Below, piece after piece: positions 1-64,000 of a DNA stretch of 64,000 bases (positions are counted from its first letter, which is position 1; every line of letters starts with the position of its first letter). The notes below the pieces were generated by a model. The model was given only the letters and a program-made list of their open reading frames with translations. It was not told the DNA's origin and made no database searches. The stretch comes from Cenococcum geophilum (taxonomy: Eukaryota). The position numbers and the translations under genes were made by a program. The stretch is taken from positions 22,010,001 to 22,074,000 of the forward strand of contig CP158635.1 of assembly GCA_050273025.1 (NCBI GenBank). Reading direction: 5' to 3'.

Positions 1-2799
1 GAAATACTATAAGTATAGTAAAAAGCTATTAGAGTATATAGTATAAAACTATAAAATAGAATTAGAACTAGGAATAAGTCTAAGATTTTTATAATTTATA
101 AGCTAACTAAAGAAGAGTTAAAAGTACTTAAAGAGTTTATCTAGGAGAATCAATAAAAGGAATATATTAGACTATTATAGTTATTAGCGGGTCATCCAGT
201 ACTATTTATACCAAAGAAGAACGGGAAAACTTAGGTTATACATTAACTATAAGTAGTTAAACAGTATTACTTAGAAGGATAGATATCCTTTACCCTTAAT
301 TAGTAAAATCTAAAATAAGATAAGTAATACGCAAATCTTTATAAAGATAGATCTAAAATAGGCGTACTATTAGATTAGGATTAAGAAAGGTAATAAATAA
401 AAGGCGGCCTTTAGGTTAAAGAAAGGACTATATAAGCTATTAGTTATATAATTTAAACTTATAAACGCACTAGTAATATTCTAAAAGCAAAGTAATAATA
501 TATTAAAAGAATGCTTAAATAAATTTGTTATAGTATACTTTAATAACATTATTATCTACTTAATAAGTAAGGAAGAATATAGAGAATATATTAGATAGGT
601 TTTAAAGAGACTATAAAAGGAGCAAATACTAGTAGTAATTAAGAAATGCGAGTTCTTTACAAAAAAGAATTTTTTTATTAGATTTATTATTAAACTAGAT
701 TATATTAATATAGACCTAAAGATAATTAAAGCTATAGTAAGTTAGCAAGAACTAGAGAATATATTATAGTTTAAATTGTTTCTAGCGTTTTATAACTACT
801 ATAAAAGGTTTATTATATAATAGTTAAAGAATATTAAGCTATTTATAAGGCTTATAAAGAAAGAGAAACTATAGGTATAAGGAAATAAGCAAAAGAAGCT
901 ATTTTAAAAACTTAAGGAATTATTTACCTAGGAACTAATCCTTAAAATATACTAACTAAAGTTAGAGATAGTTATAGAAACGGATATATTAGACTTTATA
1001 CTTAAAGTATATTTACTATAAAAGCACTAAAACATATAGTATCTAGTAATATACTATAGTTAAAAGATAATACTACTAGAGTTAAACTATAACATTTATA
1101 ATAAGGAGTTATTAGGTATAGATATAACACTTAAAAAAAAGAGTATTCTTATAAGGCATAGATAAACTATTTATAGATAAGATAAATTATAAAAATCTAA
1201 CGGGGTTCCTAACTATAAAAGAATTTAACTATAAATAAGTTAAATAGGTAGAGATGCTTACAGAATACGATTTTAAAATTCGGTATACTAAGGGCATAGA
1301 AAATACAAGAGCAGATATACTAAGTAGAAAGGCTAAATTATAGGACAATAAAAAGCTATTAGGGGCTATATTACGAAAAATAAAGACAGATTAATTAAGT
1401 ATAACTATCTAAAGATATAATAACTTAGGAAGAATGGACCTATAAGGTACTAAAGAGTATATAGTCTTAAAAGATCTAAGAAGTATAGGATAAGGATTTA
1501 GACTTAGAGTAATATACGTACTAAAAAGTATTATAGAAAAATTTATTAAAGATTTCTATAAGGGAATAATATAAGGATATAACGGAGCTACGGGCTTAGT
1601 ATTAAGACTCTAAAAGAAGTATATTATTTAAGGAATTTAAGGCTTAACAAGATAGGTTATAAAGGAATATATAAATTATTAGAGAGATAAACTAATAAGA
1701 TATAAGCTATATAGAGGGCTACAACCTATTAAAATACTAAAACGCCTATAGGAGATAATATTATAAGACTTTATTATAAAGTTGCTAAAGTTAAAAAACC
1801 CTATTACTAAATAGGCCTACTTTATAGCATATATAGAAGAAATCTTAGCAAAAGATATTGCTAAAATCTATATTAAGGAAGTGTTTATAAGATATAGAGT
1901 ATTAATAAAGACTATATTAAATAGAGATCTAAAATTTATAGTAGTATTTTAAGAAGTATTTTTTAGCGAAATAAGGGGTTTGCGTAATAATATTAACGGC
2001 ATATTATTTATAGACGGAAAGTTAGACGGAAAGATTAAACTAGACACTAGAATAGTATCTAAGGTACTATATTAATTATATATAGAATAATTAGTTATTG
2101 CTATTACTAATTATATAGTTTATATATAACGCAACACTATAAAAAGGAATAGGTATATTATTATTTAGGGCGAATTACGGATATAAACCCAAAAAAAAAA
2201 TTACTATAATAAGCAAAAAAGATAAGTAGTATAGCTAAGTAAAAATAGAGATATTAATAAGTCTCTATATAGACTTCTATAGTATAGCAAAATTAGTATA
2301 AAAAAGAATAAAAAGGTACTATAATGCTAAGAGATCCAAGGGACTAGATCGAAAGGAGGGGGATAAAGTGTAGCTACTATGTAAAAATTTTAAGAGTTAA
2401 TAACTAAGTAAGAAATTAAACTATATTAGACTAGGACTATTTGGAACTATAGTAAAGATCTTAGAAGTTATATATAAGTTAAACTTACTAAAGAAAATTA
2501 ATATCTACCCTATATAGTATATCGCGATACTAGAGCCAGTATATAGAAATATTAAGCCACTAGTTTATAAAGCAGATATATATAGAGAATAGGAAGAAGA
2601 CGAATAGGATATTTTAAAAATGGTTAGTTATAAGGATATTAACAATAAAATATAGTATAAAGTTAGATAGATAGGCTATAATAAGACTACTTAGAAACTA
2701 CTATAGAATGTAAAGAATACTATAGGAAAGGTAATAGAGTATTAAAAGAAAATAGGTTAGGGAGCATTAATAAAAAAGGATTGCTAAAGAATAAGCTAC

Positions 2800-3475
2800 C
2801 TAAAGGGGACCTAGGAGGACTAGCTACTAAGATATTTAGAGTTATTTCTCTCTTCATTAGAATAGAACCCTTTTAACCTCCTCCTACTTAAGTTTAAGGA
2901 GACCCTACTTAGCTAAATAAAACTCCTTTAAATAAAACTTCTTATAAAACTTTTTAAGACGGGACAACCGAGTATAAGCAGTTAGTCGAGCATTAAGTAT
3001 TTAAGACTCTTTGGTATAAAGACGCTAAAACTTAGCTAGAGTATACTCCTATTTACTATATAGATAATCTAGATTACTATAGGCTAAGGAGAGTTAGTCT
3101 TTTAGCTTTTTAGCGGCAGATTAGATCTAAGACCCTATAATAAATTAGATAAGGCATTAGACACCTATAGAGAATAATAAAACGCGTATACTTAGTATTA
3201 GAGACGGATTAAATATTGCAAAATAATCGCATATTCGCTTATATATATTTAGTATATAAAAAAGGTTAGTAACTAGATAAAGCCGCGATTATAATATATA
3301 CTAGCTTCTTCTCTATATATTAAAAATAGAATAGTATAATTTTACGCTAGTAAAGAATTAGCTACCTAGCTTATTAATAAGTCTACCGTAGTATTTTATA
3401 TAAGGCTTTATTATATCCTAGATATAAAAATAAGCGTTTATTTCTAAATTAGGTAGTAGTCCTAGTAGTAGCTAT
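2800..3475 (-). pseudogene. RIP-degraded antisense accessory gene of Gypsy A: Zn2Cys6-like domain plus coiled coil, one 55-bp intron (3189-3135)
   Basis: A single minus-strand frame from ATA (ex-ATG) at 3475 reverts to ..EIMP.CSRC.EKKLVC..IAA.SGRQPSSCAECTQANMRSSCDVRSVSDAE/W. The intron reads (G>A)TACGC..TCTAAT..TAG, and exon 2 is rich in L/E/Q/R heptads. The 3' end is approximate. Confidence 0.65.
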
Positions 3476-3542
3476 ATTTATTCCTTATATACGCTACCCT
3501 TAGGTCTAAAATTAAACTTAGGAGGAATAAGTATATAGGTAA

Positions 3543-3589
<47 letters not shown>
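3543..3589 (+). repeat. (GATA)n microsatellite
   Basis: About 11 perfect ATAG units. Confidence 0.95.
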
Positions 3590-3706
3590 TCTTAGGGTAT
3601 AGTACACATATATAGAAGCAAAACTAGTACTCTTACCTCGCAATAAAATTGCCTACTAAATTAAGTAGTAAACCCTTAGTGTAAGGGGACTTTATATATA
3701 GGGGGC

Positions 3707-3896
3707 TATAAGGACACGATTGTAGAACAGTATAGATTAGTAAGAGAGATAAATCCTTAAGAAGGTAAGGCCTCTAGGATTGTAAAGACTATATACTATA
3801 GGTATATACCTTTAGTACGTAACTAACGGACGTTTAAGGGGTGTCTGGGGGTTGTCTTAAGGGCAACCTAAGGTAACCGCAATAATATCCCTTATA
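3707..3896 (-). repeat. 3' LTR of Gypsy family B copy 1 (190 bp)
   Basis: Ends TATAAGG...CCTTATA (RIPed TGTAAGG...CCTTACA). A minus-strand polypurine tract AAGAAGGGGGAGCAA lies directly adjacent at ~3897-3911. Confidence 0.65.
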
Positions 3897-4220
3897 TTGC
3901 TCCCCCTTCTTATAGTTGGCCCCTAATCGCTATTACCTTATAGTAAAGGGAGATTATAAGGGCTCGTCCTGAAAGGGGTTTAGAAAGATATTAAAGAGAT
4001 ATTGGTATACTGCTATATATTATCTATCTATCTAACCCCTACTTTAAACTCCTAAAAAACCTTAATAAGGAAAAAACATAACTAGAGAAAAGACGTAAGG
4101 ATTGCTAGAAAACCTATTAGAAGCCTATTAAAAGTATACTAGTAACTACCTAGGCTAATATAGGGATTTTTATATAACTTTACTTCTAAGCCTTTATGCC
4201 GGTCTATAATTAATTATAAG

Positions 4221-7200
4221 CGATATAAGACACTGCTCAAATCAAGACCAAATAAAATGCGCAAACTGCCACCGAAGCACACATAAGGCGTGGGAGAGAG
4301 AAGACTGCATTAAATACAGGAGACGGAAGGCAAGGGCTTAGCAGCTGCGGGAATAACTGTACGCTAGGTTATACGAATAGAAATAATAAGTAATAAGCTA
4401 GGGGGGTACAGGTGCCTTTTTAGCGTTTCCTACCTTTAATACTAGGGGGCTAGGCCAGCTATCCCAAGCCTTAACGGGCTAGAAGCGACGCCGCGCGACA
4501 TTACCGGACCGTATAGGGTCATAAGGGTCACAGGGGACACAAGGGAGAGGACGCCCTGTAGGAAGACCCTTATAGACAGCTACAGCAAGCTTAAGACCAG
4601 GATAATTAAGAATTAGACTTAACGCGGCAAATATAACATTCGTAGCCGACTCTTAAAGGGTATATAGCTAACCAGTAAGAACAGGGGAAGAACTGGAGAT
4701 AATAATAGATTTAGATATAGAAGCGCTAGTAGAAACACAAGAAATAGGAATAGAAAGCTCTATATAAAATAAGTAGTAACTAGGGTGCAGACATAAGAGA
4801 CAGAAGTTCTAAATATCCCAGAGAAAGTAAAAATAGAAGAAGTAAGGAATAAAGGAAAGGCAAAGGACCCTTGCCGGGGGTCCGCCACCTATCTATTATA
4901 TAGTACAACTGCGGCAATACAAACCACCGTCTAGCAAGGCCCTTACTAGACAGTTTAGACCTAGAAAAATACTATATCCTTACTATATAAGAGCCGTATT
5001 ATAATGCCTATATATAATTAATATACTGCCCCCAAGGATTCCAGCTCCTATATAAACTAAAAGTAGCCATACGCGTGTACTTTATAATTAGTAAGGCTAT
5101 CAGCCTATCCTTATAGTTATAGCAGGCAGTTAACCTAGATATTATAGTTATAATAATCTAGACATATAGGGGACCGGTATAGATTATTAATGTGTATAAC
5201 TCTAGGGTTAAAGGGGTCCTATAAATAGAGAATATTATATTAGTAATAAGCTTACTAGAAACCAAAGGTATAAAGTTTATCCTATTAGGAGATATAAACC
5301 TCCACTACCCGCAGTAGGGGGGTATCTATATTACTGCTAAACAATAGGTAGAGTGCCTACTAAAAGCTATAGATATCTAGGACCTTAAGCTAGCTACCCC
5401 CCTAGGAGCAATTATATAGCAATAAGGCACCACTAAAAGTATAATTAACCTTATATTTATAGACGAAGGCCTATACTAAAGACGTAAAAGGTATAACCCT
5501 AAAGAAGAATAAGTACTCGCTTTAGACTGTATCCCTATCTAGATATAGCTAGATCTAGATATTAAAACGCAACTAAATAGCAAAAGATATGCAATAAGAA
5601 AGCTTAAGACAGACAGCTTCCTTAATATAGTTAAATAATAACTTTAAGACCTAGAAGAAATCTACCCAATACTAAATAAGTAAGGCTTATTAGCTACCCC
5701 TAAGGAAATTAACTAAAGACTAGAAAGGATCTAGGCAGTAATTAAAAATAGGCTAGAAGAGTACTACCCGGTCTTAAAACCGGGCCCCTATACGTAATAT
5801 ATATAGTCCGCACAATACATAATTCTTATCGCTAGCTAATAACGAGCAAGAAGAAAATATATAAGTAGCTATAACCCTAAAAATAAGAGACGATATAAGG
5901 ATATAAGAAACCAGTTAAAGAACACCCTAAAAAAAGAGGCAAGAAATAACTGGAGACGGTTTATAAATAAGCACACTTTTAACCTAAGTCTCCCCTATAA
6001 TAAGGGCCTTTAGGCTATAGTAAAATAGGTAAAGAAAAAGGCAGGGCGCCTAGCAGAAGACCTATACCTACCGCCCCTATAAAGAGTAGGGGAATTATAG
6101 GCCACTAATAATAACGATAAAAAGGTAAAGATCCTTATAGAAAGGTTCTTCCCCTAACCGGCTCTAGCAGACCTTAGTAATATTATAGGTAAAATACCAG
6201 TAACTTACCTATAGGTTAACAGCGATATAACAATAGGGGAAATGGCTAGAACTATTAGCCGCCTTTTAAATAATATAGTACTAGGACTAGATAGGATTCT
6301 AAATAAGGCCTTAAAAACCTATAGACCACTTATAGCACCCTAGCTTATAGATATAGCTAGAGTATGCTTTAGTATAGGCTATTACCCGCAACTTAGAAGA
6401 TCTATAACGACTGTTATCCTATAAAAAGAAGGTAAAGTAGATTACTTAATCCTAGGAAGCTACCGCCCTATTACCTTAGAAAACACCCTTAGCAAGATTT
6501 TAGAAAAGGTAATAGCGGACTATATAGTAGACACTGCTAAAAAACACGCCCTACTACTATAAAGCTAAATAGGGGCAAGAAAGAACCGCTTAACACTATT
6601 AGCACTTACGCTACTCGCTACCACCATTAAATCTGCATAGGCGATATAAAGGGACTTTATAGTATTAATACTCAGCCTAGATATTAGTGGCGCCTATAAC
6701 AACATTCCCTATAAGCGTCTCCTATACATCCTTAGGGCAAAAGGCTTCCTAAAATAGATTATATAATTTATTTAAGGGTTTATAGGTTAGAAAGAAATAT
6801 TACTAGTCTTTAACAGATACCAGAGCCCCTCTATTACAGTTACAACAGGAATACCATAAGGATTACCCCTATCGCCTATACTCTTCCTTTTCTTTATAAG
6901 TAACCTGCTTAACTTCTTTAAGAAAGGGGCAACCTAGGGGATAGGCTTTATTAATAATATAAACCTAATTATATACGGGCTAATAGCTATAGAGAATTGC
7001 AGAACACTAGAGAAAGCTTATAACACCTATATAGAATAGGTAAGATAATATAGAGTCTAATTCTTACTAAAGAAATACTAGCTAATCCACTTTATAAGAA
7101 AACGCAACTAATCTACAGATCTCTAGCACATAATTTACATTTAAGGCTTTAGGGGTTAACTAGTCTAGGGCTTAAGGGTACTAGGAGTATAGGTAGATAG

Positions 7201-8590
7201 TAAGCTTTAGTAGAGCGTATATACGGTATAAGCGGCCTATAAGGGCTAAGCTTAGTATATTATATTATCTAGGATCGTTAATTCTATATGGGGTCTATAC
7301 TTCTAGAGGTTACGCCTACTATATATAGCAGTTGTCCGGCCAACCATAACGTATAGGTCCGGTATTTAGGCCATTAAAGAATCTAAGAAAAGCCCCCCTA
7401 AATCGCTCCTTAAACTACTCTAAAAAGTCTAAACAGCCTACCTCTAGAGTATAATAGGCAGATATAAGCAAACGGCCATAGTACTACTTAAGAAGGAAGC
7501 TAATATTCCCCCCCTATAACTATATATTAAAGCTGCTATAATATAAAGGGCGTAAAATAAATATAACTCTAATATTATAAAGTATATTAAGATACGCCTA
7601 AATAAACTATAAAGGGATCCTAGGGCGCCCTATAGGAGAACAAACTAATAACCCTAAAGTAGGGAAGATATATTAGAGAAACAGGTAAAGAAAGTAGAAG
7701 AAGAATAGTACTACTTTAGGGCCTAGGCCCATATAGAGGAGGAAAAAAGACGCGTAAGAGGCTAGTAAAGATAATAGTAAGAGAGAGAAAGGAGCTAAAG
7801 TAGAGTATAAAAGAACGCTAGGAAACCATCTACTATAATATAATACTAGCTAGACCAACGCTAGAGAGGTATATAGAAGTTAAAGGTATAAAGGCTAACT
7901 AAGGCAAGAGGAACCTAAGCCGTAGCATAGTCTACGCTATAGGGGGTAAACACTCTAGGGCTCTAAGAAGGCCTAATAAAGGTAGAAAATATAATAGTAA
8001 CACTCTTAAGAATAGGAATAATAGGACTAAAAGACTAGCTCTACTAGGTAGGTATCCTAGTAGGTAGCCTAAGATATAAATATAGCTAGCTAAAACAGAC
8101 ACTAAAACACGTAATACTGTTATACCTCTTATACACTAACTAAAAAGTAATACTCTTAGTAGCTGGCATAAAGAACTATAATATACTACTCTTAATATAA
8201 AAAGGCCTTAAGGCGGTTACCTAGTGGCTTATTAGCTAAAATATACTAAACCAGTTCCGGGTTATAAAGGAAATAGTAATAGAAGGTGGGGGGGCAAGTA
8301 ACGGGCGCCCCCTAATAACTCTACAGTAGTAGAGTAAAGTTTACAATACTAGCGCGTCCGTAGGCTTGTTACGGCAATAGTGGTTCCTAAAAAGGTTAAA
8401 AAGTAAAGTAGTAAGAGCACTACAGGTGACTCATAGGCGCCTCGTAGGCGCCCTATAGGCGAGTCCTAAAAGGTAGGGAGATAGATTATAGGGTTTTCTT
8501 AAATAGAGTTTTCTCCCCATATGTATATAAGGAGTAGTCCGCGTAGGCCTAATAGGGATCTAAATCGGACGTTAAGCAATGAATTATTAT
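4221..8590 (+). mobile_element. Tad1-like LINE (LINE1), 5'-truncated within ORF1, RIP-degraded
   Basis: 14-bp TSD TAATTAATTATAAG at 4207-4220 and 8591-8604. ORF1 knuckle CANCHRSTHKAW...C (~4258-4308). APE endonuclease QYN/QEP (~4900-5000). RT motifs YRPITLENTL.KILEK (~6461), GIPQGSPLSPILF (~6848) and F.DD (~6947). C-terminal Cys/His motif at ~8075-8125. Short ATT tail. Confidence 0.92.
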
Positions 8591-8886
8591 TAATTAATTA
8601 TAAGTATTATAGGCAATTTAGTGTTCTAGTATAGTTCCGTAGAACCTTTTAGTATAGGATTTAATATATAGAGCCTTGGCTTAACGTTATCTTTAACTAT
8701 TAAAATATAGTCTATAATCCTTTCTTATAATCCTTTTTTTATAATCCCTTGCGTTACTAATATATTACCTCTATATTTGCCCTTAGGCTATTAAATACGG
8801 TTAAGGTATTAATTAGTTAGTTAAAAAGACTTACCTCTTAAGATTTAGTGTATATACTTTTAAATCTAGTAGTTCTATACCGTATA

Positions 8887-9152
8887 CATCAGGATTTTTT
8901 TTTTAGGCGCGTTATTGCAAACGAAAATCGGGGTCTGCAAAACCTGCGTAAGTCGCAATTTTAGCAATTTGCGGCGATTTGCAGCAATTTGCTACAAACA
9001 CATAGGCTACCTATACACGCGCCTACCCTATTTATGTGTTTGTAGCAAATTGCTGCAAATTGCCGCAAATGCTAAAATTGCGACTTACGCCTATAGGTTT
9101 TGCAGACCCCAATTTTCACTTGCAACAACGTGCCTAAAAAAAAATCCTAATA
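8887..9152. mobile_element. MITE-like long inverted repeat (arms of ~115-120 bp, ~30-bp loop)
   Basis: 8887-9004 is the near-perfect reverse complement of ~9033-9152 and is followed by TA. Arms contain 10-bp GCAGCAATTT-type repeats. Confidence 0.85.
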
Positions 9153-10100
9153 TAGAGGCTCTGCATAAGGCTCTACACAAAGCTCTGCACAAAGCTCTGC
9201 ACAAAGCTCTACACAAAGCTCTGCACGAAGCTCTATACAAAGCTCTATACAAAGCTCTGCGCGAAGCTCTACACAAAGCTTTGCACAAGGCCCTACACAA
9301 GGCTCTACATAAAGCTTTGCACGAATTCGTGCACAAAGCTCTACACGAAGCTCTACACGAAGCTTTGCACAAGGCTCCACACAAAGCTCTACACAAAGCT
9401 CTGCGTACAGAGGCTCTGCACAAGGCTCTGCACGAGGCTCTATACGAAGCTCTACACGAAGCTCTACACAAAGCTCTACACAAAGCTCTGCATAAAGCTC
9501 TGCACGAAGCTCTACACGAAGCTCTACACAAAGCTTTGCACGATGCTCTATACAAAGCTCTACGTACAGAGGCCCTATACAAAGCTCTACACGAAGCTCT
9601 ACACAAAGCTTTACACAAAGCTTTATACAAGGCTCTACACAAGGCTCTACACAAAGCTCTACATACAGAGGCTCTGCACAAGGCTCTACACGAAGCTCTA
9701 TACAAAGCTCTATACAAAGCTCTACATAAAGCTCTACACGAAGCTCTGCACAAAGCTCTACACGAAGCTCTGCACAAAGCTCTACACGAAGCTCTACACA
9801 AAGCTTTACACGAGGCTCTACACGAGGCTCTATATAAAGCTCTGCATATAAAGGCTCTGCATAAGGCTCTGCACGAAGCTTTACACGAAGCTCTACATAA
9901 GGCTCTGCACAAAGCTCTACACAAAGCTCTGTATAAAGCTCTATATAAAGCTCTATATAAAGCTCTGCATAAAGCTCTACAAAGCTCTACACGAAGCTCT
10001 ATATATAGAGGCTCTGCACAAGGCTCTACGCGAAGCTCTACACGAGGCTCTACGCGAAGCTCTACGTACAGAGGCTCTACACAAAGCTCTACACAAAGCC
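9153..10100 (+). repeat. 12-bp minisatellite (CAC[A/G]AAGCTCT[A/G]) with interspersed 15-bp units
   Basis: Directly visible tandem array. It generates the HKAL/HEAL/YKAL ORF and the overlapping CRAL and YTKL ORFs. Confidence 0.97.
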
Positions 10101-10265
10101 TTTATGTGTATACGCGCGATATATTACTATCGGGTCCCCGCTATATTCCCAATAGCCTCTACACGTGCCTCTGCCAAGTATACCCCCTATATACACCTAG
10201 GTAGCCACCTCATTTTTTACCCTTCCTTACATCCTACCTAGGAAGACACCAGAACGACAGCCAGC

Positions 10266-10470
10266 AGACAACCGTCGCCGGAGCTAGATAACCATCGCCG
10301 GAGCCAGATGACCGTCACCAGAGCTAGACAACCGTCAGAGCTAGACGACCGTCGTTAGAGCTAGACAACCGTCGCCGGAGCCAGATAACCGTCGCCAGAG
10401 CTAGACGACCGTCAGAGCCAGACGACCGTCGTCATCGCCACACAACCGTCGCCAGAGCCACACGACAACC
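10266..10470 (+). repeat. ~20-bp minisatellite (AGACAACCGTCGCCGGAGCT)
   Basis: About 9-10 degenerate tandem units. Confidence 0.9.
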
Positions 10471-10529
10471 GTTTAAACGACCAGCCAGCGAACACGATAA
10501 ACGATTCGATCAATCGATCGAATCAAGGT

Positions 10530-10710
10530 AACATAGATAGGTAGGCATAGACAGGTAGGCACAGACAGGTAAGCATAAACGGGTAGGCATAGATAGACAG
10601 ACAGACAGATAGGTAGGTAGGTAGGTAGGTAAACAGGCAGGTAGGTAGGTAGGTAGGCAGGCAGGCAGGCAGGTAGGCAGGTAGGCAGGCAGGCAGGCAG
10701 GCAGTTAGAT
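10530..10710 (+). repeat. (AGGT/AGGC/AGAC)n microsatellite
   Basis: Directly visible. Confidence 0.9.
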
Positions 10711-10829
10711 AGCTTTATATTTTATATAGTTATAATATAAATATATTTAAAAGTATATTATAGCAATCTATGGAAATATGTGATAATTTAGTTATTATAT
10801 AATATAATAAAATTTTATATAGTTATAAT

Positions 10830-10922
10830 TTGTACAGTTTATACAGTTTGTATAGTTCGTACAGTTCGTATAGTTCGTACAGTTCGTATAGTTCGTATAG
10901 TTTATACAGCTTATACAGTTTG
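10830..10922 (+). repeat. 9-bp tandem repeat (GTACAGTTC)
   Basis: About 10 units. Confidence 0.9.
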
Positions 10923-13900
10923 CGCGCTATTTATTTATAGGGTAGCAAAAAGCTAGCATTAGTTTGGTGGTTGAGCGTTTTGCTACAATTTGCTAGCAGA
11001 AGCTGCAAATTTGTTGCGAAACGCGCGGTTTGCGCGAATCGCTAACGACTATATACGACCACGCAAATCGCATAGTTTGCAGCAAATTGCCGCAATCTGC
11101 AACAACGCGCCCAAAAAAAAATTTCCTGATGTATTTAGCGTAGCTCTACTGCCTAGTAAATAGAGATACTTCGCGATAGCAACTATAGGCTATTATACGA
11201 TTATTAAGAACGTCTATAACGTTAATCTTTAATACTATAATATTGTTTAGGTATAATTTAACCTATATACATCTTTAATTAACGTCTTAAATACTTCCCC
11301 CTAGCTATATAATTAGTTTTTTTATAAAGAAGTAATAGCCAAATAGCTTATATACATGTTTCCTTTTTTCTAAATAGCGCTATTATAACAGAGTTATATT
11401 GGTAAGGTTACGGCTATTTACTAGAAGGGTATTGGACGGTAAAGTATAAAGACACTTTATTTATTAAGTTTAATACTTTTCCTTAACACCTTACTTCCCA
11501 TTATTAACCTTTATCTAATTTAGACGTATCTTTAATATATTATTAAAAATTTCTTCTTTTTTATTATTAATTTAATATACCTTTTTAATCTTCTACTAAC
11601 TACTCTTCTAAGAAAATTTCATAGCGTATTTTAGCCCTACCTTTATATATAAAACCCTAACCTTTACTAACTTGTAACTAGTGCTAGTTCTACCTAAATA
11701 ATTTTGCCAATATATCTTTAAAAGACTAGAAATCTAATAATAGGGTTCTAGAGGCTTATAATAAGACCTACTATATAAGGTCTAACACCTTTAGTCCTTA
11801 TAATTAATATATATATACTAAGAGCGGTAATTATATTAAGGTAAGCTTTTCTACCCTTAATAGATTTCTATTATTAACTTTAAGCTTTAATAGCCTGGGT
11901 CTAAATGGCGACGTTCCTTTAATATCTTTAACTACTATATCGCCTAGGCTCTCTTCTATTTAAGTGCTAATACTAAATATCTAGGTTAAATTTAAGATTA
12001 TGCCACAGCCGTCTATACCACCTATAACTTTTAGTAAGCTAGCTAGTAGCGCCTAATATATAAGTAAGGTTAGTATATTAAGGATAGGGTAAAGGATAGG
12101 GGCGATAAAAAGAAGGTCGCCGTATACTATAAGAAGGAGTTTATATATATACGTTAAGTTTTAAAAGAGCATAATATAATACGTTATTAGGTAGGTTACG
12201 CCTTAGGTACCTAACGGATAGGTAACTAACAGTTACTATAGTAAGGTCTTAGTGGTTTTAGACTATACCAGCTATCTAACATCTTTATTTATTCTAGGCT
12301 TAAGTGCATCTTTATTAACTATAAGCTAACACCCTAAGAGCTTTATTAGTATTATTTTGGACCTAATATTAGTATTAAGCGTTTAAGAATCTCTGCTCTT
12401 ACTACACCTTATTATCCTACCCCTGTTTTTATACCTACTTATATACCTATAAAGGGATCTTATTTCTATTAGCCGTACCTTAAAGGGCTAATAGATACTA
12501 ATCCTAATCCTAGGGATAAGGTATAGTGGCTTTTTAGATTAGGTATTTTAGATTTATTCTTATATATAGTAGCAATTAAGGACCTTAATTAGGTGCTTAA
12601 AAAGGCCTTATAAGGCTTTTAGAAAGGGCTTAAAAGCCTTAGAAATAAAGTTTTTAATATAGATTAATAAATAGGAATGCAATTCTAGCAAAATGCCCTA
12701 TTAACTCTATAATATATACTTGAAAAGGCTAAGGACCTATTCTGCCTTAAGCTGTAGCCCTAATCCTTATAGTTTCTAGAGCCTATCTATTCTATATCTA
12801 ATTTAACCTATTTACTCTTTGGGGCCCCTTACGGCCTACTATAAGCTTTCTTTATAGGTCGCAATAACACTATAGTATTAAAGCGCTTTTTATAATTTAT
12901 AGATTATAGACCTTAGTCCTAATATTCTTTTAGAATATCTTTATAATAATTAAGGTAATCATCTGGTTCCTATATAGAGTCCTTAGCGGGCTAGCCTAGC
13001 TATTTAAATTTATATTAAAGCTTATTCTTAACAGACTTATAGTATAGTATAGCTTTAACCTTATACCGCTCGCCTACTACCTTAAGGTATTTAATTAGGC
13101 CTAGACGGAAGTTCTTTTCTAGCGGTAGTCTATACTATAGCTCTAGTAGGTTTATATAAAACATTAGATATATATAGGCTATAGATAGGGGTAGCTAGAG
13201 ACGGTAGGCTAGCTTACTAATTTATTCCTTAACTTAGAAGAGACCTAGGTATCTTATATTAAGCTTTTTTAATAGTTAATAGGTCTTAATATTTGTTAAA
13301 TGTAATAGAACTTTATCGCCTACTCTAAAATGATTATCCTAGTATTTACTGCTCTTAAGCGTTTTATAGGCTCTACTTTATATACTTTTATTACTCCTCC
13401 TATTCCTAAAGGTACCATTATACTTTCCGGTAAATATCCTTAGACTTTTTAGTAGGATCCTATAATTAATTATACAGCCTTAGCTAGTAATTACTAGGTA
13501 TACTATTAAATCTAAATAGTTAGACGCTATAGGCAATCTAGATTGGTGTATACTTATATAATACGTATTGCTTTAAATTATAAGTATACTCCGTATATAG
13601 AAGTAGCTTATACTAGTTATCTTACTAGTAGTTTAAATATATTTATAGGTAAGACTCTAGTTCCTAGTTCTAGCATTCTATATACCCATCCGTTTATAGA
13701 TAAAAGGCTATACTATAATAGCGGTCTATTTTTAAATAGAAGTATAGGTCTAACTAGTACTGGCTTATAAAGACGCTGCCCCTGTTAGTAATAATAGAGT
13801 ATAGCTAATCTACTTTAAGAAAGTATTTCTCCTTAATTAGGTTAGTAAGCGCTTATATATTAATCGTCTTATTAATAGGAAAATATTAGACGTACTTTAA

Positions 13901-16900
13901 AAACCTATTAATAAGTATAAGGACCGAATCGTATATTTATCCTTAACCATCTTTAAATAGCGGGAGATCTATAATAAAGTTTATGGCGTAATATTACTAT
14001 AGCTTACTAGCAGGGGGAACTAATTTAAGTAAACCCCATGGCTTATGCCTTTGGATTTTATATACTTAATACTTTTTATAGTAGCTAATATACTTCTTTA
14101 CTTCCTAATTAAGCTTTAGCTAATAGTATTTACGCTAAAGTAATTCCACTATTATAGCTTAACTATAGTAGCCGCCTATAGAATTATTATAATTATTTAT
14201 AAAAATCTTCTATTACAGATTTACTTCTTATAATACCTAAATATTACGAGATCTATATAGTAGGCCTATTAAGTCTAGTTCCTAATAGTAGCGTCTAGCT
14301 GCTTCCTTTTTATTATATTTTAGGTCTACTTTTATATTAAAGATAGCATAGGAAGCGTCCCTTTGTTATAACTTATAGATAAGATCTATTAACCTTTTAG
14401 ATAGTTTCTAGATAAAAGCTATTTTATCCTATACTACTCTAAGTATAAAACTAGATAGTACTATAGATCTTATAACTTTTTAATGCGTATATATTAGGAA
14501 GGCTACTATAAGGTTAAAGTCCTTTAATTATTATAGGACTCCGAGTTTTAATTACTCTATAGCTTCGCTATTAGTTTAAGGGAATAGCTTAATAATTAGA
14601 GGTAGTATATTACTAGGTTCCGTACTTATATTAGGGACATCCTATCTAAGTATATTTAGACCCTTAACGGTAATAGACTAGGTACTAGCTAGAACGTTTA
14701 TAGAAGCTAATAGGGGTTATACCGCCTAAGACTTAGTATATAAAGCTGTAGGTACTTAAGTATTTTATACCTAGAGCTTATTCTATAATATAGGGAGTAA
14801 AATATCTATTATCTGTTTTCCTTCTCCTATTTTAAAGCTTTTAGTATAGTCTAGCCGTTATAACAGTCTATTAGTAGGGTTGCTTTCCCCTAGCCTATAT
14901 TTAATCTTAAAATTAAATTATATAAGCTCCTTTACCTATCTAGCTTATTAAGGTATAAGCTCCTTTATAGTTATAAAGTAGCGTAGATTATAGTAATCTA
15001 AGAGTATATAAGTGGTATAGCTCGCGTACTTAAGGTAGTATTACTACTATTTAAAGCAGTTAACTATAGCTAGCAGTTTCTTATTATGGGTATAATACCT
15101 AATTTTAGGTCCCTAGAATTTTTTATTATAGAATATTACTAATCTCTAGTAGAGCTAGGTAGCGTCTAGATCTCTATTAGGTTATAGTAGGATACTAATA
15201 AGGGCAAAATTTAATATATTAGTAATTATTATTAATAGCTAATCTAAGTTAAAATGCCGTAGTAATAGAGCTTCTGTAAACTTTATATATAGTTTTTAAA
15301 AGGCCTCCTAAACCTTTCTAGGCTATAACTATAGTTTATACTATTTAGTTAGTCCTTTTTTAGTTTTCTTCCTTTTTATCTTTAAGCCTTTTACTCCTTA
15401 AACTGAGTCTTAGAAAGCTTCTATAATATAGTTAAATCGGTATTAGGTAACGTCTAAGTAGTTATAAATAAAGCGCCTATAGAAATTGGCAAAGCCTAGA
15501 AACACTTAAATATCCTAGTAGCTCTTTAGCTCTAGCCACTCTTAGATTATCTATACTCGTTCTAGGTCTATAACTATGCCTATAGGTATTATAATATAAT
15601 TTAGGAACTTAACTTACTTAGTATTAAAGATATACTTTAATGCCTTAGCGTAGAGGCCCTAATTATCTAAACGTTCTAGTACTTCGTGGATGTATTACTT
15701 ATACTAATCCTTATATTTTAAGTAAATTAGGATATTATCTAAATAGATAATATATATGCGGTTAACTAGCCCCTATAAAGCTCTGTAAATATATAATTAG
15801 AATATTATAGGCGTATTGGCTAGCCTAAAAGGCATTACTAGGTATTTAAAGTAGCTATATTAGGTCTTAAAAGCGGTCTTCTACTTATCCCCATTTTTAA
15901 TATAGAGCCTATAATAGGCGTCTTATAAATCTAGCTTTATAAAGATCTTCGCCCTAGATAGTCTATCTAGTATTTTACTAACTAGTAGTAGTAGGTAACG
16001 GTTCTATTACGGAACCCTACCGCAGGGGCCTCTATAGGAGAACCCCATGCTCTTATATATACCTCGCGTACAGCTTATGTCAGCTACGCGTAGGTATATC
16101 ACCTCCTTACGCCCTCGACCCTTACGATCGATCGCGTAACGTCTTGTAGACTCCTTAAATACATACGCTCTATAGCTACTACCCCCGTCCCATAACATTA
16201 CGTTGCGCCTTTTTTACCACTAATACTTAGCCTATAACTAATTCTACGTCTTTATAATACCGTAGGCGCTGCTAGAAGCAGCGTGTTTATAAGTTACCCT
16301 ACTCTATACTTCTAAGGAACCTATAATAGTAAGATAATATTCCTTACTAGCTACTATATTAAACCCAAAGAACAACCTAATACCTATACTTAACCTACGC
16401 CGCCAATTAACCCCAGGAGAATCTGACTTATTAGCCCTAGCCTTAACCCCTAAGGGGAAGCCTAGTGACTTAAAAGATTATAATAACCTTAACGAGGTAA
16501 ATATCGACAATGTTTTATCCTTTATTAACTATATAACTACAGATAAGCAAGCGGAAGAGCTACTACCCATTAAAATTAAAATATAAGACGCTAAAATGTT
16601 TATAAAAAAGGTAGCATAAGAACCTAATAAATACTACTGCCTTCTATAGAACTACCACCTAAAGCTTATATAAGCTGAAATGCGTACTGCCTAAGATTAC
16701 AATATTATCTAAGACCTATAAGCTTATAAGGCGCTCGCCGACAATATATACTAAGAGACCGAAGATAACCTCCGCGTGTCTAAACGCGACGTCCAATAGT
16801 TAAAGAAGGCTAAGATTATACTTATTGCTATAGTTACTAAAAAAACGGCATAATTAAATACTTATAATTTTAGCTTAATGAGTATATTTGTAATAACGCT

Positions 16901-19494
16901 AAACACCTCTTTACTGCATATAACGCTACCTAAGTCTCTACGCCCCCAGCAACTTTACCTACTTAATACTTAATAAAGGGTTAGCGCTAAGTAGCTTTAC
17001 CTAATAGGAACCCCTACTAATGCAGCGATAATAAAAGCTATAATAATTAAACTAAAGCTGCTACTATAGGGTCTAATATACGTTACCTTAATCCTCTAGT
17101 CTTTTAGGGAGACCGTAAGGAATATAGTTACTAGAAGATATAAATCCGCAAGAAACTAACCTAGAGCGCCTACCTTTTTCCTATAGAAGATACTAAGATT
17201 AGTTATATTATTAGGCGAATAAAGGGTATACTATTTAATAGACTCTTCGCCTAATAGGAAACTAATAGCCCTTAAAAGTGGTAGTCCTACTAAAAAGTCT
17301 TTAATAATCTTAACCTAATGTACTGTAACTACGACCTATTAGCTACTAGCTAAGCTAAACTATATACCCTAAAGATAAACCCCATTAAATTATTTAATAA
17401 ATTCTATATTAAACTCTAGGAATATACCGGAGCTCTTACCTAAGATAATACCGAAGACTAAAAGGACCTCCTTAAAAAAGTTACTTATCGCCTTAGTTAC
17501 GCAGCCGCCAGCTAAAACTATAACGATATTTATAATATGGTAGCAGCTCTACGGAAGATTAAACGACAACTAAATTAGATTACTACTACTAACTCTTTTT
17601 TAAAGACCTCTTTATAGAAGCCTTCTAGGCCTACCAAACCTATATATATTAAGCTACTAATACCTACTACTTTAAGTACTACCGGAGCCAATATTAATTT
17701 CTCTATACTAACCTTTCTATAAAAACTCCTAAATAGAGAGCGCGAGCTACTCTAGAAACTAGAATGCTACTATAGATGCCGTTAAGAAGGCTATTATTGC
17801 AATAACCTAAACTGCCTAATAGCTAGGTTTAGTAGCCGCCGCCTAATACTTAGCCTAATACCCTAAATACTAAATACATCGCTATATACTACTACTATAT
17901 AAGATAAAGACGTAGTAATAGCGGTAGAGTCGGATACGGAAGCGGAAAACGCTAAGTCCTAGCTCTAAGTTGTGGGTTAGGACGCCCTAACGACAGAGGG
18001 ATCTATATATTGGCTTACTTAATAGATAATTTAGTAAAGATAAATAAATAGAAATAGATAGTTTTATTTATAATAGGAACTACTACTAAAAAATAATATA
18101 AAAGCCGTTCTATAATTAACTGCGGAGCTATTAATAAATTTATAGATACCTAATTTATACGTACTTATAACCTACCTACTTTACCCCTTATTAAAGCCCG
18201 CGCCCTATAACTTGCTAACGGTAGTTATACTATATAGAAGATTACCTATATAGTATAACTCTACCTAGATATAAATAGGCACTAGAAAAAACTCTAGGCC
18301 TATATTACACCACTTACTAACTACCCTATTATTCTTAAAATAAACTAGCTTAAATAATATAACCCCGCCATTAACTAAAAGAAGAGAAAAGTAACCTTTA
18401 ACTCTAAATACTGCAGAAAGACTTGCCTAGGGCATAGCCTAGCCGCCTCTATTTACTCCCTAGGATATTAACCTACCTACAACTAACTACTACTATATAA
18501 GTGCTCTAGCCTTCTACTATATAGTATATAGGAAAGGCTAAACCGTCGCTATAGCTTCCTAATTATAACTATATAAGCTTAATAAAGAATAAGATTACGT
18601 CCTCTATAGTAATAGGATAGACATAGTTAACCTTTTAGAAGACGACGCCCCTATAGAACTCTATAGACTTTTACCTTTAGACTTTAAAAAGTTTATAAAG
18701 CTTAAAAAAGGACTTACTAATAAAGAACTCTATAAACTCCTCCCTAAGAGGTACTATAACTTTACTAATATATGCTTATAAAAGGGCGTAGATATACTCC
18801 CCCTATATTAACCTAATAACTATACCATTAATATTAAATAAGGAAAAATACTACCTTATAAGAGACCCTACCTAATATTAAAAGATAAACTTCTAGTTAT
18901 AAAAAAGTATATTAACGAGCACCTTAATAAAGGATTTATTCGTCCTAGTATATTACTAAAAGCCGCCTCTATCCTTCTCGCTAAAAAACTAGGAAGAGGT
19001 ATTTAATTCTATATTAACTATAAAGGACTTAACGCTATTATAATTATAAACTAATACCTAGTACCACTTATACGTAAGACCCTTAAGCGGCTTAGTTAAG
19101 CTAAAATCTATACTAAGCTTAATATTATTGCTGCCTTTAACTATTTCTAAATACGGAAAGGTAATAAATAGAAAACCGCATTTATATCGCGCTTTGGCCA
19201 ATTTAAATATACTATTATACCCTTTAGCGTATATAACGACCTAGGCACCTTCTAAAGCTATATTAATAACGCCTTATAAAACTACCTTAACGACTTCTAC
19301 TGTCACGGAACCCCACCGCAGGGGCCTCCATAGGAGAGCCCCGTGCTCTCGCGTACACCTCGCGTACAGCTTATGTCAGCTACGCGTAGGTATATCACCT
19401 CCTTACGCCCTTGACCCTTACGATCAATCGCGCAACGTCTTATAGACTCCTCGAATACATACGTCTTGTAGCCACTGCCCCGTCCTATGACATT

Positions 19495-19503
19495 ACGTTG
19501 CGC
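19495..19503 (+). promoter_or_regulatory. Putative self-priming primer-binding site of family C
   Basis: ACGTTGCGC lies 2 nt after the 5' LTR and is the exact reverse complement of GCGCAACGT at 19430-19438 in the LTR. Confidence 0.65.
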
Positions 19504-21184
19504 CTTTTTACTACCGACACCTAGCCTACGACCAATTCTACGTCTTTGTAATACTACAGGCGCTGCCAGAAGCAGCGTGCCTATGAGTTACCTCACTTTA
19601 TACTTCCAAGGAACCCACAATAGTAAGACGATATTCTTTACTAGCTACTATATCAAACCTAAAGAACAATCCAATACCTATACTCAACCTACGACGCCAA
19701 TTAATCCCAGGAGAATTTAATTTATCAGCCCTAGCCTTAACCCCTAAGGAGATGGACACCAATAATGTCTTATCCTTTATTAACTATATAACTACAGATA
19801 AGCAAGCAGAAGGGCTACTACCTATTAAAATCAAAATACGAGACGCCGAGACATTTGTAAAAATGGTAGCACAAGAACCTAATAAATACTACCGCCTTCT
19901 ATAGAACTACTACCTAAAGCTTATATAAGCCGAGATGCGTGCTGCCTAAGATCGCGATATTATTTAAGACCTACAAGCTCGCGAGGTGCTCGCTGATAAC
20001 ACGCGTTAAGAAACTGAAGATAACCTCCGCGTGTCTAAACGCGACGTCTAACAGTTAAAGAAGGCTAAGATCGTACTTATTGCTACGGTCACTAAAAGAG
20101 AAGGTATAATTAAATACCTATAATCTTAGCTTAATGAGTATATTCGTAATAACGCTAGACACCTCTCTACTGTATATAACGCCACTTAAGTCTCTATGCC
20201 CCCGGCAACTTTACCTACTTAACGCTTAATAGAGGGTTAGCGCTAAGTAGCCTTACCTAACGGGAACCCCTACCAAAGCAATAATAAAAGCTATAACGAC
20301 TAAACCTAAGCTGCCACCGTAGGGTCTAATGTATATTACTTTAATCCCCTAGTTTTCTAGGGAGACCGCAAAGAATACAGCTACTAGAAGATATAAATCC
20401 GCAAGAAACTAACTTAAAGCGCCTGCCTTTTTCCTACGGAAGATACTAAAATTGGCTATATTATTAGGCGAACAAAGGGTACACTATTTAACAGACTCTT
20501 CGCCTAATGGGAGACCAATAGCCCCTAGAAGTAGCAGTCCCACTAAGAAGTTCTTAATAATCTTAACCTAATATACCGCGATTATAACCTACTGGCCACT
20601 AACCAAGCTAAACTACGTGCCCTAAAGATGAGCCCTACTAAATTATTTAACAAGTTCTATGTTAAATTCTAGGAATACACCAAAGCCCTTACCTAAGATA
20701 ATACTAAAGACTAGAAAGATCTCCTTAAAAAAGTTACTTATCGCCTTAGTTACACAGCCGCTAGCTATAACTACAATAATATTTATAATATGGTAGCAGC
20801 TATACGGAAGATTAAACGACGACTGAATTAGATTGCTACTATAAACCCCTGCCCGAAGACCTCCTTATAAAAGCCCTCCGGACCTACTAAACCACTAACG
20901 CCTACTACCCTAAGCAATACTACTAGTCCTAATATTAACCTTTCTATACCAACCTTCCCGTAGAAGCTACTAGACGGAGAACGCAAGCTACTCTGGAAGC
21001 TAAAGTGTTGCTATAAATGTTATTAAAAAGGCTATTACAGCTATAGCCTAAACTGCCTAATAGCTAGGTTTAGTAGCTGCCGCCTAACACCTAATTTAGT
21101 ACCTTAAACACCAAATACGTCGCTATGTGCTATTACCGTATAAGATAAAGACGTAGTAATAGCGGTAGAGTTGGATACGGAAAC

Positions 21185-21224
21185 GGAAAACGCTAAGTCC
21201 TAGCCCTAAGTCGTAGGTTGGGAC
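21185..21224 (+). promoter_or_regulatory. Putative gag-pol -1 frameshift signal (GGAAAAC plus stem-loop)
   Basis: GGAAAAC, a 5-nt spacer, then stem GTCCTAGCC/GGTTGGGAC. The same arrangement occurs in C1 at 17944-17983, between the gag knuckle and the protease. Confidence 0.55.
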
Positions 21225-24200
21225 GCCCTAATAATAAGGGGATTTATATATCGGCCTACTTAATAGATAACTTAGTAAAGATAAATGGACGGAAATAGAT
21301 AGTTTTACCCGTAATAGGAACTACTACTAAAAAATAATATAAAAGCTGTTCTATAATTAATTATGGAGCTACTAATAAATTTATAGATACCCAATTCGTG
21401 CGCATTTATAACCTACCTACTTTACCCCTTACTAAAGCCCGCGCCCTATAACTCGCCAACGGTAGTTATACCGCATAGAAGATTACCCATATAGCATAAT
21501 TTTACCTAGACATAAATGGGCACCAGGAAGAACTTTAGGCCTATATTATACCACTTACTAACTACCCTATTATCCTTAGAATAAACTAGCTTAAATAACA
21601 CAACCCCGCTATTAACTGGAAAAAGAGAGAAGTAACCTTTAACTCTAAATACTGTAGAGAGACCTGCCTAGGACATAGCCTAGCCGCCTCTATTTACTCC
21701 CTAGGATACCAACCTAAGGAACCCCTTATTACCCTACCTATGACCAACTACTACTATATAAGTGCCGCGGCCTTCTACCGCATAGTATATAGGAAAGGCT
21801 GGACCGTTATTACAGCCTCCTAATTATAACTATATAAGCTTAATAAAGAATAGGACCACGTCCTTTATAGTAATAGGATAGATATAGTCAACCTCCTAGA
21901 AAACAATGCCCCCGCAGAACTCTACGGACTTTTACCTTCAGACTTTAAGAAGTTTATAAAGCTTAAAAAAGGACTTACTAACAAGGAACTCCACAAGCTC
22001 CTCCCTAAGAGGTACTATAACTTTATTGACGTGTGTTTATAAAAGAGTGTAGATACACTCCCCCTATATTGACCTAATAACCATGCCATTAATATTAAAT
22101 AAGGAAAAACGCTACCCTATAAGAGACCCTACCTAATGTTAAAAGATGAACTTCTAGTTGTTAAAAAGTATATCGACGAATACCTTAATAAAGGGTTTAT
22201 TCGCCCTAGCATATCCCCAGTAACCGCCCCTATCCTCCTTATTAAGAAGCCAGGAGGAGGTATTTAATTCTACATTAACTATAGAGGACTTAACGCTATT
22301 ACGATTAAGAACCGATACTCTGTACCGCTTATACGTAAGACTCTTAAGCGGCTTAGCTAAGCCAAAATCTATACCAAGCTTAATATTATCGCCGCCTTTA
22401 ACCGCCTCTAAATATAAGAAGGTAATAAATGGAAAACCGCATTTGTATTACGCTTTAGCCAATTTAAATATACCGTTATGCCCTTTAGCGTATATAACGG
22501 CCCAAGCAGCTTCCAAAGCTATATTAATAACGCCTTACAGGACTACCTTAACGACTTCTGCTCTGCGTACCTAGACAATATACTTATTTATAGCGATGAC
22601 CCTTCTAAGCATACTAAGCACGTTTAAAAGGTCCTACAGCGCCTTAGGGATATAGGACTTTATATTAATTTAAAGAAGTGCGAATTCTTAGTTATAAAAG
22701 TAAAATACCTTAGACTAATTATTACTACTAAGGGTGTCCGTATAGACCCTAAGAAGGTACGCATAATTACTGAATAGCAAACCCCTAACTGCATTAAAGA
22801 CGTATAAGCTTTCCTCGGTTTCGCTAACTTCTATTAAAAATTTATATACAACTTCTCGGGTATTATAGCACCACTCACAGCAATAATGCGAACGAAGGGC
22901 CTTTCTATAAAAGGAAGAAAAACATATCTATATTTTATCTAGACGCCTAAATATAAGAAGGCGTTTTAAGACCTTAAAGATGCTTTTACTAAAGCACTTA
23001 TCCTAGCTCACTTTATACCAGAATAACAACTCTATCTTAAGACTGACTCCTCAGACTACGTTAACGTAGGCGTCCTCTCCTAGATAGGCAACGACGGTCT
23101 CCTCTACCTAGTCGTATTCTATTTATCTAAGCTTATACTATAAAAATGTAACTACGAGATCTATAATGAGGAACTTCTCGCAATTATATAAGCGTTCAAG
23201 GAATTCCAACCGGAACTTTCCTTAGCAGAACCTAACTAGCCAACTAAAGTCCTTATAGATTATCGCAACCTTGAGTACTTTATAACTATAAAATAGCTAA
23301 ACTAACGCTAAGCACGCTGGAACAAGTTCCTCTCTGGTTTTAACTTTAAAATTATATATAGGCTAGAAGTATAAGGTACTAAGCCTAATAGCCTAATACG
23401 CCGCTTATAAGACCTTCCTTAGTCTAAAAATAACCCCCGTAACTAGTTCTAATAACAGACAATTTTAAAAGCACGGAATTTGGCCCTAGGTATACTACCT
23501 ACAATAGAGCCAACTATACCTCAGCTCTATACTATAGAACTAGAATTACCTTTCGAAATTAATAAGCTTATCACCACGGCATATAACACCTCTATTAACC
23601 TATTACTATATTAACTTATTACCGCAAAGACCGCCGGCACCTATACGCTATTAACTAAACTCCAAAGCTTAGGCTAGATTAATATAGTAGCCTTAGAAGT
23701 AAAAGAGAATAGGCTCTATTATAGAGGCCGTCTATTTATCCCCAACTTAGAAAATCTACAACGGTAACTAATTTAAATGGCCTACGACCTCTGATCAAGC
23801 GGCTATTTAGGTAGAGGAGGAACCTATAAGCTTCTTAGCCAATACTACTTCTGGCCTAAAATAATAGACTTAGTTAAACGCTTTATAGGCGCCTGCTATA
23901 GTTATAAGCGCGCTAAGGCCTTTAATATAAAGTACCAAGGACTACTACACCCTCTATTAGTACCTATATGACAATGGGCAGATATCGCTATAGATTTCGT
24001 TGTTAACCTACTACCCTATAAGTGACATGGCCGTACTTATAAGAACATCCTTATGATAATATGCCAACTTATAAAAGAGCGCCACTACGTCCTAACTAAA
24101 GGCGTAGCCGTTAGCAACATCACTAACGCCTTCCTCTATGAAATCTACCAATTACATAGGTTACCTAATTTAATTACGTCCGACCGAGGTATATAATTCG

Positions 24201-27200
24201 GCTTTAATATATGGAGACGAATCTGCTAACGCCTTGGTATCTCTATTAAGATGTCTACATCCTTCTATTACAAAACTACTAGGTAACCGGAAAACGCTAA
24301 TACTAGCATAAAAGCGTACCTACAACAGGTAGTCGCCTATAGTTAAGATGACTGGGTAAATCACCTCCTACTAGGTAAATTTGTAGTGAATAACTACGTC
24401 TTAACTACTACAGGACTTACCCCGTTCTTCGCGAACAAGGGATATCACCCCTGATTTAGCATAGAACCACCAGAACCTATTAATAAGAAACTACTATATA
24501 GAAAACGCCTTAAGATGCTACTTGCTAACTAGCATGCAGACCGTATAAAAAATCTACTCGACTACTATAAGGGAGAAATGGCCTAGGCTTAAGCAAAGCA
24601 GGCCTACTTCGCCGACCGTCATAAAACGCCACCACTGGAGATGTGTGTTAGCGACTGGGTATAGCTAGATGTACGCAATATCTCTACGCAGAGGCCTATA
24701 AAGTTACTCGATTATAAGAACCTCGGCCCTTACCCAATTAAACGAGTCATTGATAGGGGAGCTATATATAAGCTAGAGCTCCCGCCTGCCCTAGCCACCC
24801 GCGGAATATAGCCTATATTTTACCTATAGCTACTACACCTTCACTAGCCTAACCCCTTACTGGGGTAGACATAGCCTAAACCCCCACTAGTACTAATCCG
24901 AGACGAGAACGAAGATAAGAACCACGAGGAGTAGACCATTAAACGAATTATCAACTCTAAATACTTTGGTAAAGGCAGAGGACGACGGCTCTACTACAGA
25001 GCTATATACACAGGATTCGACATAGATTAGCCAGAATGGCAACTATAGGAAGACTTCAAAAATGCAAAGGATCTAATTAGCGACTTTTACCACGCAAACC
25101 TATAGAAACCGGGCCTAAGCAGAGATTTTATACCTAATCCTCTATGGGAGCCCTTATAGAGTTAAACCATTATACATTGCCACGTAGGGGCAAATTACCG
25201 TTAAATTACCGTCAGATTGCGGTAAAGTGCAATCACGTGACCGGAATATTATTAAGATGTCCAGGAACTTTAACCGGCGGTTAAAGTTGTCTAATTAGTC
25301 GGATTCTTAGATGCTAAGCCTTATCACATGACGTTGTTTTAAGCCTTTAGCAATACCCCCCTTTCTTCTTTTCTATACCCTAAGTGTCCCTTTTACATAT
25401 ATATAGTAACCACAGCGTCGCCGGAGCTCCGCCTCTATAGGAGGGGGGGTAGTGTTACAGAACCCCACCGCAGGGGCCTCTATAGGAGAGCCCCGTGCTC
25501 TCGCGTACACCTCGCGTACAGCTTATGTCAGCTACGCGTAGGTATATCACCTCCTTACGCCCTTAACCCTTACGATCGATCGCGTAACGTCTTGTAGACT
25601 CCTCGAATACATACGTCTTATAGCCACTGCCCCGTCCCGTGACATTTACTCTACGTACCTAGACAATATACTTATTTATAGTAATAACCCTTTTAAGCAT
25701 ACTAAACACGTTTAAAAGGTCCTATAGTGCCTTAGGGACGTAGGACTTTATATTAATTTAAAGAAATGCAAATTCTTAGTTATAGAAGTAAAATACCTTA
25801 GACTAATTATTACTACTAAGAGTGTCCGTATAGACCCCAAGAAAGTATATATAATTACTAAATAATAAGCCCTTAACTATATTAAGGACGTATAAGCCTT
25901 CCTTAGTTTTGCTAACTTTTATTAAAAATTTATATACAACTTCTTAGGCGTAGTAGCACTACTTATAGCAATAATATAAACAAAGGGCCTTTCTATAAAA
26001 GGAAGAAAAACGTACCTACGCTTTACCTAAACGCCTAAATATAAGAAGGCGTTCTAAGACCTTAAAAATGCCTTTACTAAAGCACCTATCCTAGCTCACT
26101 TTATACTAGGATAATAACTCTATCTTAAAACCGACTTCTTAGACTATGTTAATACAGGCGTCCTTTTCTAGATAGGTAATAACGGTTTCCTTTACCTAGT
26201 CGCATTCTACTTGTCTAAGCTTATATTATATAAATATAACTACAAGATCTATAATAAAGAACACCTTACAATTATATAAGCGTTTAAAGAATTCTAACTA
26301 GAATTTTCCTTAGTAGAGCCTAACTAGCTAACTAAAGTCCTTACGGACTATTGTAACTTTAAATACTTTATAACTATAAAGTAGCTAAACTAATACTAGG
26401 CATATTAGAACGAGTTCCTCTCTAAATTTAACTTTAAAATTATATATAGACTAGGAGTATAAGGTACTAAACCTAATAGCCTAATACGCCGCTTATAAGA
26501 CCTTCCTTAGTCTAAAGATAACCCCTATAATTAGTTCCAATAATAGATAATCCTAAAAGTATAAAATTTGGCCCTAGGTATACTACCTATAATAGAGCCA
26601 ACTATACCTTAGCTTTATACCATAGAACTAAAGTTACCTCCTAAAATTAATAAGCTTATTACTACGGTATATAACACCTCTGTTAACCTATTATTGTATT
26701 AACTTATCGCCGTAAAGACTGCTAGCGCCTATACGCTGCCTACTAACCTCTAAAGCTTAAGCTAGATTAATATAGCAGCCTTAAAAGTAAAAGAGAATAG
26801 GCTTTATTATAGAGTCCGCCTATTTATCCCTAACTTAGAAAATCTACAACGGCAACTAATCTAAATGGCCTACGACCTCTAATTAAGCGGCTACCTAGAT
26901 AGAGGAGGAACCTATAAGCTCCTTAGCCGATACTACTTCTAGCCAAAAATAATAGACTTAGTTAAACGCTTTATAGGCGCCTGCTATAATTATAAGCGCG
27001 CTAAGGCCTTTAATATAAAGTACTAAGGATTACTACACCCTCTACTAGTACCTATACAATAATAGGCAGATATCGCTATAGATTTCGTTATTAACCTACT
27101 ACCTTATAAATAACACGGCCGTATCTATAAGAATATCCTTATAATAATATACCGACTTATAAAAGAGCGCCACTACATCCTAACTAAAGGCGTAGCTATT

Positions 27201-29034
27201 AGCGACGTTACTAACGCCTTCCTTTATAAAGTTTACTAACTATATAGGTTACCTAACTTAATTACGTCTAACTAAGGTATATAATTTAACTTTAATATAT
27301 AGAGACGAATCTACTAACGCCTTAGCATCTCTATTAAGATGTCTATATCCTTTTACTATAAAACTGCTAGGTAACCAAAAAATGCTAATACTAGTATAAA
27401 AGCGTACCTACGACAGGTAGTTGCCTATAGTTAAGATAACTGGGTAGATTACCTCCCACTAGGTAAATTCGCAGCAAATAACTACGTCTTAACCACTATA
27501 GGACTTACCCCGTTCTTTATAAATAAGGGTTATTACCCCTAATCCGGTATAGAGCTACCAGAACCTATTAATAAGAAACTACTATATAAAAAACGCCTTA
27601 AGATGCTACTTACTAACCAGTATATAAACTATATATAAAAAATCTACTTAACTACTATAAGGGAGAAATAGCCTAGGCTTAAGCAAAGTAGGCCTACTTC
27701 GCCAACTATTATAGAACGCCACTACTAGAGATGCGTGTTGGCAACTAGGTATAGCTAAATATACACAATATCTCTACGCAAAGGCCTATAAAGTTACTCG
27801 ATTATAAGAACCTTAGCCCCTATTTAATTAAATAAGTTATTAATAGGGGAGCTGTATATAAGCTAGAACTCCTACCTACCCTAGCTACCCGTAGGATATA
27901 GCCTATATTTCACCTATAGCTACTATACCTCTATTAGCCTAACCCCTTACTAGGGCAGATATAGCCTAAACCCCTACTAGTACTAATCTAAGATAAGAAC
28001 AAAGACAAAAACCACAAGGAGTGGACCGTTAAATAAATTATCGACTTTAAATACTTTAGTAAAGGTAGAGGACGACGGCTTTACTACAGAGCTATATACA
28101 CAGGATTTAATATAGATTAGCCAGAATGGCAACTATAGGAAGACTTTAAAAATGCAGAGGATCTAATTAGCGACTTTTACTACGCAAGCCTATAGAAACT
28201 GGGCCTAAGCAAAGATTTTATACCTAATTCTCTATAGGAGCCCTTATAGAGTTAAACTGTTATATGTTACTATGTAAGGGCAAATTACTATTAAATTGCC
28301 GTTAGATTGCGGTAAAGTGCAATCATATAACCAGAATATTATTAAGATGTCTAGGAACTTCAACCGGCGGTTAAAGTTATCTAATTAGTTAGATTTTTAG
28401 ATGCCAAGCCTTATTATATAACGTTGTTTTAAGCCTTTAGTAATACCCCCCTTTCTTCTTTTCTATACCTTAAGTGTCCCTTTTATATATATATAGTAAC
28501 CACAGCGTTTCTAGAGCTCCGCCTCTATAGGAGGGGGGGTAGTATTATAAAACCCTACTATAGGGACCTCTATAGGAGAACCCCGTGCTCTTATATACAC
28601 CTCGCGTATAGCTTATATTAGCTACGCGTAGGTATATTACCTCCTTACGCCCTTAACCCTTATGATTAATCGCGTAACGTCTTGTAGACTCCTTAAATAC
28701 ATACGCTCTATAGCCACTGCCCCCGTCCCATAATAGGTTCTTAATTATAATCTTAAGCTCTTTATAAGAGAGGTTATAAATAGGAAGATTTGGTGGTTAT
28801 TTACATTTTTCTAGATTAATTATATAATTATATTCCAAGTTCTGCAGTAAGACTTTAGCTTATTTACCCAAAAATACCCTTAGTAAGCCCCTTAGGCCTA
28901 ATAGAATATTTAATAAATTAGGGTCGCGTTTATTCTTTATATTATTATTAGATAGGTTTTAGAGCTCCTTTAGAATACTTACAGGCAGTATCGCGCGCTA
29001 TAGTAGTTGCTTATATATAGTTACTACTATATAT

Positions 29035-32000
29035 ACCTAGCCTATTAATAAGTCTATTATGGTATTTCCTACAAGGCTTTATTATGTATTTACTACTAAG
29101 GTTATAGTAAAGGAAGTTAAATAATATACTATAAAGATATACTACTAAGGGCGCTCTAGTATTAGAAGTGGCTTAAGTAGTCCTAGGGTTTTATCCTGTA
29201 GGGTTATAGCTCTCTAGCAGTCTTTACAGTTCCGTATATATTAGTTAATATTTATAACTATTTTCAGTTAGTAGTAGCGGCAGTTAATAATTTTACGGGT
29301 CTTATTCTTACTAGGGTATACTATAAAAACTTAGCAATAAGCTTCGTGGATTAGTTTAGTCTATAGGTTATTAATATTAGGGACTATAAGCCGCTCCTAA
29401 TATAGGAGCAATCCTTCCTCCGTTTTAAAATTGGGGTCTCCTTTTACGGCTTAGTCGCGAAGGGCCTTTAAGGCGTTAGCCATGCGGTTTATAGTTAGGA
29501 GGCGGTTAATTAGCCCTATTAGTTTATCTAAGGACTCCTCTATTAGTACTAGCTCGTTTTACTAGGAGCCTAGCTCCCTAAGGATCCGCGGGTTAAGCTA
29601 TTTAAGGTAAAGAAGGGCGCGTGTCCGGTATTGGGTCTTTAGCTTATCCTAAGGTCCTATATCTTATTCTCTTTAGGTTAGGGCATTAGCCTTAGAGTTT
29701 TGCTTACTAGAATAATATATAATTATAAAGAAGAATTATAAGAGTATTTTGGCCCACTGGGCTTATTATTTAGTAAGCTGCTTTATAATCTGTATATATC
29801 TTAATCCGGGAGTTTGTACCTTTAAGCTCAATATACTATTAGAATAGTAATTAAATAATAGCTAGCATTTCTTTATTATATACTTTATAGTTATACTTAA
29901 CTAGGTCTATTATTTTAAGAAAAAGGCGATAAGGTACTATTCGCTGTCCAGATATAGCTATAATAGGATTCCCGCTATAACCCTATTAAAAACGTCCGTT
30001 TTTAGCATTAATTTAAGGTCTAGGTTATAGTAATAAAGAATTAGGGAAGAGATTAGCCGATCTTTTATCTCTTTAAAGGCCTTTATGCAGTTATTATTAA
30101 AGATAAAAGGCGTGTCCTTCCTAGTTAGTTAAATAAGAGGTTTTACTATAATTCCATAGTTACGGATAAACTAGCGCTAGAAGTTATAAAAGCTAAAAAA
30201 GGATTGGATCCCTTTTACTATATAAGGGGGCTTCTAGTTATAAATTACCTCTACCTTCTTAAAGTTGACCTTAATTTCTTCCGTAGTTACGATAAACCTA
30301 AGGTACTTTATACGTTTTACTCTAAACTTATATTTCTTAATATTAACTTATAAGCTTACGTTCCGTAGTCTCTTTAGGACCTTTTTAATATAAACTTAAT
30401 GCTTAAGTTCGTTGTTTAAGTATATAAAAATATTGTCTAGGTATACCGTATAGAATTCGTCTAGGTAATTAAAAAGAACGTTATTTATATACCTTTAGTA
30501 CATAGCTAGTCCATTTATTAGTCTGAAAGAAAGAACTTTATATTTATAGGAGCTATAATAGGTATAGAATATAGTTAAATCTTTAGATATAGGGTCTATC
30601 CTAATTTAGTAAAAAGCTTAACGGATATTAAGTTTAATAAAGATCTTTGCCCAGCTTAGATATATAAGGGTTTTATTAATTAAAGGAATAGGATACTAAT
30701 CCTTTTAAGTAATAGCGTTTAGCTTTTAATAGTTAATGCAAAAGCGGAGGCCTCTATTAGGCTTTTTTATAAACAGAATAGGGAAAGCAAAAGGGGCTTA
30801 ACTTGGCTTAATAAACCCATTATCCAGGTTATTAATTAAGTACTGCTTTGTTGCTTTTAGCTTATCCATTAATTATTAGTAGAGGGGGCTATAACCTAGC
30901 GAGTTATTGGCTTCTAATTAAATCTTATAATTATATATCTAGTAAGGGGGTAACTTGTCTAAAGCCGCCTTAAAGAATACATCCTTATAATTTATATAAA
31001 TAGTAGGAAGAAGGCGTTTAACTAGTTCCTCATTAGTTTCCTTAGCTAGCTCTTCCTCCCTATTATTAATAATTTAGTTAATCTTATATAGGCTTATTAT
31101 AAAGACCTTATTTTCCTTCTAGTATATATTAAAGTAAAACGCTATAGCGCTAATTATGGTAATATCTACGGCGGGGGGGGGGGGTTATATAACAATAGGG
31201 GCGTACGTAACTTTAGGGACTTTTAGGGTACTAGCGTTATCGTTACTCCTTTTAGCTCCTATTGCATCTTTTAGAGGTCCTCCCTTATATCCTATTAATG
31301 CGTTCTTTTTTATACCAGTTAGATCTACGCGATTTAGACATTATCTATATTATTATCTATCCTGCTTCTATATATAGAGTCCTCTTTAAATATAGCGCTT
31401 TAGGAGAGTATCTTTATTAGTATAGAGGTTTTTCTAGCTTTACGGCGGGCGTCTTCTTAGGTAAAGGCTAAGTTATAGGCCCGGATATCCTACTAGTAGG
31501 TAAAGTTAGCCCTTATAGCTAGTGTCTTATAGTTAGTTTGGATTTCCCTAATAAAGGAGGGCAACTTTAGTCTAACCTCTAGCTAGACAAACTGTCTTTA
31601 TTGTATATTTAACCAAATATTAAAATAGGATATCCATTTTTATCTAAGGATTATATTATAGGACCCTAGGTCTAGGATGTAAAAGGGGATACTATATTAG
31701 TGTCGTCCATTAAGAGCGATATATAACTTTAAGATATAGGTAATGGGCCAACCGGCTTAGCCGTTATAGCCTTTTACCTAAATAGGCTTCTCTAGTTAGA
31801 TAGCTTCTGTATTTAGAAACTTAGTAATATTATTTGCATAGGCAGTATTTATAAAGGCGAAGCTATTTACTCTAGTATTAATAAGGGCGGTTATATTAAC
31901 TCTATATCTATTTTAAGATACTATATATAGAATTATAAAATACTTTCCACCTATTAACTAACTAAGATTAATCTCTTTAAATTAATAGGGTACCCTAGGG

Positions 32001-33569
32001 TTTTTCTTTTCCTAACTTATTGGATGTTTCTCCTTTCTCTATTTCCTTAATATCGCCTATATCCTTTAGCTCCAGGCAAGATAAGGTAAAGTAACCCTCC
32101 TTATTACAGTTATAGCATATAGCCGAGGTAGGGTTAATTAGAGTATTACGGCGAGTACTAGTTAATAGTGTGGTACATAGCTAGTTGGGCAAAGCTCGCT
32201 AATGCATAGTTATAACCGCCTTTAGTGTAAAAGTAGTTGTAGCTTATCTTCCTACTCTAGCTCCTATAGGTATAGCTAATGAGTTTTAATTGTCACGGAG
32301 TTACTTCTACTAATTAGGGTAAGCGTTAATCCGCTTTAGTTCTAAGTCCAATAATAGGCAATAAGCTGCGAGTTTTTTATGGGTTAGTAGGTTATTTAAG
32401 GTTATAGCAATCTTTTCTTATAGCCGGATTATTAGCTTATCGTATAGATCTAATTAGTAGTTCTTAAGGGGAACCTAGCCTTCTCCTATAAGGTATAGAA
32501 ATTAAGTCTAAAATTTAGTAAAGGGTTAGTTTAGTTTTATTATTAGGTAATTATAATTATACTAGGCATTCTATACTTTATTTAGGTTAATATAAATAGC
32601 CGCTAAGTACTATATTATCTTGTTAATAGATATAAATTGGATAGGGGACTTATCCTTAAACTTAGCTTAAAGGTGCCGCTAGGCGTCCCTAGCAGTTTAA
32701 CCAAAGAGGTAGAGCATTTTAGCTTCTTTAGAAAGGAAATAGTTATAGTTAACACAGAGCTTTCCTTATACTTAAATCCCCTAAATAGTTAGGGGTTAAG
32801 GAGCTTAACGAACTTTAATTGCTTTATTATCGTATCCGTACTCCCTAAAGTATTATATTTAGTAAAGTAAATAGGTTAGCTAGGGCTTTAGAAAGGGGAA
32901 GCTAGGCTATTTTATAGGGCCGCGAGGCTTTCTAGGATCTCTTATAGGATCTCTTATATATTTCTTACTCTAAGACAATTGGCTTTTTAGCTAGCCATAA
33001 AGGCGCGAATCTGCTCGCGTACGTCTATAACGTTATCGTTATCTTTAATTTCTAATCCTAATTAGATCTTGGGTTCCTCTTAGGTAAAGGCAGCTCTCTT
33101 AAATAAGCTTACTTTAGGTGCCATTATTAGCTTCTTAGGGTTTGTTAGTATTATACGCTTTAGTTTTAATTTTAGGGGTATAGGTCTAGTCCTGTCTGGC
33201 TTATAAGGTGGGATATTATTTAGGCCTTCCCAGGCAGTATAGAGTTGTTTTAGTGTCTAAGTATAGCGCGTTAACGCGTTATTGCAGATGAAGTTTCTTT
33301 TAGGGTGGGATATTATTAAGGCCTTCCCAGGTAGGGTAGAGTGAGCTTAGTATAATATTACGGCTCGTATAAATGCCTTTAAACTAAAGCTTATAGAATG
33401 CTGTATTACAAAGATCCTAAGCTAAGGAGAAGGAAAAAAAAGGGGTTGCTAGGACCGATATAAGCAAATATATAGGGTAAGCCGCCAAGGCGCTAGCTTT
33501 AGTCGAGCCAATTATAGGTTAGCAGAATATAGCAGAATTTAGCAGGTAACGAGCAATAGCGCCGTTACA
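29035..33569 (-). mobile_element. Ty3/Gypsy family D, 3'-truncated within integrase
   Basis: Minus-strand knuckle CYNCNKEGH....C (~32075-32120), protease ALIDTGANG (~31860-31890), RT YLDEFCTAYLDD (~30430-30470), RNase H, and integrase start PGLLKPLPIPERPW (~29145-29190). Probable 5' LTR at 33356-33569 (TGTAACGGC...GCCGTAATA). Confidence 0.85.
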
Positions 33570-36500
33570 ATTAGGAGGCGATACTAGTATAAGGGATAAC
33601 GACTTATAGGTAGTTATAATAAATTAGCTTAGGAGTATTATGGAGTAGAATAACGCTAATAACTAAGTACTGCTTTAGCAACTATAAGATATAAAGAAAA
33701 AAAAAGATTAAGATGCTATTAATTAAAAGATTTACAGGAGAAAAGTATAAGCTTAAGAGATTCCTTATATAGATGCGATTAAAGATTCGGTATAAAGGAA
33801 CTAAGTTAAAGCAATTAGCGGATTAAGTGGCGTATGTAGGGTTAGGCGTTGGGGTGGTTTAAACCTTATTTTATAGAGATATAAACTAATAGATTAGCCA
33901 CTACTAACTTAGAGGCGTAGTATATATTCTTAAGCTAGGAGGGATTTATTAGTAGACTAATATAAATATACGGGAATCCGGAATTAGTAGCAATAGCTAT
34001 AAAAAAAAAGCTATATTAACTTACGTAGAAGGGATTAGCAATAGACTATATAACGTAGTTTTAGATACTAGCGGTATAGACTAAGTAGAACTAAGGGGCG
34101 TTAATAGCTTAGTATAGAAGGGGACTAAAGGCCAAAGTTTAAGTAACTATAATATTAATAGACGATCTAAGCAATATAATAGAATTAATTAAATAAGCTA
34201 TTAGAGTAAATAACTAGCTATACTAAAGCGAGAGGTTAGGGAGAATATAGTATGGACCGGTGTATATAAAGAAGATATAACAGATATCTAGGCTATAGTA
34301 TGGCGTAGAGCTAATAGACTTAAGTAGTGTTAAAAAAGCAAAGAACTAAAATAGAAGACTATAAAAACCTAGAGGATAAGGATTAAGTAATTAAAGGTCT
34401 AAGGAGTAGAGGCTAAACCAGAGATTTTAATAGCAGAAGACGTTTAGGCAGACTCTATAGTAAGAAAAGTAGTATAAAGAAGGAGTTTGCATAAACTACG
34501 GAAAATAGGGTTATTTTTCTAGAGACTATAGAGTTGGTTAAAACTACGCAGTAAAGGGAATAAGACTACTTAGCGATATATATATATATATAGAGGGACG
34601 ATAATATGCTATAAGGAACAAAGGAATATTTAATTAAGAGTTTTACGTTTTGCTATAATAACATATATTAAGTTTATAAAGACGCTAAGTATGGCGTAAG
34701 CTATTAGCTATAAGAGCCTAAGTTAAGAGGACTCTAAGGTATAAGAGAATTGGATAAAGAAGCAGACTAACTCTACGAACTAGATTAGGACAAAGATAGT
34801 ATATTTAGCTAGCAGTTAGTAAAAAAAGTTCTTACGTACTAGTTCTATAAACAAGTAATAGAATTTAAGGATTAAGACAATTAGACTATTAGCAGTAATA
34901 ATAAGGCAATAAAGGTAGCTTACTAGGTGTATATAAACCTTAAGGATACAATAATAGAAGTAGATGTTAAATCTGCTATAGAGAAAGGATTAATAATAGG
35001 TATTAAAACTCTATTAAATACGGTGTCTATCGCTTCGCGAGACGCAAAAAAAGTAGAATAGTAAGCTACTTTGGCACTTAATAAAGACAAAAGGCTAAAG
35101 GGTTAAGATTCTTAAGACGAAATAAAAGACGCTTAAGATTCTTAAGATAAGATAAAATATACTTAAGGACCTATAATAAACAAAAACCAATAGAGTAGAG
35201 TAGTAGCTTAGTTTAAAGATAAACAAATAAGTATAGGAAGAAAATTCTAAGGGATTTAAGATTTTAAAGAATAGATAAGAACTATATATAAGTTTAGTTA
35301 AATTAAGGCAGGAGCTTAGCTTAAGAAAGAAGCTAGCTTAAAACTAAAGTTTTTAGGGAATTAGGATTTTAAAGAACGAATAAGGACGCCTATAATAGGT
35401 AAATAAAGTATTTAGCCTTAAAGTTAAGTAGTTAATACTAGAATTACAAAAATTAAGGATCTAATAGATTTAATAGCTAGACGCAAACTAGGAGAAGACT
35501 AAGAAGGATTTAAGAGTTAAATTAAAGCGTAGTAAAAATAAAGAGGTTACTAAGGACTTAAGATGCTAGGTAAACTAAGGGATAGAGCACCTATATAGGA
35601 AATCACTAATAGGCCTAGAGTAGGCATGCCATAAGTAAAATAGCTTAAAAAACTAGAATAAGAGGAGGATTTAGGAATTCTAACTAGGTTTAAAGAATAG
35701 TATATAAAGGGCTGTTATAATATAGTAATAATAAGATACTTCCTTATGGACAGATTATATACGCTTATAGAACTATACTAAAAGTAGTATAAATAGCAAA
35801 ATAGCGACAACAAAGAAGACTTTTATTAATAGCTAGACTAGAAAGTTATCTAAGATTAAGTAATTATAGAGAGACGTATAAGTTATATTAAAGGAGCGCT
35901 AATTATAATATCTAAAAATCTAGAAGAAAGATTAAAGGACTAGAGATATAGAATATAGAATATAGTATCTATAAATAAAAAGCCAACGTTTAAATTAAAT
36001 AGGTAGAGGTTTAAACTTAAGGATAAAGATAAATAAAGAGTTAACCTAAAACACCTAGTGTATTATATATTAGAATAGAATATATATATAGATTATATAT
36101 ACAATATATATAAGAATCTAAAGAAAAAGAAGAATTAGAAGCAACTTATAAGGATATATTAGGCGCCAAATAAGCGATAGTATAGAAATACTAAGTATAT
36201 ATATAGCTAGCATCTAGTAAAAGTCTAGGAGTTAGATAACTTAATACTTTAATTAAGAAAATTTATTACGGAAGAATGCTTAAACAAATAATAGTAGTGG
36301 GAATGTCTAGAGAATATATATCTATAGTATATTAAGGACAAAAAGCGAACTAGGTAGTAGCTAAAAAGTAAGCTAAGTATAATAGAATTAAATAGCTAAT
36401 AGTTAGAAAAAGGAGAGGTTTATAAAACTAGAGGGAGCTAGTAGTAAAACCTTAGACCTTTAAAGGAATTTAAGAATAATACTTAAATTTAATAGTTAAT

Positions 36501-39269
36501 TAGTAAGATTAACAGTTTAAAGTATTAATAGATAGTAGAGTAATAAGAAACTATATCTTACTAGTAGCAGTTAAGCGGATAGGATTACCTTATAGGTAAA
36601 AGAGGCACCCTTACCTATTAGTTATAATTTTAGGAGATCTAATAGCCTATAAAGGAGGTATTATTAACCTTAAAATAGGACCTATTTAGATAACTATTAA
36701 AGAAAAACGAATTAAGATATATTTTAATATCCTACTATTAGGACGGGATAAGGTAGTATTAGGTATGCCTTAGTTATAGAAATACAATCTAAAAATTAAT
36801 TGGGTTATAGGTTAAGTTAATATTAAAAATACTTAGCGAAGTAAGATATAATAACAGAATAAGATAGTATAGTATTAAGTTAGAGTAATATATAAAGAGA
36901 CTAAGTAGAGCTTAAATTACGTATTAAAGAGATACTATAAGTATAGTAAAAAGTTATAGAGCCCAAAAAGTAAAAAGCTATTAAATTATATAGCGTAGGA
37001 CTATAAAATAGAATTTAGAACTAAAAATAAGTCTAAAGTTCTTTCTAATTTATAAGCTAACTAAAGAAGAGTTAAGAGCACTTAAGGAGTTTATTTAAGA
37101 AAACTTACAAAAGGGATATATTAGACTATTATAGTTATTAGCAGGATATCTAGTACTATTTATACTAAAGAAAAATAAAAGGCTTAGACTGTATATTAAC
37201 TATAAATAATTAAATAACATTACTAGGAAGGATAGGTATTCTTTACCCTTAATTAGTAAAATCTAAGATAGAATAGGTAACGCGCAAATCTTTATAAAGA
37301 TAGATCTAAGATAGGCGTACTATTAGATTAGGATTAAGGAAGGTAATAAATAGAAAGCAGCCTTTAGGTTAAAGGAAGGACTATATAAACTACTAGTTAT
37401 ATAATTCGGACTTAAGAAGAATACCTTAATAAGTTTATTATAGTATACCTTAATAATAATAATATCTACTTAATAAGTAAGGAAGAATACGAAGAATACG
37501 TTAAATAGGTCTTAAGAGATTATAAGAAAAATAGATACTAGTAGCAATTAAAAAATATAAGTTTTTTTAATAAGGAAGACCGATCTTGTTAAATTTATTA
37601 TTAAACTAGGCCATATTAATATAGACCTAAAGAAAATTAAAGCTATAGTAAGTTGGTAAGAACTGGAGAATATAATATAGTTAAGATTATTTTTAGGGTT
37701 CTATAACTACTATAAAAGATTTATAGCATAATAGTTAAAGAATATTAAACTATTTATAAGGCTTATAAAGAAGGAGGAACTATAAATATACGGAGAGGAA
37801 CAGAAAAAGTTATTTAAAAAACTTAAAGAACTATTTACCTAGGAGCCAATTCTTAAGATCTACTAACTAGGACTAAAAACGATTATGGAAATAGATGTAT
37901 TAGACTTAATATTAGGAGTATACTTACTATAAAAGTATAGGAACGCATAGTATCTAGTAGTATATTATAGTTAAAAGATAATAATAAAAAGAACTTAACT
38001 AAAGGCAGGTTAGATAGGTAGAAATACTTACAGAATACTATTTTAAGATTTAGTATACTAAAGGGACAGAAAATATAAGAGTAGACGCACTTAGTAGAAA
38101 GGCTAAACTATAAGATAATAAAAATCTATTAGGGGCAATGCTATAGAAAAATAGTAATAGATTAATTAGATATAATTATCCTAAGATTATAGTAACTTAA
38201 AAATATAAGCTACTGGAAAGTAATTAGATTAGGAGAATCTAAGAGGCATAATCTAAAAATCTGTATATAGAGTAGTATAAGAGTTAAGAAGTAATATATA
38301 TATACTAAAGGGTATTATAAAAGAATTTATTAGAGATTTTTATAGGGGAATAATATAGGGATATAATGGAGCTATAAGCTTAGTATTAAGACTCTAAAAG
38401 GAGTATATTATTAATAGAATCTAGGGTCTAGTAAGGGAAGTTATAAAGAAATATTTAAATTGCTAAAGGAATAAGCTAATAAGGTATAAGCTATATAGAA
38501 AGCTATAGCCTATTAAAATACTAGAATATCTATAGGAGACAATATTATAGGACTCTATCGTAAAGTTGCTAAAGTTAAAAGATTTTATTACTGGATAGGA
38601 ATATAATATAATCCTAGTAATAGTAGACAAGTTAACTAAATAGGGCTACTTTATAGTGTGTGTAGAAGAAATCTTAGTAGAAGATATTGCTAGAATTTAT
38701 ATTAAAGAAGTATTTATAAGATATAGAGTATTAAGTAAAATTATATTAGATAGAGACTGTATAATTACAGCACCTGTTGTACTAACCACGTACTTACGCG
38801 TCTAGTGCACTCCTGAAACACTAGCTAGTTAGGGGGGAGGTGCGTTAGTATATAGACTATGTAGCCCACCTTAATAGAACCGATAGTTACCACCGTCTAA
38901 ATAAGCATACGATACTATACGTATTTCGTGCCCCTAGATACGACCCACTTATACCATTAAATTGGTACCGACACTGATTAGTGAGCGCGCACAGATTAGG
39001 AGATACGCACTTGCTTAGAAGACGTCCAACGCTCTACTTTGTAAGCCCCTATTTCAGTTGAAGAGAATTAAAGTACTCTAGATTTGGAAGACGTTTGATG
39101 CTCTACCTTACCTAGAATTACTTTAAATCTACCCTGGTTTTGGAAGACGTTTACGCTCCACCTTAATCAGAGATATTGACTACTGTACTAGTAGTTAACG
39201 CAACCACGTTAAGAACACGATTACACTAAGAACGCGACTACTACACCCTACTAAAATACCCCGGCCTCC

Positions 39270-39475
39270 TCTCTGACCCCTTATGGAGACCTCTTACCCT
39301 TTTACGAACCGTTACGGACCCGTTAATTACTTTTACGGACCGTTACGGAGACCTCTTACCCTCCTGTGAACTACTATGAACCTATTAAGACCCTACGGAG
39401 ACCCCCTTACCCTTCTATGAACCGTTATGGGCCCGTTAACCGATTTTATGGACCCTTATAAGACCTCTTCCACCC
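39270..39475 (+). repeat. Degenerate ~55-60 bp tandem repeats in the Copia 5' leader
   Basis: Recurring GGAGACCTCTTACCC...GAACCGTTACGGACCCGTTAA, about 4 copies. Confidence 0.7.
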
Positions 39476-42400
39476 GCTATATACTATACTACACTACACA
39501 GTATGGCAGATATTAGTAAGCAGGTTAATGAAGGTTAAAAGAAGTGGAGACAAGGAGTTGACGTTACGTCTATAGATGACGTTAATAACTATATTAAATT
39601 TAAAATCCTTAAGTACGAATACTTTAAGCTTATGAACGTTGACCTATGGGAGTAATACTAGGAAGACTTTGCGGACTTTACGGAAGCCATCTTTAAGGAA
39701 TATAACCCCACTACTATCTATAACCTACGGACCCTTTTACATAACTAAGGTGTATGGGTTAAAAGGAATAAATGGGTTACTGTTGTACGGTCCTTGTATA
39801 ATATAATATATAAGGAGGACCGAACGGAATGGACTAAGGAAGAAATCCTAGATAAGTATAACACTACTAAGGAACTCTTTGCTTTTTCTAAACTTAATGT
39901 AATCGCTAGCTTTATACCTGACCCTCTTAACTAAATTCGTCCTATAAACCTAAGCAGTTTTAGAATTGATTTTACTGGCTAAAGTACACCTAGTACTTAT
40001 GTTACGGACCGTAATACCCCCGTAACCTAAATTATAGACTGTAATACCCCCGCGAACCAAAATACGGACCAAACCCCTCCCGTTGTTTAAACTACAGACC
40101 CGTAACCCATATATCCGTAACCTATAAATCCGCAAGCTATAGACCCGCAAACTACCTAAGTAAAGACTTATGGTAAGGAGCTAGCTAACCTAGCTAAGCT
40201 CTACACCGACGAATCTAAGTACAGCGGTGAAAACGATAACTTTGACTTTAAACTGACCATCTTTACGGACCTCTGTTAGAAGGCCGATATTCCTAAATAG
40301 GAGTTCAGCCAAGCCTACTCTATTATGCTGCGCGGCTTAGTACTTGACCACTACTATACCAACCTTAAGAGTAACCCCCTTGGTGTTCCCTTTAATAAGC
40401 TATGCGAAGCCATATATAACTACTTTAAAGGACCGGAATATAGGCGTGATATCCTTACCTAATGGAATGCGACTAAGTTACGGACCGTAATGGATAAGAA
40501 TACTGAAAAATTAACTATAGAGTGCCTACAAATCCTTATTAAAGACCTCCGCCACCTATAGCACGGTCTTAATATTAAGCTTTAAACGGACGACTTCTTG
40601 TATAATAAACTGATTACGGCCTACTAGGAAATGGAACCCTGCAAATACGCCTGTTATAAGCCCGCAGACACCGTAGCTGGCCTTATTAACGATTTACGGT
40701 CCTCTATTATAACGTACAAAGCCTTAAACCCGCTAGGTAGTACTTAAGCTTTTATTACGGACCTGCAAAATCCGCAACCTAATTTAGATGCCTACTTTAC
40801 GGACCGCCGATACCGCCAGTAGTATCCGTATTGACTAGGCTCTACCCGCAACCTCCACAGCAACTCCCGTACGAAAGTATACCCCCGCAGACGAACCAGT
40901 TAGAAGTGCTTTGTGTGCGGCAATAAAGGATGTTGGTCTATAAGGTATATCTAGGAAGAACGTAACAAGTCTAGGAAGAGACTTAATAACTGGATTAACC
41001 AGTTTATTTTGGAATATAAAGGAGAGGAAGTAGAGGAGCCCCCTAACGAGTTAATAGAAGCCCTTATAATTAACTTTAACTTAGACGCTTAGGAATAGGA
41101 GACCTTAGAGACATTCCTAACTACTTTTGGACCTTTTACGGATAGTTAAGCCTTTAATACTATGACCGTATTAGCCGACCGCTCCTTTATATACTTAATT
41201 ACACCCGAAAACTGGCCTGTAAGTATACCCGTTGGACCCGTTACGGATATTACGGACCGCGAATAGGATTTATTTGCATATATTACTACAGAACGCTATA
41301 CCCCTAAAGAATTCTATGGCGTTATAATTGATATAGGTGCCTCTAAGAAGTCTACTATAGGTTACGGATAATACCTTGTATATAAGACTACCGTAAATGA
41401 TAATACGGACATTAACACTATGCAAGCTAGGGCTGTAAACGTCTAATTTGGCATTAGTTTAACCGCATTAATTAGATTAGTCGCAGTTAAGACCCTAATT
41501 AGCCTAGTTGACTTCCACATAGTAAAAGCGGACACCCCTTTTTTACTCTGTCTTGCAGATATGGACAGGTTATAGGTCTACTACAATAATATTACGGACA
41601 CCTTAACTAGCCCCGCAACTGCCCTAGGAAGTAAGTATATTACCCTACTAATTACACGACGATTTGGACACCCGTTCCTTATATAGGGAGAGACTTTACG
41701 GACCTACATTTAGGAATCTTTTGACTATAACCCGTGCTACCTTACTAGTACTGAAATCCACCGTTTGCACCGCTGTTTCGGCCACCTGTTAGCCGAAAAG
41801 CTATATAGAGTTCTTAAATGCTCTGGACATGACGACGTTAATAGGAAGGCAATTAACCACCTAATTAAATACTGCTCTTTTTGCCAGAAATACGGACGTT
41901 CCCTAGGTAGATTCAAGTTTACCCTTCGTAAGGACCTTAACTTCAACCACTTAGTGTACGTAGATATTATATACATTAACGGCAGTCCAGTATTACATAT
42001 AGTTGATGAGGCAACCCGCTATTAAGCCGCCCGTTGGTTGCAAAATATATCTATAAAATATACTTGGGACATTTTACGGACCTACTAGATTAACATATAC
42101 CTTGGACCCCCTGAGTATATTACCTACAACGCTAGTAGGAACTTCATTAGTAAGGAATTCCAACAGTATGCTATGGCTATGGCTATTTTAATAAAAGCCG
42201 TTCTAGTTAAGGCGCACTGGTCCGTTAGACTTATTAAGCGAGCTTACCTAGCTTTATAGAGAGCTTACTAGATTATTACAGATGAGTGTAAGAATATCTA
42301 AAAAGAACTGGCTTTATAGATGGCCGTAAAAGCCGTTAACAATACCGCTAGCCCTAACGGATTGGTACCTACCCTCTTAGTCTACGGAGCCTACCTAAGG

Positions 42401-44494
42401 ATGAGCAAACTGGACCCTCCTGCCCCGTCCGTTACGGATTGAGCAGCTATAATACGGAAGGCAATGGCCGAAATAGTCAAATTACGGGCCAAACAAACTG
42501 TTAATAACGCTCTGTACTACTGTAACGGACTTAATATAACCCTAGTATATAACCTCCCACTTAACTCTGAAGTCCTCGTGTGGCGTGAAAGCGGCAATTG
42601 GACTGGACCTTACCGTCTACTGGCCGTAGAAGACGAGACCTGCTGTGTATAGCTCCCTAGCGGACCGACAAGCTTTAGAAGCACGTCCGTAAAACCCTAT
42701 TTTCGGTCTAAAAACATCTATAACGTTAAGCTAGATGAACCAGAAGCACCCGCCGAATTAGATAAACTAGAAGCACCCTTACCTACCCTAGAGGTCCCCC
42801 AGAAACCCAATGAACCTGCGGAACCTGCTATAAAGCGTGGCCGAGGACGCCCCTATAAGAACTCTATAACGGAGAATTATCTAACCTCCGCAGGCACATC
42901 CGCAAAGCAATCTCCGCCTGTGGATATATTAGTTTTAGTATAGGAAACCCCTTTTATGGACTTATGACGCAAAGAGATTAACGGACTACTTAAGAAGGGC
43001 GTCTTTACGGTTATAACGGAGAGAGACGTTCCATAAGGCGTCCGTATATTTAACTCGCGCTTTATTAACGAAATTAAGCACCCTAGTACTAACAAAGCCT
43101 TTAAAAAGTTAAGGCTCGTCGTATAAGCTTATAACGACTAGGGAAAGGACCTCGTCCTCACGCAATCGCTTATAATTTAACGGGTTAGTTAACGGATCAT
43201 ACTTACGCTTACGCTGGGACTACAGCAAACTAAACCCATAGCCCTCTACTTATGGGACATCTTATAAGCCTATATATAGTCCAACACTTACCTAAGTAGG
43301 GACATCTTTATACGGCCACCGCTTAAGCTTAATCTGTAACTAGGAACAATTTTATAGGTTATAAAACCACTTTACGGAGTACCGGAAGCTGGAAACCACT
43401 GGTTTAAGATGTATTACTAGCACCACGTCAGTAAACTTAAGATGGAGCAGTTAACCTATAACCCTTGCCTCCTATATACCCTATTAAACGGCCTTAGCAT
43501 CGTTAGACTCTAAATGGATAATACCCTCTTTCTAGCGGACCAAACTTTTGCGGACGCGGAAGAGACCGAACTGTAAGAAGCCAAGTTCCTAATAAAGCCG
43601 TAAGAGCAGTTAACTAAGCGGACTTTAATTAAGTTTAACGGAGGCTTAATTATATAAAAGGGCAACTTAATCTAGCTAACTTAGGAACGCCAAGCTTAAA
43701 ACCTAAAGCCCGTTACGGCAAAGCCTATGGACCTTACTAGTTCCCATAGAGAGACCCATAAGACCGTAAATACAAAGGACTAATACGCTGTATAGCGTGT
43801 AAGAGGTGCCTATATCGCCACAGTCTGTTAACCCGAATCTGCCTACGACTTATCCTTTGCGGCCTAGGTAGTAGATCCGCAAGAAGAAAATGTTAAATAG
43901 CTTAATAAGCGCATCCAATGGCAAATTGATAATGCGATAAGAGGACTTACTTTTGTACCGCTAGACCTAAATTCTATTAGCGTAATGGTATTTACGGACG
44001 CCTCCTTTACTAATAATAGGGACCTATCATCGTAAATTGGCTTTGTAATTGTACTTATGGACTATAACCAAGACGTAAATATACTGCATTGGTCTTTAAT
44101 TAAATACAAATAAGTAACCCGCAGTGTACTAGCTTCTAAACTATATGCACTAGCCCATGGCTTTGATATAGCAGCCGTAATCAAATTAACGATCCAGAAG
44201 ATCCTATAATTGGAGCAGCTACCCCTGGTTTTATATTCTGATTTAAAGTCTCTCTACGACTGCCTAGTTAAGCTAGGTACGATATAGGAGAAGAGACTTA
44301 TGGTCGACCTAATGTGCTTACGTTAGGCCTATGAATGATGTGAGATTACGGAGGTTAAATGGATTACTAGCGGAGATAACCTAGCAGACGCCATAACTAA
44401 GGCAAAGCCGTGTTAAGCTCTTAAGACCCTAATTAATATAAATAAACTTAACCTAAAAGTCATAGAATGGGTAGAGCGAGACTAACGGAGCATT

Positions 44495-44605
44495 TACGGT
44501 TTAGTTACGGCCCGCTGGAAGGCCGCACGGTTTATTTATGGCCCGTTAAAAGGCTGTATAGTTCATTTACGGCCCGTTAAAAGGCCGCATAGTTTATTTT
44601 ACAGA
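44495..44605 (+). repeat. ~31-bp tandem repeats in the Copia 3' UTR
   Basis: TTTACGGCCCGTTAAAAGGCCGCATAGTT-like unit, 3 copies. Confidence 0.75.
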
Positions 44606-46340
44606 CCGTAAAGCAGGGCTTACGGCTAGCTTGGGGCACTGTTTGGAAGGCAGCCTAGAGGGCACCTTGGGAGGGATTTCCTATATATTTTCTTACCCCT
44701 TTTATGGTTCTATTGAGGCAATTACGGAGGCTATACACAAGTGGTTCCATTTTCTAAGTACCGCTAGTATATAATTATAGCACCTGTTGTACTAACCACG
44801 TACTTACGCGTCTGGTGCACTCCTGAAACACTAGCTAGTTAGGGGGGAGGTGCGTTAGTATATAGACCACGTAGCCCACCTTAATAGAACTGATAGTCAC
44901 CACCGTCTAAATAAGCATACGATACTATACGTATTTCGTGCCCCTAGACACGACCCACTTATACCATTAAATTGGTACCGACAGAGACTTAAGATTTATA
45001 GTAGTATTTTAAAAGGTATTCTTAGCGGAATAAGGGGTTTGCGCAGTAATATTAATAGTATATTATCTGCAAACAGATAGATAAATAGAGAAATTAAATT
45101 AGACGCTAAAATAGTATTTAAGATATTATATTAATTACAGATAGAATAATTAGGTATTGTTACTACTAGTTATATAATTTATATATAATGCGATACTATA
45201 GAAAGGCATAGAGATATTACTATTTTAGGCAAATTATAGATATAAGCCTAGAATATTATTATTATTACCATAATAAGTAAAGAAGATAAGTAGAATAGTA
45301 AAGTAGAGAATAAAGACTCTAATAAATCTTTATAAGGACCTCTATTTTACAGCAAAAATAGTATAAAAAAAATATATAAAAAAGTACTATAATGCTAAAA
45401 GATCTAAGGGACTAGATCTAAAAGAGGGGGATAAAGTATAGCTATTATACAAATTTTTTATAAATTAACGACTAAGTAAGAAGTTGGATTACGTTAGACT
45501 AGGACTATTTAAAATAGTAACTAAAATTTTAGAAGTTATATATAGACTTAACTTATTAGCGAAGATAAAGATCTACCCTATATAGCATATTGCAATACTA
45601 AAGCTAGCGTAGAAAAATATAGAGCTATTAGTTTATAAAGTAGATATATATAAAGGACAAAAGGAAGATAAATAGTAGGTTTTAAAGATTATAAATTATA
45701 AGAATATTAACAATAAAATATAGTATAAAGTAAAGTGGGTAGGCTATAATAAGACTACCTAGGAACTACTATAAAACCTAAAAAAGGCTATAGAAAAGGT
45801 ATAGAAGTATTAAAAGAAAAAGGGTTAGGTAATATTAAGAAGAAGCTAAAGGTAAAGGGATTAGTTAAAGGTAATAAATAAGCCGGGTTATCTAAGGGAT
45901 CCACTACTATCATATAAGTTATTTCCGCCTCTTTTTAATTAGAATCATTTTTAGCCTCTTTAGCCTTAGGTGTTATAAAGTAAATATAAGCGACAATAAT
46001 ATATAACGAGGTAGATATTATTAAGCTATATATATAAACTGTATAATAAGATCAAGACGTTATATAAGGAAAGAGGGTAAGAAAACGGGAAGAAAGGGTA
46101 TATATTATTAGCTTAGTTGCTTAGTTAATATATATATAGAGCAAAATAGGATTTAGGTAGTAGTCCTAGCAGAACTTAGCAGGATTTAGTAAAATTTGGC
46201 GGAATATGGCAAAATATAGCAGATTGCCGTTAGATTGCCATAGATTGCCATTAAATTGCCGTCTTATAGTTGGTCTTTAGTTACTAAGTTAGTAAAAATA
46301 GGTAGATGTATATAAGGTGTTACGGGAGTGTCCTATAATC

Positions 46341-48110
46341 GTACCCCCCCTTTAAACTCGAGCTTTAATAAAATAGGGCTATAGTAGTTCTAGGTATAGT
46401 TTATAAAAGTCTTTTATAGCTTATATAAGTCCTATAGAGTTAACGGGTTCCTATAAAGGTTTAATAAGGCCTCTCTACTTTATAAGGTATATATATTAGC
46501 GTTTCCGTTTATTATACTTAGTATTATAAATTCTTTTAATAAAGTACTTATTCTTACTATCTGTTACGACACTGTTATAGACCCTAGTTAGGGGCTCGGC
46601 CGAGCCAAGCCTTGGCGACATGTATATAGACGTGTCCTTTCCTCGACCTTCTTCCAGTCCTTGTCTTAGAATTCTTATTTACTGGCTACTAATAGATTCT
46701 GTTCTTTTAACTAAGCCTTTATACTATCTACTTTAACTAATAGGGGAGGGTCTTATATCTATTTAGACAGGGCGTCTAATATAGTGGTAGTAGGGTAAAG
46801 GACTAATATATAGAATATAGGGTAGATTTTAACTGTATCGGGGAGCTTTAATTAGTAGGCGTAAAAGGAGACGACCTTCTTAACCTTATAAGGGCCGGCG
46901 TTCTTCTAATTAAGTTTCTTAGCAGGCCGTTTTATAGTTAGATTCCTTATATCTAGTTAAATAAAGTTACTAATTTAGTAGGCTAGTGCTAGGGTTCGGT
47001 TTTTATTTGCTACTGCTTTATAGACAAATTAGGCCTATATTTTCTCATTAGTAAGAAACTATTATAGTTCTTCCATCCTTTTTATAAATTAATTTGCTTC
47101 TATAATTTATAAGGCGTAATAAATAAGGTAAGGAACATTGCTAAAGGGTTTAAAACCTATTTATAGGTGCTAGCTATAGTTAGCCAGAAATAGGGAGACC
47201 TTTATAGTTTTTAAGACGGAGTTATTTATAATAAACTTAGCGAATGCAAGCCAGCTAATTTAGTCGTCCTATAAATACAACGTGTATATCCGAATATACT
47301 ATTCTATTATAGCATTTACACATTCTATTTAGCTATCCGTTTTTAGGTAGTATATAGTAGATAATAGTGCTTTAATGCGGAGTTAGGTAGTTAGTTTTTT
47401 TCCAAAATATAGAGATAAACCGGCTGCCTTTATTAGAGATAATTGTTTTGAAGAGTCCGTAGAGTTTCTATATATAGTTTAAAAACAGTTAAGTAATGGT
47501 AGGTATTAATATATTAGGGTAGGCAATTAAGTGTCTTATTTTAGATAGTCGGTCTATAACTACTATAATATTAATACAGCCTTTACTTACGGGGAGATCG
47601 ATAATAAAGTTAATTAAGATATTCTTCTATCTTTAGTTAGAATAGGTAGTAGCTTTAAAAGGCCGTTATAAGTCTTATACAAAGCTTTAGCTTATTAGTA
47701 AACTTGGCAGCTAGAGATATATTTTTAAATTATATTATATATATTCGGCTAGTAGTACTCCCATTAGAGTAATTTTAGGGGTTTACTTAACCTAAGCAGC
47801 CGGCTACTAGTAAAATGTGTATATATTTAAGGAGCTTAGACTTAAGTTTATTATAGTTAGGTATAACTAGATGTTTCTAGTAGTATAAGCAATCTCTATA
47901 AGCTTTATATTTACTTAAAGAGACCCTTTTAAAGCGTCTAACGCTATCTTAAATTAGCTTAAGCATATCTTAAATAAACTTATTATTTAGGTATTCGTTA
48001 ATTATAATCTATTTAATTAATTAATTAGTTATTTTAAGGACGTATACCGTAAGATCTTTAATAGGAGGGTTAAATAGTTTAGAATAAAGTAGGGTCTAAT
48101 TTTAGGGACA
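46341..48110 (-). mobile_element. Ty3/Gypsy chromovirus family E fragment (integrase, chromodomain, PPT)
   Basis: Minus-strand integrase (GLLKLLP...RW..IS.DFI.DLP; KKLDWKNAGP). Chromodomain YLVKWRG...PSWEP at ~46400-46555. PPT AAAGGGGGGG at ~46344-46353. Confidence 0.82.
46562..46723. mobile_element. Solo LTR (162 bp) inserted in family E
   Basis: Starts TGTTACG and ends TTTATA (RIPed ..CA). 5-bp TSD CTATC at 46557-46561 and 46724-46728. Confidence 0.75.
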
Positions 48111-49054
48111 ATTCGCGATAGCAATTATAGCTATTATACGATTATCAAAAACGTCTATAACGTTAATCTTTAATACTCTAGTATCGTTTAGGTATAATTT
48201 AACCTATATACGTCTTTAATTAACGTCTTAATTGCCTTTCCCTGGCTGCATACTTAGTTTTTATAAGGAAGTAATGGCCAAATAGCTTATACGCGTATTT
48301 CCTTCCTTTTAAATAGCGCTATTATAACGGAGTTATATTGGCAAGGTTGCGGCTATTTACTAAAAGGGTATTAAAAAGTAAAGTATAAAGACACTTTACT
48401 TATTACATCGGCAAAATATAGTACCCTACTAATGGTCTCAATGGTTAGTGGTTAACGCAATTAGCGCGCAGTTAAGGGCATTTGGCAACTCGACCGACTA
48501 GCCTATATTGTATTTTTTTAATACGCAGCCTGCGTGCAGCCTGCGCGTAACCTATACGCAACCTACGTATAACCTACGAATTTAGCAACTATAATTATAT
48601 TTAGAGCTATCTACCTCTTTTATACTAATAGTATATTTTAAATAATAATTAATAATTAAAGGCTATTTTAAAGCTATTTATAAAGTTGGTAAGGTAAATT
48701 ATACACACTTCTTTATATAATCTATATATATAGTTAAAAAGTAGCTACTAAAAGTAGCAGATATAGACCTGTCTATATCTACCTATTTATATCGCCTACC
48801 TATCTATATTACCTACCTGTTTATATCGCCTACCTATCTATATCTACCTACCTATTTATATCTACCTATCTGTCTATATCTATTTACCTATCTATATCTG
48901 CCTACTTACTAGCATCTACCTATCTATATCTGCTTACCTATCTATATCTACCTACCTATTAGCATCTACCTGTTTATGCCTACCTATCTATACTACCTTA
49001 ATTCAATCGATCAATTAAATTGTTTATAGTGTTCGCTAGCTAGTTGTTATCATC

Positions 49055-49272
49055 TGGTTCTAGCGACGGTTGTCTAGCTCTAGCGACGGTTGTCCGGCTC
49101 TAGCGACGGTTGTCCGGCTCTAGCGACGGTTGTCTAGTTCTAGCGACGGTCGTCTGTCTCTAGCGACAGTCATCTAGCTTTAGCGACGGTCGTCTAGCTC
49201 TCGCGACGGTCGTCTAGTTCCGGTAACGGTTATCTAGTTCTAGCGATAGTCATCTAGTTCTAGTAACGGTCC
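49055..49272 (-). repeat. 20-bp minisatellite (TAGCGACGGTTGTCCGGCTC on +)
   Basis: About 11 tandem units. Reverse complement of the 10266-10470 array unit. Confidence 0.93.
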
Positions 49273-49403
49273 TCTACTAGCTGCCGTTTTAGTGCCTCCT
49301 TAGGTAGGGAGGATGTAAGAAAGGAAGGAAGGGTAAAAAATAAGGCGGCTATATAGGTAGAGATATATATAGAGGCTATTAGGAATATAGCGGGGACTTA
49401 ATA

Positions 49404-49578
49404 CAGAGCTTCGTATAGAGCCTCTATACGTAGAGCTTTGCGCAGAGCCTTGTGCAGAGCCTCTATATATAAAGCTTTGTATAGAGCTTTATATAGAGCT
49501 TTATATAGAGTCTTATATAGAGCCTCTATACGTAAAGCTTTATATAAAGCTTCGTGTAAAGCCTTATATAGAGCCTCT
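49404..49578 (-). repeat. 12/15-bp minisatellite, short version of the 9153-10100 array
   Basis: AGAGCTTTGTAT and AGAGCCTCTATACGT units, about 13 in total. Confidence 0.9.
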
Positions 49579-50198
49579 AAGTAATAAGACTATATAGGAT
49601 TGTATAATATTGCGTAATTAGTATATAACTTTACCTTAATTGCATGTTAAGGAATATATAGTTGGTTTTTAAAGTTATTGAATAGGTTAACTGCGTGTTA
49701 TTTAACTTTTAAATATATTAAGTTGGTTAATTGCGTATTAAGTTGGTCAATTGCGTGTTAAGTTAGTTAATTTGCATATTAATTACGCGAAACGCGCTAA
49801 ACAAAGTCTACTTAAATCTTATCCTACGAATATTTTCCCGATGTAAGCTTAATCCTTTTCCTTCACACCTTACTTTCCATCGCTAACCTTTGTCCAATTT
49901 TAGACGTATCTTTAATATATTACTAAAATTTTCTTCTTTTTTATTATTAATTTAATATACCTCTTTTTCTCCTACTAACTGCTCTTTTAAGTAAATTCCA
50001 TAGTATATCCTAGCCTTACCTTTATATATAGAACCCTAACCTTCGCTAACCCGGAACTAGTGCTGGTTTTACCTAAATAATTTTACCTATACGTCTTTAA
50101 AAGACTAGAAATCTAAAAATAGGATTCTAGAGGCTTATAATAAGACGTACTATATTAGATCTAATACCTTTAGTCTTTATAATTAATATATGCGTATT

Positions 50199-53100
50199 TT
50201 TTTATATCCGTTGTATTATACTACGTACAATACTACGCATGCAGCCTCTAGGCTATGGCGCTATAGTTCTATATACATGAATCCTTTTAGGCAGCTTAAT
50301 ATATACTAGTAGCTATGTCCTAATAGTTTATAAACCTCTAGAGTAGGGGTTTACTAGTCCTTAGTAAAATACTAGGTTATCAACAACTAATAGGTAGTTT
50401 AGAAAAAAATAGAAAAGACTATAAGAAATTAAGAAACCCTAACGCCTATCTATATCCTGTTTGTAGTTTATTCTATCCTTTTGCTCTCAATATTTATCTA
50501 CTAGAATCCTAGTAGGAGTTACCTCCTTCTAAGGATCCTGCTGCTATTAGCTACTTTCTAGTAGCTATTTCTGTCCTATTTAGAAATAAAAAGAGCGCCT
50601 CTCTTTCTTTCATTATGCAAAATAGTTTCTTTAGAGAGAGAGAAGATCCTAGTTGCCTTTGCATCTCCTTTCTCTCTCCTCTATATAGGTCGTAGTCTAG
50701 TAGTAAATATTTAGGAGTTTGTATAGCTCTACATTCTCTAAAGCATCTGCCTTCTTTATCTTTTCCTATTGTCTTTAAGAAGGACTTAAAGTAGCCTTTT
50801 CCTAGCTTTAGCTGAAAGAAAGCCGACTATAGTTTTTTAGGATATCTATCCTTAGGGGCTTTAAGAGAAAAGGAATAATTTCCTTTACAGATCTTAGTAT
50901 AGTGTTTTCCTTTATTTTTGTTCATTTGCCAATTATTTTTCCACTGTTCTAGTATCTTTTCTCTTGCTACTCTCCCTATATAGGCTAAGGAGGTATAAGA
51001 AGACTGTATTTTTCTTCTAGAAAGGCCCTTTTTAGCTAGTTTATCTACTATTTCATTTCCATAGATTTCTAGGTAGCTAGGAACCCAATAAAAGTTAATA
51101 GAGACACCCCTACTAGCTAGGTAGGAGCAACTTTACGTAATTTTAAAGACTAGTTCTTGTCCACCTATAAGAGAATTTAGTTATAATCTTTTAATAGCCG
51201 CCTGGCTATCTATAAAGATATAAACCTGCTTCTCTTTTAGTCTTTACTACTTTAGGTATTCCAGGGCCCTATAGACTGTATAGAGTTCTGCGTCTATAAT
51301 TTCCATATAGGGTCCTAGATTCCAGTTTATTACATATTTAATCCTATTTCTCTCTTCTATTTTATATACAGCTGCTGCACTTAATTTACTATCTTTTAAG
51401 CCATCTATATAGTATATATCTACTAGGTCCCACTCTAGGGATTCTTATAAATCTTCTACTAGTCTTAGATATTCTTGTGCAGCTTCTTCCTTACTACTTT
51501 TAGAGATAGAAAAGGATGCAGAAATAGGGGGAAGCCACGGTTTTTGCCACTCTAGAGATGTTTTCTCTATTTTCCAATTTTGAATTAATTGCTGGACTAT
51601 AGAAGTTAGAGATAGTAGCTATATCTTTGGCTGTAGAAGGTACTTTATAGTAGAGTTTTTAGAGCTAGAACTAGAGCTAGAATTAGCTACTAATTCGTCT
51701 CCATCTTTATTAACCTCTCCTATATAAGCCTTCTTAATTGCGTGGTTTTTCTTAAATTTTAGGATTTTTAGTATATAGCTATTGCAAAGCTTTTTAAATC
51801 TAATTCTAGGAGGGGGAATAGAAGTCTTAATTTCCATAGCTTGGATGAGGGATCCTCTAAATGCTCCTAGAACTAGTTTTAGGGCCTTATTTTATAGAGA
51901 TTGGTACCTAGCTAGTAGGTAGTCTCTAGATTTGCTTTTCCACTAGTATTGTATTCCGTAGTCTGCTATAGTAGTAACGCAGGCTATATAGAGCTGTCGT
52001 AGGGCTTATAAACATAGGCCTCTTTGCGTATTGCCTAGTCTTCTAATTAAATAGAAGGCTGCTTTTGCTTTAGAGATCCTTATTTCTACGTGTTATTTAA
52101 AGGTAAGCTTTAAGTCTAGAAATACCCCTAGCCACCTAACTAGGGTTTTAGGGGGTATTTCTACGTCTCCTAGCTTTAGCCCTTCTTCTATAGTGGTACG
52201 TTTACTATGGAAGTGTATAAGCTCTATTTTGCTGATATCAAAACTAATAGTAGCCTCTTTAGCTTTAGATATTAGCTGTAACGCTATTCCCTCTAGCTTT
52301 TTACAGTTAGATTTAGCTAAATTTGAGGTAACTGTAATTGCGAAGTCGTCTATATAGCTAAGGGAATAGGCTCCATCTGTCTTTAGGCTGCAGATATTGC
52401 ATATATATAGTAGAAACAGAATAGGAGATATAGGCGAACCCTGTGGTATCCCTGTTTCTATTCCTACTTTTTCTTATATTTGCCCGTTAAAGGAAAGCTA
52501 TAGCTTTCTATTGCTAAGGAAGGTAGCTACCCATTATATAAACGCTATAGGTAGTCTTAGTTCCTTACAGATAGATAGAAGCTAATTTGCAGAAACATAA
52601 TTAAAAGCCCCTTTTATATCTAGGAATAATGTAGTAGCTATCCTTTGTCTAGCCTTTTTCCTATTCTTTTTTAATTGGATATTATTTAGAAGTAATAAGA
52701 CTGCGTTAATTGCGGATCGCTGTCTTCTTCCTCCTAGTTAAGAGTCTTGAAGTAAGCTAGTAGTACTAGCTAGATATCCTAATCTTGTAGTAAAGATCTT
52801 CTCTAGAGTCTTTCCTAGGCAGTTTAATAGAGAGATAGGTCTATAGGACTTTAGTAAAAAATAGTCCTCCTTATTTACTTTAGGTAGAATAACTCCCTTA
52901 GCTTCTCTCTAGGCTTTTAGTTAATAGCCTAGGGTAAATAGGATCCTATAGATTCTATATAGAAGATCTTCTATAATAGGGTAGGCCTTTTATAGAATTG
53001 TAAAGGATAGCTTATCTGGGCCTAGAGCTTTTTTATTAGAGCTAGAGAAGATTACTTATTTGACTTCTATTTTCTCTAGTTCTAGCCATTCCTATTTACT

Positions 53101-56100
53101 ATCTATAGTATAGTCCTTCCACTCCATAGGGCTAGTAGAAGGGGGTTTAGGAAATAGAGTAGTTATAAAAGCTTTACATTAGTCGTTAAAGCTTTCTATT
53201 AATCTAGTTCTTCCATCCTTGCTATACTATAGACTAGGGACTATTCGTAATGTTTTCTCCTTTATATATTTTAGGGCAGTAAAGATCTCTTTGCCTTATG
53301 CTTTTTCTAGGAAGCTATTCTAGCAGCTAGTTTTAGCTTCCTTATAGGCTTCTAGTAGGTTGCTCTTCTTGGAGTCTTCCTAATTTTGCCATTTTTTTCT
53401 TTTCTATAGAAGCTCTTTATTCCACTACGGTTTAGAGAATTCGCAGGTTCTAGATTTAGGGATAGCTTTCTCTGCTACTAGCTTTATATAACTAGTAAGA
53501 TCTCCTACTAGGTTATTTACTAGTGTACTTAAGCTTCTATCCCTAGGTCTATAGGAATCCTCTAAGAAGGCTAGGGGGCCTTTTTCTCCTATCTCTATAT
53601 ATGGGTTTTCTCCTACTAGTTCTTCTAGTACTAAAACCTTTGCTTCTAGTTCTAGTTCCTAAGCTAGTTCTATTAAAGAAGTAGAAAAGAGCTCCTAGTT
53701 TGCCTTTTTTTATAGAGAACGGAGTTTCTTAAAGGGGGTTTAGGTATCTTTACGTCTCTCTAGTAAATAGGGAGAAGGCTATAGTTTTATGGTCAGATCC
53801 TATTTCTTCTATTATAGTCCAATTGTCCCAAGTATTTTCTTAAAAGTTTCCTAAGTAAAAGGCTAGGTCTATAATAGACTTTTCCCTTATATTAGATCTA
53901 TAGAAGGTCCCTTCTTGTTTATCTAAATTTAGTAGTTGGCAGTTATATTTACTTAGCCAGTCTACTAGTTCTTTAGCCTCCCTAGTTAAATTTCTGGCTA
54001 GTGCGTTCCACCATATATAGTGTAGGTTATAGTCTCCTATTAGTACAAAGGGGAGATCTAGTTCCAGTTCTAGAATGGTCCTAGAGATAGTAGTTCTACT
54101 ATTTCTTTGGGTTTTAGAGTTCTCGTCTAGCTGTCTCTCGTTATAGATATTAAACAATAAAAACCTTTTAAACTGGCCGTGGATTTCTAATGCTATAATA
54201 TCTGTATCTTTACAGATATCCTCCCTATTTCTATATTATAGGAAGCCAGTTTTCCTTATATAGATAGCTACTCTTAGGCGAATAGTTAAGTTACTAAGGA
54301 GGATAAGGTTGAAAGCAGAATGTGGAATAGAGAAGTAGGATCCTTTTTATCTATCTTTCCATATACTAGGTTCTTATACTAGGATAAGATCTATTTTTTT
54401 CCTAAATCCTATTTCTAGTAGGGTTTGCTATACTTCTTATCTTTTTCCTACATTGTATTATATAAAGGAGATTTCTCCTCTAGCTTTAGAAACTAGGGAG
54501 ATTTCTTCTTCTTCCTGTAAATAACCTTCTAAACTTGTACTTATTAATATACTAGTTTAGCTGCTTTAAGAGACTCGCAGTCTTTGCTATTAGCAAAGTG
54601 TTTTTCTTTACAGTTAATGTAAAAAGGGGTAGTATGCTCGCAAGGTCTTCCTATTATATTGCATGTAGAACAGGAGTAGTCTTTAGATAAATATACTGCT
54701 GCACAAAACCGACAGGCCCTAGTAGAGCATCTATCTCCTATATGGCCAAATTTTTGGCAGCTTATACACTATATATTAGGAGATACTTCTAGGTATTTAA
54801 CTACCTTAGTAGCTACCCCTATAATTAGGATTTCCTTCTGCTTTAAGATTTCCTATCTTTTCTCCTCGTTTTCTATAGTAAAGACTATAGAGCCAAACCT
54901 AGTTTGCGGATTATATCTCTTTTCCCTAGATAAAATCCACCTAGGTAGCCCCTGTATCCTAATAGGATTAAAGGTCTCTATTTCTTCTTTTAGAAGTTTA
55001 GAGCCTCCTTCTCCTAGAAAGGGGGAGATAAGAACGCTATAAGCTACTACCTAAGCCTAGGGTTTTAGTTTTTGTTCCCTTTTAAAGGAGAAGCAGCTGG
55101 ACCAGATGTCTTTATATTTAACTAGAAAGTCTGTATTATATTCTTCTATAGTTATAAGAAGAATGTTCTGCTTTTCTTTAGTTCTAGCTATAGAAGCTAT
55201 AACTAGCTTCTCTATTTGCAATTTGGATGTAAATAGTTAATTAACTCTATTTCGGATAGAGAAGGTATCTAAAGGCTGGTCCTTTTAGTCCGTAATAAGG
55301 ACTAGTTTCCTTTCTTATAGCTGCTTCTTTTTTCCTCTAGTAGAGGTAGGTCAAGTAGGGCTAGTAGGGCCAGTGGTATAACTAGTTACTTTACTAGTAG
55401 GTAGAGATAAGGTGGAAGAAGAAGAGGGAGAAGAAGAAGGGGAGGAAGAGAAGGAGGAAGAAGAAAAGGAGAAAGTAGAAGAAGAAAGGCCCTTCCTTAG
55501 CTTTTCTGCATATGTTTTTGGGGCTATTTCTTTACAAAGAGCTTATACTTCTTCTACTGGTCCTTTTAGGACATCTTTCTCTTATTTTTCTTTCCCTTCT
55601 ATAAAGGGATTTCCTCCTACTAGAATACTTCGTATATAGTCTTCTAGCTATTTAACTTAATTTTTTTTACTTTCTTCTTCTAGCCCATTATAGGCCTAGG
55701 TTAGGCTTTCTAAGGCCTTTTATAGGTGCTGTTCTAGTGAAAATGGAAAGAAAGATGCACTAGCCGTAATAGGCTTAAGCTTTACTATCTTTCTTATCTG
55801 TTTTTGGCTGTCTTTTTTAGGAGAAGACTAAGGGCGGCTTCTTTTCTTTCCGTTCCTTATTATATAGTTTAGAGATAGTTCGTCTACCTCTTCTATTTCT
55901 ACGTCTTTCCTAAATGGGCAGGGGGAAGACGGAAGGGAAGAGGTAGTTAACTGTTTGTTATCACTTATCTCTATAGAAGGCTTTTCTTTAGGAGGCCTTT
56001 TTAGCTCCTTAGAAGCCTTTAGCATTTTGGATTTAGTAGCTTAAAGCTTATAGGGGGGGTTCCTATTTTTTTCAGTAGATAATAACCTCCTTAGGTCTCT

Positions 56101-56702
56101 TATCTCCTCGCACAGAGGTGAAAAACTAGGTAAAAAGCCTTCCTAGTTTTTACTATCCTTCTATATCCTTTTTCCTTACTAACTCTACTAGAGAGTTTCT
56201 GGGGAAATTAGACTAAAAGGTAGTAGAAAAACTGGGTAAAAAAGACTATAGTAGTTATTTTCTTCTCTATTAGAAGTAGAAAAAACTACTAGAAAAAAGG
56301 ACTTGTTAGGCTTTTTCTAGCAGAAAAGCCCAAAAAGGCAATCCTTCTCTTACTAAGGAAAATCTGACTAAAGGAGATATAGAAAAATACCTACACCTCC
56401 TATTTTATTAGGCTTTTACTTTTTATAGAAGAAAAACCTAGGAAAAGTCTATGTTTTAATGTTTTAGTGTTCCTACCCCTACCTCGCTTATAAGCTAGGA
56501 CCACCCCTTAAGAGAATTTTCTCTTAGGTAAAAGGGGGTAAAAAGACAAATAAATCCACCTCTAGCTTGCTAGGCAGTAGGAATTAGGTCTTGAGAGTCT
56601 GAAAATCGATTGTTTTTAATAGGAAGATGGGTATGCGTAAGTTTTGAAGTGCGGCGCCACCTTTTAGTAAGGTTGCATATGCGGTGAAGGTTTTTTATCT
56701 AT
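50199..56702 (-). mobile_element. Apparently full-length Tad1-like LINE (LINE2) with RNase H, RIP-degraded
   Basis: 13-bp TSD ATATATGCGTATT at 50186-50198 and 56703-56715, with a short poly(A). ORF1 (~56030-54520) has tandem Cys/His knuckles (~54575-54770). ORF2 has APE (GDYNLH, SIIDLAF), RT (GIPQGSPISPILFL, SYIDD), RNase H (Y.DGS, DAEL, DSQAAI, WVPSH..I.GNE) and a C-terminal Cys/His motif. Confidence 0.94.
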
Positions 56703-59700
56703 ATATATGCGTATTAAAATATATTACGGTAAGCTTTTCTATCCTTAATAGATTTATATTATTAACTTTAAGCTTTAATAGCTTAGGCCTAAGTAGCAAC
56801 GTTCCTTTAATATTCTCAACTACTATATCGGCCAGGCTCTCTCCTATTTAAGCGTTAATACTAAATATCTAGGTCGAATTTAAGATTATACTACAGCTAT
56901 TTATACCGCTTATAACTCTTAGTAAGCTAGCTAGTAGCGCTTAATACAAGAGCAAGGTTAGTATATTAAGGATAGGGTAAGGGATAGGGGTAATAAGAGG
57001 AAGGTTGCCGTCTATTATAGAAAGGAGTTCGCGCATATACGTTAAGTTTTAAAAGAGCATAATATAATACGTTATTAGGTAGGTTACTCTTTAGGTACCT
57101 AGTAGATAGGTAACTAATAGTTACCGTAGTAAGGTCTTAGTGGTTCTGGATTATACTAGCCAGCTAATTTTTTTTATTCTAGGCTTAAGCGTATCTTTAT
57201 TAACTATAAGCTTACGCCGTAAGAGCTTTATTAGTATTAGTTTGGACCTAATATTGGTATTAAGCGTTTAAGAGTCTCTGCTCTAGCTATACCTTATTAT
57301 CCTACCCCTATTTTTATACCTACTTATACCCCTACTAAGGGGTCTAGATTTTATTCTTATTAGCCATCCCTTAAAGGGCCAATAGATACTAACCCTACTC
57401 CTAAGGATAAGGTATAGTGGCTTTTTAGATTAGGTATTTAGATTTTATTCTTATATATAGTAGCAATTAAGGACCTTAATTAGGTGCTTAAAAAGGCATT
57501 AAAAGGCTTTTAGAAAGGGCTTAGGAGCCCTAAAAACTATATTTCTAATATAGATAAATAAATAGGAATATTATTCTAGCAAAATGCCCTATTAACTCTA
57601 TGCCATATATATAAAAAGGCTAAGGACTTATTCTGCCTTAGGCCATAGTCCTAATCCTTATAGTTTTTGGAGCCTATTTGTTTTATATCTAATTTAACCC
57701 ATATACTCTTTTCGCGAGCTTTCTTTATAAGTCGCGATAATACTATAGTATTAGAGCGGTTTCTATAATTTGTGGATTATAAACCTTAGTCCTAATATTC
57801 TTTTAGAATATCTTTATAATAATTAAGGTAATCCTCTAGTTCCTATATAGAGTCCTTAGTAGGCTAGCCTAGCTATTTAACTTTATATTAAAGCTTGTTC
57901 TTAATAGACTTATAGTATAGTATAGCTTTAACCTTATACCGCTTGCCTACTACCTTAAGATATTTAATTAGGCCTAGATAGAAGTTCTTTTCCGGCGGCA
58001 GTCTATGCTATAGCATTAGTAGGTTTATATAAAACACTAAATATATACGGGCTATAGATAGGGGTAGCTAGAGATAGTAGGCTAGCTTACTAATTTATTC
58101 CTCAACTTAAAAGGGACCTAGGTATTTTATATTAAGCTTCTTTAATAATTAATAGGTCTTAATATTTATTAAATATAATAGACCCTTATCGTCTACTCTA
58201 AAATAATTATTCTAGTATTTACGGTTATACTAGAGTCTCTGCTGCTCTTAGGTATCCTATAGGCTCTACTTTATATACTTTTATTACTCCTCCCATTTAT
58301 AGAGGTATCCTTATACTCTTTAGTAGATATTCTTAAACTCCCTAATAGGATCCTATAACTAATTATACGGCCTTAGCTAGTAATTATTGGGTATACTATT
58401 AAACCTAAATAGTTAGACGCTATAGGTAATCTAGATTAGTACATACTTATGTAATGCGTGTTACTTTAAATTATAAGCGTACTCTATATACAGAAGTAGC
58501 TTATACTAATTATCTTGCTAATAGTTTAAATATATTTATAGGTAAGACTCGAGTTCCTAGTTCTAGCGTTATATTTACCTATCTATTTATAGATAGAAAG
58601 CTATATTATAATAGTAGTCTATCTTTAAATAAAAGTATAGATCTGACTAGTACTGGCTTATAAAGACGCTGCCCCTATTAGTAATAATAGAGTGCGGCTA
58701 GTCTACTTTAAGAAAGTATTTCTCCTTAATTAGGTTTGTAAACGCTTATATATTAATTGTCTTATTAATAGGAAGGTATTAAACGTACTTTAAAACCCTA
58801 TTAATAAGTATAAGGACTAAATTGTATATTTATTCTTAGCTATCTTTAGATAGCGGGAGATCTGTAATAAAGTCTATGGCGTAATATTACTATAACTTAT
58901 TACCAGGGGGAACTAATTTAAGTAAACCCTATCGCTTATACCTATAGATCTTATATACTTAACACTTCTCGTAATAGCTAATATACTCCTTTACTTTCTG
59001 CTTAAGCTTTAGCTAATAGTATTTGCGCTAAAGTAATTCTACTATTATAGCTTAACTATAGTGGCCGTCTAGAGGATTATTGTAATTCTTTATAAGAATC
59101 TTCTGTTATAGATTTACTTCTTATAGCACGTAAACCTTGCTACCCCTATATAGTAGGCCTATTAGGTCTAGTTCCTAATAGTAGCGCCTAATAGCTTCCT
59201 TTTTATTACATTTCCGGCCTACTTCTATATTAAAGATAGTATAGAAAGCGTCCCTTTATTATACCTTATAAATAAAATCTATTAACCTTTTAAATAGTTT
59301 CTAGGTAAAAGCTATTTCGTTCTATACTGCTTTAAGTATAAGACTAAATAGTACTATAGATTTTACAACTTTTTAATATATATATATTAGAAAGGCCGCT
59401 ATAAGGTTAAAGTCCTTTAGTTATTATAGGGCTCCAAGTTCTAATTGCTCTATAGCTTCGCTATTAGTTTAAGGGGATAGCTTAGTAATTAGAGGTGGTA
59501 TATTACTAGGTTCTAAGAATATATTAGGGATGTCCTATCTAGGTATATTTAGACCCTTATTAGTAACGGACCGGGCACTAGCCGGAATATTAATAGAAAC
59601 TAATAGGGCTTATACCGCCTAAGACTTAGTATATAGAGGTATAGGTACTTAAGTATTTTATACTTAGCGCTTATTCTACAATATAGGGAGTAAAATATCT

Positions 59701-62244
59701 ATTATCTATTGTCCTTCTCCTGTTTTAAAGCGTTTAGTATAGTATAGCCGTTATAACGGTCTATTAGTAAGGTTACTTTCCCCTAGCTTATATTTAATTT
59801 TAAAATTAAATTACGTAAGCTCCTTTACCTATTTAGCTTATTAAGGTATAAGCTCCTTTATAGTTATAAAGTAGCATAGATTATAATAATCTAAGAGTAT
59901 ATAGGTAGTATAGCTCGCGTACTTAAGGTAGTATTACTACTATTTAAAGTAGTTAATTATAGCTAGTAGTTCCTTATTATAGATATAATACCTAACTTTA
60001 GGCCTCTAAAATTTTCTACTATAAAATATTATTAGTCTTTAGTAGAGCTAGGTAGCGTCTAAATACTTATTAGGTTATAGTAAGATACTAATAAGAGCAA
60101 AATTTAATATATTAGTAACTATTATTAGTAGCTAATCTAGGTTAAAATGTCGTAGTAATAAAGCTTTTATAAACTTTATATATAATTTCTAAAAGGCCTT
60201 TTAAACCTTTTTGGGCTATAACTATAGCTTATACTATTTAGTTGGTCCCTTTTTTATTTTCATCCTTACTACCTTTAAGCTTTTTACTTCTTAGGTTAGG
60301 TCTTAAAAAGCTTCTATAATATAGTTAAATAGGTATTAGGTAATATTTAAGTAGTTATAAATAAAGCGCCTATAGAAATTAGCAAAGCCTAGAAATACTT
60401 AAATATCCTAGTAGCTTTCTAGCTCTGGCCACTCTTAGATTATCTACACCTATACTAGGTCTATAACTACGCCTATAGGTATTATAATAGAATCTAAGAA
60501 CTTAACCTACTTAGTATTAAAAATATACTTTAACGCCTTAGCATAGAGGCCCTAATTATCTAAATATTCTAGCACTTTACGGATATATTACTTATACTAA
60601 TCCTTATCTTCTAAGTAGATTAGAATGTTATTTAAATAGATACTATATACATGGTTAACTAGTCCTACTAAGGCTCTATAAATATATAATTAGAATATTA
60701 TAGGCGTATTGGCTAGCCTAAAAGGCATTACTAGATATTTAAAGTAGCCGTATTAGGTCTTAAAAGCAGTTTTTTACTTATTCTATTCTTTAATATAGAG
60801 CCTATAATAGGCGTCTTATAGATTTAGCTTTATAAAGATTTTTGCCCTAAATAGTCTATCTAGTATCTTACTAACTAGTAGTAGTAGGTAACGGTTAATT
60901 ATAATCTTATTAAGACCGCGATAGTCTATATATAGCCTTATAGTTCTATCTAGTTTTAAAATAAAGAGGATCGGCGCGCCTGCCAGCGACTTACTAGGCT
61001 AGATTTATCCCTTTTCTAGTAAACTATTAAGGCACTTTTATAGGATCTTAAGCTCTTTATAAGAGAAGTTATAGATAAAAAGGTTTGGCGGTTATTTGCC
61101 TTCTTCTAGATTAATTAGATAATTATACTCTAAGTTCTATAGAAGGACTTTAGCTTATCTGCCCAAAAATACCCTTAATAAGCCCCCTAGGCCTAATAGA
61201 ATATTTAATAAATTAGGGTCACGTTTATCCTCTATCTTATTATTAGGTAGGTTCTAGAGCTCCCTTAAAATACTTATGGGCAGTGTTGCGTACTATAGTG
61301 GTTGCTTATATATAGTTGCTACCGTATATTAAACCGTTGCATATAGTAGCTAGTAAAGGGTAGGGAATTCTTTAATGCAATATTTAAGGTATTAAAGTAT
61401 TTTTTTACGTATTACTTAAGCTAGAGTAACCTATAGCGGTTAAAGTATCTTATAAGATCTTTAAGATTACTACTTCCCTATAATATCTTTATAACCTATT
61501 TAGTAATTCCCTATAGGGTCTTCGTTATAAAGAGGTTACTACCTATACTAGGCTCTATACCTATCTTATTATTAAATAGGGGTTAGATTTAATACTCCTT
61601 TAGGTATAAAGTGTATACTATTTCGCCTAGAGCTATATCCTCTAGAATATCTTTTAAGCTTATTAGTAATATACGCCCTTTTAATTCTTTATCGTTTTAC
61701 TATTTAAAGGCTCCTATTTTAAAGCGTATTTTAAGATCTACTTTTATAAGCTAAGGGTATCTAAGGATAAAGTTATAACCTATAAAGTTGGCCGCCTAGA
61801 AAGGTTATAGGCCAACTACCTTAATGCGGTTGTATATATCGGCCACTAACACTATAAGCTTATAGGCACTATATAGTTTAATCTAATACTTATTTAGGAA
61901 GCCTATAATAGGTTTCCGCTACCTTTATAATAGGATAAGTTTATACTCTTTTACTAAATTATATTATATAAAATTGATTTCGGCGCCACTATTATATAGT
62001 ACTTAGAACTGTTATACCTTACCTATAAGGAGTACCGTTTCTAGCTTAATAGTAATATAAAGAGTCTTTTCTTCTATATCTTGCCCTAGTTATAGCTAGG
62101 AGACATCTATAACTAGGGCTTTTCTTTTTTTAGATTGTTAGTATAATTATTACCTAACTTATTCTTCTAATAAGATTTACCTTTAGGGAAATTTCCTTTT
62201 ATCTTCTTAGAGTGTTCCTATAAGAGTATTAAACGGGTATTAGG

Positions 62245-62450
62245 TTAGCCCTAAAAGTCTTTCCTATTACTTAGGGCTTCTAACTTTAACCCTTTTAAAG
62301 TTTTTCTTAAGAACGGCTTCTTTAAAGCTTGGGTATAAGGTAAAGCGACAAACGTATATATATCGGTTACCGAGCCCGTCAAACCATTCGGTTCGACACT
62401 ATACCTTTTTAGCCAGTTGAGTTCATTTAGCTTAGTGGGCAATCGTCACA
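62245..62450. mobile_element. Possible solo LTR or short insertion in B2 gag
   Basis: GC-richer segment ending ...CGTCACA and flanked by TTAGG(T) on both sides. The left end lacks a clear TG. Confidence 0.35.
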
Positions 62451-63619
62451 TTAGGTCTACCCTATGTTACTACTAAAATGCCTACGCTTTTAGTTACCTC
62501 CTAATTTCCTACCGAAAGAGGTTTAGTTCCTTACTATATTCTTAGCGTTTAGAACCGCGTGTTTAAAATCTATATATACAATAATCCGCAGTAGGGCTTC
62601 TATATACCTTATTTCGTTATAAATTGCTAGCTTAATTCTAGCCTAGATAAATCTAATCTTCTCCTTTTTACGGATACTGCTATTCTTATTTTTAAAGGGC
62701 TTTAGATTTATCTAAGTTTCTATAAAGTTTATAAACTGGCGGAAGTCTTAATAGTCCAGCTGCGTACCATTCTAGAATTATTCTGTATTGTTATATAATA
62801 TATAAATCTTAGGTCCAACCCCTTAGGAAGGTCTATAGCTATAGTTATATAGTAATTTACTCTTTATTAAGTTAATTAAGCGCAATCTAGTTTAGCGATC
62901 GGTCTTTAATTTTACTAATAATCTAGTGTATACGCTCTTTAATATTATCTTATATTATTAGCATCTTAAAAAAGTTGTCTACCTTACAAACCTAATCGTC
63001 TAGCTATTAGGCGTTAGGTCTATAACGGAGTTTTAAAATATTAAAGGCCTTAGATAGTTAGTCTATATCCTTTTTCTATTTATTACATAAATGCCTCTCT
63101 AAGTCTTCTATACCTCCTTAGGTATATACTAAGTAGCCCCTAAAAAGTCCTTAAAAAGTCCTTAGCCTTAGCTAGGTTAAAAAAAAATTTATCTAGCCTA
63201 GATTAAACCCTACTAGATATAGATTTACCCTTAAAGGGTTCTAATATATTTATTAGTAGCTTCCTCCCGTATAGCTTTTAAGAGCCTTATAATAGCTTCC
63301 CAATATCTATCTTAAAGGAGATTGGTATAGGGCTCTTAACTTTCTAAACTTAGGCCTAGGGAAACTCCTACTATAGAGGTAGTATTAGTACTAGTAGCTA
63401 GTGCGGGTTTCCTAGTAAGCCTTAGGTCTTAAGTTAGTGTTTAAGTTAAATTTCCTAAAGGGGTAGGCCCGCTTAGCTCGTAAGCAGTCTATATACTACT
63501 ACTATACTAATTATAGGCTAGTGGTCTTCTAAGAGGGTTCTAGTTAGGTCCCTAGTTACATTAGCAAAATGTTTCTACCTCCTAATAGTACTAATAGCTC
63601 CTAATAGCAGAGGTAATAT

Positions 63620-64000
63620 ATATGCAACCTTACTAAAAGGTAGCGCCACACTTTAAAACTTACCTATACCCATCTTCCTATCAAAAACAATTAATTTTCT
63701 AACTTTTAAGGCCTAATTCCTACTACCTAGCAAGCTAGAGGTGGATTTATTTCCCTCTTTACCCCCTTTTACCCAAGAGAAAATTCTCTTAAGAGGTAGC
63801 CCTAGCTTATAAGCAAGGTAGGGGTAGGAATACTAAAATACCAAAATATAGACTTTTCCTAGGTTTTTCTTTTATAGAAAGTAAAAGCCTAATAAAATAG
63901 GAGGTGTAGGTATTTTTCTATATCTCCTTTAGTCAGATTTTCCTTAGTAAGAGAAGGATTGCCTTTTTAGGCTTTTCTACTAGTAAAAGCCTAATAAGTC
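63620..64000 (+). mobile_element. 5' end of a second LINE2 copy (continues beyond the window)
   Basis: Near-identical reverse complement of ~56300-56680. Confidence 0.9.

Follow-up and report, generated by a model that had tools for sequence, protein, structure and literature searches.

A wrecked antisense gene with Zn2Cys6-like cysteine spacing in a chromodomain Gypsy retrotransposon of Cenococcum geophilum

Introduction

Behind the pol gene of a decayed Gypsy element in Cenococcum geophilum, the minus strand holds a frame in which tyrosine codons are spaced like the cysteines of a fungal zinc cluster, which raises the question of whether a real gene of the element once stood there and what its product would do. 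A preliminary description of the locus had proposed a spliced antisense gene on the element, encoding a coiled coil and cysteines in Zn2Cys6-like spacing, and this is supported here by an intact relative (L002), by two independent proteins (P0162 and P0163) and by linkage to pol in 9/9 loci. Its further suggestion, that the product may be a DNA-binding regulator or an anti-silencing factor, is weighed in the Discussion.

Zn(II)2Cys6 clusters follow the PROSITE pattern C-x2-C-x6-C-x(5-12)-C-x2-C-x(6-8)-C, and in GAL4 the basic residues between Cys2 and Cys3 contact DNA. Such clusters bind two zinc ions and recognise DNA sites of the CGG type. The classic layout of a small zinc-cluster activator is an N-terminal Cys6 domain, a long helix and an acidic tail, and the coiled coil of GAL4 is parallel.

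Results

Remnants of the element and its antisense gene

The window, meaning the whole stretch of 64,000 nucleotides that was analysed, holds the following features around the frame.

1..2874, plus strand: RIP-mutated Gypsy (chromovirus) pol, 3' two-thirds, cut by the window start
2720..3134, minus strand: exon 2 remnant, long helix (coiled-coil) region and acidic tail
3135..3189, minus strand: intron of 55 nt between the exon 1 and exon 2 remnants
3190..3361, minus strand: exon 1 remnant, from about codon 18 to codon 74, with the Cys6 domain
3363..3421, plus strand: fragment resembling the stretch just upstream of the Gypsy gag start codon
3535..3589, no strand: (ATAG)n/(TATC)n microsatellite (TRF period 4, 13.8 copies)
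3682..7090, plus strand: LINE (non-LTR retrotransposon), 5' end at 3682, true 3' end further right

The pol remnant carries RT, RNase H, integrase, SH3-like and chromodomain (~2608-2754) regions; with X at the stops, Pfam found RVT_1 (E=2.9e-13) and RT_RNaseH_2 (E=4.1e-11), and residues 118-1116 of the L002 pol aligned by tblastn to window 2-2874. On the opposite strand, 3361-2720 is, judged from its sequence, a dead copy of an accessory gene from an ascomycete chromodomain Gypsy family, decayed by RIP mutations and 5' truncation; it lacks a start codon and is interrupted by frameshifts and many stops.

The exon 1 remnant, delimited by phmmer matches, the DNA alignment and the table of Cys codons, lacks the start codon and the first ~17 codons, holds 5 stops in 57 codons, and has five Cys codons turned into TAT. 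The frame had been taken to run from an ATA at 3475, whereas only from about 3361, around codon 18, is the sequence homologous to the gene. Matches to related loci start at window 3361 or 3345 in blastn, and L002 exon 1 aligned by tblastn to 3313-3191. Aligning exon 2 with that of L002, stop codon included, places the terminal TAG at 2722-2720. Within 94 codons the remnant contains 10 stops, at least one frameshift is present, and over the final ~50 codons it shares its DNA with the 3' end of the oppositely oriented pol. By tblastn, residues 152-188 of P0162 fell on 2982-2872 (frame -2) and residues 208-238 on 2815-2726 (frame -1).

The fragment at 3363..3421 is presumably 5' UTR plus primer-binding site. 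L002 6785-6740 is 82.6% identical to window 3363-3408, L002 6789-6692 matches window 29030-29127, and within the window 3363-3414 matches 29034-29085; RNA reads show loose ends at 3363 and 3421. As this fragment abuts the truncated exon 1, the gene start and the 3' LTR are missing in the window. MAFFT paired the AAG at 3408-3406 with the ATG of the family; we do not take this AAG for a remnant of the start codon, since 3363-3408 aligns instead to sequence adjoining the L002 gag start.

Further upstream, two sequences had been ascribed to the antisense gene. The (TATC)n tract, described as part of its putative 5' UTR, is a microsatellite, and relatives have nothing corresponding to it upstream of the gene. 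The TATATATAAA box at 3700-3691 belongs to the 5' end of another element, a LINE, the start of which at 3682 is marked by jumps in DNA depth and loose ends in X1, X5 and X22. The LINE carries Exo_endo_phos_2 (~5180-5482) and RVT_1 (~6431-7090) domains. Tracts similar to the microsatellite occur at ~10.6 kb and ~48.8 kb. Scanning this region for Rfam families and tRNA genes gave no match.

The family is present a second time in the window.

33728..45957, plus strand: second Gypsy-family copy, by tblastn of L002 gag and pol
45794..45961, minus strand: second antisense-gene remnant (exon 2 codons 71-126), behind the pol of the second copy

In this copy gag covers 33728-36438 and pol covers 36579-38760 and 44977-45957, the two parts being split by a nested LTR element at 38760-44983, the 214-bp LTRs of which are 96.7% alike by self-BLAST. 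Residues 71-126 of L002 exon 2 matched the second remnant with 53.6% identity (E=1.1e-14).

Relatives and linkage to pol

With the stop-masked window frame as query, phmmer found 48 proteins at E<=1e-3 (best 5e-13), and a profile search extended these to 580 relatives; restricted to proteins of 351-2000 aa, the profile gave no hits. The intact copy L002 has an exon 1 reading MPP..SCSRCAEKKLVCVAIAAPSGRQPSSCAECTKSNMRSSC..SVSDAE, nearly identical to the de-RIPed sequence of the preliminary description, and an exon 2 that is open up to a TAG stop, with no internal stops. Its gag and pol domains, Chromo among them, are complete as well. In L002, P0162 and P0163, three diverged sequences free of RIP, the frame is open across 150-239 codons.

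In all nine metagenome loci with enough downstream DNA, exon 1 is followed by exon 2 and then by pol on the reverse strand, so that the antisense gene and Gypsy pol were neighbours in every informative case, a check that had been proposed earlier. In six loci (L001, L003, L004, L007, L008 and L011) the blastn match ran contiguously from window 3345 into pol, and L015 had exon 1 alone, followed by unrelated DNA. The ATG of the L002 gene lies ~110 nt from the inferred LTR edge. A repeat search on L010 gave no LTR pair, and the LTR edges are therefore taken from L002. The antisense gene is conserved and linked to the Gypsy element, and very probably it is a real gene that the element itself carries.

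Intron and splicing

The antisense gene is very probably spliced. In the window, the intron-like segment of 55 nt described earlier at 3189-3135 was confirmed: its first letters are ATACGC, in which the donor GT has become AT, a CTAAT branch site lies 14 nt from the end, and TAG serves as the acceptor. Excision of the segment creates a TGG codon, after which the frame reads ..ARLTAYTRLSRLKKFYKK..LAK*GLLKLK*EE. L002 has an intron of 55 nt at the same place (GTGCGT...CTGAC...TAG), and other copies have introns of 55, 64 and 133 nt. Among 15 sequences, the GT donor is kept in 5/15 and replaced by AT, the RIP product, in 10/15, while TAG is the acceptor in 11/15. The insertions of 9 and 78 nt sit in the intron and none in exon 1, and the splice is required to keep the exons in frame.

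The predicted junction is crossed without interruption (..SVSDAEWSRV..) in P0162 (239 aa) and P0163 (152 aa), two independent proteins from JGI/IMG, both of which are continuous ORFs on contigs of 1.2-1.4 kb. These contigs may be transcripts, or could instead come from processed DNA copies. RNA run X21 (about 12 in 100 read), in which reads spliced at 3189/3135 had been looked for, gave no such joint and 0 reads on 2924-3343. Reads of this run at 3363-3421 and 3680-3763 are 90-95% alike to the window and have unlike flanks, and thus come from other copies. The antisense intron survives retrotransposition because it cannot be spliced from the sense-strand genomic RNA.

The six cysteines

In the window, the minus-strand frame from 3328 reads TAT-x2-TAT-x6-TAT-x13-TAT-x2-TAT-x8-TGC, the very spacing given in the preliminary description.

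3328-3326, 3319-3317, 3298-3296, 3256-3254, 3247-3245, 3220-3218, minus strand: the six Cys-position codons

The relative L002, which is not RIPed, reads C-x2-C-x6-C-x13-C-x2-C-x8-C, as do P0162 and P0163. Codons for Cys or for Tyr, the RIP product, fill all six positions in 15/15 aligned copies, and in L002, L012 and L013 all six are Cys; the restoration of TGT or TGC in other copies, proposed earlier as a check, was therefore seen. From Cys2 to Cys3 the sequence is C-A-E-K-K-L-V-C in L002 and P0162 and C-A-K-E-G-L-V-C in P0163, and basic residues are thus present where they are expected in Zn(II)2Cys6 clusters. The loop between Cys3 and Cys4 has 13 residues, one above the 5-12 of the pattern, and the other spacings are in range.

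Zn_clus (PF00172), the family that the earlier reading had suggested searching for, was the top Pfam match on L002 exon 1, and it scored 14.3 bits (E=0.044) against a cut-off of 21. P0163 (13.6 bits) and P0162 (8.1 bits) were also below this cut-off, and Zn_clus was absent from the Pfam matches listed for P0061 and P0164. DUF3716 (PF12511) scored about equally over the same residues, likewise below its cut-off of 22 (15.4 bits, E=0.018 for P0061; 12.2 bits, E=0.18 for L002 exon 1). Because membership in Zn_clus is below threshold, "Zn2Cys6-like" is, for what is a sequence resemblance, the accurate wording.

In the ESM Atlas, the closest cluster carries the name 'Zn(2)-C6 fungal-type domain-containing protein' (204 aa, score 0.90, 200/256 features). 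Among PDB chains, neither sequence nor profile searches returned a significant zinc-cluster match (PPR1, E=1.3), and weak C2H2 and LIM matches outscored PPR1.

Predicted structure of the product

The product, of ~200 aa, has a short basic N-terminus, the Cys6 domain, a helix of ~100 residues and an acidic hydrophobic tail. In the AF2 model of P0162 the helix spans residues 98-204 (pLDDT 83-94), and short helices directly follow C55 and C79; the Cys domain has a pLDDT of 49.9, and its model is for this reason no evidence of a fold. A homodimer, modelled with zinc included, without use of the alignment and with the chain cut C-terminally, scored 0.51 against 0.01 for the best of three controls. 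Among known structures, the mark used for this score was reached by 21/30 same-chain pairs and 0/23 single-chain structures, and in eukaryotes by 17/29 and 0/30, respectively. Contact agreement between runs was at least 91%, and the pLDDT of the partner at least 79. The ~100-residue helix is thus modelled as pairing two chains, and in the modelled dimer these are antiparallel, with the numbers of contacting residues summing to ~230. A crude heptad test gave no significance against shuffles.

Discussion

Taken as a whole, the locus is probably best explained as a dead copy of a real gene, the product of which is proposed to be a zinc-cluster regulator. In intact elements the gene would lie antisense between pol and the 3' LTR, with its ATG ~110 nt inside the inferred LTR edge, one intron of 55 nt, and its last ~50 codons overlapping the end of pol. 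The Cys6 part would most likely fold as a zinc-cluster-type domain, with K-K-L in the first loop, and the protein may be a dimeric DNA-binding regulator of its own LTR or of host promoters, a mechanism that we hold to be plausible, if slightly short of evenly balanced. The most far-reaching form of this idea is on the doubtful side: that a widespread ascomycete chromodomain Gypsy family carries its own GAL4-like transcription factor, a dimer of which would bind LTR repeats or host promoters and so activate the element or counter silencing. The spliced antisense transcript would then start adjoining the 3' LTR.

On first reading, the TAT codons could have been arranged by chance in AT-rich, RIPed spacer DNA, and much that is visible in the window agrees with this. 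The loose spacing family occurred at least once in 80% of 60 order-3 Markov simulations, and its 4 occurrences in the window compare with a simulated mean of 1.7; the stop density of the frame (10 stops in 95 codons) equals the background rate, and the donor is not GT. The six stop-masked frames of 2776-3702 gave no Pfam match, the homology of the second in-window copy ends at 2777, and, apart from a 52-nt piece and microsatellite tracts, 2800-3700 is otherwise unmatched in the window, even with purines and pyrimidines collapsed. DNA depth also falls over 2840-3091 from ~10^5 to ~200, a drop of about 1000-fold; this dip is better explained by length variation of exon 2, the first half of which is the most length-variable part between aligned copies, together with copies that lack most of the gene, as the second Gypsy copy in the window does by tblastn. 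The excess of the pattern over chance depends solely on evidence from outside the window, and there the 48 and 580 homologues, the intact L002 and the conserved linkage to pol refute a chance arrangement, which we now regard as extremely improbable. It is also improbable, if less so, that the antisense RNA is what matters, as a source of dsRNA and small RNA or through transcriptional interference, with the reading frame being incidental. Regulatory antisense transcripts are discussed for LTR elements in passages of PMC7264820, and Botrytis Gypsy elements are named as major small-RNA sources in parts of PMC8365987. However, an incidental frame does not account for 150-239 open codons in L002, P0162 and P0163, for the keeping of all six Cys positions, for the 9- and 78-nt insertions being in the intron instead of exon 1, or for exons that are in frame only with the splice.

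The gene could be real while its six cysteines form another zinc-binding or disulfide module, for example a DUF3716-like one, and not a DNA-binding cluster; the protein would then serve retrotransposition through contacts with protein or RNA, such as in particle assembly, nuclear import, integration targeting or the blocking of host silencing. This we consider rather unlikely. It draws on DUF3716 scoring as well as Zn_clus, on the absence of a zinc-cluster match in the searches of solved structures, and on the antiparallel dimer model, which would set the two Cys domains far apart; in addition, passages of PMC8232023 describe DUF3716 proteins encoded within the REP9 transposon of Zymoseptoria. 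On the other hand, the stretch C-x2-C-A-E-K-K-L-V-C fits the zinc-cluster half-site, both lysines included, the nearest ESM Atlas cluster bears a Zn(2)-C6 name, and the classic small zinc-cluster activators have the same arrangement, with Cys6 at the N-terminus followed by a long helix and an acidic tail.

Like GAL4 and PPR1 (PF00172), the protein described here has six N-terminal cysteines, split into C-x2-C-x6-C and C-x2-C-x8-C, with K-K-L between Cys2 and Cys3 and a proline in the loop between Cys3 and Cys4; it occurs in fungi only and, as predicted here, continues with a long dimerising helix and an acidic tail. Unlike them, it has a middle loop of 13 residues and Pfam scores below the cut-off, is only ~200 aa long without the usual middle homology region, forms an antiparallel dimer in the model, and is encoded by a retrotransposon and not at a host locus.

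Gypsy elements of plants, and Boty of Botrytis, are already known to carry additional antisense genes in the interval from pol to the 3' LTR. The nearest precedent, as described, is brtn of the Boty-like Gypsy elements: according to passages in PMC7264820, PMC8365987, PMC4227169 and PMC5987419, it too is an additional gene of an ascomycete chromodomain Gypsy, lying antisense in the stretch that separates pol from the 3' LTR. The passages that cite brtn make no mention of a Cys6 domain, an intron or a coiled coil in BRTN. A 'brtn-106' variant is mentioned in passages of the citing papers, and many of the unspliced ORFs of the family studied here are 98 or 106 aa long, which is a lead only. In plants, gene23 of the Gypsy element Grande, RIRE2 and Retand (TRP28) have antisense ORFs in the same position and orientation, which, in the relevant parts of PMC7264820 and PMC11963269, have their own promoter and are suspected to encode nuclear or DNA-binding regulators. 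However, these encode unrelated proteins (TRP28 and others) in non-chromovirus lineages, and the distance from pol to the LTR is given there as 2.9-6.6 kb, compared with ~0.7 kb in the present elements. The functions of such genes are still unknown according to a passage of the review (PMC7264820).

REP9-1 and REP9-2 of Zymoseptoria tritici resemble the present gene in that a fungal Cys domain, DUF3716, is encoded by transposon-borne accessory genes, but REP9 is a class II (DNA) transposon, and for DUF3716 itself no function is known, as far as the passages of PMC8232023 state. A full-text literature search found no link between Zn2Cys6 and a retrotransposon-borne antisense gene; the original description of brtn may say more.

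To summarise, a de-RIP reading of a wrecked copy recovered a real gene that ORF finders and Pfam had missed, and the recognisable layout of its product, a Cys6 cluster, a predicted dimerising helix and an acidic tail, makes zinc and DNA binding directly testable. If both were true, a common fungal retrotransposon family would carry its own transcription factor, and every new insertion would spread the regulator and its binding sites genome-wide. This would bear on how such elements escape silencing and on a possible rewiring of host regulation, and the elements could be a source or a sink for the expansions of fungal zinc-cluster factors.

Genomic setting of the antisense gene

The window is composed of AT-rich, RIP-mutated fungal repeat DNA (GC 0.24-0.43), and the antisense gene region occupies the 900 bases that separate the pol of a Gypsy element from a LINE.

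1-2874, plus strand: 3' part of Gypsy pol (Pfam RVT_1 and RT_RNaseH_2, with stops read as X)
3361-3190, minus strand: exon 1 remnant of the antisense gene
3189-3135, minus strand: intron
3134-2720, minus strand: exon 2 remnant
From 3682, plus strand: LINE, its start marked by a jump in DNA depth and the loose contig ends of three runs
About 5180-5482, plus strand: LINE endonuclease domain
About 6431-7090, plus strand: LINE RT

The chromodomain (about 2608-2754) was placed by the pol of an intact relative, which matches up to residue 1116. A second copy of the Gypsy family, 79% identical, is found at 36969-38766 and 44983-45844. At the 5' end of the LINE (3680-3763), reads of the RNA sequencing run X21 pile up to a depth of about 22. 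They are only 90-95% alike, and before 3680 they go on into unlike sequence that is GC-rich, which suggests transcription of this 5' end from other copies elsewhere.

In the preliminary description, a minus-strand frame in this interval was proposed to be a spliced gene whose Cys codons had been turned into Tyr codons by RIP. The codons TAT, TAT, TAT, TAT, TAT and TGC do lie at 3328, 3319, 3298, 3256, 3247 and 3220, with the spacing x2, x6, x13, x2, x8, and the segment 3189-3135 starts with ATACGC and terminates in TAG, with CTAAT placed 14 nt ahead of its end; its excision creates TGG. In the window sequence by itself, this pattern did not look better than chance. Matches to a looser form of the spacing (x5-13, x6-8, Y or C) number 4 in the window; order-3 Markov simulations average 1.7, and 80% of 60 such simulations contain at least one. 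Of the 95 codons in the frame, 10 are stops, compared to 10.6% over all six frames. Any frame can be "de-RIPed" to open, because each of the three stop codons can be undone by a transition. The homology of the second Gypsy copy ends at 2777, even when purines and pyrimidines are collapsed, and summed contig depth, about 10^5 across pol, is down to about 200 at 2840-3091. The pattern was therefore initially read as chance, a reading that was overturned by the homologue search, in which the stop-masked frame 3475-3136, used as phmmer query against 1.84 billion representatives, gave 48 matches at E ≤ 1e-3 (top match 5e-13, 51% identity).

Homologues, splicing and linkage to pol

The phmmer matches are short predicted proteins rich in Tyr, Ile and Leu, which are RIPed copies from elsewhere; many start with MPP, MPK or MPR, and they share the motif, differing from one to the next in which of its six positions hold Cys. 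A profile built from them matched 580 proteins in the 31-350 aa range, without a Pfam domain in any, and had no match among proteins of 351-2000 aa. Scanning JGI metagenome contigs gave 16 loci (L001-L016), to which the window is contiguous by blastn from about 3345 through 2800 and far into pol.

Blastn cover of the window by the metagenome loci
L001: 3339 to 1258
L003: 3345 to 50
L004: 3361 to 2001
L007, L008, L011: contiguous into pol, like L001, L003 and L004
L005, L006, L010, L016: piecewise match

These homologues show that the Gypsy element carries a conserved antisense gene, most probably spliced. At all nine loci with enough downstream DNA (L001, L003, L004, L005, L006, L007, L008, L010 and L011), exon 1 comes first, then exon 2 and then pol on the reverse strand, confirming the proposed linkage; L009, L012, L013, L014 and L016 were left out of this count as their contigs end too early, and L015 has unrelated DNA after exon 1. 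It had also been predicted that other copies would restore the Cys codons and the GT donor. Across 15 aligned sequences, a Cys or Tyr codon is present at all six positions in every one, with six Cys in L002, L012 and L013, and the donor is GT in five and AT in ten. Eleven of the 15 have TAG as acceptor, 3 have TAA and 1 has CAA, and 9 carry a CTRAY branch site that precedes the intron end by 14 nt. The intron measures 55 nt in six sequences, 54 in one, 64 in two and 133 in four, and is disrupted in two, so insertions of 9 and 78 nt sit inside it. As exon 2 is shifted by one frame from exon 1 in L001, L003, L004, L007, L010 and L011, the exons there are joined by splicing only.

When longer proteins were sought with the intact exon 1 as query, P0162 (239 aa) and P0163 (152 aa), from JGI/IMG contigs of 1.4 and 1.2 kb, were found to read ..SVSDAEWSRV.. 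unbroken across the junction. JGI/IMG gene calls are not known to model introns, and the contigs therefore lack the intron; judged from the protein reading, they are most simply transcripts.

The intact copy

L002, which is not RIPed (7546 bp, GC 0.48), has an open gag (Retrotrans_gag, Ty3_capsid, zf-CCHC) and an open pol (RVT_1, RNase H, Integrase_H2C2, rve, SH3_Tf2-1, Chromo). On its opposite strand, the last 277 bases give MPPIRSSLSDRRNRLVTTILSLGVIMPSCSRCAEKKLVCVAIAAPSGRQPSSCAECTKSNMRSSCNVRSVSDAE, followed at the contig end by GTGCGT...CTGAC...GTA. The first bases are GTAG and then GG TCT CGT..., in a frame open for 127 codons up to TAG, which includes ..ARLTRLERVREKVRSKEWRLAEQGLRELELEEAKK.. 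and ends in ..DPFVFGSFSMLPDPFSSDTLVPFP. With GTA common to contig end and start, we infer one element collapsed on its LTR. Joining the ends across it gives an intron of 55 nt, equal to that in the window, and by our own reading the unspliced frame meets a stop 12 codons beyond the acceptor. The de-RIPed peptides suggested earlier (EIMP.CSRC.EKKLVC, SGRQPSSCAECTQANMRSSCDVRSVSDAE and LAEQGLLELEQEE) are very close to the L002 sequence.

In L002, pol runs on without a stop for about 118 codons beyond the chromodomain (2-387, minus strand), a stretch that spans all of antisense exon 2; the overlap of the two genes may be far above the counted ~50 codons, or the open pol tail may be incidental. In the inferred LTR, at about 7020-6960 (Gypsy orientation), tandem GGGAACGT repeats are followed by ACGTAC-type repeats, with a TATTTAAGG box downstream; speculatively, the repeats could be candidate binding sites for a regulator. 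Read on the antisense strand, the polypurine tract (7162-7189) is a CT-rich block that precedes the antisense ATG by about 80-110 nt and appears as SSSSS or SLSLSLK runs in RIPed predicted proteins.

State of the window copy

The antisense gene in the window is a dead copy. Homology begins at about 3361, roughly codon 18, and beyond it the segment 3363-3408 matches the stretch adjoining the L002 gag start, therefore the start codon, polypurine tract and 3' LTR are absent. There are 5 stops in the 57 codons of exon 1 and 10 in the 94 of exon 2, which changes frame near 2830 and has the homologous stop, TAG, at 2722-2720. All that the second Gypsy copy retains of the gene is codons 71-126 of exon 2 (45961-45794). 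The preliminary finding is real and its overall reading largely right as to the gene, Cys spacing, splicing and pol linkage; the parts that fell away are the ATA start at 3475, outside the homology, the TATA box at 3700-3691, which is inside the LINE, and the (TATC)n leader.

Other repeats in the window

A 12-bp minisatellite, GCTCTACACAAA, is present in about 77 copies at 9158-10099, with an inverted relative at 48862-49578. On either strand it can be read in long open frames made up of HKAL and CRAL repeats. The region 16005-28733 holds four units in tandem, each about 3.2 kb long and bounded by a ~190-bp repeat (16005-16195, 19298-19494, 25455-25646, 28543-28733); they are weakly similar to Gypsy pol and resemble LTR-internal-LTR units repeated in tandem. 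A nested LTR element (38760-44983) interrupts pol in the second Gypsy copy; its two 214-bp LTRs share 96.7% identity, and it looks much younger than its host. Tail to tail behind this second Gypsy copy lie the remains of integrase and SH3 sequence from another Gypsy family (46792-47626, minus strand; Pfam SH3_Tf2-1, E=3.4e-8). A second large repeat family (11161-16003 and 48103-60896, 87% identical) comes after both Gypsy copies at differing distances, its later instance broken by further insertions, and may be an old segmental duplication.

Protein product and known relatives

For the intact exon 1, the top Pfam match is Zn_clus (residues 28-66, E=0.044, 14.3 bits, cut-off 21) and the second DUF3716 (E=0.18), with the same picture for P0163, P0162 and the related protein P0061. 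The ESM Atlas cluster nearest P0163, a 204-aa ascomycete cluster (score 0.90, 200 of 256 features), bears the name Zn(2)-C6 fungal-type domain-containing protein, which is a lead towards this type. PDB sequence and profile searches gave no significant match. The AF2 model of the Cys domain is unreliable (pLDDT 49.9); that of P0162 has two short helices directly after the first and fourth Cys, and a helix at 98-204 (pLDDT 83-94). Two P0163 copies modelled with four zinc ions scored 0.51 as a dimer, versus 0.01 for the best of 3 controls. Among proteins of solved structure, 21 of 30 one-chain pairs reached the mark, against 0 of 23 single chains (17/29 versus 0/30 on eukaryotes). Contact agreement between runs was at least 91% and partner pLDDT at least 79. 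Interface residues fall between 76 and 150 at a 3-4 spacing, and residue i contacts about 230-i, so the modelled dimer is antiparallel. The L002 tail is acidic, with 6 Asp/Glu versus 2 Lys/Arg in 42 residues.

We infer that the product is a zinc-cluster-like, dimeric DNA-binding protein, probably nuclear, which could act on the element's own LTR or on host promoters. As the preliminary description pointed out, antisense placement preserves an intron through reverse transcription of the sense RNA, and the intron of this gene would escape loss in this way.

By position and strand, the closest precedent is brtn, which excerpts of papers citing it describe as an antisense gene in the pol-to-3' LTR interval of Boty-like Gypsy elements in Botrytis and Sclerotinia (PMC7264820, PMC8365987, PMC4227169, PMC5987419), the comparison being by these descriptions. 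Analogous antisense ORFs, with function unknown or predicted DNA binding, are reported for plant Gypsy elements in excerpts of PMC7264820 and PMC11963269, and an excerpt of PMC8232023 places DUF3716 proteins in another fungal transposon. Our literature search found no report tying Zn2Cys6 to a retrotransposon-borne antisense gene. The functional claim, that this Gypsy family encodes a putative zinc-cluster-like DNA-binding protein, is now directly testable.
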